A DNA stretch of 64,000 nucleotides from IMGVR_UViG_3300024503_000015:124001-188000; one strand, 5' to 3'. Positions 1 through 64,000 are shown, counted from the first letter of the stretch. The notes: generated from the sequence alone by a model not told the origin. Made by a program: numbers and translations.

Positions 1-3000
1 ATTACACTATTAGAAGAAACAGATACTACTCCTATTGACGGTGAAACTGTACTAGTTACAGACGGCGACAATTTTAAAGGAAAAATGTTCCACTATTCTA
101 GTGGTGCGTGGGTAGAGAGTCAGGACAAAACAGCAGTTAATGTTGCACCATTGTTTGATGTAGTTGATGTAAACGCCACAAGTTTTGGAGATAGAACAAC
201 TTATATTGGTTCTTCATTTATCGGATCTAAAGTTTTTAGTTACCAGCCAGGCGACACATATGATAATATTTTAACACAAAATATTTCTTATAGAAACATT
301 GGTAATATTGGAGATATTGTTTTTGACTTCAATTTACAAAAAGATTCATTTACCTATCAAGGCGAAGTTGAACTTATCACACGAGTGCTTGACCGAGGGT
401 ATCTTCGAATTAATGATAGTCTTTCAGACTATAGACTTGTTAATGGATGGGTCAAATCTGAGTTTCAAACAAAACAACCGGTTATACGACAAATCAATGT
501 CCAGGCAGATTTGTTAAATTTATTCCCTATTGACGTCTATGCAAAGAGCGGAATGTTAGACGACTTAGATGTTAAGGTTTTTGTTAACAATAAGAAACGT
601 ACAGATTATGAAATTTACAGACAAAATAGTATTGCTTACATTCAGTTTACCGCAGATTTAACTGTAGACGATGTTGTAGTTATAGAAACAATGTCTTCTG
701 CTACTAAATTAGATAACATCGGATATTATAAATTCCCAAGTAATCTTGAAAGCAACCCGCAAAATTTAAGTTTAGAAGATTTGACCTTAGGTCAAATTTC
801 TAATCATTTAAAAACTATTTCAGAAAATTTTGTTAAGTTTGAAGGTAACATTCCAGGCATTAGTAATCTGCGCGACCTAGGAAACATATCAGGATATGGT
901 ACACAGATAGTTCAGCATTCTGGACCTTTAGCACCAATCATGTATAGTTTTACAAATAAAAACGTTAACATTATTAAGAGTTTGCGTTATGCCAGAGACG
1001 AATATTCTAAATTCAAACGTAATTTAATTAGAACTGCAACTACATATGGTTACGATGGTATAACTCGTACACATTTAGATTTGGTGCTTAAAGAAGTAAC
1101 CAAAGATAAAACAGTCGAGTCTCCATTTTATCTAAGCGACATGGTTCCGTTTGGAGTTAATTTTGTCTATGAACAAGAAGTTATTGATAATTCCTTCACT
1201 GATTATCCACTGACATTCGATTTTAATTTAGACGAAGCAAGTTCTAAAGCAGTAATGGTATATGTCAACGATGATCTTTTACTGCACGGCAGAGATTACA
1301 TTTTCGTCAATACAAGTTTTGTTAGAATATTATCTGCAATACAAACTGGCGATATATTAAAAATTTATCAATACGATCAAACTGCGGGCTGTTGTGTTCC
1401 ACCGACTCCTACTAAGTTAGGATTGTATCCATTGTTTGAACCAAAGATTTTTGTCGATAACACTTATGTTACTCCTACAAAAGTTATACAAGGTCACGAC
1501 GGTAGTATTACTGTTGCATTTTCAAAACCAGATGAGCCAAATGAATTTAGAGACGAGTTATTACTAGAATTAGAAACACGTATCTATAATAATATTAAAA
1601 TTCGTTACAATCCAGAATTGTTTAATCTTGATACATTAATGACTGGATATTTTAGAAATGCCGATATTACTGTTGACGAATTGAATTCTACACTAAGACA
1701 AGAGTTCTTAAACTGGACTAGTTTAATCAACGACGATTATACTAAACACAGTTTCTTTGATAGAAACGAGCCGTTTACTTATAACTATAAGTCATTTGCT
1801 GACCCGCAAGGAAATCCGTTGCCAGGTTTCTGGAGAGGAATATACAAATATTTCTACGATACAGATCGTCCGCACACACATCCATGGGAGATGTTAGGAT
1901 TCAGTATTAAACCAAAATGGTGGGAGACTACCTACGGTCCAGCACCTTATACTAAAGATAATTTATTACTATGGAATGACCTAGCAGAAGGCCTTGTAAG
2001 AGCTCCGGGTCAGTTACCAACACGAAACAGTTTATATGCTAGACCTGAATTGTTAAAATATGTACCTGTTAATGCGTCAGGAGAATTAATTGACCCACTA
2101 ACTGTTGGACTAGTTTCAGATTTTGTTTCAGTCTTTACAGAAAAAGAATTCACTTTTGGCGATCAAACACCTATTGAAACAGCGTGGAGACGTAGCAGTC
2201 ATTACGCATTTTCTTTAATTACTGCACTTACTCTATTACGTCCTGCAAAAATGTTTGCTTTAGGATTTGATAGAATTCGCCAGTACAGAGATCAAACAGG
2301 ACAAATTGTTTATAAACTTCCTACAGGTAACTTGAGATTTAATACCACAAATATGGTATTCCCAAGTACTGTTAAAGACAGCACAAGAGTGTTTACCAGC
2401 GGACTAGTAAACTATTTGTCAGACTATGGTATTAGCAAATCGTTTGCAATACTTGACAATTTTAAATCAGACTTAACTTCTTTACAAGTAAAAATTTCCA
2501 GCAAATTAGCCGGCTTTACTACTAAAGAAAAATTTAAATTAATTTTAGATAGTCGTAGTCCTTTGAATGAAGGCAATGTATTCATTCCTCAGGAAAACTA
2601 TAACATTATTTTAAACTCTAGCACACCAGTTACTACTATTAACTATAGCGGTGTAATTATTGAAAAAACAACCAGCGGCTTTGTTATTAAAGGTTACGAT
2701 AAATCTATACCAGAATTTAAGTATAAAAAAGCTCTGGATACAGTATCGGACCCGATAATCAATGTGGGCGGAATCTCTGAAACTTATATTGACTGGAATT
2801 CAAATAAATTCTACAGCAAAGGTCAAATTGTTAAGACAGATCAAAACTATTTTAGAGTTACTGTAGCGCATACAAGTACTACGGCATTTGAATCAAAGTA
2901 TTTTGTTAAACTGCCATATCTACCAATTGTTGGCGGACGTCAGATTGTAATAAGAAGAAATTTTGAAAAATCTGTAAGCACATTACACTACGGCGCAGAA

Positions 3001-6000
3001 TTAAGAACAGTACAAGAAGTCGTTGATTTCTTATTAGGTTACGGAAAATATCTAACAGATGCAGGTTTCACATTTGAATATTTTAATCCTAATTTAAAAA
3101 CAGTCACAGACTGGCAAACCAGTGCCAAAGAGTTTGCGTTTTGGACTACACAAAACTGGGCCGAAGGTTCGATTATTACTGTAAGTCCTGCCGCAGAAGA
3201 ATTGATTTACAGACAAGATTATGCTGTAGTTGACAGCATTTACGATCCTTTCTATGAATATAGCCTATTCAAACAAGACGGCGTAGAATTAGAACCAAGT
3301 TTTACTAATAGCATTCGTGAAAATAATAGTTTTAGTCTGCGACCAAAAAATACAGCAGACGGTTTATATCATGCTACATTGAATCTTGTACAAAAAGAAC
3401 ACGTTTTAATTTTAGATGACACTACAATTTTTAATGACATTATCTACGATCAAGTACAGGGCTATAGACAAGAACGTATTAAAGTAGTTGGATATAAAAT
3501 TAGCGACTGGACAGGCGACTTTAGTATTCCAGGGTTTGTCTACGACCGTGCAGTTGTTTCAGAATGGACAGCATGGAAAGACTATGCCTTAGGTGAAACT
3601 GTAAAATACAAAGAATTTTATTATAGTGCCAGAACAAATGTTCCAGGTACAGAATTGTTTGACGACAATAATTGGTACAGACTAGATGGAAGACCACAAA
3701 GTAAATTAATTCCTAACTGGGATTATCGTGCTACACAGTTTGAAGATTTTTATGATTTAGATACAGATAGTTTTGATGTTGACCAACAAAAGTTTGCTCA
3801 ACATTTAATCGGCTATCAAAAGCGCCAATACCTTGAGAATATTATTAATGATGATGTAAGTCAGTACAAGTTCTATCAAGGTATGATTCAAGAAAAGGGT
3901 ACACAAAACAGTTTATCTAAATTGTTTGACGCACTAAACTATGCAAACACAGATAGTTTAGAATTCTTTGAAGAGTGGGCAATTCGCTTAGGACAATACG
4001 GTGCCAGCGGTGGCTACGAGGAAGTAGAATATATTCTTAATGAAGAAAAATTCTTAATTAACCCACAGCCAATTGAATTAGTAAATGCAGTTCCGTTTGG
4101 AGTGAACGATTTTGTTTATAGAATTACTCAGGATCAAGTTTACTTAAAACCTGACGACTATACACACGAGCCGTTCCCAGTACTAGCATCTCAGAAAGAA
4201 TATATTAGAACTGCGGGCTATGTTAACTATGAAGACGTTGACTACATTATTTCTTCTAAAGATGAATTCGCCAACTACAATATTAAAAATCTTGTAGAAG
4301 GTACATATTTCTGGTTAGGATTTGATAACAGTTCTTGGAATGTTTATAGATTTACTAATTTCGCTAAGTCTGTTAAGAGTGTATCAGAAGGTACTAACTT
4401 AAGAATTACTCTTAATACTAAACTACCTGTAGATATAGAAGTTGGATCTTATATTGGAATTAATAATACTAATGCTTCGTTAGAAGGCATTAAACAAGTA
4501 TTAGATACAGGCTTAAACTGGTTTGAAATAACCATGCCTGCTAATTTAGATACTGCGGCAATTGCAGAAATTAATTTATTTTTAAACATTAATTTGTTTA
4601 AATTTACTCCACAACGACTATCGTCAATTAACGATTTAAATTCCTTGCCTGTTTCTGCTAAGAAAAATAATGAAATAGTATGGACAGACGGAGTCAACAA
4701 TGCTTGGAGTGTCTGGAAGTTTGCTAAAACATACACTAGCACAAAAATCACTAGTGAAGAAAATTATTTTGGAAAAGTTATTGCGGTTGATAACACAGAA
4801 ACAGTATTGGCAGCAACATCAACAAATGCAGTTTTGTTCTACAGCAGACCTACATCGACATTTGGATGGGCGTTCCAGGATTCTATTTTCCCATTATCGA
4901 CAGAAACATTTACCGACACTAACGGAAGTTTCGGTGATAGTTTATGCTTTAATGCCGACGGATCTTACTTATTTGTAGGCGCACCGCGTTACGGTATTAC
5001 ATCTGAACCAGGTGCTCTACCAACAGATCCTCCAATCATTACAGAAGTGGATATTGGTTATGTGGCACAGTACACAAAAAATATCTACGGCAGTTACGAA
5101 TTTACAAGAGTAATTCAAAGTGCTACACCAACACAGTTCCAATATTTTGGACAGAAGATACAGGTAAATGGAAATGTATTATACATTGTTTCTAAAGGCA
5201 ATGGATCTTCAGTTCCAGCAGCCGTGTCTGCGTATAACTTAACAACAAACACTTTCCTAGCAACACTAACTCTACCAACAGGTATTAGTATAACTGACAT
5301 AGATATTAGTTCGAGCAATATTGTAGCAATATCTAAAAATGACGAATCTGTTTTAGTTGTTCGTTTAGCAGGAACAGCCTTTACAACAGTACAAGAAATC
5401 AATGTTAGCGATTTTACATCACTAGAAGTTTTAGAAACAGGTAGTAATTTTGGCACATCTGTAGCAATTACAAAAGATTCAACTTTTGTTGCTGTTGGTG
5501 TACCAGGGTATTCAGGCGTAGCATCTAATCAAGGAGCAGTTGCACTATTCAAATTAAATGCTTCAACATACGTTGCTGATGATTTTATTACAAGTCCGCT
5601 AAACCAAGACAGTGAAAAATTTGGATATAGAGTAAGATTTAATCTAGACAATGATAGATTAGTAATTTATAGTTACGGTGGTAGTCAAACAATTGAAACA
5701 ATAATTGACTCCGGCGAAACAACATTTGATTTAAATGTAACTACATTTATCGAAGAACAAGAATTTACTGGCAGTGTTCGTGTTTATGAAAAATACGACG
5801 CCAAGTTCTTAATCGGCGACGAATTAGAACCAACAGCAGTTTCTGGAATTAACTACGGCGATGCGTTTGTTGTAGCAAGAAAAATTTATATTAACGATCA
5901 AACATCGATTAACGGATCATTCCATGAGTTTTCTGGAAGCACTAAATCTTGGACTAAGTTCCGCGAACCGGAACCTAGTGTTAACTTATCTAAGATTAAA

Positions 6001-9000
6001 TCATTGTTCTTATATAATACAAGAACAAACAGCGTAGTTGCCAACTTAGATTTTATCGATCCAATTACAGGAAAGATTTTAGGAATCGCTGAACAAGAAT
6101 TAACATTCAAAACATACTACGATCCAGCAATATATACAGTTGGTGTAGAATCTGTAGTAGTAGATTTACTAATGGGATGGACAACACCTCATGTTGGTAA
6201 ATTATGGTGGGATCTCAGCACTATTAAATTTGCTAATCCCCTACAAGGATCTATTGTATATAAAGCCAACACTTGGAATAATGTCTACAATGATTCCACT
6301 GTGGATATCTACGAATGGGTAGAATCTGAATACACACCGAGCGAATGGGATTCGTTAGCAGATACTGAAACTGGACTAGCATTAGGTATTAGCGGAACAT
6401 CTAAGTACGGCGACCTTGCATACAGTATTAAACAAAAATATGATACTATAAGCAAAACATTTACCAACACTTATTATTTCTGGGTTAAAAATAAAACTAC
6501 AGTACCTGACGTTACCTTTAGAAAAACGTCTGCCAGCGATGTTGCAAATTTAATATCCAATCCTAAAGGTCAGGGCATTCAGTATGCTACTTTATTAGGT
6601 AAAAATCAATTTGCATTAGTGAACTGCAAAGGATTAATCACAGGCAAAGATGTTGCACTAAATGTTCGTTACTGGACAGTGAATAATACTGAAAACAATA
6701 TTCATGCACATTATCAGTTATTAGCAGAAGGAAACACTAATAAAAAACTTAACAAGTATGTTGAACAGAAATGGTTTGACAGTTTAATCGGTTACGATAT
6801 CAACGGCGCAGAAGTGCCAGATCCTAGATTGCCTGCTAAATTGAAATACGGTATTCTAAACAAACCTCGTCAAGGTATGTTTGTTAACAGACTTGAAGCT
6901 CTAAAACAATTTATAGAGCGTGTTAACTCTGTATTAATACAACGTGCAATTATTGACGACTTTGATTTTACAGCATTAAACTCTAAAGAAGAACCTCCGA
7001 CTGAATTATCAGGAAAGTACGATATTGCAATCGACAGTCAAAGTCAAATACGTTTTGTTGGCTCTACAGGATTTATTCAAGCCACTGCTGTTCCGGTAGT
7101 AGAAGCAGGAAAGATTGTACGTGTTGTAGTTACAAATCCAGGCCGTGGATATAAAATTGCTCCAGAAATTATAGTTAATGGTGCAGGCACTGGCGTAAAA
7201 TTAACAGCAAAGATTAACACTATTGGCGAAGTTACTGGTGTAACAGTTGATAACTTTGGCCGAGATTATTTAGATTCTACTACATTGTATATTAGACCAT
7301 TTACAATTTTAGTCAACAATGATGAAACAGCGGCTAATAAATGGAGTTTATACATTTGGGATAGTGTCAAAGGCGACTGGTTCAGATCAAAAACTCAAAT
7401 TTATGATGTAACCAAGCATTGGGATTATGCCGACTGGTATGCCGATGGCTACAGCGCATTTACTAAAGTTGACCATTTAGTTGACTTCTCATATGAAATG
7501 AGTTTCATAGATATTGCTGTAGGCGATTTAGTAAAAATTAAAAATGAAAAATCTGGTGGTTGGATTCTTTTAGAAAGAATTAATACACTAGTTACAGATA
7601 ACATTTCTTTAAATTACACAACAGTAGGTCGTCAAAACGGAACAATCCAATTCAATAGTAATTTGTACAAGTTTACAAATAGTAATATTGGATTTGATAG
7701 TTTTACCTATGATGGCGATGTATACGACGACGAACCAAAAGAAGAATTAAGAATTATTCTCGATGTCATTAAAAATAATTTATTAATAGACGATTTAGAA
7801 GTAGAGTATAATAAGTTATTCTTTGCAAGTCTGCGTTACGTATTCTCAGAACAAACATTTGTTGATTGGGCATTTAAGACTTCGTTCGTTAAGAGTCAAC
7901 ACAACCTTGGCGAATTAAAACAAAAAGTTAATTATAAAAATGACAATCTTGCTAGTTACGAAGAATACATTAATGAAGTAAAACCTTACAGAACTAAAGT
8001 TAGAGAATTTATCAGCAATTACACAGCAACTGATAATACATATACAGGAACTACAGACTTTGACCTTCCAGCACGTTATGATACTGAAGAAGGAAAAATT
8101 CTTCCGTTTGATGTAAAAGTCAATAATTCTGTAATTACATATAACTCATCTGCAATATTAAATGCACCATACAGTGATTGGTTAGATCATGCTGGATATC
8201 GTGTTACAGAAATTGTTGTTGTTGACGGTGGCTCAGGATACCAAGCCGCACCTGCTGTTGAAGTAGTTGGTGTGTGCAAAACTAAAGCCACTGCTAAAGC
8301 GTATATTTCACAAGGATCAGTAACAAAGATTGCAGTAGAAACTAAAGGAGAAGGTTACCTAACTACACCTACTATAGTTATTAGCGGATCAGTTGGCGCA
8401 AGCGGAGTAACAGCCAAGGCTACAGCAATTCTTGGAGAAGGCGTTACAAGAACAAACACCATTGGTGTTAAATTTGACAGAATTATTCCGGAGTATCAAG
8501 TAAGTTCTATTACAATGTCGCAGACATTCGATGGTACAGGATCTAGAACATTGTTCCAGTTAAACTGGCCTATTGATATTAGAACAAACAAGACTGCGGT
8601 AACAGTATCTAACGAAGAATTATTGTCTAGTGATTTTACAGTTTATAATAAGAAAGATACTTCGTTAGGATATACACGTTATATTGGTATATTAGAGTTA
8701 TCTACTGCGGCAGAAGTTGGCAGTTCTAATATTACTGTAACTTATACTAAAGATATAAGACTTCTTACAGCCGCAGATAGAATTCAATATTACTATAGTC
8801 CAATAACAGGACAGATTGGTAAAGACCTAGGACAGTTAATGTCTGGAGTTGACTACGGCGGCGTTGAAATTACAGGGCTAGGATTTGAAATAAGTTCTGG
8901 TTGGGACGGACTTCCATGGTTTACTGCTGGCTGGGACGACTTCGATGAAGATTATACAGACTTTTTAGTTGTATCAGATGGTACAACACGTTCTTATAAT

Positions 9001-12000
9001 CTGCCATATATTCCTGCAGATGGAGAACAGATTAACGTTTATATTAATGGTGTAAGAATTGATGACATTAATTATGACGTTTACACCAGTGCCGAAACTG
9101 CATATAATACCGCAGCCGCATTATTAGAAGTTTATACTGCTGAAGAGATTGCTCTACAAGCAGATAAAGACGCTAAAGAAATAACAGTTAATTCTCTAAC
9201 ACAAGAGCTTATTGATACACAGGCAGTTATTGCTGACTTACAAGCACAGTTAGAAATTACCTCCCCAAGCGATCCTTTATACTTTGCTTTACAAACTACA
9301 TTGGCAGAAAATCAAGCACAGGAAACACAGTTAATTTCAGACTTGACCATTGCCCAAGGCGAACTAGACGATGCAGAAGCATTACTAACAGCCAAACAAG
9401 TACAAGTGGCTAACAAAACTCTTGATGTTGCCGCAAAGTTAGCAACATTAAATGCAACCGATGAAATTACAAATCCAGATGCACAGATGCAGACATTTGT
9501 AGGAGACGGAAGCACTGATACTCCTATAGTCATTCCTGCATACGTAGATGTAAACAGCGGAGATACTATTATCTTCCGTAAGAGTACCAGCGATGGTAGT
9601 TTTAGACCAAACCAGCAATATTTAGACTCTGAAATCAGCGGCGGAGATTTTACATATACTACTGCCCGAGGCATTCGTGCAGAAGACATCAATCTTGACG
9701 GCGACAATTTTGTAACACCAACTAACAGCCATGCACCGGAAGAAGTAGTTACGGGACAGGTTGTAGACTCTGTAGCAATTACAGTCTACCATACTGTAGA
9801 AGACGGTACACCTATTATTGTCACAAGACATTATATAACAACAGAGCCAGAAAACGAGTTCTTAATTGGACAGCGTCCAAACAGCACTCAAGCGGCAGTT
9901 GTTAAATTAAACGGATTAATTAAAAAGCAAGATGTAGATTATACACTAAATTACGCTATGCAAAAAGTTGTGTTCCCAACTAACTTGCCTGTGGGCAGTG
10001 AAGTTGTGATTACTTCTATGAGCAAAAACGGTACAAGCATTCTTGATTCCGATTCATTTACTGGCGATGGTGTTTCTGTAGATTTTGTAACAGTAGCACG
10101 TTGGGATGGAGATTATTCTGCACTAGTTACTGTTAACGGTGTACCAGCCACAGTAACAACATTTGTAACAGATAATACTTACAGCGAAGTTGGAAACATT
10201 GGAATTAGATTTGCTACAGCACCAGTCAATACGGCAATTATCGACTACACGATTATTGGTACAGCATTAAACACAGTAAGTCGTGTTTCAACAGAAACTG
10301 TTGTTTATGACGGCACAAGTCAGGTGTATAGTTTAACAAATACACCGGCCAACTTACGTCCGTTTGATAATAACGTATTAGTTGAATATGCTGGAAGAAT
10401 TTTACGTCCGGCAGATACTGTTTATTTTGATGTCGTAGGAACAGTTCGTACTTACACAGTAAGCACAGTTGACTATGCTATTAATACCATTGATGCAAAC
10501 AAGGTTAGAGTTTTCTTAAACGGCACCGAACTAGCAATTTCAAGACAATTTACTTGGAAGTCATCTAGCAATCAGTTAACAATTAAGCGTGGAGTTGCTA
10601 AAGTTGGCGATAAAATTGCATTGGTAATTTTAGAAAATGCAGAATACTACATTGACGAAGACTCAACAGGTGCTCAATTGCGCTTAGTAGATAGTTACTC
10701 GGTTAACGATAAATTTGCAGTTACTACATTTACTAATCACGATATTTTAGATATCGAACGTAATAGTGATTATATTACATCTGCAAGTATTGTGACTGTA
10801 GGAACTACCGACTACTATAGATTAAATCAATTATTAGCAGGACGCATCCAACTTAGAAACCCTGCGTTGGGCGCACAGTATATTTGGTTAGCATTGAACG
10901 GAGAATTGTTAACTCCTGAAATCGATTATATCTTAGAAGATAATTTAACTTATATTCAAATTGATAGAAACAGAGTGTTAACATCTACAGATGTAATAGA
11001 CCTTATTGTATTCAGTAGCGATGTAACTACTGGTAGACCTTTTGGTTATAGAATATTCAAAGATATGTTAAACAGAACAATCTATAAGAGATTAGATTCT
11101 GAAGCATCGGCAGTATTAGCACAGCCATTAAATTATTATGATACAACTATTGTGTTAGAAGATGCCAGCGGCTTAGTTGAACCATTGCGTAGTCAGAATC
11201 AAGCAGGTATTGTTCTAATTGATAAAGAGCGTATAGAATATCTTGAAAAAGATGGAAATACATTAAAATATCTACGCAGAGGTACACTAGGAACTGGAGT
11301 TCCTGAAGTGCATCCAGTAGGAACAGCAGTACTTGATGCAAGTACAAACCAAACTGTTCCTTATAAAGATGAAACAGAAACTGTTGTTTTAGTTGCTGGC
11401 GGATACTCACAGGCATCTGAAATATATGAAAACAGTTTTGGTATCAATGTTACTTCAGTCAAGTATAATTTTAACAATACTACAGCGTTCCCATTAGGCG
11501 GACAAGTTGTGACTGTAAAAGGAACTGGATTCAAGGAAAACGTTGAAGTTGTTATCGGTGACCCTACACTAAAAACAACATTTGTAGCCACAGAAGTTAA
11601 TTCTGCCAATGAAATAATTGTTAGCAACATCGATAGATTATTTGTAGGCAAGGAAGTTGTATTCAGCGGCGCAGTTTTTGGCGGTATTGATTCTTCTATT
11701 TCTTATTATATTTTAACTTATGGACAGGATGTAGTTACAGAAGAATATTATATTACAGTTAGCGAAACAGTAAACGGCAGTCCGGTGTCATTATCAGTAA
11801 GTACTGGCGAAATGACCGGTTCTCATATGAGAGCTAAGTGCAACACTACTTATGTAAGTAGTACTGAATTGACATTTATCAGTCAAGCAGAAGTAGTTGG
11901 TGCGTACGATTTAGTAATAGTAAATCCGTCGTTTAGTGTTGGACCAGTTACAGTGGCACAAACTAGTTACGTAGCACCAGCGGCTATAAAATATGTACAA

Positions 12001-12567
12001 ATCTTGTTACCGTTTAGCCCAATAGTTAATACTATTACCACAAGAAACCCAGCAGAAACTGGTGAGTGGTATAAGGAAACTGCCGAAATTAGTGTGGCAA
12101 ATATTCAAGTAGGAAGAGGTTATAAGATTAAAACCATTGGTACAACAGATTACATGAGTATCGGCGCAAGTTCTAACACAATTGGTACAGAATTTATAGC
12201 AACAGCAGTGGGTTCAGGCACAGGTACAGTATTAGACTATACAAGTATTCCTTTAGAATACTGGGAAGGTTTGGATATTGAAGTGTTTGTAGCAGGCCGC
12301 CGCTTGCGTAAAAATCCAACATCAGTATGGGACGAAAGTTTAGGCCCAGATAGCCCAAGTGGTGACAAACAATTACAAGCAGAATTTGCAGTAAACAAGA
12401 ATGTGGGTGCTTATGTACGTTTAACAGAGCCTCCAACAAATGGCGCAAAAGTTATTGTACAGAAGAAAGTGGGTCAAGCGTGGGTAGCACAAGGTCAGAG
12501 CCTTGTTGATGCACAAACTGACCAAGCAAAATTCGTTCGTGCAAAGACTGCGAATTTGCCTCGATAA
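1..12567 (+). CDS. Giant virion structural protein (baseplate/tail-hub-like), 5'-truncated, >4188 aa
   Basis: Frame +1 is open from base 1 (ITLLEETD...) through the ATG at 85. Contains FG-GAP-like repeats (YFGKVIAV, SFGDSLCF, YFGQKIQV, NFGTSVAI, KFGYRVRF), GxGY repeats (TNPGRGY, DGGSGY, TKGEGY) typical of T4-like baseplate proteins, and an IPT/TIG-like GGQVVTVKGTGF. Lies upstream of tail-fibre genes. Confidence 0.75.
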   Translation: MTLLEETDTTPIDGETVLVTDGDNFKGKMFHYSSGAWVESQDKTAVNVAPLFDVVDVNATSFGDRTTYIGSSFIGSKVFSYQPGDTYDNILTQNISYRNIGNIGDIVFDFNLQKDSFTYQGEVELITRVLDRGYLRINDSLSDYRLVNGWVKSEFQTKQPVIRQINVQADLLNLFPIDVYAKSGMLDDLDVKVFVNNKKRTDYEIYRQNSIAYIQFTADLTVDDVVVIETMSSATKLDNIGYYKFPSNLESNPQNLSLEDLTLGQISNHLKTISENFVKFEGNIPGISNLRDLGNISGYGTQIVQHSGPLAPIMYSFTNKNVNIIKSLRYARDEYSKFKRNLIRTATTYGYDGITRTHLDLVLKEVTKDKTVESPFYLSDMVPFGVNFVYEQEVIDNSFTDYPLTFDFNLDEASSKAVMVYVNDDLLLHGRDYIFVNTSFVRILSAIQTGDILKIYQYDQTAGCCVPPTPTKLGLYPLFEPKIFVDNTYVTPTKVIQGHDGSITVAFSKPDEPNEFRDELLLELETRIYNNIKIRYNPELFNLDTLMTGYFRNADITVDELNSTLRQEFLNWTSLINDDYTKHSFFDRNEPFTYNYKSFADPQGNPLPGFWRGIYKYFYDTDRPHTHPWEMLGFSIKPKWWETTYGPAPYTKDNLLLWNDLAEGLVRAPGQLPTRNSLYARPELLKYVPVNASGELIDPLTVGLVSDFVSVFTEKEFTFGDQTPIETAWRRSSHYAFSLITALTLLRPAKMFALGFDRIRQYRDQTGQIVYKLPTGNLRFNTTNMVFPSTVKDSTRVFTSGLVNYLSDYGISKSFAILDNFKSDLTSLQVKISSKLAGFTTKEKFKLILDSRSPLNEGNVFIPQENYNIILNSSTPVTTINYSGVIIEKTTSGFVIKGYDKSIPEFKYKKALDTVSDPIINVGGISETYIDWNSNKFYSKGQIVKTDQNYFRVTVAHTSTTAFESKYFVKLPYLPIVGGRQIVIRRNFEKSVSTLHYGAELRTVQEVVDFLLGYGKYLTDAGFTFEYFNPNLKTVTDWQTSAKEFAFWTTQNWAEGSIITVSPAAEELIYRQDYAVVDSIYDPFYEYSLFKQDGVELEPSFTNSIRENNSFSLRPKNTADGLYHATLNLVQKEHVLILDDTTIFNDIIYDQVQGYRQERIKVVGYKISDWTGDFSIPGFVYDRAVVSEWTAWKDYALGETVKYKEFYYSARTNVPGTELFDDNNWYRLDGRPQSKLIPNWDYRATQFEDFYDLDTDSFDVDQQKFAQHLIGYQKRQYLENIINDDVSQYKFYQGMIQEKGTQNSLSKLFDALNYANTDSLEFFEEWAIRLGQYGASGGYEEVEYILNEEKFLINPQPIELVNAVPFGVNDFVYRITQDQVYLKPDDYTHEPFPVLASQKEYIRTAGYVNYEDVDYIISSKDEFANYNIKNLVEGTYFWLGFDNSSWNVYRFTNFAKSVKSVSEGTNLRITLNTKLPVDIEVGSYIGINNTNASLEGIKQVLDTGLNWFEITMPANLDTAAIAEINLFLNINLFKFTPQRLSSINDLNSLPVSAKKNNEIVWTDGVNNAWSVWKFAKTYTSTKITSEENYFGKVIAVDNTETVLAATSTNAVLFYSRPTSTFGWAFQDSIFPLSTETFTDTNGSFGDSLCFNADGSYLFVGAPRYGITSEPGALPTDPPIITEVDIGYVAQYTKNIYGSYEFTRVIQSATPTQFQYFGQKIQVNGNVLYIVSKGNGSSVPAAVSAYNLTTNTFLATLTLPTGISITDIDISSSNIVAISKNDESVLVVRLAGTAFTTVQEINVSDFTSLEVLETGSNFGTSVAITKDSTFVAVGVPGYSGVASNQGAVALFKLNASTYVADDFITSPLNQDSEKFGYRVRFNLDNDRLVIYSYGGSQTIETIIDSGETTFDLNVTTFIEEQEFTGSVRVYEKYDAKFLIGDELEPTAVSGINYGDAFVVARKIYINDQTSINGSFHEFSGSTKSWTKFREPEPSVNLSKIKSLFLYNTRTNSVVANLDFIDPITGKILGIAEQELTFKTYYDPAIYTVGVESVVVDLLMGWTTPHVGKLWWDLSTIKFANPLQGSIVYKANTWNNVYNDSTVDIYEWVESEYTPSEWDSLADTETGLALGISGTSKYGDLAYSIKQKYDTISKTFTNTYYFWVKNKTTVPDVTFRKTSASDVANLISNPKGQGIQYATLLGKNQFALVNCKGLITGKDVALNVRYWTVNNTENNIHAHYQLLAEGNTNKKLNKYVEQKWFDSLIGYDINGAEVPDPRLPAKLKYGILNKPRQGMFVNRLEALKQFIERVNSVLIQRAIIDDFDFTALNSKEEPPTELSGKYDIAIDSQSQIRFVGSTGFIQATAVPVVEAGKIVRVVVTNPGRGYKIAPEIIVNGAGTGVKLTAKINTIGEVTGVTVDNFGRDYLDSTTLYIRPFTILVNNDETAANKWSLYIWDSVKGDWFRSKTQIYDVTKHWDYADWYADGYSAFTKVDHLVDFSYEMSFIDIAVGDLVKIKNEKSGGWILLERINTLVTDNISLNYTTVGRQNGTIQFNSNLYKFTNSNIGFDSFTYDGDVYDDEPKEELRIILDVIKNNLLIDDLEVEYNKLFFASLRYVFSEQTFVDWAFKTSFVKSQHNLGELKQKVNYKNDNLASYEEYINEVKPYRTKVREFISNYTATDNTYTGTTDFDLPARYDTEEGKILPFDVKVNNSVITYNSSAILNAPYSDWLDHAGYRVTEIVVVDGGSGYQAAPAVEVVGVCKTKATAKAYISQGSVTKIAVETKGEGYLTTPTIVISGSVGASGVTAKATAILGEGVTRTNTIGVKFDRIIPEYQVSSITMSQTFDGTGSRTLFQLNWPIDIRTNKTAVTVSNEELLSSDFTVYNKKDTSLGYTRYIGILELSTAAEVGSSNITVTYTKDIRLLTAADRIQYYYSPITGQIGKDLGQLMSGVDYGGVEITGLGFEISSGWDGLPWFTAGWDDFDEDYTDFLVVSDGTTRSYNLPYIPADGEQINVYINGVRIDDINYDVYTSAETAYNTAAALLEVYTAEEIALQADKDAKEITVNSLTQELIDTQAVIADLQAQLEITSPSDPLYFALQTTLAENQAQETQLISDLTIAQGELDDAEALLTAKQVQVANKTLDVAAKLATLNATDEITNPDAQMQTFVGDGSTDTPIVIPAYVDVNSGDTIIFRKSTSDGSFRPNQQYLDSEISGGDFTYTTARGIRAEDINLDGDNFVTPTNSHAPEEVVTGQVVDSVAITVYHTVEDGTPIIVTRHYITTEPENEFLIGQRPNSTQAAVVKLNGLIKKQDVDYTLNYAMQKVVFPTNLPVGSEVVITSMSKNGTSILDSDSFTGDGVSVDFVTVARWDGDYSALVTVNGVPATVTTFVTDNTYSEVGNIGIRFATAPVNTAIIDYTIIGTALNTVSRVSTETVVYDGTSQVYSLTNTPANLRPFDNNVLVEYAGRILRPADTVYFDVVGTVRTYTVSTVDYAINTIDANKVRVFLNGTELAISRQFTWKSSSNQLTIKRGVAKVGDKIALVILENAEYYIDEDSTGAQLRLVDSYSVNDKFAVTTFTNHDILDIERNSDYITSASIVTVGTTDYYRLNQLLAGRIQLRNPALGAQYIWLALNGELLTPEIDYILEDNLTYIQIDRNRVLTSTDVIDLIVFSSDVTTGRPFGYRIFKDMLNRTIYKRLDSEASAVLAQPLNYYDTTIVLEDASGLVEPLRSQNQAGIVLIDKERIEYLEKDGNTLKYLRRGTLGTGVPEVHPVGTAVLDASTNQTVPYKDETETVVLVAGGYSQASEIYENSFGINVTSVKYNFNNTTAFPLGGQVVTVKGTGFKENVEVVIGDPTLKTTFVATEVNSANEIIVSNIDRLFVGKEVVFSGAVFGGIDSSISYYILTYGQDVVTEEYYITVSETVNGSPVSLSVSTGEMTGSHMRAKCNTTYVSSTELTFISQAEVVGAYDLVIVNPSFSVGPVTVAQTSYVAPAAIKYVQILLPFSPIVNTITTRNPAETGEWYKETAEISVANIQVGRGYKIKTIGTTDYMSIGASSNTIGTEFIATAVGSGTGTVLDYTSIPLEYWEGLDIEVFVAGRRLRKNPTSVWDESLGPDSPSGDKQLQAEFAVNKNVGAYVRLTEPPTNGAKVIVQKKVGQAWVAQGQSLVDAQTDQAKFVRAKTANLPR

Positions 12568-12570
12568 ATA
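12563..12570 (+). promoter_or_regulatory. T4-late-like promoter GATAAATA
   Basis: Resembles the T4 late consensus TATAAATA; 21 nt before the ATG at 12592; overlaps the CGA-TAA stop of the giant gene; recurs before other structural genes. Confidence 0.6.
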
Positions 12571-12591
12571 TAGAATACAGGTGATTTTAAC

Positions 12592-13206
12592 ATGACAACA
12601 AAACCAAACGAAAATTCAGGAATCCGAGTACAAGGACATATAAAAATATTTGATCCAACTACTAAGGAAGTCTTTATTGATAAGAAAAACGCTATTCACT
12701 ACGAAAATATGAGTATAGCCCTGGCAGAAAGTCTTGCAAACGCAGGCAAAGGGTTTATATATGAGATGGTGTTTGGCAATGGCGGCACTTCGGTGGACCC
12801 AACAGGAGTTATTACATACCTTACTCCTAACAGCACAGGGTCTAATGCCAGTTTATACAACGAAACATACACTAAAGTAGTTGATGATAGAAGCACAAAT
12901 AATTTAGATCCAACTAGAAATAAGATAGAAACACGTCATGTTACTGGTACAAACTACACAGACATCTTAATCACTTGTTTATTAGACTACGGCGAGCCTA
13001 GCAATCAAGACGCATTTGACAACGCCACGTACACAGACGGCGAATATGTGTTTGATGAACTAGGTTTAAGAGGTTACGATCCTGCTGGAACAGGTCGTTT
13101 ACTAACACACGTTATCTTCCACCCTGTACAAAAGAGTTTAAACCGTTTAATTCAAATAGACTACACAGTTAGAGTACAGAGCTTAACCGGTTTTAATGAG
13201 GCTTAA
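12592..13206 (+). CDS. Conserved structural/baseplate-associated protein, 204 aa
   Basis: Clean ORF between the giant structural gene and the tail fibres, under a late-like promoter. Confidence 0.5.
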   Translation: MTTKPNENSGIRVQGHIKIFDPTTKEVFIDKKNAIHYENMSIALAESLANAGKGFIYEMVFGNGGTSVDPTGVITYLTPNSTGSNASLYNETYTKVVDDRSTNNLDPTRNKIETRHVTGTNYTDILITCLLDYGEPSNQDAFDNATYTDGEYVFDELGLRGYDPAGTGRLLTHVIFHPVQKSLNRLIQIDYTVRVQSLTGFNEA

Positions 13207-13208
13207 TT

Positions 13209-15521
13209 ATGTCATACCAAGTTAGATATACAGATTCAACAAATTTAGACAAACCAGCATTAACGGTAGAAGATAATACCATTAATGATTCAACATCGTT
13301 ACAATTTCCAGGTCGTAATGTTACTGGTTATGGCACAATTATTGCAGAAAACTTTTTACACTTATTAGAAAATTTTGCTAACGACAGCGCACCAACAAAT
13401 CCAATAGAAGGACAATTATGGTACGATAATACTGCTGGTGTTAACCAACTAAAAGTGTGGGACGGTACTAGTTGGTCTAGTGCTGGCGGTTTAAAGAAAG
13501 GCAACGTTGAGCCAGAATTGGCAACTAGTTTACCAGGAGACCTATGGGTAAACACCGATACACAACAATTATACCTATACACAGGTTCAGGTTGGATCTT
13601 AGTTGGTCCAAGATTTAGTGAAGGTGCTCGTACTGGTGCTGAACCAGAGTTTATCGAAGACACATTAAGCAACGCTCAGCCAGTGGTTTCTAACTATATT
13701 AATGGTGAGCGTGTTTGTATTATTAGTAAAACAGCGTTTACACCAAAAACTTTAATCACAGGCTTTCAAACAATCAAAGCAGGTGTTAATTTAAACTCTA
13801 ACTACAATACATATTGGGGTACTGCTGAAAAGGCAGCGGCGCTGTTAGTAGGTACCACTACAGTTTCTGCATCAAACTTCCTAAGAGGCGATGCAACTAG
13901 TAATACAACATTTCCAATCAACGTTAGAAATGCAGGCGGTATTGCAATCGGTGAAGATACTCAGTTAAATTTAGGTATTGACGGTGCCGCAGGTGTAATT
14001 TTTCACAAAACATCTGGTAGTAACTTAGATATTCGTATGAACAACAACGGTGCTATCCGTACAGTTGTTCGTGTTGACAGTTCAGAGCGTGTTGGTATTA
14101 ATAATATTAACCCACAGACTGACTTAGATGTAGGCGGAGACTTTAACGCATCCGGTAACATTACCGCAGACGGTAGTGCTACATTTGGCGGCGGACTTAC
14201 AGTAACAGGCGCATTAGATATTGCAGGTGATGTATCGTTTGGTACAGACAATACAAATACAGTAACAGTATCTGGTGTTATTTTACCAGACGTAAACTTA
14301 GGTGCAGATATTGGTACTGTAGATAAAAAGTTTCAAAGAATTTGGAGTTCACGCTTTGACGGTGAATTTTATGGAAACGTGTTTGGTTCGTTAACTGGTA
14401 ATGCCAGCGGATCGTCTACTAAACTAGCATCTCCAACAATCTTTGACTTAGACGGTGACATTACATCTAACGAAGTTGAATTTGATGGACAAACAGGTAC
14501 TCCGACACTTAATACTCTAACAGCATCAGGTACAGGCACAGAAGCAACATTGACATTTGTGGCACAGACAGTTGCTCCGTATCCAACAGGATCTACTATT
14601 GTAGTATCTGGTGTTGCTCCAACAGGATATCGCGGAACTTACACAGTTACAGACGGTGGACTAGACTATGTTAAGTATGCTAGTACACAAACTGGCCCAC
14701 AAACATCGGCAGGTGCTGTTTCAAGATTTGGGTTATCAGGAAATAGAAAACGTTTTTACACACAATTAAGCGAAACCTTTATTGCAGATAAACCAGAAGT
14801 TACAAGTATTCAAGAAGGTGATGAATTTGTTGTACAGCGTGGAGCAGAAGGTCTTAAAAAGATTACAAAACAAAGTCTGTGGACAGCAATACCTGTAACA
14901 CCTTGCGGAGTAGTGCTACCATTTGCTGGTTTAGTTGCACCTACAGGATGGCTATTCTGCGACGGTTCAGAAGTATTAATATCGAGCTACCCAGAATTGT
15001 TTGATATCATAGGATATCAGTTCGGCGACATTACTACATTATTAGGACTTGGTACTTTCAAACTTCCAGATATGCGAGGCAGAATGGCTCTTGCTATGGA
15101 TAGTATGAATAATGGTATTACAGTTCCAAGCAAATTAGATCCAACACAGCAAATTAGCACAGGCGGCGGCGCCGCAAATAGAGTAACAGATGCAACTGCT
15201 GATATTGTTGGCCAAGGCGGCGGCGTTGAGAAGAAGTTAATTGACACTTCTGAAATACCAGATCACGTACACGATTTAATCGGCGACGATGAAAACAAAT
15301 ACTATGCGTTTAGAAACGTTCCAGGAGATCCAACTGATACTAATGCTATTAGCGGAGAAGGTTCTACTACTACAGCCCGAGGACAATACATGTCAGACTC
15401 TGGTGGCATTTTAGGATATCCAAAAACTGCTGGCGGCGAATCTATACAATCACAATTCAATGTTATGAATCCATACTTAACATTGAACTACATTATTAAT
15501 ACTGGACGAAACGTACTATGA
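13209..15521 (+). CDS. Tail fibre protein with C-terminal tail-collar domain
   Basis: PCGVVLPFAGLVAPTGWLFCDGSEV...YPELFDIIG...FKLPDMRGR is the phage tail-collar signature; ends NPYLTLNYII; N-terminus shared with the next two genes. Confidence 0.85.
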   Translation: MSYQVRYTDSTNLDKPALTVEDNTINDSTSLQFPGRNVTGYGTIIAENFLHLLENFANDSAPTNPIEGQLWYDNTAGVNQLKVWDGTSWSSAGGLKKGNVEPELATSLPGDLWVNTDTQQLYLYTGSGWILVGPRFSEGARTGAEPEFIEDTLSNAQPVVSNYINGERVCIISKTAFTPKTLITGFQTIKAGVNLNSNYNTYWGTAEKAAALLVGTTTVSASNFLRGDATSNTTFPINVRNAGGIAIGEDTQLNLGIDGAAGVIFHKTSGSNLDIRMNNNGAIRTVVRVDSSERVGINNINPQTDLDVGGDFNASGNITADGSATFGGGLTVTGALDIAGDVSFGTDNTNTVTVSGVILPDVNLGADIGTVDKKFQRIWSSRFDGEFYGNVFGSLTGNASGSSTKLASPTIFDLDGDITSNEVEFDGQTGTPTLNTLTASGTGTEATLTFVAQTVAPYPTGSTIVVSGVAPTGYRGTYTVTDGGLDYVKYASTQTGPQTSAGAVSRFGLSGNRKRFYTQLSETFIADKPEVTSIQEGDEFVVQRGAEGLKKITKQSLWTAIPVTPCGVVLPFAGLVAPTGWLFCDGSEVLISSYPELFDIIGYQFGDITTLLGLGTFKLPDMRGRMALAMDSMNNGITVPSKLDPTQQISTGGGAANRVTDATADIVGQGGGVEKKLIDTSEIPDHVHDLIGDDENKYYAFRNVPGDPTDTNAISGEGSTTTARGQYMSDSGGILGYPKTAGGESIQSQFNVMNPYLTLNYIINTGRNVL

Positions 15522-17365
15522 CATATAGAATTAACAAAACTGACGGCAATCAATTAACAGATATCCCAGACGGTACGTTTGATACCAGCACAACATCACT
15601 AACGTTAATTGGTAAAAACGTTACAGCATTTGGAGAAGCATACAATGAGAACTTGGTAAAGTTGCTAGAAAACTTTGCTAGTTCTAGCGCACCAGAATCG
15701 GCATTAAAAGGGCAGTTGTGGTACGATACTGGTAGTGGAAGATTAAATGTATATGACGGCAGCGACTTTAGAGCAGCCGGTGGTCCTATTGTTAGTAACA
15801 GAGAACCAACTAATTTAGTTGCAGGAGATTTGTGGATCAACAATGAAACTAATCAGTTATGGTTTTATGATGGCACTGACTTAACACTTGCTGGTCCTAT
15901 ATACAACAATATTCAAGGTACTACAGGATTTGTAGTAGAAACAGTACTGGACAACTTTAATAGAGGCCATACAGTTGCAAAATTATATGTGGCCAGCACT
16001 TTACTAGGGTTGTTTAGTAAAGATGCATTTACACCTGCACAGCCAATTGTTGGATATGCAGAAGGAATCAAAGATATTCAAGTTGGATTTAATGCTGGTT
16101 CGTTAACAGACATGAAATTTGATGCTATTGTGACTCGTGCTGAAAATATTTTAACAGCAGTAGGTGATTTAAAATCAGCAGAACAAATTGTCTATAACGA
16201 CGAAGATCAGGTTATTGTTGGTAGTTTAACACTACAATCAGATGCAGGGTTAATCATAGGTTCTTCAGAAGACGTTGATTTAAAAGTTGATGGCGGAAAA
16301 TTTACCATTGAGCACAAACTTACAGGACAAGATATTGGTATTAAAATTAAATCACCAACAGGTACTATTGAAGCCATTACTATAGATTCAGTGAATTCAA
16401 GAGTTGGTATTTTCCAAGAAATTCCAACATCGACTATGGACATCAACGGCAATTTAAAAGTTGCAGGGGACTTATTTGTTGGAGGAGATACTGTAACATT
16501 AAACACTACAGTACTTGAAGTTGAAGATAAAAACATAGTTTTAGGTAAAACACTTAGCACACCTACAGATTCGTCAGCCGATGGCGGTGGTATTATATTA
16601 CAAGGAACTACTGATAAAAGTATCTTGTATGATTTAGCAACTGTAAGTTGGAGTTCTAATCTTAATTGGAATTTAACAACAGGAAACTCTTATAGAGTTA
16701 ACAATGTTTCTGTACTGTCTAACAATACCCTGGGCGCAGGTGTGTTATATTCTAGTTTACAAACATTAGGAGCACTACAAACTCTTAACGTTGATGATGC
16801 TACCTATATCAATAATACAACTATTAGTACCTCTGCAAATAATTTAATTTTAAATCCTGCAGATAACGTTGCAATTAGCAGTAAAAGAATTGTTGACCTA
16901 GCAGATCCTGTAGATGAACAGGATGCGGCTACTAAAAATTATACAGATGCTCGTGTGTTTGACCGCGGTCTTTCTATGAGCATGGACGTAACTGGATTAT
17001 CAAACAACCAAATTGCTACAATTTTAGATACTATTGCTCCGTATTATGATCCAATAACAGCGCCAGAAGGTGTAGCCAAAGACGGTACTAGACTTCGTTT
17101 ACATGCAACTACACTATCAGCGTCTTCAGGAAATATTACATACAGTCCTACAGTGGGCGTAGAGTTCCAGACTATTTTAGTTGATAAAGCAGGCGGTTCA
17201 GAAAATCAAGCAGTTGTAAGCGACCTAGCAGTAGGACAAACTATTACTGGTCCTAGCGTGTCAATTAGCGTAGTTAGACAGGATAAATTATTTGTTATGG
17301 GCGGTGGTTTAACACCTACTCCAGGACAATGGGGATTTGAGAGCGATATCAATGCACCTTATTAA
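15518..17365 (+). CDS. Tail fibre/baseplate-attached fibre paralog, 615 aa
   Basis: Shared N-terminal module (LLENFA...GQLWYD...GDLW); fibre repeat ADPVDEQDAATKNY. Confidence 0.7.
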   Translation: MTYRINKTDGNQLTDIPDGTFDTSTTSLTLIGKNVTAFGEAYNENLVKLLENFASSSAPESALKGQLWYDTGSGRLNVYDGSDFRAAGGPIVSNREPTNLVAGDLWINNETNQLWFYDGTDLTLAGPIYNNIQGTTGFVVETVLDNFNRGHTVAKLYVASTLLGLFSKDAFTPAQPIVGYAEGIKDIQVGFNAGSLTDMKFDAIVTRAENILTAVGDLKSAEQIVYNDEDQVIVGSLTLQSDAGLIIGSSEDVDLKVDGGKFTIEHKLTGQDIGIKIKSPTGTIEAITIDSVNSRVGIFQEIPTSTMDINGNLKVAGDLFVGGDTVTLNTTVLEVEDKNIVLGKTLSTPTDSSADGGGIILQGTTDKSILYDLATVSWSSNLNWNLTTGNSYRVNNVSVLSNNTLGAGVLYSSLQTLGALQTLNVDDATYINNTTISTSANNLILNPADNVAISSKRIVDLADPVDEQDAATKNYTDARVFDRGLSMSMDVTGLSNNQIATILDTIAPYYDPITAPEGVAKDGTRLRLHATTLSASSGNITYSPTVGVEFQTILVDKAGGSENQAVVSDLAVGQTITGPSVSISVVRQDKLFVMGGGLTPTPGQWGFESDINAPY

Positions 17366-17391
17366 GCACAGACTTCAAATAAGCAGGCAGC

Positions 17392-17399
17392 GATAAATA
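17392..17399 (+). promoter_or_regulatory. Late-like promoter GATAAATA
   Basis: Intergenic, 22 nt before the ATG at 17422. Confidence 0.6.
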
Positions 17400-17421
17400 A
17401 CATATATTAGGGGTTATAAGA

Positions 17422-19365
17422 ATGGCGTACACAATAAACCGATGGGACGGAACAGCGATTGCAGTAATCGAAGACGGTACCGTCAATCAAAGTTTAGACA
17501 TTAAGTTAATCGGTAAAAATTATGCCGGCTACGGTGAAATTCAGAACGAAAACACAGTATTCATGTTGGAGAATTTCGCAAGCGGAACAAGTCCAGCAAA
17601 CGCAGTACGTGGACAGTTATGGTACGATAGCGGTAATAAAAAGTTAAAGATTTATACAGGCGATATAGTCGGTGCTGTAAAGCAATGGAAGCAAATTGGC
17701 GGAGCAGAATACGGCAGCACAGAACCAAGTTATCCTAACAACGGTGATTTTTGGTTTGATGTAAATCGAGATCAACTTAAAGTAAGAAACGGAGATAGTT
17801 GGCTAGCAATCGGACCTCAAAGTGCTGGTGCTGGCGTAACGCAAATGGTTTCTAAGCAAGTTCGTGGATTCCCTGTAGGCAGTACAACTCCTCAAACTTA
17901 TTCTATCATTATTGCTAATATTAATGATATTCCTGTTTATATTACTTCTAGAGAAGAATTTACACTAGATACTAGCGACCCTGATTCTATTATTGTTGGT
18001 TTTAATCTAATTAAGAAAGGTTTAACACTACAAGAAGTAGACGATACAACCGGTGTCAGCGGAACTCCAACATACTTATATTGGGGTACATCTAGTAACG
18101 CATTACGACTAGGCGGATTCCTAGCATCAGATTATGTACGTTCAGGTAGTTCAAACTTTACAGCCACAGTTCGTTTTAGCGATTTAGGCTATACCGTAGG
18201 CGACAGTAACGACCTGGCAGTATTCATTGAAACAGGTACAGAGCCAGTAATTCAAAATACTACAGGTCCCAGAGTTTATTTTAGAGTTAGAGACGGTTCA
18301 GATGTTAAGAACCCATTAACAATTAATGCAACTAAACTTGAACCAGGTGTTGATAACACATTTAGTATCGGTACTAGTCTTAAAAAATGGAAAGAAGTTT
18401 ATGCTACAAACTTCTACGGTATTGCAGATAATGCAAATGCACTTCAAGTAGAAGCAGGAGTTTATCGTGTAGCCAGCACAAGTGCAGGTGTTAATACTAT
18501 TGCCGCTCGCGACAGCAGTGGTAATTTAACAGCAAATACATTTAATGGTAACGCTACTAGTGCTACTAAATTAGCAACTATTAGAACTATTAACGGTGTA
18601 AACTTTGATGGTACTACAAATATTATTATCGAAGACGATACAAAAGTTAGAATAGACGGTAGTACAATGACTGGCTATTTGACTTTAAATGGCGATCCAA
18701 CATCATTAAATCATGCCGCTACAAAAAACTATGTTGATGCACAGTTTGGTGTAGGCGGTGTATTAAGTATTGCAAGAGGTGGTTCTGGTGCAAGCACAGC
18801 CGCTAATGCTAGATCTAACTTAGACGTTCCAACACGCACAGGTGGAGACGCCAGTGGTACATGGAACATTAACATTTCTGGATCAGCCGCACAATTAAAC
18901 GGATATGCAAGTTCAACATCTGCGACAGGCGATACTATTGCTAGACGAGATAGTAGTGGTAATTTAACTGCTAACGTGTTTAGCGGTACTGCTACTTCAG
19001 CACGTTACGCTGACTTGGCAGAAAAGTATATTCCAGATAACAATTACGAAGTTGGAACAGTTGTAATGGTAGGCGGCGAAAAAGAAGTCACTGCGTGTAC
19101 ATTTGGCTCACGTGCAATCGGCGCAATATCTGGTAACCCTGCTTATATGATGAACAGCGGCTTAGAAGGCGGCGTATATGTTGCACTAAAAGGTCGTGTT
19201 CCAGTTAAAGTAACTGGCCGTGTTAAGAAAGGTGATCGCATGATTGCTAGTGAAGGCGGTGTTGCTATAGCAGGTCAATTCCACTCAAACGCAGATGTAT
19301 TTGCCATTGCGTTAGAATCAAACGATAATATAGATATTAAAATAGTGGAGTGTTTAATTCTTTAA
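17422..19365 (+). CDS. Tail fibre protein, 647 aa
   Basis: Shared N-terminal module; internal repeat TIAxRDSSGNLTANxFxGxATSA present twice; DPTSLNHAATKNYVD repeat; C-terminal ARYADLAEKY...GTVV..GGEKEVT domain typical of fibre tips/chaperones. Confidence 0.75.
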   Translation: MAYTINRWDGTAIAVIEDGTVNQSLDIKLIGKNYAGYGEIQNENTVFMLENFASGTSPANAVRGQLWYDSGNKKLKIYTGDIVGAVKQWKQIGGAEYGSTEPSYPNNGDFWFDVNRDQLKVRNGDSWLAIGPQSAGAGVTQMVSKQVRGFPVGSTTPQTYSIIIANINDIPVYITSREEFTLDTSDPDSIIVGFNLIKKGLTLQEVDDTTGVSGTPTYLYWGTSSNALRLGGFLASDYVRSGSSNFTATVRFSDLGYTVGDSNDLAVFIETGTEPVIQNTTGPRVYFRVRDGSDVKNPLTINATKLEPGVDNTFSIGTSLKKWKEVYATNFYGIADNANALQVEAGVYRVASTSAGVNTIAARDSSGNLTANTFNGNATSATKLATIRTINGVNFDGTTNIIIEDDTKVRIDGSTMTGYLTLNGDPTSLNHAATKNYVDAQFGVGGVLSIARGGSGASTAANARSNLDVPTRTGGDASGTWNINISGSAAQLNGYASSTSATGDTIARRDSSGNLTANVFSGTATSARYADLAEKYIPDNNYEVGTVVMVGGEKEVTACTFGSRAIGAISGNPAYMMNSGLEGGVYVALKGRVPVKVTGRVKKGDRMIASEGGVAIAGQFHSNADVFAIALESNDNIDIKIVECLIL

Positions 19366-20207
19366 ACAGCCATATCTGCTTTAATAGCAGGATCTGGATT
19401 ATAGTTTTCCAACATAAAATCGTCGACTACATAGTCGGCGATTTTTTTTCCTACTGTAATAAACAATGTTGGTAATTGCTTTGGGGTGCGGGCTAGTTGT
19501 TCATTGACTGCGTCAATATGATTATTGTAGATGTGACAGTCTCCCCCAGTCCATACAAAATCGCCTACTTTTAAATTACACTCTCTAGCAATAATATGTG
19601 TAAGTAAACTGTAACTGGCAATGTTAAATGGTACACCTAAGAACATATCGCAACTACGTTGATATAGTTGACAACTTAGATACCCGTCAGTAACATTAAA
19701 TTGACTTAATATATGACATGGCGGTAATGCCATTTGATCGAGCTCTCCGGGATTCCATGCAGTCATAATATGTCTACGACTACCTGGATCTTTCTTAATC
19801 CCTTCGATTAAATTCTCAAGTTGATCGATGTCGGAGTTTAGAAAAGGTCGTTGCCAATGACGCCATTGTACTCCGTAAACCCGACCTAGATCGCCTTCGA
19901 ACTTTGCTTTTGGTTTCCAGTAATCTGCTTCTGCATTAGCAGTCCAAATAGTATTTTTACTGGAGTCTCTTGTGCCATGTAGGATTTCTGCAAGACGGCG
20001 TTCGTCGCCGCTACCTTCTAAAAACCAAAGAAGTTCCGAAACTACTGCTCGCCAAGCGAGCTTCTTAGTAGTAACTGCGGGAAAACCTTCTTGCAGATTA
20101 AAACGCATTTGATAACCAAACACGCTACGAGTACCTACACCCGTCCTATCAGTCTTGTTCTTTCCGTTTTCTAGTATTTGTTTTAGTGCTTCGTGATATT
20201 GTTTCAT
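19362..20207 (-). CDS. thyA: Thymidylate synthase
   Basis: DRTGVGT, catalytic PPCH, YQRSCDMFLGVPFNIASY, GDCHIYNNH. Confidence 0.97.
   Translation of the reverse strand: MKQYHEALKQILENGKNKTDRTGVGTRSVFGYQMRFNLQEGFPAVTTKKLAWRAVVSELLWFLEGSGDERRLAEILHGTRDSSKNTIWTANAEADYWKPKAKFEGDLGRVYGVQWRHWQRPFLNSDIDQLENLIEGIKKDPGSRRHIMTAWNPGELDQMALPPCHILSQFNVTDGYLSCQLYQRSCDMFLGVPFNIASYSLLTHIIARECNLKVGDFVWTGGDCHIYNNHIDAVNEQLARTPKQLPTLFITVGKKIADYVVDDFMLENYNPDPAIKADMAV
19416..19449 (+). terminator. Rho-independent terminator of the structural operon, inside the thyA coding sequence on the other strand
   Basis: AAAATCGTCGACT-ACAT-AGTCGGCGATTTT stem (one G-U pair) followed by a T-run, 50 nt after the fibre stop. 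Confidence 0.65.
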
Positions 20208-20682
20208 TGTGATATTCTTCTACTATACAGGTTCCTAAGTTAACAGTTTGATGTAATTTCATACCATCTAAGAACTCTGTTAAATCTATACTAGTATCGT
20301 TTAAGTATTCGCCTTGTATTCTAGTTAAGTAAACTTTATCTAAAACTGGTTTGCTTTGTAATAGTAAATTTGGTCCACCGATTACAAATATGTTTTTGCG
20401 TCTATTTGTCTGTTTTAAACTTTTTAATGCTTCGCAGGCATCGCCGCGAATTTGTTCTATATCTTCACGTTCTAAAAACTTGTTAGTAAAAAGAACATTT
20501 AATCGTCCAGGTAATGGGCTAGGCATATCGGGACTTTCCCAAGTCTTACGACCCATAACAACGACTTGATTTTGTGTAACGGATTTAAACCATTTCATAT
20601 CGTCCTTGTTACTAGGCCACGGTAACGACCCTTTCCACCCCATACCACCTATATCATCTACTGCAAATAAAGCCGCTATCAT
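20149..20682 (-). CDS. folA: Dihydrofolate reductase
   Basis: GGMGWKGSLPW, VVMGRKTWES, PLPGRLN, FVIGG; adjacent to thyA. Confidence 0.93.
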   Translation of the reverse strand: MIAALFAVDDIGGMGWKGSLPWPSNKDDMKWFKSVTQNQVVVMGRKTWESPDMPSPLPGRLNVLFTNKFLEREDIEQIRGDACEALKSLKQTNRRKNIFVIGGPNLLLQSKPVLDKVYLTRIQGEYLNDTSIDLTEFLDGMKLHQTVNLGTCIVEEYHNETISRSTKTNTRKRKEQD

Positions 20683-20685
20683 AAT

Positions 20686-21000
20686 TTATTTTTTTGGTTT
20701 TTTAAGAAAACTCTTTGTTTGTTTCATTACATCTTTCTTCACACGCTCAACGTCTAACCTGAAGTCTATATGTTCAATAGAATCCTCATAGGTTGTGATT
20801 AGTTCAGAAAGATGTGCTTCAAGATCGTCTATGCTGTTTTTTCTAGCGTGATCGTCGATGTTAATATCCCATACCTTCCCATCTTTGAAGATGATTCTCA
20901 TCGAATACAAATATGGGATAGGTATTGCTTTTACATCTACATCGCTAAAAACCTCTGGCCATTGATCTACAACATCTTTTGGCAGAGATTTTTTCTTCAC
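20686..21000 (-). CDS. Hypothetical protein, 104 aa
   Basis: Co-oriented ORF with coupled overlaps. Confidence 0.55.
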   Translation of the reverse strand: MKKKSLPKDVVDQWPEVFSDVDVKAIPIPYLYSMRIIFKDGKVWDINIDDHARKNSIDDLEAHLSELITTYEDSIEHIDFRLDVERVKKDVMKQTKSFLKKPKK

Positions 21001-21614
21001 GCTTCAGCAGTAGCCTTCTTCTTAGTCGGTACCAGTGCTTCTGCTTGACGACGAAGTTCAGCGGCTTCTTTGCTCAAACGATCTGCTTGGCTTCGATAAG
21101 ACTTTGCTAGGTCCTCGTCAGATAAAGGTTGCTCATTAATTTTTGCAACTTGGCTTTCGGCTACAACATCTGTCTTAGTAGTTTCTGTAATGTCTTTTAC
21201 AGTAGCAACTTCAGTGGCTTGGGATCCATTGCCCAGTGCTAAGTCATTAACACTAATGCCTCTTTGCTCTGCAATGATTTGATTAAGTTGATCTAAACTA
21301 ATAGTCGACTGCATCGTTGGAATCATTTCAATTTCAGATGTTTTAACTTTAAGCAATTTGCTATTAAAATGCAAATTGGCAAGCATGATACTACCGTCTG
21401 GGAAATTTGTACGAGCCATTGCTTCTGCAAATTCGTATGCACTTTGTCCTGCTGGGCTTTCGACTAATTTAATAAGAGAATCATGTTGATCATCAGATAA
21501 ACTAGCAGTATCGATAACTAGTGCGGCATCACTTTCACCGGGTAGTGTTCTATAAGCAACGATAACTTTACGTCCGTTTGCTTTAATGCGTCCTACGTGT
21601 TTTAAATTAACCAT
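20997..21614 (-). CDS. Hypothetical protein (likely start MVNLKHVG at 21614)
   Basis: AAGGA RBS upstream of the ATG at 21614; C-terminal coiled coil. Confidence 0.55.
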   Translation of the reverse strand: MVNLKHVGRIKANGRKVIVAYRTLPGESDAALVIDTASLSDDQHDSLIKLVESPAGQSAYEFAEAMARTNFPDGSIMLANLHFNSKLLKVKTSEIEMIPTMQSTISLDQLNQIIAEQRGISVNDLALGNGSQATEVATVKDITETTKTDVVAESQVAKINEQPLSDEDLAKSYRSQADRLSKEAAELRRQAEALVPTKKKATAEA

Positions 21615-21840
21615 TTTGTTGTTGTCCTTGTTTAGCAACGCCCTCTAAAAATCCATTGAGTTTGTTATAAACTCCGCCCACGGCCGCCATTTCGCCAGGT
21701 TTAAATGCACCACGCTGTGCCGCAAGGTCGATGATGCTTCTTAGTAGGTTTAAATCTTGAACATTTAAGTCTACTGATTGTTGCGCTTCTGCTGGCGCAG
21801 GTTGTTGTGCTACTTCTTGAGTTTCGGTTTTTTCGGTCAT
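21607..21840 (-). CDS. Hypothetical protein, 77 aa
   Basis: GGAG RBS; co-oriented. Confidence 0.6.
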   Translation of the reverse strand: MTEKTETQEVAQQPAPAEAQQSVDLNVQDLNLLRSIIDLAAQRGAFKPGEMAAVGGVYNKLNGFLEGVAKQGQQQNG

Positions 21841-21872
21841 AATTATACTCCTTTGTATTATTATATATGCAG

Positions 21873-22157
21873 TTAATTATTTAGATACTTTAAATGTGAA
21901 CACGCCAGTAAAAAGAAACTGGCTTCTTTTGGCTCTTCAAAACCAACTTTAATTTTGGTTTGATATTGATTATTTTCTAACACTAAACACTCGCCAATAT
22001 AAAATCGGTGTTTAAGATTTTCGTAAATCCAATCCTTAACGGATGCTACAATATTATATTTTAGATCCAAATAGTAGTAATGGAAATAGGGAGGCGGATC
22101 CTGCACCTCCCTACAGCCTAACACATTAAGTGGATTTATTTTAGCATTATTTGCCAT
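21873..22157 (-). CDS. Hypothetical protein, 94 aa
   Basis: Co-oriented ORF coupled to the VWA gene. Confidence 0.5.
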   Translation of the reverse strand: MANNAKINPLNVLGCREVQDPPPYFHYYYLDLKYNIVASVKDWIYENLKHRFYIGECLVLENNQYQTKIKVGFEEPKEASFFLLACSHLKYLNN

Positions 22158-23335
22158 TATTTCTTATCAGGAAACTCGTAGTATGCGTATGTACCAAATG
22201 GCGGAACAATAGTGTCGTTACCGTGAATAATAAAAATTGTATCACAGTAATCTTCATCACCCCAACTGTCCCAAGGATAACCGTCTGTGAACATGATAAA
22301 CTTCTTAGGGTTAATGTCATGTTCTTTCATGTATTCCCAGTTACAATCAAAGTCAGTGCCGCCACCGCCCATTAATTCATACTCGCCAATTTCTTCAGAA
22401 GTATATCCGTTAAAGTCTTGTTCATTATATACCTTAGTGTCAAAGCACCAGATTTTAATGTTGAAGTCTTTAAACTCTTCCATAATGCCTTTAATTTCGC
22501 CTAGGAAGTCTGAACCCATAGCATCAGTAATACTACCAGACATATCCAAAGATACACAAATATCGATGCTAGTATCAAAATTACAACCAGGCAAAATTGC
22601 GCCAGTCATTTGACCTTTGCGACTTGGACGAGCCCAACTAAAGTCGTTTTTAATTGTGCTCTGGATTTGCTGACGTAACAGTTCACGCCAGTTCATCTTT
22701 GGTTCAGTCATTTCCTTAATCATACGAGCAATATCACCAGGCACATTACCTGCGCCTGCGGCCTGTGCGGCTTGAATCATTGCTTCTTTGATTTCGTCGC
22801 GAATCTTTTTCAATTCTTCTTTACTATATTTTGGACCTTTGCCGTCGCCGTCTTTATCCGGATCCAAATGTTCGTCCAACAGTTCGCCAAGTGCGGCTAA
22901 TTGTTCATCGTCGTATTTGCTATAGATTTCGTCATACACTTGTTCCGCACTCCAACCGTCATACTTGCGGTCATAGAAAAATTTAACTGGAGGATCGTCT
23001 CCGATACGTTCGCGTTTTAGCAAACCGTTTACGCAATAGTCAGCGGCAATATTCCAAACTTTCTTATCGCGACTTTCTACACGCATCATATGGTCATAAA
23101 CACAATGCAAAATTTCGTGTGCTACAACGAATTCAACTTGTCTAGGAGTCATCTTTTCGAAGAACTCTCTGTTAAAGTAAAAATTACGGAAGTCTGTTGC
23201 GGCAGTGGGCAACCAATCGCTTGCATCGACAAGTTTCATGCGAGTAGCCATATTGCCAAAAAATGGATGACGTAATAGCAAACCAACTCGTGCTACAACA
23301 ATCTTGTCGATAATTGGATCTAGTGAATGTGACAT
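22157..23335 (-). CDS. Metallopeptidase-like (HExxH) + VWA domain protein, partner of the MoxR AAA
   Basis: VAHEILH zincin motif; MIDAS DMSGS...GGGGTDF...FTDGY. Confidence 0.85.
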   Translation of the reverse strand: MSHSLDPIIDKIVVARVGLLLRHPFFGNMATRMKLVDASDWLPTAATDFRNFYFNREFFEKMTPRQVEFVVAHEILHCVYDHMMRVESRDKKVWNIAADYCVNGLLKRERIGDDPPVKFFYDRKYDGWSAEQVYDEIYSKYDDEQLAALGELLDEHLDPDKDGDGKGPKYSKEELKKIRDEIKEAMIQAAQAAGAGNVPGDIARMIKEMTEPKMNWRELLRQQIQSTIKNDFSWARPSRKGQMTGAILPGCNFDTSIDICVSLDMSGSITDAMGSDFLGEIKGIMEEFKDFNIKIWCFDTKVYNEQDFNGYTSEEIGEYELMGGGGTDFDCNWEYMKEHDINPKKFIMFTDGYPWDSWGDEDYCDTIFIIHGNDTIVPPFGTYAYYEFPDKK

Positions 23336-23365
23336 TTATGCTCCGTTTCTTTACTGTATGTTTAT

Positions 23366-23394
23366 ATTATACAGTCACTTCTATACTTTGTCAA
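23366..23394 (-). promoter_or_regulatory. Consensus sigma70 promoter
   Basis: TTGACA-17 nt-TATAAT exact, upstream of the VWA gene with GGAG RBS. Confidence 0.85.
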
Positions 23395-23397
23395 GGT

Positions 23398-23421
23398 TAG
23401 AGGTGCATCTCTGCACCTCTA
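23398..23421 (-). other. 10-bp hairpin with GAGA (GNRA) loop between the AAA and VWA genes
   Basis: TAGAGGTGCA-GAGA-TGCACCTCTA on the minus strand; no U-tract in the transcribed direction. Confidence 0.6.
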
Positions 23422-23427
23422 TTTTGG

Positions 23428-24528
23428 TTATCGCTTGTCCTGAGCGGCCGCGATGTACTTACCAAACTTTTCGTGGAACTCATCGAAACACTCGATTTCG
23501 TCTGGATCTAACGGAAGTTGATATTGGGTAAGTGCAAGTTTGGTGCCCATAACAACCAATTCAGTTTCAAAATTATCCATCATAAAACGGAAGAAGTTAT
23601 TAACCTTCTCGTCAAATTTCTTGTCTTGCTTTTCGGTTGCATCTTTCAACTCGTAGCACATAGACACAGTCAAAGAATACATAGCAGAAATTTCAATTTT
23701 GGAATCTAATTTCTTAACTTTACCGGCCAAAATATCTTCTGGCTTAGGCAGTTTGCTAGACACTTTTCGGTGTGCCATAAACTTAAGAGCAAGACCTTCA
23801 CCCACTGCACCGGAAATCAAATCCATCAGCGTTTCATCGTTTGTGTCATCTTCCTCTAAAAGCTCAGAAACGAAACTCCAAGAACGGGGTGTTGCAAATG
23901 CACGGCTTGAAGACTTAGGATCGAAGTCGTACAAGTCTTTCTTGGCAAAAGTAACGTAGCCGACAACATCTTTGTGTACACGGTTGTTAGTAGCCCACAA
24001 AGACCAGTCATCAAAGTCTACACGCATTTCCAAGTGAACGAAACGATTAGCCAACGGTGCTGGCATACGATATGTAACACCTTTGTCTGCTTCGCGGTTA
24101 CCAGCCGCAACAATCAAAACGTTATCTGGCAGTTTGTACTGTCCCACACGACGGTTCAAAATAAGTTGATAAGCGGCGGCTTGTACGCTAGGAGCCGCAG
24201 AGTTCATTTCGTCCAAGAACAAAATTACATTAGGGAATTTAGATGCAAGTTCTTCGGTGGGTAGTTCGCTTGGGCTACCCCAAACCATAGTGCCTGAATT
24301 GGTATCAAAATATGGAATACCTTTGATATCTGTAGGTTCCCAAAGGCTTAGGCGAATGTCAATGACATGGGCACCCATCTCTGCACCAATTTGGTGAATA
24401 ATATCGGATTTACCAATGCCCGGAGGACCCCAAAGGAACAACGGACGCTGTTTCTTAAATGCCTTACGAATAGCGTTCTTTGCACCGTTCGGGCTAACTT
24501 GACGATTGACTACTTCTGCTTTTGCCAT
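23428..24528 (-). CDS. MoxR-like AAA+ ATPase
   Basis: Walker A WGPPGIGKS, Walker B LFLDE, sensor AGNR, LANRF; start MAKAEVV after AGGAG. Confidence 0.88.
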   Translation of the reverse strand: MAKAEVVNRQVSPNGAKNAIRKAFKKQRPLFLWGPPGIGKSDIIHQIGAEMGAHVIDIRLSLWEPTDIKGIPYFDTNSGTMVWGSPSELPTEELASKFPNVILFLDEMNSAAPSVQAAAYQLILNRRVGQYKLPDNVLIVAAGNREADKGVTYRMPAPLANRFVHLEMRVDFDDWSLWATNNRVHKDVVGYVTFAKKDLYDFDPKSSSRAFATPRSWSFVSELLEEDDTNDETLMDLISGAVGEGLALKFMAHRKVSSKLPKPEDILAGKVKKLDSKIEISAMYSLTVSMCYELKDATEKQDKKFDEKVNNFFRFMMDNFETELVVMGTKLALTQYQLPLDPDEIECFDEFHEKFGKYIAAAQDKR

Positions 24529-24577
24529 TACATGCTCCTGTGTTAAAAATGATTGCAATTAATTTCGCAGTATCATT

Positions 24578-24606
24578 AGTATAACGCCACTCCGCAGGAA
24601 TGTCAA
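24578..24606 (-). promoter_or_regulatory. sigma70 promoter
   Basis: TTGACA-17 nt-TATACT upstream of the AAA gene. Confidence 0.8.
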
Positions 24607-24614
24607 CGTGATTT

Positions 24615-25016
24615 TTAAAAAGTTTTGTGGGTTTTTGGTAATTCGCGCTTCATAGCCTTAATCAAACCATATTTTCGAACATCGCCCGAAAATAAGTGTA
24701 GTTCTATGGCTTTACGCTCGCTCAAAACTGTAATTGAGTCTTCTGTAAGATGATATGGACAGTCCAAAAATTTGTCCAAATATAATAGTACCTGTGGTTT
24801 TAAATCCAAATCAGGTGGAAACGGAACTTCGTAAACTTTGATATCCAAAACTTCAGTTATGTAACGCAGGCCTTCGTCTGTTAGTCTGAGACTTTCACGC
24901 TCTTTGGCTCTGTTGTTTTTCCACCACAATCTTGTTTTAATTTTAAGATTTTCTTCGCTCAAAGCCTCTCCAGATTCTTTAATAAAAATCTTAGTATAGG
25001 CCTGCTTGGTGTTCAT
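24615..25016 (-). CDS. Hypothetical protein, 133 aa
   Basis: Co-oriented, coupled overlap. Confidence 0.55.
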   Translation of the reverse strand: MNTKQAYTKIFIKESGEALSEENLKIKTRLWWKNNRAKERESLRLTDEGLRYITEVLDIKVYEVPFPPDLDLKPQVLLYLDKFLDCPYHLTEDSITVLSERKAIELHLFSGDVRKYGLIKAMKRELPKTHKTF

Positions 25017-25297
25017 TTAAGTTCTTCGCCAGTGGTTAGTTTGTAAACAGCAAAGTCGGTTGAATTGAAAAGTGTATTAAGTTTCTTTGCCAAATTGTGT
25101 GCATGGCCAGGATTGCTAAAACTAACTTTTTTATATTTGCTTCCTGGATAACCGCTAAGACTATTTTGACTTTTTAAGTTAAAAGGTTTACCCTGATAGA
25201 ATACCGCCCAAATTGCCTCGGCTTCTAAAATTTGGTCACTTTTAAATGTCTTCTTGTTAATTTTTTCCAATACAACTGTTGGCTTTGGGCGACTCAT
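25013..25297 (-). CDS. Hypothetical protein (start MSRPKP)
   Basis: GAGGA RBS before the ATG at 25297; GATAAATA at 25333-25326 upstream. Confidence 0.6.
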   Translation of the reverse strand: MSRPKPTVVLEKINKKTFKSDQILEAEAIWAVFYQGKPFNLKSQNSLSGYPGSKYKKVSFSNPGHAHNLAKKLNTLFNSTDFAVYKLTTGEELK

Positions 25298-25325
25298 ATA
25301 TACGTTCCTCAATAATATACGTATA

Positions 25326-25333
25326 TATTTATC
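25326..25333 (-). promoter_or_regulatory. Late-like promoter GATAAATA
   Basis: Same octamer as at 12563 and 17392, intergenic. Confidence 0.55.
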
Positions 25334-25339
25334 CAAAAA

Positions 25340-25585
25340 TTACATCTTTTGGTCCCAACTTCCTCCGTCCATTTCGACCTTAACTACAGTATCGTCCTTG
25401 CGAGATTCTTGTATTAGACCTTCATAGTTACCTGCTAGTCTAGTCATAACCATACCTAATGTATAGGCAAGATTTTTAGCAGTAGCCATGTCGAATCTAA
25501 CTTCTCTTTGATTGCCTAAATCGGCACCCTTAATGGTTTGAAGCACCTGTTGTATTACCGCGGTATTGATTTTATTTTCTTGCAT
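25340..25585 (-). CDS. Hypothetical protein, 81 aa
   Basis: Co-oriented ORF. Confidence 0.5.
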   Translation of the reverse strand: MQENKINTAVIQQVLQTIKGADLGNQREVRFDMATAKNLAYTLGMVMTRLAGNYEGLIQESRKDDTVVKVEMDGGSWDQKM

Positions 25586-26114
25586 TTGATAACCTGTGTT
25601 TCATTTCTATTTCTGTTTTAAACGGTCCTTCATACGGATAACGTTCGATAGTAATTAGTTTAGGACAGAAACTACGCACCCAACCTTTATCAAATTTAAT
25701 AATATAATATCCGGCGCAGTAAACACTTTTAGATTTATTACTCTTTGTAAACAACGGTAAATGACGTTTAACATCGAATAACGGATTGTATGGAAGTGTG
25801 CTAGTTGGATAACCGTGTACTTCTAAATCTTCTTCGGACTTAACTTTCTTTTCTAAAGTTTTCTTTATAAAAAATTCAGGACCAAATCGTTCTACAATTT
25901 TCTTTTTTGTATCGAATGTAGTAATAGCATTTTTAGAACTAAAGATATATTTCTTTTGTTCGGTGATTTTTAATACACCTACTTTATTGCCATTTTCTTC
26001 TACTATCCAAAACTTACCATCGACTACGGGTTTGGCGTGTATCTCTGTCATATTAGGACTCCAACAATTTTCTGTTTTGTTTTCACAAGTATCTTCGTAC
26101 TGGCAAATTTTCAT
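25572..26114 (-). CDS. Hypothetical protein, 180 aa (alternative start 26051)
   Basis: Co-oriented, overlaps the RNase H stop. Confidence 0.55.
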   Translation of the reverse strand: MKICQYEDTCENKTENCWSPNMTEIHAKPVVDGKFWIVEENGNKVGVLKITEQKKYIFSSKNAITTFDTKKKIVERFGPEFFIKKTLEKKVKSEEDLEVHGYPTSTLPYNPLFDVKRHLPLFTKSNKSKSVYCAGYYIIKFDKGWVRSFCPKLITIERYPYEGPFKTEIEMKHRLSNARK

Positions 26115-27079
26115 TTATGATATCTCGCATTGAGTGGTTCGGCATACTGCTGTGCTTGATCTGAAATCTTTTTAAGATCATATAATTGACAAAACTTAAG
26201 AAGACGTATACCGACCTGGCTTACATTCTTTTCTTTGTCGATATTATCTTTAATGGTACCGAAGATTTTTTCTTTAATATCGCTAGGTTGTGCCGCTAAA
26301 TCTATTAACTGTCTATTACGTTCGTAGTCATCTTTAACACGATGTTCGACTCCGTTATGGTCTACCCAACGTTGCAACATGAGATTGTTCCAAGCGAATC
26401 CCTGTGCTTCTCTGTCTTTAAATGCTTCTTGTAGTTTGTTTACACGCACCTTAGGATATGCACTAAACACGTTATCGCTACTATCTCCACGAATACATTT
26501 TTCAAACAATAACCACTTTGGATCAGGAATTGCCTTAGGTTCTTTAGTTTTGTTATCTATAACAAGTTTACCTTTCTTGTCAAAGATACCTTCGTGTGTA
26601 ATATGATGTTCTTGAACACCGTTATACTGACTCACGTTGGGCGCAATTAACTGTACAAAATCGCTGTCTGTTGAGATAATCACGTGCTTGTCTTCTGGAT
26701 GACTCTGAATCCACCCAGCAATTAAGTCATCTGCTTCTAGTTCGCCGTGCTGTAGTACAGTACAGTTAGTTTTTTCAATAATAAATTCTTTGAACTTATC
26801 AAAACTTTCCCAGAATAGTTGATCCTCTTCTTGTTCTTTGACAGTTAATGCCGCACGAGCATCGCTACGATTGCGTTTGTACGGTTCGTAGTAATCTTTG
26901 CGCCATGAGCGACCTTCGAGGCAGAATACTACATGGCTACCGCCAAAGTCTTGCCAGGCCTTTTTGATACTGTTTAAAGTGATGTGAAACGCCATGCCAA
27001 GTTTAATGTCAGCATCGCCCTTAATTACGTGTCTAGCACGAAAGAATGTGTTAGCAGTATCTACTAAAATATATGTCAT
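26111..27079 (-). CDS. rnh: T4 RNase H-like 5'-3' exonuclease (FEN/PIN fold)
   Basis: ILVDTAN, EADDLIA, STDSDFVQL, RGDSSDNV acidic motifs. Confidence 0.88.
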   Translation of the reverse strand: MTYILVDTANTFFRARHVIKGDADIKLGMAFHITLNSIKKAWQDFGGSHVVFCLEGRSWRKDYYEPYKRNRSDARAALTVKEQEEDQLFWESFDKFKEFIIEKTNCTVLQHGELEADDLIAGWIQSHPEDKHVIISTDSDFVQLIAPNVSQYNGVQEHHITHEGIFDKKGKLVIDNKTKEPKAIPDPKWLLFEKCIRGDSSDNVFSAYPKVRVNKLQEAFKDREAQGFAWNNLMLQRWVDHNGVEHRVKDDYERNRQLIDLAAQPSDIKEKIFGTIKDNIDKEKNVSQVGIRLLKFCQLYDLKKISDQAQQYAEPLNARYHK

Positions 27080-27528
27080 GAAACCTCAGACTTGCCTTCG
27101 GCAATCTTTTTAACATTAATAAATCCAGCACCTCTATCTGACATATCGATGCCCTCTTCGCTGGCTACATTTTTGCATAGTTCTCTAAACCAACGATCCA
27201 CAATTTCTTCATCAGGATCGCCATCAAATCCATAACCCGCTTGTTTTAATTGTACTACAAATTCATCGTTCCAGTCAATCTCGAAGAAACCATTCTTTAA
27301 GTTATCTTTATTGACATGTGTCTCCAAAACAGCGACCCAAGGTTCTCCTTTGGCTGTAGCACGGTCTTTTGGAGTCATTTTAGCCAATTCTTCTTCGCGT
27401 TTGGCTACTGCTTCTTTGGCTGTTGCTTCTTCAGCACGGGCAAGTGCTTCTGCACGTTCTTTTTCTAGACGTTCTTTTTCTGCTTCTAATTTGTCTATGC
27501 CAAATAATTTTTTAATAATTGCTTTCAT
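27076..27528 (-). CDS. Hypothetical protein (start MKAIIKK)
   Basis: GGGGG RBS before the ATG at 27528; N-terminal coiled coil. Confidence 0.55.
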   Translation of the reverse strand: MKAIIKKLFGIDKLEAEKERLEKERAEALARAEEATAKEAVAKREEELAKMTPKDRATAKGEPWVAVLETHVNKDNLKNGFFEIDWNDEFVVQLKQAGYGFDGDPDEEIVDRWFRELCKNVASEEGIDMSDRGAGFINVKKIAEGKSEVS

Positions 27529-28195
27529 GTTTCCCCCATACCCGCGATTGCGGATAAAAAAATGCGTTTTCGTTTTGCCCCATATCCCAAATAATACTGC
27601 CCATTGTATTTCTTTCATTTAGTGGCAACGATTGAATAAAAGTATTTGTACTATAACGAACACCTTTAGTTATTGGTTTAACTTCGTGTACCCAAAGAGG
27701 ATCTGCTGGAAAAATCATAGCATCTCCTTTATTCAATTTAACTTCGTATCTGCCATTCCAAAAAGTAAATTCGCCACCTTCATAGTCGTCATTTAATGAA
27801 ATAGTACAACTGGCGTGAATCATTTCCTCCCAATCCACATGAGGATGTATCCATTCGCCGACTTCGTATTTCATAAGTCGGTGCATGTGGGAAAATCTTA
27901 AAGATTTTTTTAATGCTGTAGTGTGAAACGCTTTAAACTCTTCTAGATATGTTATCCAATCTTCGATAATTTTATTTGTATGATTATGTACTACTAAAAA
28001 GTTTTCTGTATCAGGAATTAACTCTACTCTTTTAAAAGTAGAAGTAGTCATTTTATTAGTTACGGCGTGTATGCAACTTTCTTGAACCGCACTGGCAGAA
28101 CGCAATTCGTATTCGTCAATTAACGAATTGCATTGGTCTTCTGTTAATGCGTTTCTAACAACAAAAATTAAATCGGATAACTTTATATCTTCCAT
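27512..28195 (-). CDS. 2OG-Fe(II) oxygenase (prolyl-4-hydroxylase-like)
   Basis: HxD (HVD), LNDDYEGGEF, distal HEV, RYS 2-oxoglutarate ligand motif. Confidence 0.88.
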   Translation of the reverse strand: MEDIKLSDLIFVVRNALTEDQCNSLIDEYELRSASAVQESCIHAVTNKMTTSTFKRVELIPDTENFLVVHNHTNKIIEDWITYLEEFKAFHTTALKKSLRFSHMHRLMKYEVGEWIHPHVDWEEMIHASCTISLNDDYEGGEFTFWNGRYEVKLNKGDAMIFPADPLWVHEVKPITKGVRYSTNTFIQSLPLNERNTMGSIIWDMGQNENAFFYPQSRVWGKHESNY

Positions 28196-29059
28196 TTATG
28201 TTCCCCACTCATTTTTAAAGAGTGGAACTTGTAATCTATCGCTGTAGCGTAAACCGTTTTTCATTGCTAGTTCCGCTACACGCCTGTTGTTAAGAGTATA
28301 GACACTTTCAACGCCACCCACGGGCATAAGATATATAGGACCGGTAAAACCATTTTCTCTATAAATGTCAGCAGTTTCAATTGCTTCCTCCGCATCTTCT
28401 TCTGTGGCCACTACAAATTTAAGATATGTATGACCGTATTCTTCGTATTCACAAACTACGTCTGGACGAATTGCTTCGTGACGTTCTTCACCGGAGCAAC
28501 TTAATTTAGCACTAACACTAAATGTAACTTCTCGCCAAAAATCTTTATCGCTGTGATATTTCCATGTGTGCAGATATTGCTTGAACTCGTCGGTGAGTTT
28601 TTGAGTACCATTCGTTTCAAATGTAATCTCTTTTAAGTTTGTCATTTTTGGATGGTCGAGCAAGTCTGGATACGCTCGTTGCCATCCAAGCAAAGGTTCC
28701 CCTCCGGTAATGACCAAGTGTTCGTCTCGCCATTCGTTGAAGGGTAGAATCTCTGCGATCCTGTCTGCGATGGCGTCTGAAGTGAGCATTGGACTAAGAT
28801 CCTTAAAGCGAGGATCCCAACTAGCATAACTATCACAGCCCGTAGATACCAAAGGAAGTTCTTCATATTTTTTATATGGGGTTCGTTCATGTTGGATTGC
28901 AATATCTTCAACTTCTGTACTTAGTTCACCTTTTGGTAATCCAAAGCCAGCACATTTAAAGTTACAACCAAATGTTCTCAAGAAAACAGACGGTACACCC
29001 ATGTAACGTCCTTCGCCTTGAATACTATAAAATAATTCTGCAATTTTTAATTTGCTCAT
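28196..29059 (-). CDS. queE: 7-carboxy-7-deazaguanine synthase (radical SAM)
   Basis: ELFYSIQGEG, FLRTFGCNFKC...(insert)...CDS, ITGGEPLL, FETNGT, SDRLQVPLF. Confidence 0.92.
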   Translation of the reverse strand: MSKLKIAELFYSIQGEGRYMGVPSVFLRTFGCNFKCAGFGLPKGELSTEVEDIAIQHERTPYKKYEELPLVSTGCDSYASWDPRFKDLSPMLTSDAIADRIAEILPFNEWRDEHLVITGGEPLLGWQRAYPDLLDHPKMTNLKEITFETNGTQKLTDEFKQYLHTWKYHSDKDFWREVTFSVSAKLSCSGEERHEAIRPDVVCEYEEYGHTYLKFVVATEEDAEEAIETADIYRENGFTGPIYLMPVGGVESVYTLNNRRVAELAMKNGLRYSDRLQVPLFKNEWGT

Positions 29060-29520
29060 ATACAGTCACCTTGTTCTGCCAGTTTACTGGCGCTTGATTT
29101 TTCTTTACCTGCTTGTCTAAACAGTTTAACATCTTTAATTGCAGATTTCAATGTTTCGGCATAATTCAGTGCCTGTTGTTCAGTCATAGAAATAGTTGTT
29201 TCAACGGTCACTGCACCAGTTGTCCAAAGTTGCCAAGTTACTTTCAAACGAGTCCATAGCCCATTAATTAAATCTTTAACAAACCAATCAATCTCTTGTA
29301 GATACGGACTATCAATATCGTATCTTTTTTCAACTAGTTCAGACCAATAATCAGTTTTAGCAGTTGCGTAAATGTTTACATTAATACCAGTCTCACTAGA
29401 TTCAACTTCTACATTGTGATCGTGATACTCTTGCCCGCAACCGCAGACAATTTGATAAAACTTAGTGTCGCCAAAGTCACTGCGTTTTAGAATTCCTTCT
29501 GCTGGTTGCTCTAATTTCAT
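29056..29520 (-). CDS. Hypothetical protein, 154 aa
   Basis: Co-oriented; CxC...H at the N-terminus. Confidence 0.5.
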   Translation of the reverse strand: MKLEQPAEGILKRSDFGDTKFYQIVCGCGQEYHDHNVEVESSETGINVNIYATAKTDYWSELVEKRYDIDSPYLQEIDWFVKDLINGLWTRLKVTWQLWTTGAVTVETTISMTEQQALNYAETLKSAIKDVKLFRQAGKEKSSASKLAEQGDCI

Positions 29521-29843
29521 TGTTTGAACATCTCTAAGTTAATAATTTTAGCAACACGCTCGCCAATATCTTCTCCGTTAGGAATCACATAAGTTTGACT
29601 TTCGTGTCTATCTTTACGGTCATCGTAGTGTCTTACATTTAAAATTTTACCACCGACGGCGGTGCTTAATTCGAAAGTGATTCGTCCTTCACCTTCTGCA
29701 CGACCGCGTTCTATTGCTTGTGCTGTTCCGATTGCCAATTTATACTCTCTTTCTTTCATAGTTGCTTCTTCGTACTTGTGTCGATTATCCCACATATCGC
29801 GGACTTTTCCATACAACCATTTATCGACAAAATTCATTTGCAT
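29517..29843 (-). CDS. Hypothetical protein
   Basis: GGAG RBS before the ATG at 29843. Confidence 0.5.
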   Translation of the reverse strand: MQMNFVDKWLYGKVRDMWDNRHKYEEATMKEREYKLAIGTAQAIERGRAEGEGRITFELSTAVGGKILNVRHYDDRKDRHESQTYVIPNGEDIGERVAKIINLEMFKQ

Positions 29844-30049
29844 GTCTCCAACCATTTATCAAGAATATTTACAGCATCATTGAAATCGATACCATATACT
29901 TCTGCACTGATAACATTGTCTTTGATTTGTATATCAAACGGAACAGTTCCGTTAAATCGAAAATCTTCGGGAACATCTGTCTCTACAATATACTTGTGTA
30001 GATTTTTTGCTCTATTAATTAAATTAGTCGCCATGTCTACTGAATTCAT
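29834..30049 (-). CDS. Hypothetical protein, 71 aa
   Basis: Coupled ATGA overlap with folE. Confidence 0.45.
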   Translation of the reverse strand: MNSVDMATNLINRAKNLHKYIVETDVPEDFRFNGTVPFDIQIKDNVISAEVYGIDFNDAVNILDKWLETCK

Positions 30050-30744
30050 CTTGGTGCAAACTCCTGTTGTAGTTTAATGTTATCAAAGAACTCTTTCTTT
30101 GTACCAGCATCGTCTTTGAACGCACCTTTAAGTACAGTAGTTTGAGTTAATGAACTATGTGCCATAATGCCACGATTCTCACAGCATCCATGAACTGCCT
30201 GAATATAAACGCCAATATCACTTGCGCCAGTGGCCTTTTCAATTTCTCTGGCTATGTCGTTACACAATTCTTCCTGTAAGGTACCACGACGAGCGCACCA
30301 TTGCGCGATTCGTGTGTATTTTGACAGCCCAATGAGTTTTTGGGCGGCGATGATTCCGATGTAGGCAACACCAGAAACAGGCTGATGATGATGACTACAC
30401 ATACTACGAAGCTCACTCCTAACCACCAACATACCCTCATAACGATCTTCGCTATCGTTAGGAAACGCTGTTGCATCTGGTGCTGGTTCATATCTTCCTG
30501 CCATTATTTCGTTAAAGTACATTTTTGCTAATCGTTTCGCTGTACCGTGCGAGTTAGGATCTGTCTCTCTGTCAATAAGAAGTTTGTCTAAAACACTTTC
30601 AAATGCCTCAGTTGCTTCTTTGATTAGTTGTTCTTTGACTAGATCAGATTCGATGTATTCGCTGATGTTATCTCCTGCCCAGAATCTTTTTCCGTCTAGG
30701 ACCATCTTTTCGCGAATCGCTTGTGCTAAATTTTTTTCTGACAT
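30046..30744 (-). CDS. folE: GTP cyclohydrolase I
   Basis: SMCSHHHQP, GLSKYTRI, RRGTLQE, AVHGCCENRG zinc-ligand motifs. Confidence 0.95.
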   Translation of the reverse strand: MSEKNLAQAIREKMVLDGKRFWAGDNISEYIESDLVKEQLIKEATEAFESVLDKLLIDRETDPNSHGTAKRLAKMYFNEIMAGRYEPAPDATAFPNDSEDRYEGMLVVRSELRSMCSHHHQPVSGVAYIGIIAAQKLIGLSKYTRIAQWCARRGTLQEELCNDIAREIEKATGASDIGVYIQAVHGCCENRGIMAHSSLTQTTVLKGAFKDDAGTKKEFFDNIKLQQEFAPR

Positions 30745-30781
30745 TATTTCTCCGAGTTATAGACGAGGATGTCTATGTAAT

Positions 30782-30810
30782 ATAATATAGTTTATTTAGG
30801 TTTTTGTCAA
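30782..30810 (-). promoter_or_regulatory. sigma70 promoter with embedded CTAAATA, upstream of folE
   Basis: TTGACA-17 nt-TATTAT; spacer AAAACCTAAATAAACTA. Confidence 0.7.
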
Positions 30811-31023
30811 CTAAGTGCGTATACTTTTCTTATCAATATGTTGTTGTTCATATCGTAATCTACGGCATTCTTCCCTGACTGTATTAGGGATATCAGGATG
30901 CCATTCTGCCATCCCGCAATCATAGATGCGAGTTTGACTACCGTAATCGGTAAAAATAAGAATAAGCACAGCCGCTATTAAAGCGACTGCGGCTGTAATC
31001 TTTCCGATAATAGTATCCGACAT
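30811..31023 (-). CDS. Small membrane protein, 70 aa
   Basis: N-terminal hydrophobic helix. Confidence 0.5.
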   Translation of the reverse strand: MSDTIIGKITAAVALIAAVLILIFTDYGSQTRIYDCGMAEWHPDIPNTVREECRRLRYEQQHIDKKSIRT

Positions 31024-31211
31024 AAGTCAGCATCCTTTTTTGATTTGAATGTAAATTTCATGTAGTCGTGTTGTGGATGACTTTCGTATCTTCCGCCAGG
31101 TAGGCCAAATACTTCGAGCACCATGGCGCAAGTTTCATTCCACCAAAAACCTGATTGCCCGTCCCAATGGACGTAGATATTATTCTGATCTTCCACTGGT
31201 GCAACTATCAT
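30978..31211 (-). CDS. Hypothetical protein, 77 aa
   Basis: Co-oriented ORF. Confidence 0.5.
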   Translation of the reverse strand: MIVAPVEDQNNIYVHWDGQSGFWWNETCAMVLEVFGLPGGRYESHPQHDYMKFTFKSKKDADLCRILLSERLQPQSL

Positions 31212-31380
31212 TCCAAAGTTCTTGTGCTCTGCGCTTATAGTCTTCTAATTCCCACACGGCTAATTTTTCACGAAATACTTCTTCGCTTAATCCGTGCCAG
31301 CCGATACAGTCTCCTGTAGGACTACGACCACAACCGCAAGTTCCAATTTTCTTTCCTTCTTCAGGTACTCTTACTTGCAT
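31180..31380 (-). CDS. Small CDGSH-type iron-sulfur/zinc-finger protein
   Basis: CGCGRSPTGDCIGWH resembles C-x-C-x2-S...C-D-G-S-H; start MQVRV at 31380. Confidence 0.6.
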   Translation of the reverse strand: MQVRVPEEGKKIGTCGCGRSPTGDCIGWHGLSEEVFREKLAVWELEDYKRRAQELWNDSCTSGRSE

Positions 31381-31744
31381 TTTTATAATTTCCTTTACTT
31401 GGTATAACGTGACGAACCCCGCCACGAGGGTCTTCCATATCACCCTTGCGTCTAGGGATCATGTGTATATGAGGATACATTACTGTTTGGCCAGCAGTCT
31501 CGCCACAGTTTTGTCCGACATTAAAAGCGTCCCAACGTTCAGATTGGACACCATCGAACCCGAACTTGTATGCTCCTTTGAAACATTCGACGATGTTGGT
31601 AAAACGTTCATAGGTTGGCACAAAAAGCAAATGTCCTTCCGTAACTGGGTAGGCATCGTTGAAGACCCAATAGTCTTTTGTTCTGTACTCGATACTAGTC
31701 CATGGTGCTCTGCGTTCATCTAGTGCCCTTTCTAAATCAGTCAT
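31361..31744 (-). CDS. HIT-family nucleotide hydrolase
   Basis: YPVTEGHLLFVP, GQTVMYPHIHMIPR histidine triad; start MTDLE at 31744. Confidence 0.9.
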   Translation of the reverse strand: MTDLERALDERRAPWTSIEYRTKDYWVFNDAYPVTEGHLLFVPTYERFTNIVECFKGAYKFGFDGVQSERWDAFNVGQNCGETAGQTVMYPHIHMIPRRKGDMEDPRGGVRHVIPSKGNYKNASKST

Positions 31745-32292
31745 AACCAAAATTCTTCCCAAGGATAAACAAGCCAACAATCTTCTTGTCGCTTGTCTAC
31801 GGTCCAAACATGATAGTCTGGATCTTTAAACTCACTGCCGTAATTATGTGTTAATACAGCAAAACGAACATTGTCTCCCCATACTTGATTCCATGCTTCA
31901 TCGTTAGGAAAACAACCACTGGGCCAATCTTTCTTAATCCAATTAAGAGTAGATCCTTGATCGTTAATATCGTCTACAATTAAGATTTTCTTTTTAAGAC
32001 GTTCTAAATGTTTGTGATCGCCCCAAATGTGCCTTTCGTCATTGGGAACAACTCCCAAGGCATCTTCGGCCATCCAAAGATTACTTTCGCAATCGTTTTT
32101 ATTATCGCGAAGGCTGACATTAAGTGTGTGCATCTTAATGCCAGTATATTGACTTAGTAAGTTAGCCGGAACAAGACCACCGCGTGTAATACCTACAATA
32201 TAGTCAGGCCTCCAATTATGTTCAGACATTTGGCGAGCAATTTCTAAACATGCGCCTTCAACTTGTGACCAACTGTAGTATACTTTCTTCAT
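31741..32292 (-). CDS. Type I phosphoribosyltransferase (xanthine/guanine PRTase-like)
   Basis: IVGITRGGLVPA and PRPP loop LIVDDINDQGST; C-terminal VYPWE; start MKKVY at 32292. Confidence 0.85.
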   Translation of the reverse strand: MKKVYYSWSQVEGACLEIARQMSEHNWRPDYIVGITRGGLVPANLLSQYTGIKMHTLNVSLRDNKNDCESNLWMAEDALGVVPNDERHIWGDHKHLERLKKKILIVDDINDQGSTLNWIKKDWPSGCFPNDEAWNQVWGDNVRFAVLTHNYGSEFKDPDYHVWTVDKRQEDCWLVYPWEEFWL

Positions 32293-32525
32293 GCAGTTAA
32301 CCCATAGGCCAATGATTGACATTCTTCTTTAGTCATAAAGAAATTATAAGTTTGTGTACCAACAACTTCACCGTCTTTAAGACTTTCTTGAACCATATCG
32401 ATACTAAACAAACCTTTAGGGCTTAGTACTTCGTGTTTCTTTAATGTTAGCCTAAAACCGGCGTGTTCTTTGACAACCATTTCTTTATAAGTATCTCTAA
32501 CTGATTCATGTAGTTCCATCATCAT
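32289..32525 (-). CDS. Hypothetical protein, 78 aa
   Basis: Co-oriented ORF. Confidence 0.5.
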   Translation of the reverse strand: MMMELHESVRDTYKEMVVKEHAGFRLTLKKHEVLSPKGLFSIDMVQESLKDGEVVGTQTYNFFMTKEECQSLAYGLTA

Positions 32526-32958
32526 CTCCTTTAATTGCGTCCCACGTTCTATATTTGGCTAATGCCTTAATATAGTCATCATACATCTTTTTTAACTTTG
32601 GATGCTTCTTTTCTAGTTTAACATCTCGCTCGGGAATTTGCAAGACTTTTTCAATTGTGTTTAACCTTTCTTCTAGGTCAACACCATTTAATACCATTCG
32701 ACCTTTAACTTCTAACTCCGGTGGATCGTTTTTGGCAACCATCACCGGATTGGTAGTAGGATTAGCCCAAGTTACATTTGTACCTGTAGTATAAGTTAAC
32801 GGCACAGATGTAGTGCCGGCTCCGGTTGAAATCGTATATCCACTGCCAGAGCCGCCTGTGCCGTTCGATACTAAAACACTACCTGAACCGGCACCGGAAC
32901 CTGCTATGCCGCCGGCTGTATTAAGTATTACGCTTCCGTGATTGTAAGTATAGCTCAT
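32506..32958 (-). CDS. Hypothetical protein with Gly/Thr-rich N-terminus
   Basis: Co-oriented ORF. Confidence 0.5.
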   Translation of the reverse strand: MSYTYNHGSVILNTAGGIAGSGAGSGSVLVSNGTGGSGSGYTISTGAGTTSVPLTYTTGTNVTWANPTTNPVMVAKNDPPELEVKGRMVLNGVDLEERLNTIEKVLQIPERDVKLEKKHPKLKKMYDDYIKALAKYRTWDAIKGDDDGTT

Positions 32959-33376
32959 TTGGTATCCATTTATTATTAACGAGAAATCCCCATTCTCTCT
33001 TTTGCGGACCTGGCATAAAAAGTGTCCAACACTCTACGTTGGGATCAATTTCAATTCTATGAAAACTGTTGGCACTACAAATTCTAAAGTGTCCAGGCTT
33101 TCTCCATTTGGCAATTTCACAGACCTTTACTCCCTGGCTGTTAAATTGAGGAATCCATTCCCAATAGCCACCTTTTAGAATAAGTGTGGCATAAGGCCAT
33201 GGGTGATCATGCACATCATCTGGATCACCTTTATGAAACTTGTGTAAGAATACATTAAATGGAAACCATTTACGATCCTTTAAAAATAGATAATAACGTG
33301 TAAGTAACGGCTCGTCACAGGTACGATCCATAATAATACGCTTGCGACCGAGACGTTCTAACAGTTTTAATATCAT
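32921..33376 (-). CDS. Cupin-fold metal-binding protein
   Basis: LHKFH...VHDHPW...LKGGYWE...FHRI...WTLF double-stranded beta-helix pattern. Confidence 0.7.
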   Translation of the reverse strand: MILKLLERLGRKRIIMDRTCDEPLLTRYYLFLKDRKWFPFNVFLHKFHKGDPDDVHDHPWPYATLILKGGYWEWIPQFNSQGVKVCEIAKWRKPGHFRICSANSFHRIEIDPNVECWTLFMPGPQKREWGFLVNNKWIPNELYLQSRKRNT

Positions 33377-34446
33377 ACAAGTCTTTCTAAGAGTCCATTT
33401 GCAGAAAAGAAATTTTCAGTTAAGTCTTGAGTTTGTTTTCTAAGTTGTGGTAAAAACTTTTCATAGTTATCCATATACTGGATAATCTTTGCACATATTT
33501 CTGGACGGTGTGCTTTATATGCTTCGAAACTTTCAGTCCATTCACTAGGATACTTAAAAGTATCATAGCCCATTTCACTGTAACTAAGTCTATCTGGCAC
33601 CATAGGAATAGCATCTACAACAGCGCCTTCATACCAACTAATCCCTAATGTCTCTTGTAAGTTTGCAGAGAACACTAATTTCGATTCGCCTAACAAGTTA
33701 TGATATTCATTTTTTGTTAGTTGTTGATCCTGACAGACTACGAACTCGTACTGTGGCAAGTGTTCTTTTAAATCTCTAAAAATTTCAACTTGCTTCTCGG
33801 GTGCGATGCGATGAGGGAAAAGAATTAAATCACGTTTTTTCATCCCTTTATATGGAGTTAATGTATCTTCCATATACTCCATTGGCCAACCTGTGCGTAC
33901 AATTTTTCCTTTATCGATATATGATGCTTTTGCAGTATCGTAATCTATGTTTAAAAGATTATGACAAAACATTTCAATATGGAATGTTGTAGCAAAGTAG
34001 TTATGATCTATAGCATGAAAGAAACTCTTTTCAGCATTTCTGACCCAAGGAGCATCGCCAATTAGACGACCTAAAAAGTCCTGTGGATCGTAACTACCGG
34101 CATGCCATAGTGCGTGAATAGTTACAGGAATCTGTAACAGTTCACTCATATACTTTAGGTTGATGATACCAGGGTGCCAAGCATCAGTAAAGATGAAGTG
34201 ATCATTAGGAGCCACTGATCCGGCGCAAAACAACCTACCCATTTGCTCAACTTGAGCAGACTTGTATATATTGGTGCCACCAAAATTAAGAAAAGCACCA
34301 GGAGTAGTGGCTGAAGGAATATCCGTAGGCCCAGATAAAACTTGAACATCGTGTCCTCTCTTTCTCAGGATAGCCGGTAGGTGGGTCTTCCACTGCGCTG
34401 TATAGCGTGTTTCTACCGGCTCAAGGTCTACTAAGTAGACGGTCAT
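33373..34446 (-). CDS. GT-B glycosyltransferase
   Basis: C-terminal FPHRIAPEKQ and FSANLQETLGISWYEG resemble the GT-B R/K and E-x7-E donor-binding motifs. Confidence 0.75.
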   Translation of the reverse strand: MTVYLVDLEPVETRYTAQWKTHLPAILRKRGHDVQVLSGPTDIPSATTPGAFLNFGGTNIYKSAQVEQMGRLFCAGSVAPNDHFIFTDAWHPGIINLKYMSELLQIPVTIHALWHAGSYDPQDFLGRLIGDAPWVRNAEKSFFHAIDHNYFATTFHIEMFCHNLLNIDYDTAKASYIDKGKIVRTGWPMEYMEDTLTPYKGMKKRDLILFPHRIAPEKQVEIFRDLKEHLPQYEFVVCQDQQLTKNEYHNLLGESKLVFSANLQETLGISWYEGAVVDAIPMVPDRLSYSEMGYDTFKYPSEWTESFEAYKAHRPEICAKIIQYMDNYEKFLPQLRKQTQDLTENFFSANGLLERLV

Positions 34447-34676
34447 TGGCGACCATTCCTGTAGTTGTTATTGTACCCGTTGTTATTACGGGGACGATTT
34501 TCAAATCGTCTGTCGTTGTTATAACGACGAGGACGCTTAGACGCCTCGTAAGCCTGCCAAGTTTTACTTTGGCGGTTATACAAGTCTGCCTCATTGTAAG
34601 GCAGAAGGTTGAATCTGCAAAAATCTAGCAGATTGTCAAGATCGTCAAAAATTTGAACGACTTCTTTTTTCATCAT
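34443..34676 (-). CDS. Hypothetical protein, Arg/Asn-rich tail
   Basis: Co-oriented, coupled overlap. Confidence 0.5.
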   Translation of the reverse strand: MMKKEVVQIFDDLDNLLDFCRFNLLPYNEADLYNRQSKTWQAYEASKRPRRYNNDRRFENRPRNNNGYNNNYRNGRQ

Positions 34677-34684
34677 TGTTTCCT

Positions 34685-35080
34685 TTAGTATTTGATGAAT
34701 GAACCATTTTCTCCGTCTTCGGAGACCTCAATCCAAATCTCGCGATTTGGATACTTCTTGCTAATGATGTCATGTAATTCGTCAGACATCATTTCACAAC
34801 TCTTGTAGTCAAGGCTTATAGTGGCACCTTGACCATTATACAACGACTCGAGCCATCGTTTGAATTGGATGAATTCGATGTCCCTGTCATTGTGTTGCAC
34901 ACTGATCCACACCCTGAAATGAAAGATGTGGCGATGAGGGTGACCCAAAAACGATACGTCATATTCGTCTCCTGTTGCTAGATTAGGATCTGTTAGTGCC
35001 GCAGGATACTTATGGATACCTTCTTTGCGGAAAGTTACCCAGATCATTTTGTTTGGTCTAATGTCTTGTTTGATAATCAT
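34685..35080 (-). CDS. QueD-like T-fold protein with LxxxHRHxF motif (DpdL-like candidate)
   Basis: FLGHPHRHIFHF in place of QueD CxxxHGH; SCEM substrate-Glu motif; start MIIKQ at 35080. Confidence 0.7.
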   Translation of the reverse strand: MIIKQDIRPNKMIWVTFRKEGIHKYPAALTDPNLATGDEYDVSFLGHPHRHIFHFRVWISVQHNDRDIEFIQFKRWLESLYNGQGATISLDYKSCEMMSDELHDIISKKYPNREIWIEVSEDGENGSFIKY

Positions 35081-35616
35081 GTTGGTGTATCTTGAGTGTA
35101 CAAATCCCAATGAGTATACTTGTCTTTAGTCATTAGGCTTTGTAAATGATGTGTCCACACACCTGGATTTGTAGCACCCCAAGTTCGGTCATCCAGTTTG
35201 AGTGTGGCATTGTAGTTGAGTTGATTAATGTAGGGTAACTTGACACTAATCATAGGTACAAACTTGGGATATTCGTTATAAGCAGACTCTAGTACGCCTT
35301 CGATGTGTTCAACACCAAAGTCTAGAGCTACCCAATAGCCTGCTTTTAGACAGCCTATAATAACTTCGTCCCATGCTTTGTATTCTTCGTGTGAAATACT
35401 TTTAGGATTAAAACTTTGACTAGTGCCAAAGTAAATTTGTTTAATGCGTTTGTTTTCGTCTAAGTATGCTTGTGTGTCACCAGCAATACGTAGTATTTCT
35501 TCTAGCGGAGGAGTGCCTACTACAAATAGTGTATACATACCATAGCAAATAGTATGTTCGACTTCGTAGCCTGTAAAGTAGACAATGTCTTGTCTTTCTT
35601 CAGTGTTTAATCCCAT
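35077..35616 (-). CDS. Uncharacterised protein embedded in the deazaguanine cluster, 179 aa
   Basis: Coupled to both neighbours; no motif recognised. Confidence 0.6.
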   Translation of the reverse strand: MGLNTEERQDIVYFTGYEVEHTICYGMYTLFVVGTPPLEEILRIAGDTQAYLDENKRIKQIYFGTSQSFNPKSISHEEYKAWDEVIIGCLKAGYWVALDFGVEHIEGVLESAYNEYPKFVPMISVKLPYINQLNYNATLKLDDRTWGATNPGVWTHHLQSLMTKDKYTHWDLYTQDTPT

Positions 35617-36497
35617 TTAATATAACCTCTGCTATAACCATTTGGACGATCCACACCATCCGCAAATGCTTGTTGCCATTCTGTGTTACGATTATAACCT
35701 TTTGTCCAGAAAGAATCAACCTCTAGTTTACCGTTTTCAATCATCCAACGTGCTTCAAACATAGCACCAATAAATTCTTCTGTTCTTGGACTTGGTTTAA
35801 CTGTAGTAACAGCCTTCCAAAGTTGTTGTTGTGCTTCTTCTTTACTTACTGCTTTACCAACAGCATCAATGATTACTGCATTGTTATTTAGATTAATGTC
35901 GGTACCTAGTTGATATTTTCCAGATAAATCTACTATCAAATCGTAACTGTCGGTAGTACCTAACAGTAACGCATCTCCCCAAAGTTCCTGATTACTAGAA
36001 CCTAGTACATCTACTTCAAGTTCTGGAAAATGATGTGCCAGGTTATTAAAAACTACCCATGCAAGGAAACCACTACCTAGGATTAAGCATTTACCATTTT
36101 GTCTACGTTCAAAAAGAGTATACGCTTGTCTAATACAGTTAACACCACAGGCCACTGGTTCTAAAATGTAACGTGGATGTAGTTCTAAAACTGTTACAAA
36201 CTCACCGTCACGACAGTTGTAATAATCTGCGTATGCTGGTTCGCCGCGGGTAGCAACATAATCGCCTACTTTAACACCTAATACACTGGCACCGACTTTA
36301 GTTACGATTCCTAGACCTTCGTGACCTTGCATGTGTAGTGGTAAAGGTCCAAAGTTGCCCTGCATCATATCTATGTCACTGCGACATACACCAGTCATAA
36401 CTGCTTTAACTTCAATTTCAGTTGACGTAGGTTCTGGCTTTGCATATTCTACTTCTTCAAAGTAACCTTGTCCAGTTGTTTGTAGACAGCGTGTCAT
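35607..36497 (-). CDS. Zn-dependent medium-chain dehydrogenase/reductase
   Basis: GVCRSD, GHEGLG catalytic Zn ligands, ILGSGFLA Rossmann; no structural-Zn Cys loop; start MTRCL at 36497. Confidence 0.85.
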   Translation of the reverse strand: MTRCLQTTGQGYFEEVEYAKPEPTSTEIEVKAVMTGVCRSDIDMMQGNFGPLPLHMQGHEGLGIVTKVGASVLGVKVGDYVATRGEPAYADYYNCRDGEFVTVLELHPRYILEPVACGVNCIRQAYTLFERRQNGKCLILGSGFLAWVVFNNLAHHFPELEVDVLGSSNQELWGDALLLGTTDSYDLIVDLSGKYQLGTDINLNNNAVIIDAVGKAVSKEEAQQQLWKAVTTVKPSPRTEEFIGAMFEARWMIENGKLEVDSFWTKGYNRNTEWQQAFADGVDRPNGYSRGYIKWD

Positions 36498-37372
36498 AGT
36501 TTTTCTATTCTTTCGTGTATCCAAAGGTCAATTTCTAACTGTACTTTCCAGTACTCGTCATTATTTAGGTTTTCTACAGCATCTTTAATCATATTTAGGT
36601 ACGCTTCTTCTGGACACCAGCCTAACTCAAATACATCTTTGGTATTATCTTGATTAATAAATGTAATAGCACTACGTTCAACAGTCATACTGCGCCAGTT
36701 AGCACGGCAGTTCCATTTAGAACCAAATCCAATGTGACACTGGTCGTCTACATCATAAGTTCCATTTGGGTTTACAGTACCATACTCTGTGCTTTCGATA
36801 TCTTTTAACAGCCATGATTGTATAGATGATTCGCCGTTAACTTTTTCTATGCGCCAGTCTGGATGTAGTGCAATATACAAACTTAATAAGTGTGGCATTA
36901 AGTCCCTACTAACTCCGCCAAATGCTAGTTTGCGTGTAGTAAACCAACTACCTGGGCTAGGAATACAGTTCTTTCTAATCCATTCGATGTCTACATTCTT
37001 TGCTACTTTAGCCTTTTCCTGTAATTCTGCAATATTGTCACGCCACATATTATTTTTAACCATCATAAATCGTGTGCGTGGAAATCTTTTACATAATTTA
37101 GCCCATTCGTTTCTATTAATCAGTCCAGGCTTTTCAATAAAGACAATTTTACTGATAGGAGCCAGTTTAACGGCTAATTCTAAATGCGTAAAATTTGGTG
37201 TGCAAATATGTACGGTGTCAAAAGACCCGTGAAGTAATATGGCTGGTTCTATACTAGGGAAGTCGGCATTTTTATTAATGTCTGTATCGACAGTACAAAC
37301 TTCATAACCTAATTGAGTTAGGACAGATTTATATAACTGTCCTATTCCCATTCCTACAACTAAACTTTTCAT
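36494..37372 (-). CDS. Gfo/Idh/MocA-family oxidoreductase
   Basis: VVGMGIG, VHICTPNFTH, FIEKP, GGVSRDLMPH. Confidence 0.87.
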   Translation of the reverse strand: MKSLVVGMGIGQLYKSVLTQLGYEVCTVDTDINKNADFPSIEPAILLHGSFDTVHICTPNFTHLELAVKLAPISKIVFIEKPGLINRNEWAKLCKRFPRTRFMMVKNNMWRDNIAELQEKAKVAKNVDIEWIRKNCIPSPGSWFTTRKLAFGGVSRDLMPHLLSLYIALHPDWRIEKVNGESSIQSWLLKDIESTEYGTVNPNGTYDVDDQCHIGFGSKWNCRANWRSMTVERSAITFINQDNTKDVFELGWCPEEAYLNMIKDAVENLNNDEYWKVQLEIDLWIHERIEKL

Positions 37373-37626
37373 CTATATGTTGGTAGTTCGTTAACACATT
37401 TAATAAGAGATCCGGATTGTTTGCCCGCTAATTGATGTAGCGCATAATCCGGAGAGGATACACAGGCTTCGTGCCCATTGAATTTATCTGCTAGGGCAAT
37501 GGTGTTGCCAGTTTCTGCAAATTTAATTACAAGATAGTAGTCGTTTGGACCCACGGCATCTGCCGTTTTATAAAACAAACCAAAACTTAATACTGCTAAA
37601 ACACCAATGCCTAGTAGTTTTTTCAT
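37369..37626 (-). CDS. Small exported protein, 85 aa
   Basis: Signal peptide MKKLLGIGVLAVLSFG; two Cys. Confidence 0.55.
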   Translation of the reverse strand: MKKLLGIGVLAVLSFGLFYKTADAVGPNDYYLVIKFAETGNTIALADKFNGHEACVSSPDYALHQLAGKQSGSLIKCVNELPTYR

Positions 37627-39170
37627 TTTACGCCTTCTTCGAGTTCGTCAAGTTTAGCAATTTCATCATCGGTAAATTCTTCACCGTGCTCTAATTGTAC
37701 ACTCTCTTCCTCTACTTCGTCAAACAGTTTGGCAAATTGTGTACTTGCGTTTACAGTCTTCTTACCTACTGCTCCGCGAGTTCCAATAATACTTTGCCAA
37801 AATTTATTATACTCTTCAACGACTTTGTCTGCTTCTGCACGACTACTAGTAGCAAAAATGGCTTCTACTACATCTTTAAAGAATAGTCTATCAAACCGTT
37901 CTTCTACTAACATAGCAGGAACAATGCCCAAATCGTATTGACGATTGGCTTCTTGTACAGCATTAATGTGCATCCAAACATTATGGCCCATTAAGATAGC
38001 GTAACTAAAACTATCCCACGAAGTTTTACCTTCCTTGCCAATCTTGTTTAGATCCCCGGGCCCGTAAATACAAACATCTTTAATTTGAACCCCGTCAATA
38101 ATTGGACTATTGTCAAAGTTTTTAAAATGTCCGTCCTGTACTACTGCATCGCGGAATAGTCTAGTATCTTTACTATATTTTTTATTATCGATACTAGGTA
38201 ACATTCTATATACCCACTTAGTTCTGTCTTGTGTTTCTGTTTGAACGTATACTTGTCCGTTTGCAGTTGCTAAGAATGGACTAGCACAGTCGAAACTAAT
38301 TGTAAAGTTAGGATTGTGATACTTGCGTACAGCACGTTGAATGTCTGTTAATAAACAAGCCCACTCTAATTTACTAGTACCTAAGAAGTGCATCCAGTCT
38401 TGTTTGCCCTGTTCAAGTAATCCGTCAAATCGTAATGCTACTAGGCGTTTTAATACCAAGTGTACATCACACATATTCTGACCACCCATGGCCCAACCGT
38501 TAAATGCACGGTCACCGTAGACAGTAGGATCGCAGTACTTCTTCATTCGGTCATACCAATCGTCTGCATCGGTATGATTTTCACCTTGGAGAACGTTTAA
38601 GAATTTACAATTACCATTGCGATTGTTTACAAACCAATCGTTGTTAATGTAAGTACCTTGAACTGCTTCTGCGTATGTAGTAATGCCTGTGGCTTTTTGT
38701 CCAGCAGGGCTACGAGCTACCCAAGCAGGGATATCAAGACACATACCATAGTCCATTAGACTATCCATCCACTTAAGAACCTGTTCACGTTTCTTTTGTG
38801 CTTTAGGACAGTTGGGATTCTTCCAATCGCCTTCCCATACACCTTTACCAATTTGGAAACCACCGGAGTCGCCTAGTACCCAACTAGTACTGCGATCTCT
38901 ATTACGAAACATATCTTCGCTGTGATCAACTTTGTTAAGGTCTAGATTAGCATGACCTGCACTATACAAGCAGTGGTCATAGTAGAACGCACCTTTTTCC
39001 GGTTCTAAGTAGTTTAGACTTTCTACTCCGTTTTTAAAACTAGCAGGAACTCTTGCCGGATCAACATAGTTTCCATATCTTTGTTTACCTATAAAGGTAC
39101 TATAGAAACCGCTAGTTGCCGGCAAAAAGTATGCGTAGTCGTTTTGTGTTGCGGTTAAATTTTTATTCAT
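37623..39170 (-). CDS. TGT/DpdA-like base-exchange transglycosylase
   Basis: GDSGGFQIG (TGT catalytic Asp motif), LDIP, NVLQG, GWAMGG, HFLG, SFDCASP, late GHN; no CxCxxC Zn cluster of tRNA TGTs visible. Confidence 0.82.
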   Translation of the reverse strand: MNKNLTATQNDYAYFLPATSGFYSTFIGKQRYGNYVDPARVPASFKNGVESLNYLEPEKGAFYYDHCLYSAGHANLDLNKVDHSEDMFRNRDRSTSWVLGDSGGFQIGKGVWEGDWKNPNCPKAQKKREQVLKWMDSLMDYGMCLDIPAWVARSPAGQKATGITTYAEAVQGTYINNDWFVNNRNGNCKFLNVLQGENHTDADDWYDRMKKYCDPTVYGDRAFNGWAMGGQNMCDVHLVLKRLVALRFDGLLEQGKQDWMHFLGTSKLEWACLLTDIQRAVRKYHNPNFTISFDCASPFLATANGQVYVQTETQDRTKWVYRMLPSIDNKKYSKDTRLFRDAVVQDGHFKNFDNSPIIDGVQIKDVCIYGPGDLNKIGKEGKTSWDSFSYAILMGHNVWMHINAVQEANRQYDLGIVPAMLVEERFDRLFFKDVVEAIFATSSRAEADKVVEEYNKFWQSIIGTRGAVGKKTVNASTQFAKLFDEVEEESVQLEHGEEFTDDEIAKLDELEEGVK

Positions 39171-39387
39171 TAAGTTGTATCCAAATTTCGTAGTAAGGGT
39201 CGTAAGCCCAGCCTAACGGAGGATCCAACGGATCATAATGCTCTGGATGCGTCAGGGGAGTTACTGAAATTTTATAACGCTTATTATAAGCCTCGTATAT
39301 TTCTTTTCTAACAGACGCATTAGTATAATCGTGAGCCATTGGACCTTCAGTTATTGTTTCGTAACGATTCCAATTAAATAGTTTCAT
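39163..39387 (-). CDS. Hypothetical protein
   Basis: Co-oriented; start MKLFNW at 39387. Confidence 0.45.
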   Translation of the reverse strand: MKLFNWNRYETITEGPMAHDYTNASVRKEIYEAYNKRYKISVTPLTHPEHYDPLDPPLGWAYDPYYEIWIQLNE

Positions 39388-39737
39388 TTTATTAAATGCT
39401 GTGCCAATACCATACAACTAATCCAAGTCCATACAGTATTAAACCCTACTAAAGTTGGCAAAAACTTTTTATTACTGGCCCAAATTAATGCTAGACTAGT
39501 AGCCAAAGTCAAAAAGTACAACCACCAAAGGCTAATGCCAAAGATTAATCCTGGCACAATAATCAATGCCTTAGCAAACCAACTTACAAATTCTACAGTA
39601 TTATAATTAGTCCAATACTCTTTTGTAAACCACATGCCGTAGCATTCTTTAACTTTTTGCCAACCTGTTCTATGATAAACGATAACCAATAAAACTACGG
39701 CGGCAATGTTAGCGTATAGTAATTGTTCAATAGTCAT
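39384..39737 (-). CDS. Small multi-pass membrane protein
   Basis: Three to four hydrophobic segments. Confidence 0.6.
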   Translation of the reverse strand: MTIEQLLYANIAAVVLLVIVYHRTGWQKVKECYGMWFTKEYWTNYNTVEFVSWFAKALIIVPGLIFGISLWWLYFLTLATSLALIWASNKKFLPTLVGFNTVWTWISCMVLAQHLIK

Positions 39738-39739
39738 GA

Positions 39740-40474
39740 TTATTTGCTCTGTGCTGGCAAGATGTAATCATATACAGCAACACCGCTGTCAACAGTAATC
39801 TGCATAGCACCTGCATCTGCAATCTTCATAGTAATATTACCATCGAGATTTAAAATGCTTTGTACTTGTGCAACAGGCCATGACCATGTGTGCTTTAACT
39901 TGCCGCCAACATCGTGTTGGAATACAAAAGAACCTGCGTGTGTACTTGCATCACCGAAGAAGAATACAAGATTGTTATCTTCTGTACGAACTTGGAAAAC
40001 AGTTTCTTCACTGTGTGCCGCACTTTGTAACTTCAAACGACCAATTGCCGCCATGCTTGGTTCAAACTCAACTTCCCATGTTGCACCTTTGAACTTAACA
40101 GATTTTAGTTTTTCGTTAATAAGTTCTGATGCCATGAAACGATAATCGTTTTGGAAGTCACCTGCTTGGTTTTCAAAGTGCAAACCTACTGGAACTGTGT
40201 TGCCGTTACGTTCCGCAGTAACTACATCGATCTTTGCGTTTTCTTTATACTCTGGATTCTTCAAGTGAAGATTTAACTTGTCCAAGTTTGGCATACCAAA
40301 TGTGCCATCAAACTCTGATACTGGCTTGTGTGCAGTAGCAGTAACAATAACGCTACGATCCTCTGCCATTGATTCGATAGTTGTGCTATCTTTAGCACCT
40401 GTAATTTTTACCAAAGGCAAAAAGCCTAGGCTATGTGTATGTGCTACGATGTCGGTTAGAATATCTTTAATCAT
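39740..40474 (-). CDS. DNA polymerase sliding clamp (T4 gp45-like)
   Basis: 244 aa, adjacent to the polymerase; FGMPNLDKL...L and C-terminal YxYILP pattern of phage clamps. Confidence 0.7.
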   Translation of the reverse strand: MIKDILTDIVAHTHSLGFLPLVKITGAKDSTTIESMAEDRSVIVTATAHKPVSEFDGTFGMPNLDKLNLHLKNPEYKENAKIDVVTAERNGNTVPVGLHFENQAGDFQNDYRFMASELINEKLKSVKFKGATWEVEFEPSMAAIGRLKLQSAAHSEETVFQVRTEDNNLVFFFGDASTHAGSFVFQHDVGGKLKHTWSWPVAQVQSILNLDGNITMKIADAGAMQITVDSGVAVYDYILPAQSK

Positions 40475-40495
40475 TTATAGTTCTCCTTAATGTTG

Positions 40496-40524
40496 ATTAT
40501 ATTTAGGTTTTTGGTCAAAGTCAA
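40496..40524 (-). promoter_or_regulatory. sigma70 promoter with embedded CTAAATA, upstream of the clamp
   Basis: TTGACT-17 nt-TATAAT; spacer TTGACCAAAAACCTAAA. Confidence 0.75.
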
Positions 40525-40528
40525 GTCT

Positions 40529-43198
40529 TTAAAACTCAAACAGTTGATTAAATGTGTTCTTTTCTTCTGTGGATTTAATATCCCAGTTAAGAACTCCAAT
40601 TAAGTTTTCTAGTTTGTTATCTATAATAGTTTGTTCCATTTCTGCATCGTCGAATGGAAGTTCCATAAACCATTTAGGCAAACGTAGTTCGTCTACAGGA
40701 TATGCTACCGATGTGTACCCTAGCGGATTTGCTTTGAGTTTACATACAATAACTTTTTGGCCGTCTGTGACCTGCATACTATACTTGTCCGAATTCATTC
40801 GACGCAGAGTATTCCAATTAATACTTGCACGAACGTGTCCAGGCATATTAGCCTTGCCCTGTTTCTTTTCTTTGGCTTCGTACTCAGTAATGTTGTTGGC
40901 TCGCTTAGGAGAACCTTTCTCCCAACCAGGACGGGCCTTAAACTCTGTACGGAATTGAGTAATGTGATCTAATACTTGTTCTTCTGTAGCACCAGTTAGA
41001 ACTTTCTCAAGTACATCACTTAAAAAGTCTTGAATAAATGCAGGAGTATCACTGCGCTTCAAGTCTAAGCCCATGGCCTTGATCTTGCCTGGTTTACCAT
41101 CTACGTCTGCACGTTTGCCTTCTTTATCATAGTAAAGTACAGCATAACGTTTCTTAGTAATAAACAATCCTTTACTAGCAACAATTTCTCGACCTGCTCG
41201 AATAACATCACCACGACTTGGCGGGCAATGAAATGCCTGCTCCATAAACTTAACGAATGTACTGTTTACTTCCTCGCCAATTTGGTCATAGAGTGCAGTA
41301 ACGTTTTCCTTAGTCCAAGGAATAACTCCAGATTCGATGTCTTTCTTTAATGTAGTATATGCACTGAAATAACAAGAGTCTGTATCACCATAGATAACTG
41401 CCTTACCTACGTGATTGTATTCACCTGTGATAATTTCATTTACTTTACTAGCCATGTGTTTGGCAATTTGTCTACCGACTAGAGTAGTTGACTGTCCAAT
41501 ACGTTTATCGAAGAATCTACAACCTGGGTTAAGAATAGCACCATACAAACTGTTCAAGTTAATCTTTTTAACTAACTGACGTTTATCCCAATACTCTTCT
41601 TCGACCTTGTTACCTGCCTGAATACATTCTTTTAATTTGGCCTGCATTTCTTTACGTTCAGCATACCAACGCTTTAACAGTCCAGGAATAATACCTTCCT
41701 TTTCGTAGGTAAAGATTGTACCATTTGCCGAAAGCATCCAAGGCTGATGACTATCAAAAATAACTTTATATACTTCTGCACCACTGTGTACAGTACTGTT
41801 GCCATCTTCCCAGTCTATGGTAATTTCCACATCTTTACGTTGTGCCATAACTGCTTCGTATTCGTCAGTTCCAAACTTGCCTTCCCAACTGCCTGCAAAC
41901 GATTTCTTTTTAAGAGTCATTTGTTCATGGATAAATGCTTCTGTCATTGTAGGACGTAATTGACCTACAATAGTTTCCGGACCCATGTTAAGCGCACGAA
42001 TGGCGCTTGGATAAAGACTGTTAATATCCAGCGATCCAATCCAATCTTGCAGACCTTCTTTCGGATGTGCTACATAAGCACCAGCAGCCGCAGTATTTTC
42101 ATCGTCATCTCGTTTAGGACGATTAGGAACTTGGAAACCTCTACGATGCGCTTCGTTAATAATAGCCTGTTCGGTAACAGCCACAGCACCCATTGTAGTC
42201 TGTAATAATACAGTATTTTCATGTGCAATTTTATTAGCAAGGTCAATGAATTTAAGTTTTTCATCTAGTTTGTTTAATAGTGCAACGTCTTGTCTGTTAT
42301 ACACAATAAATCTTTTAAAGTCATTGTTGTATAGTTGATCAAGTGTGCCTTCGTAAACAGTTTTGTTCTCGCCAATTTCCATTTCACCGATGGCATCTAA
42401 TCGATAGGTGTGTCGTTCTTCGTAGGTAAACTTGCGATAAAGTTCTAGACTGTCTAAGTGTACACGACCAATTAAGTCATATGTTTGTGCAGTCTTGCCA
42501 TACTTTTCATATTCTCTACGTTTAGGAAATTGATTCCATAGACAGAAACGTCTTGTATCTTCTTTACTTAACACCTGTGTCACACGGTTAACAGTATAAG
42601 GAATATCATAGCCTTCGCTGTTCCAACCTGTGATAATGTCTGCATCTTGAATTAAATCTAAGAATGTTTCCAACATATCTGCTTCATTAGTAAACAGATG
42701 TGTATCTGGAATATCGGCTACTAACGCTTCGGCTTCAGCAAAGGTTAATGTCTTTGGAGGAAGAGCCAGTGTAATTAATTTGTCTAACCATTTTAGGTGA
42801 ACTGTGATAGCAGTAATTGGCATAAACGCATCTTCAGGAGTGCTATAGCCGCGTTCTGGATCGAAGTCCACCTCAATGTCGAAGAAGCAAATATTTAGAT
42901 TAGGTGCATCTTGATTTAGATAGTTTTCGCTTAGATGTACAAAAATTGGATTGATGTCGCTTTCGTATAAGTCCTTACCACTGTTAATGGCTAATTCTTT
43001 TCGAAAGTCTTTGGTGTTTTTACAAACTACCCTAGTCAGCGGATCGCCGTAAATGCTAGTAAACTTGCCTTTTTGATCCGGATAGTAAAACGTGTAGCGT
43101 ACAGGATGTTCTTTGAAAACCCGTTCGCCTTGGTCGTTTCGCTCTACGACCTTAATAATATCATTCTCTCTGTCAAAGAGAGCGTCAACGTAACTCAT
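40529..43198 (-). CDS. Family B DNA polymerase (T4 gp43-like), no intein
   Basis: Exo motifs FFDIEVD, GWNSEGYDIPY, YNRQDV; Pol motifs SLDINSLYPS, KINLNSLYG, YGDTDS, KKRYA. Confidence 0.96.
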   Translation of the reverse strand: MSYVDALFDRENDIIKVVERNDQGERVFKEHPVRYTFYYPDQKGKFTSIYGDPLTRVVCKNTKDFRKELAINSGKDLYESDINPIFVHLSENYLNQDAPNLNICFFDIEVDFDPERGYSTPEDAFMPITAITVHLKWLDKLITLALPPKTLTFAEAEALVADIPDTHLFTNEADMLETFLDLIQDADIITGWNSEGYDIPYTVNRVTQVLSKEDTRRFCLWNQFPKRREYEKYGKTAQTYDLIGRVHLDSLELYRKFTYEERHTYRLDAIGEMEIGENKTVYEGTLDQLYNNDFKRFIVYNRQDVALLNKLDEKLKFIDLANKIAHENTVLLQTTMGAVAVTEQAIINEAHRRGFQVPNRPKRDDDENTAAAGAYVAHPKEGLQDWIGSLDINSLYPSAIRALNMGPETIVGQLRPTMTEAFIHEQMTLKKKSFAGSWEGKFGTDEYEAVMAQRKDVEITIDWEDGNSTVHSGAEVYKVIFDSHQPWMLSANGTIFTYEKEGIIPGLLKRWYAERKEMQAKLKECIQAGNKVEEEYWDKRQLVKKINLNSLYGAILNPGCRFFDKRIGQSTTLVGRQIAKHMASKVNEIITGEYNHVGKAVIYGDTDSCYFSAYTTLKKDIESGVIPWTKENVTALYDQIGEEVNSTFVKFMEQAFHCPPSRGDVIRAGREIVASKGLFITKKRYAVLYYDKEGKRADVDGKPGKIKAMGLDLKRSDTPAFIQDFLSDVLEKVLTGATEEQVLDHITQFRTEFKARPGWEKGSPKRANNITEYEAKEKKQGKANMPGHVRASINWNTLRRMNSDKYSMQVTDGQKVIVCKLKANPLGYTSVAYPVDELRLPKWFMELPFDDAEMEQTIIDNKLENLIGVLNWDIKSTEEKNTFNQLFEF

Positions 43199-43210
43199 AT
43201 TTTAATTTTT

Positions 43211-43263
43211 CTCCTATGCCATTTAGGGCTGGCAAATACCAAACAAGTCATTTGTGGCTGACT
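43211..43263 (-). promoter_or_regulatory. Twin stem-loop element abutting the polymerase Shine-Dalgarno (candidate translational operator)
   Basis: mRNA sense AGUCA-GCCACAAA-UGACU...UGCCA-GCCCUAAA-UGGCA-U-AGGAG. Confidence 0.65.
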
Positions 43264-43278
43264 AAACCTTTCTTTATA

Positions 43279-43572
43279 TTAGTTAATTAGCATTCTGATC
43301 AAGCCAACTGTGTCGATAGTGGTTAGCAAGATATAGTTGGCTAGCATACCAAATGATTTTCTAGTATAAGCGGCCCACGCATACATCGCACAGCCGCTAA
43401 TCCATACAGGATACAGAGCAAGCAATGGCGGATTAGGTACAGTAACGGCCATAGTAATACTACAGCCAATACTAACAGCCCAGGCAAGTAACTCAACAAT
43501 AAATCGAAATGGATGACTATTCCAGTCATCCTTGATCCATTGTATAGTTGGCCCAAAAATAGCGTCTATCAT
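43279..43572 (-). CDS. Small membrane protein, 97 aa
   Basis: Three hydrophobic helices. Confidence 0.6.
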   Translation of the reverse strand: MIDAIFGPTIQWIKDDWNSHPFRFIVELLAWAVSIGCSITMAVTVPNPPLLALYPVWISGCAMYAWAAYTRKSFGMLANYILLTTIDTVGLIRMLIN

Positions 43573-43829
43573 TTGTCTTTGCCAACAGTAACGATAATTG
43601 TTTCTAAATCATCGAAATCACTGAATACATCGTTCCAGTTGCCTTTGTGTGCAATACTGATTGCTTTGTTAATTAGTGCAGGTTTGATTTCTAATTCTTC
43701 TGCTACTGCCTTAACTGTTTCTTTTAAGCCTTCTGTCAGACTTTCAATTTCATATTTGACTTGAACGCCTTCGTTAATTAGTCGCTCTAGTTTGGCCTTT
43801 TCTTCTGGTCCATAGGTTCTATTGCCCAT
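43569..43829 (-). CDS. Small dsDNA-binding protein (T4 DsbA/GapR-like)
   Basis: Size and helical pattern (EKAKLERLINEG...LKETVKAVAEELEIKPALINKAISIAHK) recall T4 DsbA. Confidence 0.55.
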   Translation of the reverse strand: MGNRTYGPEEKAKLERLINEGVQVKYEIESLTEGLKETVKAVAEELEIKPALINKAISIAHKGNWNDVFSDFDDLETIIVTVGKDK

Positions 43830-43853
43830 GATATCTCCTTAGTAATAAGTTTA

Positions 43854-43882
43854 ATTATATATGTTTATTTGATCAGAGTCAA
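43854..43882 (-). promoter_or_regulatory. sigma70 promoter for the dsbA-like/polymerase unit
   Basis: TTGACT-17 nt-TATAAT. Confidence 0.8.
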
Positions 43883-43902
43883 CGAATATTTTGTCAAAAG
43901 AC

Positions 43903-43928
43903 AAAAAAAGCGGCCGAAGCCGCTTTTT
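43903..43928 (-). terminator. Rho-independent terminator
   Basis: AAAAAGCGGC-TTCG-GCCGC-TTTTTTT on the minus strand (C(UUCG)G loop); bidirectional. Confidence 0.92.
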
Positions 43929-43941
43929 AAGTGTTAGTATT

Positions 43942-45720
43942 TTACTTTGCTGGAGCCGCAGGTGCTGCCGCAGGAGCCGCAGGTTGTTGTCCGCCTGCTG
44001 CCTTAGCCTTTTTAAGTTTGTCTAACTTGGAAATTACAACATCTAGACGTTTTTGGACATCTGCTGGTAAGCCTGCTTTGATTGCAGGATCTTGTCCATA
44101 TTGATCTAGAACTTTCAAATGCTTCTGTAGTTCTGCTAGATCTTTTGGATCCATTTCAATGTCACCGCCGCTAAATGCTTTCCATAGTGCGCCTAGTGCC
44201 AATGCCCCACCAACAGCGGCAGTTGCAATAGCCGCTTTTGGATTCTTTAGTACACCAAGTGCCTTTGATCCTGCGCCTTTGACAAAGTCCATGGCACGTT
44301 GTCCCCAACTTGGTTTTGGAGTAATGTCTCTGAATGGAACATCGATGACGTTTGGATTAGCACCACCTGGTGTAGATAGTGCCGGTAGTTTGCCGCCAGG
44401 ACCAGGTAGTGCTGGCACAGGTGCTTCACTTAGATAATCTCTTGTAATAGCAATTTGTTCTGCTTCGCTAAAGTATTTGATATTTTTCATAACAAACGCT
44501 CTTGCTTCGTTTTCAGTCATTGCTAATACATCTTCTTCAGTTACACTTTCAGAAATTTTGTACTTAGTAACGATTGCTTCGATAGCAGTTAATGATTGTG
44601 TTAACTGACTACGTGCAACGATATTTTTACCGTCTGCCAATAGTGTAGATAGTTCAGGAGTAACTTTACCAGTTTCTGGTTTGCCTGCCATCTTTTCAAA
44701 TGCTTTAATACCAGCAACAGTTTTAGGACCCATCTTACCATCGATTGGACCAGGGTCAACACCTAATGCTTTTAGTTGTTCTTGAATTTTCTGAATTGCA
44801 GGATCTGCACCAGCAGTCTTCTTATCTTGTGCAGTCTTATCTTGTGCAGTCTTGTCTTGAGATGCTTTAGTATCAGCGGCAACTTTATCTGCTTCTGCAC
44901 TTGCGGCATCTAAGTCTTTATCCATCTTTGCATCGTATTTTGCTTTTTCGGCTGCTTCAACATCTGCAACAGTTTTCTTAGCATCATCGATTGCTTTACG
45001 TACTTCTGGATCATCTCCTAAAGTTTCTAATTCGTCAATTAACGCATTAATTTGATCTGCCACTGCCTTGGCTTCTGGACTTAGTTGCTCTTGCATTGGT
45101 ACATCACCAACTACGTCTTGGAATTCTCTCATCAATGATTCAAAGATACTTCCTTCACCAACTTTTAATCCACCAAGTTTTGGAGCATTAGCAGTCATGC
45201 CTGGCATCTTAAGTCCAGTTCCGCTACTTGCTGTTCCGGTATCTGATCCACCAGTAATAGATTGTAACTTTTTAACCAAGTCCGCTAATTGCGGAAGTTT
45301 TTCTGCTTTAATTTCGGCAGTCTGGCGATCTTTATTAACTTTGTCACTAGTACCTTTAACTGCGGTATCGTGTTCGCCTTTGTCGTCGCCACGGAACATA
45401 CGTCCTAGTGCTGTAGATGTTTTTGCGTTTTGTGGAACTAAACCTAGATCTGCAAGTGTTTTATCTGCGCTTGATGTTGCAGTTGCGGCAATACTGTATT
45501 TGCCACCCATGCTGTTTGGCTGTCCTTGCTTGCCAACAAAGTAACCGCTAACAGGATCATACAAACCTGGTAGTTTGTGTTTCCATGCTAGGTCATTAAG
45601 GATCTCTGCACGTTCTTGCTCGTCTGATTTACCAGCAACTGCGGCTTCAACGTCTTTGATTGTGATAGCCTCTGCAAGTACTACAGTATCCAATTTGTTT
45701 AGAATTGATCTAATATCCAT
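43942..45720 (-). CDS. Probable capsid-internal/ejection protein with peptidoglycan-binding domain
   Basis: IQEQLKALGVDPGPIDGKMGPKTVAGIKAFEK is a PG_binding_1 signature; hydrophobic AAIATAAVGGALALGALW; late-like promoter upstream. Confidence 0.7.
   Translation of the reverse strand: MDIRSILNKLDTVVLAEAITIKDVEAAVAGKSDEQERAEILNDLAWKHKLPGLYDPVSGYFVGKQGQPNSMGGKYSIAATATSSADKTLADLGLVPQNAKTSTALGRMFRGDDKGEHDTAVKGTSDKVNKDRQTAEIKAEKLPQLADLVKKLQSITGGSDTGTASSGTGLKMPGMTANAPKLGGLKVGEGSIFESLMREFQDVVGDVPMQEQLSPEAKAVADQINALIDELETLGDDPEVRKAIDDAKKTVADVEAAEKAKYDAKMDKDLDAASAEADKVAADTKASQDKTAQDKTAQDKKTAGADPAIQKIQEQLKALGVDPGPIDGKMGPKTVAGIKAFEKMAGKPETGKVTPELSTLLADGKNIVARSQLTQSLTAIEAIVTKYKISESVTEEDVLAMTENEARAFVMKNIKYFSEAEQIAITRDYLSEAPVPALPGPGGKLPALSTPGGANPNVIDVPFRDITPKPSWGQRAMDFVKGAGSKALGVLKNPKAAIATAAVGGALALGALWKAFSGGDIEMDPKDLAELQKHLKVLDQYGQDPAIKAGLPADVQKRLDVVISKLDKLKKAKAAGGQQPAAPAAAPAAPAK
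44821..44861 (+). repeat. 15-bp coding tandem repeat (QDKTA), about 2.7 copies
   Basis: CTTATCTTGTGCAGT twice plus a degenerate third copy. Confidence 0.8.
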
Positions 45721-45746
45721 TTGTTTGTCCCCAAAATCTTATTAAG

Positions 45747-45754
45747 TATTTATC
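45747..45754 (-). promoter_or_regulatory. Late-like promoter GATAAATA
   Basis: 26 nt before the ATG at 45720. Confidence 0.6.
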
Positions 45755-45755
45755 A

Positions 45756-45840
45756 GTGCTCACTTTAAATCGTCAGGGTAGCGAATCCGTTGATTAGCCC
45801 AGCAGCCGGGCACATAACCCCAAACGGTCCTAGGGTATGT
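45756..45840 (-). ncRNA. Candidate pseudoknotted structured RNA
   Basis: GC-rich intergenic stretch; P1 ACAUACCCUA/UGGGGUUAUGU, P2 GCCCGG/CUGGGC, loop CCGUU complementary to downstream AACGG. Confidence 0.45.
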
Positions 45841-45842
45841 TC

Positions 45843-45941
45843 TTACAATTCATAAGGAATTCCGGCTAATCCGCATCCAAAGCGAGCTAACCCTTCTACA
45901 ATGTCATTAAACAGGGCTGTAAGGGTTTCTCGGACGGTCAT
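45843..45941 (-). CDS. Micro-ORF, 32 aa (MTVRETLTALFNDIVEGLARFGCGLAGIPYEL)
   Basis: Translated by hand; amphipathic helix; overlaps the 24 aa ORF in another frame. Confidence 0.4.
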   Translation of the reverse strand: MTVRETLTALFNDIVEGLARFGCGLAGIPYEL

Positions 45942-45981
45942 AGCCATCTTCCTCTGGGTAAACTGGATATTCGTTTTCCAT
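45907..45981 (-). CDS. Micro-ORF, 24 aa (MENEYPVYPEEDGYDRPRNPYSPV)
   Basis: ATG overlaps the dps stop (TAATG), suggesting translational coupling. Confidence 0.5.
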   Translation of the reverse strand: MENEYPVYPEEDGYDRPRNPYSPV

Positions 45982-46415
45982 TATTTTAGAGTTGCTCGCA
46001 ACATCCATGAATGTTTGCGATGAGCATCTTGACGATCTGCTAGGAAATTAGCAAGACCAAATTCATTGTTTGTTTCTGCAATTTTGTACACTAGGCCAAA
46101 TAAGTTAGCCATTTTATCAGAGTCTTCTAATAAAATTTGTGTCATAGATAGTGCATCTGGAATCTCTGTTTCATCATCAATTTTAGTAAGCATAGTGAAA
46201 CGTTCAAAACTACCAGGAGTGTAACTACCACTCTTGCGAATATTTTCTGCAAAAGTATCTATACTTCCATATACTTCTTCGTAGATGTTACCAAATAGTT
46301 CATGAAATTCTGCAAAATCAGGTCCTTCTACGTTCCAGTGAAAGTAGTGTGCCTTTAGATAAAAACTAAATTCTGATGCGAATACTATTTTAAGTGCTTT
46401 TGCTAATTCTTCCAT
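45981..46415 (-). CDS. dps: Dps/ferritin-like protein
   Basis: KAHYFHWNVEG, FHELF, IDTFAENIR ferroxidase motif, KHSWML. Confidence 0.92.
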   Translation of the reverse strand: MEELAKALKIVFASEFSFYLKAHYFHWNVEGPDFAEFHELFGNIYEEVYGSIDTFAENIRKSGSYTPGSFERFTMLTKIDDETEIPDALSMTQILLEDSDKMANLFGLVYKIAETNNEFGLANFLADRQDAHRKHSWMLRATLK

Positions 46416-46649
46416 TTATGCCACCTGTGCTACTGCGTATACGGCTGTGACTAACATAGTTTTTAAATTTATGTCGTCTGCCTCTTCTTCTAATTTATCT
46501 GTTCTGACTAGGTCTAGCATTAATTCTCTAAACTCGTCTTCGCCTATTTGTCCTTGCTGACGTGCTTCACATATCTGCAATGCCACTGCGGCACGTTCAG
46601 CCGCCCATGGGCGACCACATTGTGTTAACATCTGCAACTGTTCTATCAT
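46416..46649 (-). CDS. Hypothetical protein, 77 aa
   Basis: Co-oriented, abutting neighbours. Confidence 0.55.
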   Translation of the reverse strand: MIEQLQMLTQCGRPWAAERAAVALQICEARQQGQIGEDEFRELMLDLVRTDKLEEEADDINLKTMLVTAVYAVAQVA

Positions 46650-47035
46650 TAGAATCTCCCAAGAACTGCACTAGCGGCTTTATCCGCTTGTGTAGCCATT
46701 AATTTCTTTTTAATTTCGCAGTAAGTTTCGCTACCCTGCTTTTCTGTACTGCGTTTATAAAAGTCATCTACAGTTTCCTGCATAGGTTTAACTAACTTAA
46801 GAACGTCCTGTTGACGCCAACCTTTGCTTTCACTATAAAGTTGAAACCATTCTAAATTATCTTTGATAATTTTAACCTGTGGTGCGTGTGCTTGTTTACA
46901 ATCTAATTGTGCTACACTTTGACGCACGTCTATAATACGTGCTGATTGATTAGGATCGCTGAAACTAGGAATCCAACTCTTAACAGTAGCGCAACCTGTT
47001 AATGATATTGCTAATGCTAAGACAAGGGCTCTCAT
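46649..47035 (-). CDS. Lipoprotein
   Basis: Signal MRALVLALAISLTG-C lipobox. Confidence 0.7.
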   Translation of the reverse strand: MRALVLALAISLTGCATVKSWIPSFSDPNQSARIIDVRQSVAQLDCKQAHAPQVKIIKDNLEWFQLYSESKGWRQQDVLKLVKPMQETVDDFYKRSTEKQGSETYCEIKKKLMATQADKAASAVLGRF

Positions 47036-47907
47036 TTTCCATCCTTGACACAGTTATCAACAGTCTTACCGCCTTTCTGTTTGGTACCCATACGTTTGTA
47101 ACCATCCCAGCAAGCCTTACCATCGACACCTTTTTGCTTTTCTTCTGCTAATGTAAGGTAGTCTAAGAAAGATTTTTTAGTTTCCATAGTTGCTGGTTGT
47201 TGCTGTTGTACTACGTGTGTGGCAGCACCGTCAGGAACAGATGCTGTATTAGTTACATTCTTGTTAGCATCTTGTTGACGTCTAACTTTTGCAACACCTA
47301 AATCGTATTCGGCATCACTGGCACCTGTTTCCTTGCCAGTTTTGTCATAGGTCTTAACAACATTTAATGGACCGTTCATATACTTTACAGTAATATTGCC
47401 AGTGACTAAATCGTGTTCCTGACTATAGCCGTTAAACATTGGACTAGAATATTTGATTGCTTTACCTGCTTTGTCGTAGGTAAATGAACCAAACCCGCTA
47501 TCGTGTACTCTAGTACCGTCTTGCTTTACTGTAAGTTTCTCACCGCCTTCTAAATCGTAACGACCTGGTTTAGAAAAATCGCCCTGTGGAAATGCAGGAG
47601 CATTTGGAATTTGTAGATTGGGTTTAAAACCCGGCTCCCCAGGTCTGCCTGCTTCTTCTAGATCGCTGTCTTCTTTTTTATTTGCAGTTTTAATATTATA
47701 CATCTTAGCCACTGCTTTTTCATCATACGGTCTAAAGTCGCTGAGTTTTTCTTTTGCGGCATCAGCGGCAGACGCAACTTTGTCAGCAACTGTTTTTAAT
47801 GTATTGTTTTCCTGCACAATAGACACGAAACGGCGCATGTCATTTGCGCCTTCTACTCTACGACTAGATGCTTTATCTAGTGCTTGTAAAATTTGTTTCA
47901 TGTCCAT
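47032..47907 (-). CDS. Probable capsid-internal protein, modular
   Basis: xxE-type junctions (VQENN, LEEAG, LAEEK); C-terminal CWDGYKRMGTKQKGGKTVDNCV module. Confidence 0.55.
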   Translation of the reverse strand: MDMKQILQALDKASSRRVEGANDMRRFVSIVQENNTLKTVADKVASAADAAKEKLSDFRPYDEKAVAKMYNIKTANKKEDSDLEEAGRPGEPGFKPNLQIPNAPAFPQGDFSKPGRYDLEGGEKLTVKQDGTRVHDSGFGSFTYDKAGKAIKYSSPMFNGYSQEHDLVTGNITVKYMNGPLNVVKTYDKTGKETGASDAEYDLGVAKVRRQQDANKNVTNTASVPDGAATHVVQQQQPATMETKKSFLDYLTLAEEKQKGVDGKACWDGYKRMGTKQKGGKTVDNCVKDGK

Positions 47908-47911
47908 GATA

Positions 47912-49327
47912 TTATAGGCCTGATAAGAATTTCAAACGAGATAAGTCAGTAGATTCTTTAACTGTTTCTTTTTTCTTATCTGCTTTGCCGCCCATTTCGT
48001 CTTTGCCTAAACGACCAGCAACTACATCACCTTTGGTTACTTTGTCATATGGTTTAGCATTGTTGGCTAAGTTACCATCGCCCTTTTTCTTTTCAGCAAC
48101 AACTTTTCTAACAATAGACTTAACTAGGTTAGATTCTTGTACTGCTGGCGTAGGAGCAGTTGTACCACCTTCGGCTTCTAATTTCTTTCTAAGAGCACTA
48201 ATAGTTCTTGCTAAGTTTGTCTTATCGGCACCTGTAGCAGTTTTGTATTGTTCTTCGTATTTTGCGAGTGCTTTTGCAGTTGGGCTATCTGCTTCAGCAC
48301 CTTCTTTAAATGCTGGATTTGTAGGACCAGGAGTCTTTTCGCTCCACTCTTTACCCTTGTTTGGACCAGAAGTTACTTTTGGATACTTGCCAGTCTTTGG
48401 ATCTTTCTTAGGAGCGGCTGTAGCACCATCTGGTGGGCTCATTACTTGACCTTCGTCAGTTTTCTTTTTCTTTTCTGGAAGACCTTTATGCTTTGTACTA
48501 GCAAAGTCTTTGGCATCTTTGTCTTTCATGCCTTTAGCAACTTTAGCAACTTCCTTACTGGCTGGCTTTTCGCCTTTCTTTGCGGCGTGTACCATGCCCA
48601 TAAATTTTTGTTGTGCTTTGCTTACAGCCTTTTCGACTACTTGTGTAAGGGCTTCCTTAATCATCTTGTCTTTTTCTTTCTTGTTCTTGGCGTCTTTTTC
48701 AGCCTTGGCAATTTTTTCTGCGGCTTCGTCGATTTCATCCTTAACACGGATGCTGGCCACAGTCCAACCTGGATTGTCGCGTTTCATACGATCACGTACT
48801 TCGCCTTGGCTTTCGCCTTCGTCGGCAACAGTAGTAACACCACGAGTTTTGTTATCTTTTTCAAGTTTAACAAAGTATTGTTTCTTTTCTGATTTATCAA
48901 CTTGACCTTTCTTTTTGTCAGTTGCACGTACACCAGACGCTTCTTTAACAGCACCTTCTAACAAGGATGCTAATTTTTGTTCATATGTAGTCATTTCGTC
49001 AATTTTCCTTTCTTCGTCATCCATGTCAGACACTGGCTCTTCGCTTGGTAGCTCTTGTTCAGCATCACCTGTAATGTCGTCGATGTTGGATGCGTTGCTG
49101 CCATCGCCGAACTTAACTTGGTACTCCATATAGTGATATACACTATCTAAGTAATCTGCAGATTTAGTAATTTTAGCCTGTACCCAACCTTCTAAATCTT
49201 GTCCGTCTTGAATCATTTGGAACAATTTCATAGAGTACTTTGCGGCTCTATATAGTTCTGAACGTGCCATAGCCCCTTCGTGGTCGTCCACTGGTCCTGG
49301 CATAACTGGTCTCATCTGGTCGTGCAT
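47912..49327 (-). CDS. Probable capsid-internal polyprotein, Lys-rich
   Basis: Modules separated by IDEM, LLEG, VKEA, IDEA, IKEA, TDEG, FKEG, VQES, VKES; late promoter upstream. Confidence 0.6.
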   Translation of the reverse strand: MHDQMRPVMPGPVDDHEGAMARSELYRAAKYSMKLFQMIQDGQDLEGWVQAKITKSADYLDSVYHYMEYQVKFGDGSNASNIDDITGDAEQELPSEEPVSDMDDEERKIDEMTTYEQKLASLLEGAVKEASGVRATDKKKGQVDKSEKKQYFVKLEKDNKTRGVTTVADEGESQGEVRDRMKRDNPGWTVASIRVKDEIDEAAEKIAKAEKDAKNKKEKDKMIKEALTQVVEKAVSKAQQKFMGMVHAAKKGEKPASKEVAKVAKGMKDKDAKDFASTKHKGLPEKKKKTDEGQVMSPPDGATAAPKKDPKTGKYPKVTSGPNKGKEWSEKTPGPTNPAFKEGAEADSPTAKALAKYEEQYKTATGADKTNLARTISALRKKLEAEGGTTAPTPAVQESNLVKSIVRKVVAEKKKGDGNLANNAKPYDKVTKGDVVAGRLGKDEMGGKADKKKETVKESTDLSRLKFLSGL

Positions 49328-49348
49328 GGTTAAAATCTCCTGGTGTTG

Positions 49349-49356
49349 TATTTATC
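49349..49356 (-). promoter_or_regulatory. Late-like promoter GATAAATA
   Basis: Overlaps the CGA-TAA stop of the upstream gene, same arrangement as 12563. Confidence 0.6.
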
Positions 49357-50011
49357 GTTTTGCTATACTGCCGCCTGTTAACAGATTAGCCTTCATATCT
49401 AGGGCATTTTTAGCAGTACCGTCTTTATTTTTAGGTGTTTTTCCGGCTTTATTTTTGTATACAGGACCCACACTAACCATACCTGCACTAGTGCCTCCCG
49501 GTGTTGCAGTTTCGTCAAACTTATCGATTCCACGACTCTGCATTCCGCCCTTCTTACGTTTAGCGGCTAATTCTTCTAAACCGTGACGTACTTGCTCTAA
49601 ATTCTGTTCTAAACCCATGAACATGCCGCCTTTGGCTAACTTAGTAATTTGATGCCAAGTTGCTAGGTCATCGCTTTCTGCCATACGTGCTAATTCTTGT
49701 AACTGTTTACGTGTTTGCAAAATGCGTCCTTTTAACGTCATAGGATTTGCTTTATTGTGACTGTGAATCATAGGATCCATAGGATCATCTGTAGCGGCAA
49801 TAGGTGCTTCTAAGGTAAGTTGATCTGCAACAGTTTCGCTCATCTGTGCCATTTGTACAGCCTGCGCGGCCAATCTTGCAGGAATACCTTCTTTAACAAG
49901 TTTATCCTGTGCTTGTTGTTCGCTTAGTCCTTGTGCTAATAATGCCTTGGCACGTTTAGCCAAAGCCATCATATCAATAACACCTTCGTTTATAATGTCT
50001 ATCAATCTCAT
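49352..50011 (-). CDS. Probable capsid-internal protein
   Basis: N-terminus MRLIDIINEG; internal LTLEA and FDETATPGG. Confidence 0.55.
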   Translation of the reverse strand: MRLIDIINEGVIDMMALAKRAKALLAQGLSEQQAQDKLVKEGIPARLAAQAVQMAQMSETVADQLTLEAPIAATDDPMDPMIHSHNKANPMTLKGRILQTRKQLQELARMAESDDLATWHQITKLAKGGMFMGLEQNLEQVRHGLEELAAKRKKGGMQSRGIDKFDETATPGGTSAGMVSVGPVYKNKAGKTPKNKDGTAKNALDMKANLLTGGSIAKR

Positions 50012-51753
50012 TTCTTTTTTCCTTGACGCATATTAATTTGCCAGTGTGCTAATTGTTTTTTACGTGGACTAGCAGAATCGCTACTGCGTATCTTTTTTAA
50101 CTGTGCTATGCTCATGCCTTTAGTGATGCCGTGACGTTTACTATCACCTTTATCTTGTGGATTTTTTCCATCGGCAAAGTTTTCATCTACATTAAATGTC
50201 GGATCAACTTTTTGACGCGGCATATTCTTAGGCCGCTTTGGATCAACCGGGTCAATGTCTGTGGTATCAAGGCCCAACTTTTTCAAAGCCGCAATATATT
50301 TGTGCTCTTCTTCTTCACTGCCAAAAGATACAATAGTACTAGGAGGCCCTTTACCAAAATCTTTATTTGATAAATTTTTTAAGTTGGCAATATTCTTACC
50401 TAACTTGTACCAATCATACACATCACTTACATCAACTCTAACAGTGCCTCTAGGCATTGTAGGTTTAATTTCAGGACCTCTTGGTTTTTCATTAGGGTGC
50501 TGGTCTTCTTCTGCGTGTTTAAAATATTGTACTTGACGTTCACGTTTCTCTGCACCGGCGCGAGTTGGATACTTACCTAAGTTCTTATTACCATGTTTGC
50601 TTTTTAATTCGTAACCGCCTTTAACTTTAACAATATGTTCGTTAAACTGTTCTGGATTCATTTTACCCCAGTAACGTAGCAATACTCCAGCAAGAGCATT
50701 GGCTTCGTTTTCGTCTGGACTGCCAGTTGCACCATCTAATTCTCTTGCTTCGTTTTGTTTGCGATGCACTAATTCGTGTGCTAGTGTTCGCATAATATCC
50801 ATTTGATGTCTATCTTTAACAGATACAACTATGTCTTGTGTTTCAGGATCAAAGTATCCAAGTGCAGTAGTCTTTGTATCACCTACTAATTTAATACGTG
50901 GTGCTTGTTCTATTTCTAAAAGTTTGATAGCCCATAATGCAAAGTCTTTGATACGTTGCTTTTTATCTGGAGTCCATGCTTCCATCAATCCGCCGCCGTC
51001 ACCGCCGTCTCCCGCAGGCACACTACCTACACCACTGTAGCCTGCATCGGTACCATATAGTCCGTAAGGACCTGGTCCATATAACGCACCGTATTTGTTT
51101 CTGCGTTTTTTCTTACGACCTTCGTCTACATCTTTGTCACCACTAGTGGCAATTAATTTTCCTTGACTTCTATCTAGACTTTTTAACTGCTGTGGTTCGT
51201 GTTCTTCTTCACCTTGTCCCACACGTTTAGCACGTTTAAGTCCATCTAATATTACTTGTAAACTATCTTCGTCTGCTTGATATTTGATACCAATACCGCC
51301 AGCGGCTTCCCAAGCACTGATATTACTACCTCTGTCGTCAATTAATACGTTAGGCATTCCGCTAGGATTTCTAGCGTACTTGGCTTTGTTTGAAACAATG
51401 TAAATGTTGTCTGGCAGTTGATTTAAGTGTTCATCGATCCAAATACGTTTGTATTTTTCACTGCCTTCGTGGTCGCCGCGTAATGGGCTAGAACAAATAT
51501 TGTAGCCACCGGCCACATCAACTACAATATCAATTAGTTTGTCTGCTGTAGGAAACTTTGGTAGACGTGCAAAAAAGTCTGTTCCTACCATTTTGTTTAA
51601 TGTAGGATCAGTCTTCGCTGGTGGAATGTCTCTGTAGTTTCCGCTTTTAATGCCAGCAAGTTTAGCATACTCTGTGAAAAAGTCTGCAAGAACTCCGTCC
51701 ATGTCTACATAGACTTCCATGCCTTGGGGTAATTCTAAATCGCTTGCTCTCAT
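50008..51753 (-). CDS. Multi-module protein: HAD 5'(3')-nucleotidase + HExxH domain + small modules
   Basis: YVDMDGVLADF and LIDDRGSNISAWEAAGGIGI (NT5C-type HAD); RTLAHELVH. Confidence 0.75.
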   Translation of the reverse strand: MRASDLELPQGMEVYVDMDGVLADFFTEYAKLAGIKSGNYRDIPPAKTDPTLNKMVGTDFFARLPKFPTADKLIDIVVDVAGGYNICSSPLRGDHEGSEKYKRIWIDEHLNQLPDNIYIVSNKAKYARNPSGMPNVLIDDRGSNISAWEAAGGIGIKYQADEDSLQVILDGLKRAKRVGQGEEEHEPQQLKSLDRSQGKLIATSGDKDVDEGRKKKRRNKYGALYGPGPYGLYGTDAGYSGVGSVPAGDGGDGGGLMEAWTPDKKQRIKDFALWAIKLLEIEQAPRIKLVGDTKTTALGYFDPETQDIVVSVKDRHQMDIMRTLAHELVHRKQNEARELDGATGSPDENEANALAGVLLRYWGKMNPEQFNEHIVKVKGGYELKSKHGNKNLGKYPTRAGAEKRERQVQYFKHAEEDQHPNEKPRGPEIKPTMPRGTVRVDVSDVYDWYKLGKNIANLKNLSNKDFGKGPPSTIVSFGSEEEEHKYIAALKKLGLDTTDIDPVDPKRPKNMPRQKVDPTFNVDENFADGKNPQDKGDSKRHGITKGMSIAQLKKIRSSDSASPRKKQLAHWQINMRQGKKK

Positions 51754-52037
51754 TTTTTATTTACCGGTTTTTCGCCTGTCATGTAAGGTAAACTAAACCA
51801 TAACTGAAACCACTCAGGTGTTCCAGGTTTAATGTTTTGTTCTCTCTGTATTCTGCCTTTATCACTGCCAGTAACACTGATGTTACTGCCCTGATACTCG
51901 TGTAGTCTTGCGGCATGACCTAAGCCTGCAAGATACTGCATAGATTTAATTTCGTATATAGGATCAGAAGGATCAAGTAAGCAGTCGTCTGGACTGTCTT
52001 GATTTAAATTTTCTGTACTGATTCTATATTGTTTCAT
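51750..52037 (-). CDS. Hypothetical protein, 95 aa
   Basis: Co-oriented in the late cluster. Confidence 0.55.
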   Translation of the reverse strand: MKQYRISTENLNQDSPDDCLLDPSDPIYEIKSMQYLAGLGHAARLHEYQGSNISVTGSDKGRIQREQNIKPGTPEWFQLWFSLPYMTGEKPVNKK

Positions 52038-52040
52038 TTA

Positions 52041-53012
52041 TTATGAAACCTTAACAACAGTAAATCCTGCTTTTACGTAGTGATCGTGAGCATAATTCTT
52101 TGCGTGTTCGCGACCTTTAGTAGTAGTTACACGGGGTGTTCTTTCAACTTCATTTCCGTCCTTGTCAATAAGAGTAAAACGGAATGAATACTCTTCTGGA
52201 TCCGGTCCATTAACATATTCATCATCTTCGCGTTCACGACGTCCAAAGCCTGTGCGACTAGAATCGTAATCGCGTTGATACGCATCGTAACTACCGTAAC
52301 GGCCTTCTTCTAATTCTGACATTTTCATAGCATCTTTTTCCTTCTTAGGTTCTTTTTCTTTTTTAGGCTCTTCTTTTTTCTTAGGTTCTTCTTTTTTCTT
52401 AGAATCTTTTTTCTTTGCTTTTTCCTTCGCCTTTTCTTCATAGGGCATCAAGTACTCGGCAACTAAGTCAAAGAATGGTTTACCCATAACAGGTGTTTCT
52501 GAACTTACGCCAGCGGCATCGCTAAATGCTTGTCTGTCGCCTTTGGCTACTGCTTCACGTAAACTTGTAGCAGAGCTCTTACGTAATTCTAATTTTGCTT
52601 CTTCTATACTGTCGTGGAACAGTCTAATTTCTGGAAAATTGTATTCGCCGTGCGGACCAGACTTTCCATTATAATCTTGTACAGTAGGAACTACCCATGC
52701 TTCGTCAGTAACGATGATTAATTTTACTGCACCGTGTTTCTGATATACATAACTGGCTAATGTTAACCAACTTGTTTCGGCAACAATATGTCCTGTAACA
52801 TCAGGCCAAATAACTTTCATACATTCTGTTTTTACATTGTATGGCAGTGGGTCTTTTGGTCCTACAGTACTTTCATTAGTACCAACGTACCATACATCTT
52901 TAGTAGCGGCAGTTTCCCAAGCGGCTTTATGTCCTTTGTGCGGAGGATTGAATCGACCAAATATAATGGCTACTTCACTTGTTTTATTTTCAAATAAATT
53001 TCTTAATCTCAT
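52041..53012 (-). CDS. HxGH cytidylyl/adenylyltransferase-like protein (NMNAT/PPAT fold)
   Basis: IFGRFNPPHKGH, DPLPYNVK, SSATSLREA; N-terminus MRLRNLFE. Confidence 0.82.
   Translation of the reverse strand: MRLRNLFENKTSEVAIIFGRFNPPHKGHKAAWETAATKDVWYVGTNESTVGPKDPLPYNVKTECMKVIWPDVTGHIVAETSWLTLASYVYQKHGAVKLIIVTDEAWVVPTVQDYNGKSGPHGEYNFPEIRLFHDSIEEAKLELRKSSATSLREAVAKGDRQAFSDAAGVSSETPVMGKPFFDLVAEYLMPYEEKAKEKAKKKDSKKKEEPKKKEEPKKEKEPKKEKDAMKMSELEEGRYGSYDAYQRDYDSSRTGFGRREREDDEYVNGPDPEEYSFRFTLIDKDGNEVERTPRVTTTKGREHAKNYAHDHYVKAGFTVVKVS
52341..52410 (-). repeat. Coding low-complexity repeat KKKEEP/KKEKEP
   Basis: Translation SKKKEEPKKKEEPKKEKEPKKEK. Confidence 0.7.
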
Positions 53013-53013
53013 A

Positions 53014-54162
53014 TTATTCCCCAGGAGTCCACTGGTCTCTGTTTACTAACTTTACATTACCGAATTTCTTTTCAGGGCCAGCATAGCGTACACGACCTTC
53101 TCCGTTTGTGTCCCAGATATCTCCTTGCTCGCCTTCAACCTGTGCAAGTATTTGGTTTTTCATTGATTGTATTTGTTTAACTAGAGAAAATATAGCATCT
53201 ACAGCGTTAGGATGGGCTTCTATTTTAGCCTGTATTTTTTCTTGTTTTCCTGCACTAACTTTTGACTTTTCCAACCATGCGTTAAAATTCTGTAAACCTA
53301 AACTGCTTAACTGTTTAGCTCTTGCTGTTTGATTTACATAGGTGTAGAATATATTCTTAAGGTCACTTAACCCAGCAGTATCGGACAAGAATCCTTCGAT
53401 TTGTTCTGCGTGTTGTTGTGCATAACCTTCAATGTTATCAATCATCTTAGTATCGATACTAACAGATTTTTTATTGTATATCGGACCTTGTACAATTAAT
53501 TTAGGATTAGCATTAAATTGATCAAAATCGTCTAACGGTTCTTGTTCACTGTCATCCATTCCAAATTGTGGGAAATAAGCATGACCGACAACCATTACAT
53601 CTGCATAAGCAATACGCTTACCTAAATCACTGTCGCCTCTGACATGATAACAAGTTTGTGATTTAGGATTTGGACAGAATGTGTATACTCCGTCTTTTAA
53701 ATCGGGCCTGTTTAAAAATAATGCGTCAGCATAGACAAAGCCTACAAAATCTTTTGGAGTTGCCGCATCAAATGCTGGATATAAATTTGCAAACTTGGCG
53801 GCAAATTCTTCACGTTGTTTACGCTCTTCTTCTGTCTTAGGTGTACCGCTCTTGTTAGCAATAAAATCTTTTACTGCTTCTGGATTATCTGTCTTAGCAC
53901 CACGTGCCCAACCGTTGTGTCCTGCTAGAATTAATGGTCCATTCTTTGTTTCACGACCCCAATAGATTTGAGGATTACCGTCCCATTTCATGCGAATGCT
54001 TTCAGAACCTTCTTGTGTAGCGATTTCTTTAACGTGGTCTAATGCTTCGATGGTACCGTCGATGCCGTAGAAGAAAACTAGATCTTCGAGATGGTTGAAT
54101 GCACGGCCCAGTTTCTTTTTAACTGTTTCTGTGGATTCAACAAATAGTTCTCTTAATCTCAT
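53014..54162 (-). CDS. Ligase-type covalent nucleotidyltransferase-like protein (KxDG)
   Basis: NHLEDL and MKWDGNP resemble motif I of RNA/DNA ligases; N-terminus MRLRELFVE. Confidence 0.55.
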   Translation of the reverse strand: MRLRELFVESTETVKKKLGRAFNHLEDLVFFYGIDGTIEALDHVKEIATQEGSESIRMKWDGNPQIYWGRETKNGPLILAGHNGWARGAKTDNPEAVKDFIANKSGTPKTEEERKQREEFAAKFANLYPAFDAATPKDFVGFVYADALFLNRPDLKDGVYTFCPNPKSQTCYHVRGDSDLGKRIAYADVMVVGHAYFPQFGMDDSEQEPLDDFDQFNANPKLIVQGPIYNKKSVSIDTKMIDNIEGYAQQHAEQIEGFLSDTAGLSDLKNIFYTYVNQTARAKQLSSLGLQNFNAWLEKSKVSAGKQEKIQAKIEAHPNAVDAIFSLVKQIQSMKNQILAQVEGEQGDIWDTNGEGRVRYAGPEKKFGNVKLVNRDQWTPGE

Positions 54163-55013
54163 TCTTCGCCCCTTGACTGCTTGGGACCTTTACGTTGTTT
54201 CCATTTTTTATCTGTACTGCACCAGTAACGTCCATAAGTACCTTCTACTACGCCTTGCATCCATGAGAACCATTCGGCAGAACCTTCTTTAACATCTTCA
54301 GGCTTTTTGCCTTCGTTGCCAGGCCAGTTCTCATCGGCTAGTGCGTGTTGAATTTTTGGATTTTGTTCTTTACCTGGTAGTGCGGCAATAATTCTTTCTA
54401 CATTACCTAAGTCAGCGGCAGTAGCATGAGCACCGATTAAAATTTTAGCAACTTCGTCTGCATTGTGAGAAACAAAGTCTGCCTTCTTTCCATTTTCATC
54501 TCGGGCAAACAGCCCTTGGAATCCGCTCCACATTAGTCCGTAAGGATATCTTTGGTTACGAGTTTCTTTAGCAATACTGGAAAGTAGTATGTGCTTATGT
54601 AAACCTTTGAATGGAGTATTTTCAATGCTATAATCGTGTTGATGAAATTTACTAACAGAGCCAGCATCTTTAACAAACATAATATCTGCTTGTGCAAACT
54701 TATCGCCGTTAGGAACTTTAATGTGTACATTGATGCCAGTTAGTGCAGATTCGGTGCCTCTATCTTGAAAGTATGTTTTTAATTTTTGTCTTGCTTCTTT
54801 GGCTGTCTTAACTTTAAAAAAGTCTAACATGGACTGCTCGTCGACCATTAAGTCCATGTCTCCAGAACTGGCTTTATGGCCGGCACTGCCAACAGGAATT
54901 AAATCAATGCCCTGCGGCATCATTGATTGCGCCTTGGCTAGTACTTCCTTGGCTTCATCCTTGCCAAATGGTTCTACATCAGGAAATACATTTCCACCTT
55001 CTAATAGGATCAT
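54159..55013 (-). CDS. Pol-beta superfamily nucleotidyltransferase
   Basis: PVGSAG...SSGDMDLMVD (GS + DxD) and a third Asp in QADIMF; N-terminus MILLEGG. Confidence 0.75.
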   Translation of the reverse strand: MILLEGGNVFPDVEPFGKDEAKEVLAKAQSMMPQGIDLIPVGSAGHKASSGDMDLMVDEQSMLDFFKVKTAKEARQKLKTYFQDRGTESALTGINVHIKVPNGDKFAQADIMFVKDAGSVSKFHQHDYSIENTPFKGLHKHILLSSIAKETRNQRYPYGLMWSGFQGLFARDENGKKADFVSHNADEVAKILIGAHATAADLGNVERIIAALPGKEQNPKIQHALADENWPGNEGKKPEDVKEGSAEWFSWMQGVVEGTYGRYWCSTDKKWKQRKGPKQSRGEE

Positions 55014-55354
55014 TCATCTCTCCCATCATAAACACCGTTTTCGATGTTATGTTTTTCTTCGTGGAACATTTTAACAGCCAAGTCCTGTACTTCTTCGGGA
55101 TCGAATAATACTTTTGGGTTTTGGGTGATTTTGAATTTATTGCAATAAACTGGTATGGCTTTATCGATGCAGGGCATAAATGACATTTCGTTGCACTTGC
55201 CGCCGGATTTCAACTTGCCTTTTAATTCAGCGATTACAGGATAAACTACCTTACGATAAAAACGTGGGTCGTTGTGCATAAAAAACTTTAAATCATCGAC
55301 GAAATCGACGTCTTTAAACTGTTCTGCTTGCTTATCTACATCATTTATTTTCAT
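55010..55354 (-). CDS. Hypothetical protein (start MKINDV)
   Basis: First gene after CATAAATA. Confidence 0.5.
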   Translation of the reverse strand: MKINDVDKQAEQFKDVDFVDDLKFFMHNDPRFYRKVVYPVIAELKGKLKSGGKCNEMSFMPCIDKAIPVYCNKFKITQNPKVLFDPEEVQDLAVKMFHEEKHNIENGVYDGRDE

Positions 55355-55407
55355 ATAATCACCATGTTCTGCATAGAGCCGCGGATATACATACTCCACT
55401 AATAGAG

Positions 55408-55415
55408 TATTTATG
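55408..55415 (-). promoter_or_regulatory. Late-like promoter CATAAATA
   Basis: Intergenic, heads the internal-protein cluster. Confidence 0.5.
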
Positions 55416-55431
55416 CTATTTTACAACTGTA

Positions 55432-56076
55432 TTAAATTTCGCTGATTAGGTACATTTCGTCCACTCTGCGTATCTTATTGCCCAGGAATAGTCTGCACAT
55501 TCCTAGGGTCTTTTCATTTGCGGCGTAAAAGTAGCCTTCGGAGTGGTATGTACGCTTTAGCAGTTTAATGCTGGGAATCTGCTCTGCCCATGCGTGGAAA
55601 CTTTCGCTAGAATCACGTAGAGGATTTACAGTTACTCTATACTTGTGCGTATACTTTTTAGATATAATACAGTTAGGGTTAGTTAATAGAAACTTCCTAA
55701 CTTTATCGTCTGCAGGTTTAGTTACTTCTTTAACATGTCCTAATAGTTGAACAGCATCTAATAAAGAATCACTGTTGGTGTAAATGCTTAATGTGTCGCT
55801 TTCTACACGCAACAAAAAATCAGTTTCTTTATTAAGTAAATCTACAAGTTTGTTTATGTAGATTACATCACTGACTGTAGCATATTTCTTACGCCAGGAT
55901 CTAAGTTGTACTCTACCATCCGGGACGGCTTCAATTTGATCACTAAGAATCTTGATTGAAGCCATTGCCCGAGCGATAGTTCTGCTACGAAACTCCGAAG
56001 CAAAAACATTTATTACACTAATCTTGTTGACATATTTGTCAAAAAACAATTTAGATGTTTGCTTGTACAGTTTCAT
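55432..56076 (-). CDS. Hypothetical protein (start MKLYKQ)
   Basis: Overlaps the clpA 3' end. Confidence 0.55.
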   Translation of the reverse strand: MKLYKQTSKLFFDKYVNKISVINVFASEFRSRTIARAMASIKILSDQIEAVPDGRVQLRSWRKKYATVSDVIYINKLVDLLNKETDFLLRVESDTLSIYTNSDSLLDAVQLLGHVKEVTKPADDKVRKFLLTNPNCIISKKYTHKYRVTVNPLRDSSESFHAWAEQIPSIKLLKRTYHSEGYFYAANEKTLGMCRLFLGNKIRRVDEMYLISEI

Positions 56077-58291
56077 TCTGTAATTCGAGTTTAATTTCAT
56101 CGTCTTCAACATTGATGTTTACTGCTCCACCCTGTTTCAGACCACCAAACAACATAAGTTTGGATAATGGACGCTTAATATCCTTATCGATTACACGTTG
56201 CAATGGGCGAGCACCCATCTTCTTATCAAAGCCCTTATCTACCAAGTAGTCAATTGCTTCGTTGCTGATTGTAATCTTAATGCCCTTATCCTTGACCTGT
56301 GTTTTTAACTCAACTAAGAACTTGCCAACAATTTTAATCATTGTTTCTTTGCTTAGTTTACCAAATGTAACAACACCATCTAAACGATTGCGGAACTCTG
56401 GAGCGAAGAATTTCTTAAGTTCTTTATCTTCGTAGTCATTATCTTGACTACCAAAACCAATAACGTTCTTTTCAGCATCTTGTGCGCCAAGGTTAGTAGT
56501 CATAATCAAAATAATGTTACGAGCATCTGCTACTTTACCATTAGATCCTGTTACAAAACCATTGTCCATAATCTGTAATAGGATAGTTGCTACATCTGGA
56601 TGTGACTTTTCAATTTCGTCTAACAATAGAACACAATGTGGATTCTCTTGTAGTTTAGTAATCAACAAGCCAGCGTTTTCTTCAAAGCCAACATATCCAG
56701 GAGGGCTACCAATCAACTTAGATACGCTGTGTTTTTCTTGATACTCCGACATGTCAAAGCGAATAAGTGGAACACCTAACTGTTTACTAAGTTGTTTTGC
56801 GGCTTCAGTCTTACCAACACCAGTTGGCCCCATGAATACAAAACTACCCACTGGTTTATTATCAGATTTAAGTCCTGCTTGTGCTACAAGAATCTTATCA
56901 ACGATTTCGTCAATGGCTTCATCTTGCCCATAAACTTCACCTTTAAGGTTCTTTTCAAGGTTAACAAGATTTTCGTTTTCTTTTTCCTTGACTGTGTCTT
57001 CGGGAAGTTTAACCATTTTTGCTAATTCGTATTGAATCTCAGGAACATCGACAATCTTATGTTCTGCGTTCTTAATATTGAAACGACTACAAGCCACATC
57101 AATTAGATCAATTGCTTTATCTGGTAATTTCTTATCTGTCATATATTTTACAGATAATTTAACTGCTGTTTCAATAGCCGCATCTGTAATTTCAGCACCG
57201 TGATGTTTTTCGTAATACTTCTTAATACCTTTAAGAATATCTACTGCTACTTCTGGAGTAGGCTCGTCAACAGTGATGCGTTGGAAACGGCGCATTAACG
57301 CACGATCCTTTTCAAAGTACTTACGATATTCTTCCCAAGTAGTAGATGCAACTACTTTAATGTTGCCTTTGCTTAGAGCAGGCTTCATCATATTAGCCAA
57401 GTCATTGGCATTACCTTGTCCACCTGCGCCTGCGCCACTAATCATGTGTGCTTCATCGATGAACAATACAGTTTTGCCTTTGCCTGTTAGTGCCTTAAGT
57501 ACTAATTTAAAACGTTCTTCAAAGTCACCGCGATATTTACTACCAGCAAGCATAGCACTAATGTCTAAGTTATAGACTGTATATTCTTTTAAGAAGTCAG
57601 GAACAGCACCATTAATAATATTATGTGCTAGGCCTTCTGCGATAGCAGTCTTACCTACACCAGGGTCGCCTACTAACAATACATTATTTTTAGTTCTGCG
57701 ACCGAGCCCTAGCGCAATTTGTTCTAGTTCTTCAGTTCTACCGATAACTGGATCGATTTTATTTTTCTTGACTTGGTCATTGAGGTTAGTAGTAAATGCT
57801 TTCAGTGCTTTTTCACTTTGTGCATCTGTGACCTGTTCTTCTTCGTCTTCATCGATTTCGCTGTTAATAAAATCAGCAAACTTTTCACGATCCACGCCGC
57901 CCTTATTAATATAGAATACAGCGTAACTGCGCTTTTCGCTAAGTGCGCTCATAAACACATCTACAAGCTCAATGCTTTGACGTCCGCTGAAAAGGACTTG
58001 TGTGAATGCACGATTAAGAACACGCTCAACAGTTTGAGTCTTCTTAGGTTTAAATCCTTTGGGAATTGGATCTATTTTAATTTCGTCTAATTGATTTTTA
58101 AGATAGTGTTCGAGATTCTTTTTAATGTAATCCCCGTCACCACCGAAGTTTACAAGAAGTTCGTAGAACTTTTCTTCGCAGAGCATAGCAAAAATAAGAT
58201 GCTCTAGCGTGACATATTCGTGTCCTAATTTTTTACAGTCTGCAACAGCCTTTTCAAAAACTACTTGCAGTTGATCACTTGGTTCTACCAT
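56051..58291 (-). CDS. clpA: ATP-dependent Clp protease ATP-binding subunit ClpA
   Basis: Clp N-domain; GDPGVGKT/FIDEAH; pore loop GSKYRGDFEER; GPTGVGKT/LLDEIEK; GYVG; IGF ClpP-docking loop; no ClpB middle domain. Confidence 0.93.
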   Translation of the reverse strand: MVEPSDQLQVVFEKAVADCKKLGHEYVTLEHLIFAMLCEEKFYELLVNFGGDGDYIKKNLEHYLKNQLDEIKIDPIPKGFKPKKTQTVERVLNRAFTQVLFSGRQSIELVDVFMSALSEKRSYAVFYINKGGVDREKFADFINSEIDEDEEEQVTDAQSEKALKAFTTNLNDQVKKNKIDPVIGRTEELEQIALGLGRRTKNNVLLVGDPGVGKTAIAEGLAHNIINGAVPDFLKEYTVYNLDISAMLAGSKYRGDFEERFKLVLKALTGKGKTVLFIDEAHMISGAGAGGQGNANDLANMMKPALSKGNIKVVASTTWEEYRKYFEKDRALMRRFQRITVDEPTPEVAVDILKGIKKYYEKHHGAEITDAAIETAVKLSVKYMTDKKLPDKAIDLIDVACSRFNIKNAEHKIVDVPEIQYELAKMVKLPEDTVKEKENENLVNLEKNLKGEVYGQDEAIDEIVDKILVAQAGLKSDNKPVGSFVFMGPTGVGKTEAAKQLSKQLGVPLIRFDMSEYQEKHSVSKLIGSPPGYVGFEENAGLLITKLQENPHCVLLLDEIEKSHPDVATILLQIMDNGFVTGSNGKVADARNIILIMTTNLGAQDAEKNVIGFGSQDNDYEDKELKKFFAPEFRNRLDGVVTFGKLSKETMIKIVGKFLVELKTQVKDKGIKITISNEAIDYLVDKGFDKKMGARPLQRVIDKDIKRPLSKLMLFGGLKQGGAVNINVEDDEIKLELQNETVQANI

Positions 58292-58802
58292 TTAATTTCC
58301 TCTGTTTTTTCAGTGCTAAATCTAACTTTAACTTACTTACTCTTTTGGTAAAAGTAATGCCGTCTAAGTGGTCAATTTCATGTTGAATACACTTGGCGTC
58401 ATAACCACTTAATGTAATTGTACATTCTTTTGCTGTCTTGTCAAGATATTTTATTGTAATATTATTAAATCTGTTAATCTTTATGAACAAATTTGGAAAA
58501 CTCAAACAGCCTTCCTCGTCTATACACTCGTCGGATCCGCTGACAATTTCGGGATTAAACATGGCAAATGGTTCTTGCCCACTAGGTTTGACTACAACAA
58601 CTCTGCGATCAAATCCAACTTGATTAGCGGCAATGCCGATGCCACGGCCGCCTAGCATTATCTCGACCATGGCTTGTTCTATTTGGTTAGGATCGATGCC
58701 GCAATTAAAATCAAAGGGCTCTAATTTTGTATAGAGTATTGGGTCTGGATCTGTTCTAAGATAAAAATCTTTAGGTTCTGTAACGGTCTGAAAGTTGCTC
58801 AA
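58275..58802 (-). CDS. def: Peptide deformylase (start uncertain; TTG at 58802 proposed)
   Basis: [22 protein letters not shown]. Confidence 0.93.
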
Positions 58803-59595
58803 TTTGAATCTTATCTTCCGTGAATAGTATTTTGGGAATTGTAATTTGTACTTGTATAAACAAATTTCCTCTTTGATGATTGTGTGGACCGACTGGAAGT
58901 CCGTAACTATCACACTTAATCATTTGACTAGGTTGTATGCCTGCCGGAACTTTGATTTCTAATTCTTTGTCTTCTAATGTTTTAAAGCGGATTGTTTTTC
59001 CTAACATAGCATCAAACGCAGAAATTTCTACTTCTGCATATAAGTTCCTGCCATCACGTTTGAATCTTGGATGTGGAAGTTCAATAATTTGTGCTATTAC
59101 ATCGCCCCTAGGCATATTAGGAATGCTGTCGTCTCCTAATCCTCTAAAACGAATTGAGTCACCGTTTTGTACACCTGCAGGAATACTTAATTGTAGTGCC
59201 TGTTCTTTTCCACTAGGTAATCTGATACTGCCAGTAACTTCTTTGCCGACAAGTATTTCTTCTAAAGTCATTTCGACACGGATATTGATATTCCTGTTCT
59301 TTCTGGACTGCTGTCTAAAGCCAGCACCAAAGGGATTAGCACCAAACATGGCACCAAACAAATCATTCATGTCGTTCATATTGCCAGTATGAAAACTATA
59401 CTGTGGCATTGGGTTGTCGTATTGAGCTCGTTTTTGGTCATCACTAAGGGTGCGATATGCTTCTTCAATTTGTTGAAATTTAGAAGTATCGCCGCCTCTG
59501 TCAGGATGGTGCTTTGAAGCCAATTTACGATATGCTTTTTTGATATCGTCTTGGCTAGCAGATTTTGAAACTCCTAGTATTGAATAATAATCCAT
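58771..59595 (-). CDS. dnaJ: DnaJ-class co-chaperone without Zn finger (CbpA/type II-like)
   Basis: J-domain with HPD, G/F-rich linker, C-terminal DnaJ domains; no CxxCxGxG. Confidence 0.92.
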
Positions 59596-59606
59596 AGTGT
59601 ATGATG

Positions 59607-59640
59607 AAAAAAGGTATAGTAGTAATTATACTATACCTTT
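59607..59640 (-). terminator. 12-bp inverted repeat/terminator of the lysis unit, overlapping the -10 box
   Basis: AAAGGTATAGTA-7 nt-TACTATACCTTT followed by T-run on the minus strand. Confidence 0.7.
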
Positions 59641-59653
59641 CTTAGGATGTCAA
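59625..59653 (-). promoter_or_regulatory. Consensus sigma70 promoter of dnaJ-def-clpA
   Basis: TTGACA-17 nt-TATAAT exact. Confidence 0.85.
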
Positions 59654-59657
59654 GAAT

Positions 59658-59870
59658 TTATTTCTTAGTCGCTGTATCTGGCTTAGTACCTTCTACTTTG
59701 GTACCTTCGTGCTTTTTGTGTACTTTGACTGTTTTACAAACTTCTTTTTCCTTACCAGTTTTTGCGTCCTTTTGAGTTACGCAAGCCTTTTTAGTTTTTG
59801 GTGCTTCTTCAGCAGCCATTGTTGGCATTGCAAATGCCGCTGTTAATAATAATGCTAAGAATGTTTTCAT
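59658..59870 (-). CDS. Small secreted Lys-rich protein
   Basis: Signal peptide MKTFLALLLTAAFAMPTMA; Cys pair. Confidence 0.65.
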   Translation of the reverse strand: MKTFLALLLTAAFAMPTMAAEEAPKTKKACVTQKDAKTGKEKEVCKTVKVHKKHEGTKVEGTKPDTATKK

Positions 59871-59882
59871 TTGTCTCTCCTT

Positions 59883-60404
59883 TTAGAGTTCTGGTTGTTC
59901 TGGTTGTACAGGCATTGGTTTGCCACTGCTTGAGAATCCTACTGCTGGCGCTGGAGTTGCCTTAGGTGTGCTTCCAAACCCGCCTCCGCCAAAGCCACTT
60001 GGTGCTGGTGCTGGGCTTGGTGTTGCAGAACCGAAAGTCCCAGGTGCGGCACCAAATCCTGTTGAAGGTGCGCTAGGTGCTGTAAAGCCGCTTGGTGCTG
60101 TGGTTGGTGCTCCGCCATTGTTTGCTCCTGCTAATTTTTCTTGTGTGCGACCCATTGCCGCGATACCTAGAACAGCACCCATTGCGATGTGGAATAATCC
60201 AGCACCTTGTAATGTCAATGGTTGCCATTGTGTAATTTGTGATACGTGCATAATTGCTTGTAACATTGACCATAGGATTGGAAATAGAACGAAGTCAAAT
60301 GCACAAACGCCCATGTATAACCAGCCCATCATTGGACGCCATTTACTGTTCATCCAATCTTCTTTTTTCTTTTCTGAATCACTCATATCTTTATACTCGC
60401 TCAT
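59883..60404 (-). CDS. Holin-like membrane protein (3TM/GTA type)
   Basis: KWRPMMGWLYMGVCAFDF motif, hydrophobic helices, within the lysis cluster. Confidence 0.6.
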   Translation of the reverse strand: MSEYKDMSDSEKKKEDWMNSKWRPMMGWLYMGVCAFDFVLFPILWSMLQAIMHVSQITQWQPLTLQGAGLFHIAMGAVLGIAAMGRTQEKLAGANNGGAPTTAPSGFTAPSAPSTGFGAAPGTFGSATPSPAPAPSGFGGGGFGSTPKATPAPAVGFSSSGKPMPVQPEQPEL

Positions 60405-60422
60405 ATTCGCTCCTTTTAATTT

Positions 60423-60986
60423 TTAGAACCAGAGGAATAAACCGTTTAGGCTTAATACTAGTCCGATACCTGCTACTACAAAACTGCTCCAAAACATTGC
60501 CATACTAACTGCAAGAATACTTGCTGATAGAACAACAATGGCTAACTGATATGCTGTACTAGCATAACCAATCCATGGACTAGATTTTTTAGCGTGTTCA
60601 CGCTCTGCTTCCATCTTACGTGCATTTACAGCAATTTCTTTCTTATCACTGTCCATGCGTTCTGCTTCTGCTTTAAACTCTGCACGTAGTTTAGGATCGC
60701 TAGTAGTCTTACTAGCAATTTCGTAACTAACTAAACGATTGTTTTTCGCTTGATATTGTGCCCAAGCATTGTTAGCACCTAGTGTATTGTTTAAAACTGT
60801 ACTAGACAATTTACCACCGTACCAACTGTTTACTGCTAGGAATAATGCAAATACAGAAATAACCATACCTGCTTTATCTTTAATCTTTGCTTCACGCTCA
60901 CTGCGAGAACCGGGTGCTGGCTTTGGTGCGCTTTCGTCCTTAGGTTCTTTATTGATTAGTTTTAAAATTGAATCATGTAATGCCAC
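60423..60986 (-). CDS. Membrane protein (DUF4337-like)
   Basis: TM, then NAWAQYQAK, coiled coil, two TMs. Confidence 0.55.
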   Translation of the reverse strand: MALHDSILKLINKEPKDESAPKPAPGSRSEREAKIKDKAGMVISVFALFLAVNSWYGGKLSSTVLNNTLGANNAWAQYQAKNNRLVSYEIASKTTSDPKLRAEFKAEAERMDSDKKEIAVNARKMEAEREHAKKSSPWIGYASTAYQLAIVVLSASILAVSMAMFWSSFVVAGIGLVLSLNGLFLWF

Positions 60987-61011
60987 TTCTCGGCTCCTTT
61001 ATAATATACTA

Positions 61012-61272
61012 TTATTTAACACTATCTCTGATTTTTTTCTGCCCGTTGTACCATTCGATCCAATCGTCAACTTTAGCCTTACAGTCGTAGTATTGTTTGT
61101 AGTTATCTGCTACAGTATCTACAATAGTGCTTAATTTGTCGTTTTGTGGATCTACAGTTTTTAAGTCTGGGCAAGCCTCCAGCAATTCTTTAGGAACTTC
61201 AGGAAATGGTGGAATTGTTGTTAAACAACCAGTTAACAATACTGCGGGAATCAATAGGAGTAATCTTTTCAT
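61012..61272 (-). CDS. Outer-membrane spanin-like lipoprotein (o-spanin)
   Basis: LLTG-C lipobox, Pro-rich PPFPEVP, overlaps the i-spanin stop. Confidence 0.7.
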   Translation of the reverse strand: MKRLLLLIPAVLLTGCLTTIPPFPEVPKELLEACPDLKTVDPQNDKLSTIVDTVADNYKQYYDCKAKVDDWIEWYNGQKKIRDSVK

Positions 61273-61730
61273 TTTGCCTCCGGATTCTTAGCGGCTTTGT
61301 TAATTAGATCATTGACTTTAGGATCTAACTTACAATCTGCGTTAATTTGTTTTTCAACTTCTTTAATTTCAGTTTTAACGGTGTTGTAATATTCAACACG
61401 AACTTTTTGTTTTTTCTTTCGTTCGTCTTCTAACTTTTTATTAAGTTCTGTGGACTGGTCGTTCATTTTAGCAACTTGAAGTTCTAGTTCTGCAACTTTA
61501 GCTCTCCAACTTGCTTCTGTGTCGTATCCACCTTTGAAATAAACACCGCCTACTAATAAAGTCACGCTGACTATTTGAATTAATAAGTGATATGGTGCTA
61601 ATGCTGGAAACCAGCGAACAATTCTATGTAATAAAAAGAAACTTAGAACTGTTCCTACAATACCTGCCAGAAGAACTGTATGAATAATCCACAGTAAAAA
61701 ACTATCTGGTACCCACGCAAGTAGCCACAT
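61269..61730 (-). CDS. Inner-membrane spanin-like protein (i-spanin)
   Basis: N-terminal TMs then periplasmic coiled coil with Cys; between endolysin and o-spanin. Confidence 0.65.
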   Translation of the reverse strand: MWLLAWVPDSFLLWIIHTVLLAGIVGTVLSFFLLHRIVRWFPALAPYHLLIQIVSVTLLVGGVYFKGGYDTEASWRAKVAELELQVAKMNDQSTELNKKLEDERKKKQKVRVEYYNTVKTEIKEVEKQINADCKLDPKVNDLINKAAKNPEAK

Positions 61731-61731
61731 A

Positions 61732-62358
61732 TTATGCTCCTAATACGTGTAGTGCGTGATTGTAATGCTTGATACGGTCTTCTAAACCAATTGTTCCGCC
61801 GTTAATGCGTTTTGTTAATGTAAGGATGTCGCCCTTGTCTGCCCATTGGTTTAGGTTATTTGTTTCCCAGAACCAGCAGGCACTTTGTACAGCACCTTCA
61901 AATGTTTCTAGGTATTCTGATGCTTCTTCAACTGGGATTTCAAGGCTAGCGGCAAACCAACTGTAATTGTCTTTTCCGGTAAGTTGGATAAGACCTCTGC
62001 CACAGTAGCGGAAACCATCTCCGGACTCTTCTGGTCCGTTACCCATGCGGTTGCCATAAATTCTGTTAGCGATTTTCTCTGGTTTCTTTTCATATGCTTG
62101 TGCTAATTCATCTGTTGGAAAATACTTAGGAAATACTTTGCGTAAACTTGCGGCTTTGTAATTTAAATTTTCTTTTAAGAATTTGAACCCACCACTTTCA
62201 TGAGCGCATTGTGCTAGGAAAGCCGCTACACGTTCTGGAGTATTAATATCATACTCTGGAAGTATTTCGCATAACGCATGATACCAGTGATCCACATAAG
62301 GATTGCCATGAATAATATCTGCTAAATGCTCTTTCTTAAAATCAAACGTAAAACTCAT
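61732..62358 (-). CDS. Glycoside hydrolase family 19 endolysin
   Basis: AAFLAQCAHESGGF, ENLNY, GRGLIQLTGKDNY, TKRINGG. Confidence 0.92.
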   Translation of the reverse strand: MSFTFDFKKEHLADIIHGNPYVDHWYHALCEILPEYDINTPERVAAFLAQCAHESGGFKFLKENLNYKAASLRKVFPKYFPTDELAQAYEKKPEKIANRIYGNRMGNGPEESGDGFRYCGRGLIQLTGKDNYSWFAASLEIPVEEASEYLETFEGAVQSACWFWETNNLNQWADKGDILTLTKRINGGTIGLEDRIKHYNHALHVLGA

Positions 62359-63101
62359 TATAGTTTCTCCAAAATAACTGCACGGCCTTTGTTTTCAAAC
62401 ATGAACTTGTTGCCCAGTTTGGTAATGTTGTAGTTGCCAATGTACTTGGTTAAAAACATAACTTCGGCCATGTCGTTGTATGAGACAGCAATCCTGTCTT
62501 CGACACTTTCTAATACTTCTCTTGTACCGCCGGAAACTAGATATTTGAACTTTAATGGCTCAGCGTACACCTTTTTAAATTCAATAATGTCGCCGTGCAT
62601 ACGAACACTTTCTAACATACTATTGTTGAAGAACTGTTCGTAACTATTTAGTTCCTGTTCCTGCATACGTTGTTTGTACAACATAGGATTAGTAGGAATA
62701 ATTTCATCTAGTTTTTCTTGATTAGCCTCTAGGCTATCAAAACTCTTATGATATCTAAAAGCAAACTTGTCAATGCCTGCTAGTTTAGAAATACCATATA
62801 ACATATCGCTGATTTGTTCTGTAACTTTACTTGTTCTTTGTAATTCTACAAACACACGATATTTTCCATCTTCTAATTCACCGGGACTCATGTCAGCATC
62901 TAGAACAAAGTCGTAACCTTTTTCTACAAAACTAACTAAGTCTTCTGCCGGACTGCGACTTTCCACAGTAAAACTTAAAACAACGACATCTTCGTCGTCG
63001 CCCATTTTAGATTTATAATTGTCTACTTCGAATACACGATTTACTAGATTAACTAGATCGTTGGCTAGTAAACTTGTTTCATTAAGCGGCTGGTGGGGCA
63101 C
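62358..63101 (-). CDS. Conserved hypothetical protein (GTG start at 63101 after GGAGGAG)
   Basis: Strong SD 6 nt before the GTG; the upstream 33 codons of the ORF call are the antisense-like overlap of an Ala/Pro tail. Confidence 0.6.
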   Translation of the reverse strand: MPHQPLNETSLLANDLVNLVNRVFEVDNYKSKMGDDEDVVVLSFTVESRSPAEDLVSFVEKGYDFVLDADMSPGELEDGKYRVFVELQRTSKVTEQISDMLYGISKLAGIDKFAFRYHKSFDSLEANQEKLDEIIPTNPMLYKQRMQEQELNSYEQFFNNSMLESVRMHGDIIEFKKVYAEPLKFKYLVSGGTREVLESVEDRIAVSYNDMAEVMFLTKYIGNYNITKLGNKFMFENKGRAVILEKL

Positions 63102-63648
63102 TTGCTTCTCCTCCTGGTGCTGGAGCGGCTGCGGCCGCTGGTGGTGCGCCTGCTGTGGCTTCACCTGCTGGTGGAGGTGTAAGCTCTGGCGCCTTTTCAT
63201 TATTTGCTGGCTCTAGTTCGTCCATTAATTGGTTATGATATCCACGGAAAATTTCTAACATTAACTTCTTAGGCATCTGTACTTCTACAATCCAAATTGG
63301 ATGCTCGTCTAGTTTACCAAGTTTTGTACCTGGACGAATGTCGTCAGGTTCTTTAATTTCTCTAGGCTTGACTAATGTATCTTTTTTGTAAATTACTCGA
63401 CAGCCGTATTCCATCAAACGCTTTGCGGCCTGCGGGTTAGGCATTTGTTTGTGAGGCCACATAAAACTAGCACTGACCCAATGACGGTCAACGACAGGTC
63501 CTTTGATAAGTTCTCCATCGCGCCAGTTTTCAAATACATACATATCCAACTCGTCAAATACACGCTCGAAATCCTTAAGGATTGCAAGGCTACTATTGTT
63601 GTTATATATGGTGTTGATGTTTTCTATAATATCTAAAATATCGTGCAT
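63082..63648 (-). CDS. Hypothetical late protein with Ala/Pro-rich tail
   Basis: Follows GATAAATA at 63679-63672. Confidence 0.6.
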   Translation of the reverse strand: MHDILDIIENINTIYNNNSSLAILKDFERVFDELDMYVFENWRDGELIKGPVVDRHWVSASFMWPHKQMPNPQAAKRLMEYGCRVIYKKDTLVKPREIKEPDDIRPGTKLGKLDEHPIWIVEVQMPKKLMLEIFRGYHNQLMDELEPANNEKAPELTPPPAGEATAGAPPAAAAAPAPGGEASAPPAA

Positions 63649-63671
63649 TTTTCAGTCATCCCTCGATGAAG

Positions 63672-63730
63672 TATTTATCTAGACGATTTTGATATAGTAT
63701 CAGTTCTATTTTTCTTCTAGATGTTAAATA
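63672..63730. promoter_or_regulatory. Divergent late-like promoters (GATAAATA minus, GTTAAATA plus)
   Basis: Located at the strand switch. Confidence 0.5.
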
Positions 63731-63806
63731 TTTTTGTAGGACCTCTCAGTTGTCCTACAAGAAGTGTGACAATATGACGTCCTACGCCTCAAAAGGAGAG
63801 CAGTTA

Positions 63807-64000
63807 ATGACGACAAAAAGAGCCAAAAAACGTTTTGCCAACGAGGGCTATAATAATCCTCGAGCAAATGTTATTGAGTTTCAACCATTTCAACACACAC
63901 TTCCTCAAAGTCTTCCACAGAAGAAAAAGAGCGTACACGTAATTCCGCGCAACCGTAATCAGGAAGAATATCTATTTAAACTATTAGACCCATCAAAAAA
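63807..64000 (+). CDS. phoH: PhoH-like ATPase, N-terminal part (truncated)
   Basis: AGGAG RBS; translation ...VHVIPRNRNQEEYLFKLLDPSK matches the PhoH segment preceding Walker A, which lies outside the window. Confidence 0.6.
   Translation, partial: MTTKRAKKRFANEGYNNPRANVIEFQPFQHTLPQSLPQKKKSVHVIPRNRNQEEYLFKLLDPSK

What the first reader, a model, noticed from the sequence alone, without database searches (positions are those of the whole stretch)
52041..55013. Three different nucleotidyltransferase folds in tandem, each with a capsid-targeting-like leader
Seen: a Pol-beta-type NTase (GS...DxD), a KxDG ligase-like protein and an HxGH adenylyl/cytidylyltransferase are consecutive genes. Established: Pol-beta NTases include CCA-adding and signal-making enzymes; KxDG enzymes seal RNA breaks (T4 Rnl1 against PrrC); HxGH NMNAT-like enzymes rebuild NAD+ in phage NAD-reconstitution pathways. 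Inference: an injected counter-defence kit (tRNA/RNA repair and/or NAD+ restoration, or host-protein nucleotidylation) that acts before phage gene expression.
Basis: partly seen in the sequence, partly recalled or inferred. Interest (0 to 1): 0.72.

Follow-up and report, generated by a model that had tools for sequence, protein, structure and literature searches.

The report
Capsid-targeted polymerase–ligase–adenylyltransferase enzyme trio
A giant T4-like phage encodes three linked nucleotide-transfer enzymes (a DNA-polymerase-X-like protein, an RNA-ligase-like protein and an NMN-adenylyltransferase-like protein); two of them clearly carry the kind of N-terminal tag that phage T4 uses to load proteins into its head, so they are probably injected with the DNA as a ready-made nucleic-acid repair kit.

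Summary
The three genes are real, intact and consecutive on the minus strand: 54159-55013, 53014-54162 and 52041-53012. Their catalytic motifs are invariant or nearly so in the aligned homologues. The genome is a 270-kb T4-like virus with a Gp23 capsid protein and a gp21-type prohead protease.

- **Identities, refined.** The 'Pol-beta NTase' is a minimal family-X-polymerase-like protein (palm plus thumb, like ASFV Pol X). The KWDG protein is DUF6267, a very divergent RNA-ligase-like enzyme. The HxGH protein is nearest to NadM/NadR-type NMN adenylyltransferases.
- **New finding.** The three form one module. They keep this order in 45 of 80 related viral loci. They are fused into single polypeptides, in several orders, in 51 of 150 family representatives.
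- **Leaders.** DUF6267 (MRLRELFVE) and HxGH (MRLRNLFE) carry leaders like the T4 capsid targeting sequence MKTYQEFIAE. The NTase has only MILLE.
- **Support for packaging.** The operon follows a late-promoter-like motif. Polyprotein junctions carry gp21-type L-x-E sites. Leader-bearing HxGH homologues were found in purified virions of cyanophages S-SM1 and S-SZBM1.

Packaging is probable. The biochemical role (fill-and-seal repair) is inferred. Counter-defence is untested.

The parts
55407..55414 (-). Late-promoter-like motif ATAAATAC heading the operon
   Evidence: Genome-wide, NTAAATA lies 8-90 nt upstream of same-strand ORF starts at 41 of 111 sites, against 4.9 expected. It precedes sheath, baseplate, adaptor and other structural genes. 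Position.
55010..55354 (-). First gene of the operon (114 aa from the ATG at 55354), unknown function
   Evidence: No Pfam or PHROG match. Recurs upstream of the module in 31 of 71 related loci.
54159..55013 (-). Family-X-polymerase-like nucleotidyltransferase (palm + thumb), 284 aa. GS at 54885-54890, DMD at 54852-54860, D110 inside 54681-54689. Start MILLE at 54999-55013.
   Evidence: AlphaFold model pLDDT 83. Best matches are Pol lambda, Pol beta, ASFV PolX, TthPolX and TdT over about 160-175 residues, Z 10-11. Other NTases match only the ~95-residue palm core. Motifs invariant.
53014..54162 (-). DUF6267, RNA-ligase-like covalent nucleotidyltransferase, 382 aa. Leader MRLRELFVE at 54136-54162, KWDG at 53977-53988, EG at 53095-53100, KLVNR at 53038-53052.
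   Evidence: PF19782 E 2.8e-16. Model pLDDT 94, with residues 1-3 and 5-11 under 50. VIA top hits are RNA/DNA ligase and capping enzyme domains, Z 5-6.8. AFDB hit to an 'RNA ligase domain-containing protein', E 4e-4.
52041..53012 (-). HxGH (NMNAT-like) adenylyltransferase, 323 aa. Leader MRLRNLFE at 52989-53012, HKGH at 52929-52940, SSATSLR at 52557-52577. Lys/Glu-rich linker and small C-terminal domain at 52041-52424.
   Evidence: PHROG 3041/395 'cytidyltransferase', E 4e-16. Profile against PDB: NadM NMNAT 2.4e-5, MJ0541 NMNAT, NadR. Motif conservation.
51750..52037 (-). 95-aa protein of the same operon; shares a G[ST]xEWF motif with the NTase tail
   Evidence: Recurs in 25 of 71 related loci.
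50008..51753 (-). 581-aa leader-bearing protein (MRASDLE): NT5C-type HAD phosphatase domain + Gly-rich linker + HExxH metalloprotease-like domain
   Evidence: Pfam NT5C 1.7e-5, PHROG 2643 9e-20, metalloprotease families weak. VDE|G and LME|A sites flank the linker. Only the protease and C-terminal parts recur near the module elsewhere.
49352..50011 (-). 219-aa basic protein with leader MRLIDIINE
   Evidence: pI 9.5. Recurs in 17 of 71 related loci.
49348..49355 (-). Second late-promoter-like ATAAATAC, upstream of the 471-aa Lys/Glu-rich DUF3008 protein (47912-49327)

Best explanation
The three genes encode one conserved enzyme module.
- A minimal family-X-polymerase-like nucleotidyltransferase adds nucleotides to a 3' end.
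- A divergent RNA-ligase-like enzyme (DUF6267) seals through a Lys59-AMP intermediate.
- An NMNAT-like HxGH adenylyltransferase has an unknown partner reaction. It may make or recycle an adenylylated cofactor, or act on an adenylylated end.

In this T4-like jumbo phage the module is transcribed from a late promoter. DUF6267 and the HxGH enzyme, and probably the NTase, carry short N-terminal propeptides of the T4 capsid-targeting type. These would take them into the prohead core, where the gp21-type protease cuts after the Glu of L/I/F-x-E. The mature enzymes would then stay in the head with the DNA and enter the cell with it. There they could fill and seal breaks in nucleic acid before any phage gene is expressed. 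The substrate would most simply be the incoming phage genome, or else broken host or phage RNA.

**Shown:** the motifs, the folds, the fusions, the synteny, the leader pattern, the protease gene and the late-promoter motif. Published proteomes show that leader-bearing HxGH homologues are in virions.

**Inferred:** targeting and cleavage in this phage, injection, the substrates and the repair role.
For: **Module**
- 51 of 150 DUF6267 representatives are fused to NT and/or HxGH domains in five different domain orders.
- P0266 is NT + DUF6267 + CTP_transf_like in one chain.
- Atlas clusters show NT+DUF6267 and NT+HxGH fusions.
- 45 of 80 viral loci keep the order NT | LIG | HxGH, and 28 more keep NT | LIG.
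- DUF6267 is followed by the cytidyltransferase in S-CAM4, S-RSM4 and S-SZBM1. The same order holds in S-SM1 and, with one small gene between, in Melnitz.

**Folds**
- PolX matches at Z 10-11, agreeing.
- Ligase-like matches.
- NMNAT profile hits.

**Targeting**
- T4 IPII and IPIII start MKTYQEFIAE. gp21 cuts after L/I-x-E, and the first 10 residues of IPIII suffice for packaging (PMC9026906).
- Genome: Peptidase_S77 and Gp23. The capsid protein's N-terminus has LLE|S, LLE|G and LSE|S.
- Leaders are present on 38 of 41 distinct LIG N-termini and 27 of 29 HxGH N-termini in related loci. They are absent from leaderless stand-alone homologues, so they are a detachable add-on.
- [LIMVF]xE[AGS] lies within 30 residues before 39 of 46 internal LIG domains, against 0.15 expected per window.
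- Leader residues are low-confidence in the DUF6267 model.
- Late-promoter motif.

**Virion proteomes**
- S-SZBM1_140 (starts MRFRQFIIEA) was detected. Its leaderless DUF6267 neighbour _141 is not listed (PMC9146016).
- S-SM1 T4-GC190 (starts MKKFSAFLNEA) was detected (PMC3037559).

**Precedent**
- ASFV virions carry Pol X, ligase and AP endonuclease (PMC12172490).
Against: - There is no proteome, N-terminal sequence or activity for this phage or for any NT or DUF6267 protein.
- The NTase has no full leader. Its L-x-E-GGN start is also conserved inside polyproteins, so it may be structural.
- Many cyanophage homologues lack leaders and sit among replication genes. The module therefore also works unpackaged.
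- The ligase assignment rests on modest scores: Z below 8, and Foldseek against PDB found nothing at E <= 0.001.
- The HxGH hits to NMNATs cover mainly the first ~55 residues.
- The role of the HxGH enzyme in a repair scheme is unexplained.
- The complex prediction for the three proteins gave no answer.
- The early sigma-70 operon upstream could read through into these genes; no strong terminator separates them.
Confidence: 0.5

Rival explanations
1. The trio is an ordinary intracellular replication or repair accessory module that acts in the infected cell and is not injected. The N-terminal motif then serves something else, such as assembly with a partner, recognition by the neighbouring ClpA-like unfoldase, or localisation.
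For: Leaderless homologues sit among gp43, uvsX, gp41 and gp61 in cyanophages. In this window the cluster lies near the DNA polymerase gene at 40529-43198. A ClpA-like gene lies directly upstream, and that adjacency recurs in 31 of 71 loci.
Against: The leader matches the T4 capsid targeting pattern. Similar N-termini occur on two proteins of the head-gene module. Leader-bearing HxGH homologues are found in virions (PMC9146016, PMC3037559). L-x-E sites sit at polyprotein junctions. A late-promoter motif precedes the operon.
Confidence: 0.22
2. The kit repairs tRNA or other RNA cut by anticodon nucleases. A more specific form: the PolX-like enzyme refills a nucleotide removed by an RloC-type nuclease, and DUF6267 then seals the break.
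For: The best fold matches of DUF6267 are RNA ligases: REL1, NgrRnl, T4 Rnl2 and Trl1, and 'RNA ligase domain' proteins. NTase plus RNA ligase is the logic of the trypanosome editosome (established knowledge). Relatives of the HxGH domain are fused to AAA_33/Zeta-type kinases and to a PAP2 phosphatase.
Against: The genome already has an Rnl1/gp63-like ligase next to an AAA_33 kinase. The NTase resembles DNA polymerases of family X more than RNA-specific NTases. There is no kinase in the module here.
Confidence: 0.15
3. NAD+ restoration: the HxGH enzyme is an NMN adenylyltransferase that rebuilds NAD+ after NADase defences, and the other two enzymes are unrelated.
For: The profile of the HxGH domain hits NadM, archaeal and NadR NMNAT structures best, at E 2.4e-5 to 4e-4. 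It carries the GRFxPxHxGH and SxTxxR motifs.
Against: No Nampt (NAPRTase family) is in the 270-kb record, though the record is about 71% complete. The HxGH domain is repeatedly fused to the NT and ligase-like domains, which a free-standing NAD pathway does not explain. The matches cover mostly the motif region.
Confidence: 0.08
4. Signal synthesis or nucleotidylation of host proteins by the NTase (CD-NTase-like or Fic/AMPylase-like action).
For: The Pol-beta NTase core also matches CD-NTases and OAS, at Z 6-7.6.
Against: Those matches cover only ~95 residues of the palm. Family X polymerases match palm plus thumb at Z 10-11. The fusion partners are nucleic-acid enzymes.
Confidence: 0.05

Closest known systems
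T4 internal proteins IPI-III and Alt with their capsid targeting sequence (CTS)
   Same: A short N-terminal leader of the form M-[KR]-..-E-h-h-x-E, a gp21-type protease in the genome, late expression, and diverse cargo behind a conserved leader (PMC9026906, PMC3012670).
   Different: The cargo here is a set of nucleic-acid enzymes rather than small basic anti-restriction proteins or an ADP-ribosyltransferase. The leader is one residue shorter. Neither targeting nor cleavage has been shown for this phage.
ASFV virion-packaged base excision repair set (Pol X O174L, ligase NP419L, AP endonuclease E296R)
   Same: A minimal palm + thumb family X polymerase together with a ligase, carried in the virion to repair viral DNA before replication (PMC12172490). 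ASFV PolX aligns over 158 of its 176 residues, Z 10.3.
   Different: That is a eukaryotic virus with a canonical DNA ligase and an AP endonuclease. Here the sealing enzyme is RNA-ligase-like, the third enzyme is NMNAT-like, and packaging is inferred.
Pfam DUF6267 and the cyanophage 'cytidylyltransferase' (T4-GC190)
   Same: Direct homologues and the same gene order. The HxGH protein is a known virion component in S-SM1 and S-SZBM1 (PMC3037559, PMC9146016).
   Different: No function has been assigned to either family. No NTase partner was found in any deposited phage record searched. Neither the fusion evidence nor the leader has been described, and no paper in the searched library mentions DUF6267.
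Multi-enzyme end-repair machines: bacterial LigD (polymerase-phosphoesterase-ligase), T4 Pnkp + Rnl1, Pnkp/Hen1, trypanosome editosome (TUTase + REL1)
   Same: A nucleotide-adding enzyme coupled or fused to a Lys-AMP ligase. The best structural hits of DUF6267 include REL1, Rnl2 and Pnkp-C.
   Different: Different polymerase fold from LigD (PolX-like, not AEP). No kinase or phosphoesterase in the conserved core. An extra HxGH domain with no counterpart in those systems.
Phage NAD+ reconstitution pathway 2 (Nampt + NMNAT, e.g. KVP40 NadV/NatV)
   Same: An HxGH enzyme whose nearest solved relatives are NadM/NadR NMNATs.
   Different: No Nampt and no Nudix domain. The domain is coupled to a polymerase-like and a ligase-like enzyme instead.

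Membership tests
Family X DNA polymerase (Pol beta/lambda/ASFV Pol X) | Pol-beta-type palm with G-S and three catalytic carboxylates | tested here: met
   G42-S43, D52, D54 and D110 are invariant in 26 homologues.
Family X DNA polymerase (Pol beta/lambda/ASFV Pol X) | Palm followed by the PolX thumb subdomain | tested here: met
   160-175 residues (model 10-206) align to the palm + thumb of Pol beta, lambda, ASFV PolX, TthPolX and TdT at Z 10-11. Other NTases align only ~95 residues. Foldseek agrees.
Family X DNA polymerase (Pol beta/lambda/ASFV Pol X) | Recognised by the family's sequence models (PF14791/PF14792) | tested here: not met
   No Pfam family at E <= 0.1 for this protein. Only 10-17% of members of some related Atlas clusters carry DNA_pol_B_palm.
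Family X DNA polymerase (Pol beta/lambda/ASFV Pol X) | 8-kDa dRP-lyase and fingers (HhH) domains | tested here: not met
   The protein starts at the palm. ASFV Pol X lacks these domains too, so they are not universal.
Family X DNA polymerase (Pol beta/lambda/ASFV Pol X) | Templated gap-filling DNA synthesis | not testable with these tools
   Needs an enzyme assay.
Covalent nucleotidyltransferases (ATP-dependent RNA/DNA ligases, capping enzymes) | Motif I KxDG with the nucleophilic lysine | tested here: met
   K59, D61 and G62 are invariant and W60 is kept in at least 90% of 47-49 homologues down to 20% identity.
Covalent nucleotidyltransferases (ATP-dependent RNA/DNA ligases, capping enzymes) | Motifs IV (EG) and V (K-x-K/R) downstream | tested here: met
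   E355-G356 are invariant. K371, V373 and R375 are nearly invariant, 16 residues later. Assigning them to motifs IV and V is by pattern, not by superposition.
Covalent nucleotidyltransferases (ATP-dependent RNA/DNA ligases, capping enzymes) | Nucleotidyltransferase domain fold | tested here: inconclusive
   18 of the 20 best VIA hits are ligase or capping domains, but at Z 5-6.8. Foldseek against PDB: nothing at E <= 0.001. AFDB cluster 'RNA ligase domain-containing protein', E 4e-4. A ~110-residue helical insert (about residues 235-345) is atypical.
Covalent nucleotidyltransferases (ATP-dependent RNA/DNA ligases, capping enzymes) | Self-adenylylation and nick sealing | not testable with these tools
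   Needs an enzyme assay.
Pfam DUF6267 (PF19782) | Score above the curated cut-off | tested here: met
   60.3 bits against a cut-off of 27, E 2.8e-16.
HxGH nucleotidylyltransferases, NMNAT (NadM/NadR) type | (H/T)xGH motif in a GxFxPxHxGH context | tested here: met
   FGRFNPPHKGH. G19, F21, P23, P24, G27 and H28 are invariant. Cyanophages have TTGH.
HxGH nucleotidylyltransferases, NMNAT (NadM/NadR) type | Second motif ISxTxxR | tested here: met
   SSATSLR at residues 146-152. T149 is invariant; S147 and R152 are nearly invariant.
HxGH nucleotidylyltransferases, NMNAT (NadM/NadR) type | Sequence-model membership | tested here: inconclusive
   Pfam CTP_transf_like scores 16.1 bits, below the cut-off of 21. 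PHROG 'cytidyltransferase', E 4e-16. Profile against PDB: NadM 2.4e-5, MJ0541 3.6e-4, NadR 4.3e-4, mostly over residues 13-70.
HxGH nucleotidylyltransferases, NMNAT (NadM/NadR) type | NMN + ATP to NAD+ activity | not testable with these tools
   Needs an enzyme assay.
T4-type capsid-targeted (CTS) head proteins | N-terminal ~10-residue leader ending in L/I-x-E | tested here: met
   MRLRELFVE|S and MRLRNLFE|N, compared with T4 MKTYQEFIAE|A. For the NTase only MILLE|G, which is ambiguous.
T4-type capsid-targeted (CTS) head proteins | gp21-type prohead protease in the same genome | tested here: met
   Peptidase_S77, 91 bits, at C1:101154-101615. The capsid protein's N-terminus has L-x-E sites.
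T4-type capsid-targeted (CTS) head proteins | Late expression | tested here: inconclusive
   A late-promoter-like ATAAATAC lies at 55407-55414, and the motif is validated on structural genes. There are no transcript data.
T4-type capsid-targeted (CTS) head proteins | Presence in virions and removal of the leader | not testable with these tools
   Only by analogy: leader-bearing HxGH homologues occur in S-SZBM1 and S-SM1 virions (PMC9146016, PMC3037559).
NAD+ reconstitution pathway 2 (Nampt + NMNAT) | A Nampt (NAPRTase family) partner gene | tested here: not met
   No PF04095 match in the 270-kb record. The control genomes do match. The record is about 71% complete.

The most novel reading that the evidence does not exclude
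T4-like phages of aquatic bacteria load a complete polymerase X-like / RNA-ligase-like / NMNAT-like repair machine into their heads. It is loaded either as three CTS-tagged proteins or as one polyprotein that the prohead protease cuts at L-x-E junctions. It is injected with the genome so that breaks from sunlight, oxidation or host nucleases are filled and sealed before the first phage gene is read. This would be a phage counterpart of the repair enzymes packaged by ASFV and giant viruses. It would also be the first function for DUF6267 and for the cyanophage core 'cytidylyltransferase'.
Probability: 0.3. Interest if true: 0.8.

Novelty: new variant of a known kind. Interest (0 to 1): 0.68.

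Why it matters
- It links three families of unknown function into one module that can be tested. These are an unnamed PolX-like phage NTase, Pfam DUF6267, and the cyanophage core 'cytidylyltransferase' seen in virion proteomes since 2010.
- It proposes that the T4 capsid-targeting system delivers whole enzyme sets, not only small inhibitors, in abundant environmental phages.
- If packaging and repair are confirmed, it would show that phages, like large eukaryotic DNA viruses, carry pre-made genome repair enzymes.
- It would also provide natural leader sequences for loading enzymes into T4-like heads.

Tried and rejected
- Nucleotide search of the region against deposited phages: no match.
- tblastn of the NTase against phages: no match.
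- Sequence search of the three proteins against PDB chains: nothing significant for single sequences.
- Foldseek of the DUF6267 model against PDB: no hit at E <= 0.001.
It was re-run without them.
- Canonical T4 late promoter TATAAATA: only 8 sites, not gene-linked. It was replaced by the enriched NTAAATA.
- Three-chain complex prediction: no answer, so it counts neither way.
- Idea that the leader is a DNA or RNA regulatory element: rejected, because codons and upstream sequences differ.
- Idea that the HAD phosphatase of p581 is a conserved end-healing partner: rejected, because that domain is confined to near-identical loci.
- Scaffold identity of the 363-aa protein between protease and capsid genes: not confirmed by homology, only by position.
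- C1:236733-237659 (MRLAELK...) looked like a leader gene but is an Rnl1/gp63 homologue. It does not fit the strict pattern.
- Literature searches for DUF6267 and for the three enzyme names together found nothing relevant.


Full report
**Setting.** The window is bases 124001-188000 of a single 270,181-bp IMG/VR virus record. The record is 39.5% G+C and CheckV rates it about 71% complete. It is a T4-like phage. It has a Gp23-family major capsid protein (E 3e-97), a gp21-type prohead protease (Peptidase_S77, 91 bits), a portal, and sheath, baseplate and adaptor genes. The finding covers three minus-strand genes whose stops and starts overlap or abut: 54159-55013 (284 aa), 53014-54162 (382 aa) and 52041-53012 (323 aa).

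**The observation.**
- In 26 homologues of the first protein, G42, S43, D52, D58 and D110 are invariant and D54 is kept in at least 90%.
- In 47-49 homologues of the second, down to 20% identity, H24, K59, D61, G62, G69, K335, E355 and G356 are invariant. W60, R70, D146, K371 and R375 are nearly so.
- In the third, G19, F21, P23, P24, G27, H28 and T149 are invariant, and S147 and R152 nearly so.
- I checked the motif coordinates by translation.

**What each protein is.**

*NTase.* It has no Pfam or PHROG family. An AlphaFold model (pLDDT 83) matches family X DNA polymerases best in three independent searches.
- Foldseek against PDB puts Pol lambda first, E 1.5e-6.
- Foldseek against Swiss-Prot models gives Pol lambda, Pol beta and B. 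subtilis PolX over their palm and thumb.
- The Foldseek-independent VIA search gives Pol beta, ASFV Pol X (158 of 176 residues), Pol lambda, T. thermophilus PolX, TdT and Leishmania Pol beta as its eight best hits, at Z 9.9-11.1 over 158-176 aligned residues.
- TUTases, poly(A) polymerases, CD-NTases, OAS and CCA-adding enzymes reach Z 8.9 or less over about 95 residues.

So it is a minimal palm + thumb protein of the ASFV Pol X type, not a CCA-adding or signalling NTase. It fails the Pfam PolX sequence models, so this is a resemblance of fold and active site, not proven membership.

*KWDG protein.* It belongs to Pfam DUF6267 (E 2.8e-16). A confident model (pLDDT 94) finds nothing significant with Foldseek in the PDB. 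In the VIA search, however, 18 of the 20 best hits are nucleotidyltransferase domains of RNA ligases (T. brucei REL1, Naegleria Rnl, T4 Rnl2, fungal Trl1), DNA ligases and capping enzymes, at Z 5-6.8. AlphaFold DB clusters named 'RNA ligase domain-containing protein' match at E 4e-4. Viral RNA ligases follow weakly in BFVD. With KxDG, EG and a downstream K-x-x-x-R conserved, a very divergent RNA-ligase-like enzyme with a ~110-residue helical insert is the best reading. The fold scores alone are modest.

*HxGH protein.* It matches PHROGs called cytidyltransferase (E 4e-16) and is below the Pfam cut-off on its own. A profile of its domain hits NadM, archaeal and NadR NMN adenylyltransferases first among solved structures (E 2.4e-5 to 4e-4). 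It carries GRFNPPHKGH and SSATSLR. Residues 196-323 are a Lys/Glu-rich linker and a small domain found only in close relatives.

**The three are one module.** This is the main new result.
- Among 150 representatives (50% identity clusters) of the DUF6267 family, 99 are stand-alone. There are 18 NT-LIG, 12 LIG-HxGH, 12 NT-LIG-HxGH, 5 LIG-NT and 4 HxGH-NT-LIG. Individual cases were checked by Pfam, profile-profile comparison (99.1%) and BLASTP.
- The ESM Atlas independently shows clusters of NT+DUF6267 and NT+CTP_transf_like. It also shows HxGH fused to AAA_33/Zeta-type kinases, NTP_transf_2 and PAP2.
- Fusions in several orders mean repeated independent joining, the classic sign of enzymes that work together.
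- In 80 IMG/VR loci holding an NT homologue (down to 40% identity), 45 have NT | LIG | HxGH in this order on one strand. Another 28 have NT | LIG, and many of those are cut by contig ends.
- The pair DUF6267 then cytidyltransferase is also syntenic in cultured Kyanoviridae: S-CAM4, S-RSM4, S-SZBM1, S-SM1 and, with a small gene between, the methylophage Melnitz.
- The NT gene has no match in deposited phage genomes.

**The leaders.**
- T4 IPII and IPIII begin MKTYQEFIAE.
- According to PMC9026906, the first ten residues of IPIII suffice for head incorporation, and gp21 cuts after Glu in L/I-x-E.
- Here DUF6267 begins MRLRELFVE|S and HxGH begins MRLRNLFE|N. Four other genes in the genome share the pattern: MRLIDIINE|G, MRAKEFIDE|S, MRLREITE|N and MRAKEFIKE|A. 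p581 has the looser MRASDLE|L.
- A strict pattern occurs only six times among all Met-initiated open frames of 60 aa or more in six frames, always at a predicted gene start. A looser one occurs at 9 N-termini against 0.6-1.3 expected.
- The codons and the DNA upstream differ, so selection is on the peptide.
- In the related loci, 38 of 41 distinct LIG N-termini and 27 of 29 HxGH N-termini carry the leader. The consensus is M-R-[LA]-[RL]-E-[LF]-[LF]-x-E for LIG and M-[RK]-L-R-Q-L-F-E for HxGH.
- Other stand-alone homologues simply start a few residues before the conserved core without it. The leader is thus an optional add-on, and in the DUF6267 model it is the low-confidence N-terminal stretch.
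- Two head-module proteins have similar N-termini: a 79-aa protein beside the portal (MILRELFYF) and the protein in the scaffold position (MLDALKSLFENN). The capsid protein's N-terminus holds LLE|S, LLE|G and LSE|S.
- The NTase is different. It starts MILLE-GGN. A few homologues have a longer leader in front (MFIKEILLE-GGN, MRLYEVYQNIRKPIME-GGN). But h-L-x-E-GGN is also kept where the NT domain is internal. It is therefore either a protease site at the domain border or the first strand of the fold.

**Polyprotein junctions.** In 39 of 46 proteins where the LIG domain is internal, a [LIMVF]-x-E-[AGS] motif lies within 30 residues before the conserved His, in most of them 8-14 residues before it. 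Examples are LQE|A, VTE|A, LTE|G and LLE|A. The expectation is 0.15 per window. Leaderless stand-alone proteins lack the motif. This is what one would see if the fused forms are cut into separate enzymes by a gp21-type protease inside the prohead. It also explains why the split genes each need a leader of their own. Within the three proteins here, further such sites lie only in low-confidence tails or linkers: NTase residues 241 and 255, and HxGH residue 234.

**Timing.**
- NTAAATA is the most enriched word upstream of genes.
- 41 of its 111 occurrences lie 8-90 nt upstream of a same-strand start, against 4.9 expected.
- The genes behind it include tail sheath, baseplate wedge and hub, a virion structural protein, the head-tail adaptor and fibre-like proteins. 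It behaves as the T4-type late promoter.
- One copy (55407-55414) sits in the short gap in front of the 114-aa gene that opens the operon: p114, NT, LIG, HxGH, p95, p581, p219. Another copy (49348-49355) precedes the next gene.
- Upstream lies an early-type operon with a perfect TTGACA-17-TATAAT promoter (59653-59625). It encodes DnaJ, peptide deformylase and a ClpA-like ATPase. Read-through cannot be excluded.

**Experimental support from relatives.**
- In cyanophage S-SZBM1, LC-MS of CsCl-purified virions found 'one enzyme (cytidylyltransferase)', S-SZBM1_140 (PMC9146016). I translated it: it starts MRFRQFIIEA, then a spacer, then FGRFNPPHAGH.
- Its DUF6267 neighbour _141 starts MAKNTHLEHLED without a leader and is not in the paper's table.
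- In S-SM1, the virion proteome contained 'a putative citidylyltransferase (T4-GC190)' (PMC3037559). SSM1_190 starts MKKFSAFLNEA, and its DUF6267 neighbour has no leader.
- That makes two independent proteomes. In both, the leader-bearing copy is in the particle.

**Mechanism and its limits.** A PolX-like enzyme coupled to a Lys-AMP ligase is the universal fill-and-seal pair. It recurs in base excision repair, end joining, LigD and the RNA editosome. ASFV packages Pol X, ligase and AP endonuclease in its virions so that viral DNA can be repaired before replication (PMC12172490). I therefore take a head-packaged, co-injected fill-and-seal kit as the most likely reading.
- Whether the substrate is DNA or RNA is open. 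The polymerase side looks DNA-like and the ligase side RNA-like.
- The HxGH enzyme has no assigned step. It might recycle an adenylylated cofactor or act on adenylylated ends, but that is speculation.
- The genome also has a canonical DNA ligase and an Rnl1/gp63-like ligase next to an AAA_33 kinase, so the module is not the phage's only ligase.
- No Nampt was found, which weakens the NAD+ restoration idea.
- The HAD phosphatase domain of p581 is not a conserved partner.
- A three-chain complex prediction gave no answer.

**Verdict.** The leader claim holds for two of the three genes. The injection idea gains real, though indirect, support. The enzyme identities are refined. The module character (fusion and synteny) is new. 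The function remains inferred. I found no paper describing DUF6267 or this enzyme trio.

Noticed in passing
window 85-12567 (+): A single 4160-aa open reading frame with no Pfam family at E <= 1e-5. It is followed by a gene with a phage tail collar domain (13209-15521) and two more large unknown genes. Two of the downstream genes, 12592-13206 and 17422-19365, are preceded by the late-promoter-like motif. Probably a giant fibre or baseplate protein.
   Followed up: partly
window 56051-59653 (-): An early-type operon with a perfect sigma-70 promoter (TTGACA-17-TATAAT, 59653-59625). It encodes a DnaJ homologue, a peptide deformylase and a ClpA-like double-AAA unfoldase. It sits directly upstream of the late operon, and the ClpA-like gene recurs next to the module in 31 of 71 related loci.
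   Followed up: partly
window 50008-51753 (-): A leader-bearing 581-aa protein. It joins an NT5C-type HAD nucleotidase or phosphatase domain to an HExxH metalloprotease-like domain through a Gly-rich linker flanked by VDE|G and LME|A sites. Only the protease and C-terminal parts recur in other phages. It could be a packaged protease.
   Followed up: partly
window 47912-49327 (-): A 471-aa Lys/Glu-rich basic protein with a DUF3008 segment and its own late-promoter-like motif. It carries seven h-x-E-[AGS] sites. It may be a DNA-associated internal head protein.
   Followed up: no
window 54159-55013 (res 244-249) and 51750-52037 (res 72-77): A shared G[ST]xEWF motif lies near the C-terminus of the NTase and of the 95-aa protein. 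It is also conserved in NTase homologues (GTNEWF). Meaning unknown.
   Followed up: no
genome C1:236087-237659 (outside the window): A T4 gp63/Rnl1-like RNA ligase (PHROG 562, E 2.5e-50) lies next to an AAA_33 kinase. This is the canonical tRNA-repair pair, separate from the module. A canonical ATP-dependent DNA ligase lies at C1:225298-225855.
   Followed up: partly
genome C1:98731-105106 (outside the window): The head module, in order: portal, a 79-aa protein starting MILRELFYF, two further genes (191 and 260 aa), protease, a 363-aa scaffold-position protein starting MLDALKSLFENN, then the capsid protein with three L-x-E sites in its first 41 residues. The leader-like N-termini occur on likely prohead core proteins.
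   Followed up: partly
genome C1:35126-35482, C1:21527-22126, C1:267056-267592 (outside the window): Three more small proteins of unknown function carry the strict leader: MRAKEFIDES, MRLREITENR and MRAKEFIKEA. The first lies just downstream of the head-tail adaptor gene. They are candidate internal proteins.
   Followed up: no
L024 (S-SZBM1) 6989-8362 and window 47032-47907: The virion protein S-SZBM1_139 shares a 26-residue stretch (62% identity) with the C-terminal end of the 291-aa protein of this window.
   Followed up: no
L028 (Melnitz EXVC044M) 1284-5947: Four consecutive genes start with T4-CTS-like leaders: MQGFKTFLSEA, MLTLINFSKYITE, MKKFSELTSE and MKKFSEIIEA. They include the DUF6267 and HxGH homologues.
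   Followed up: partly
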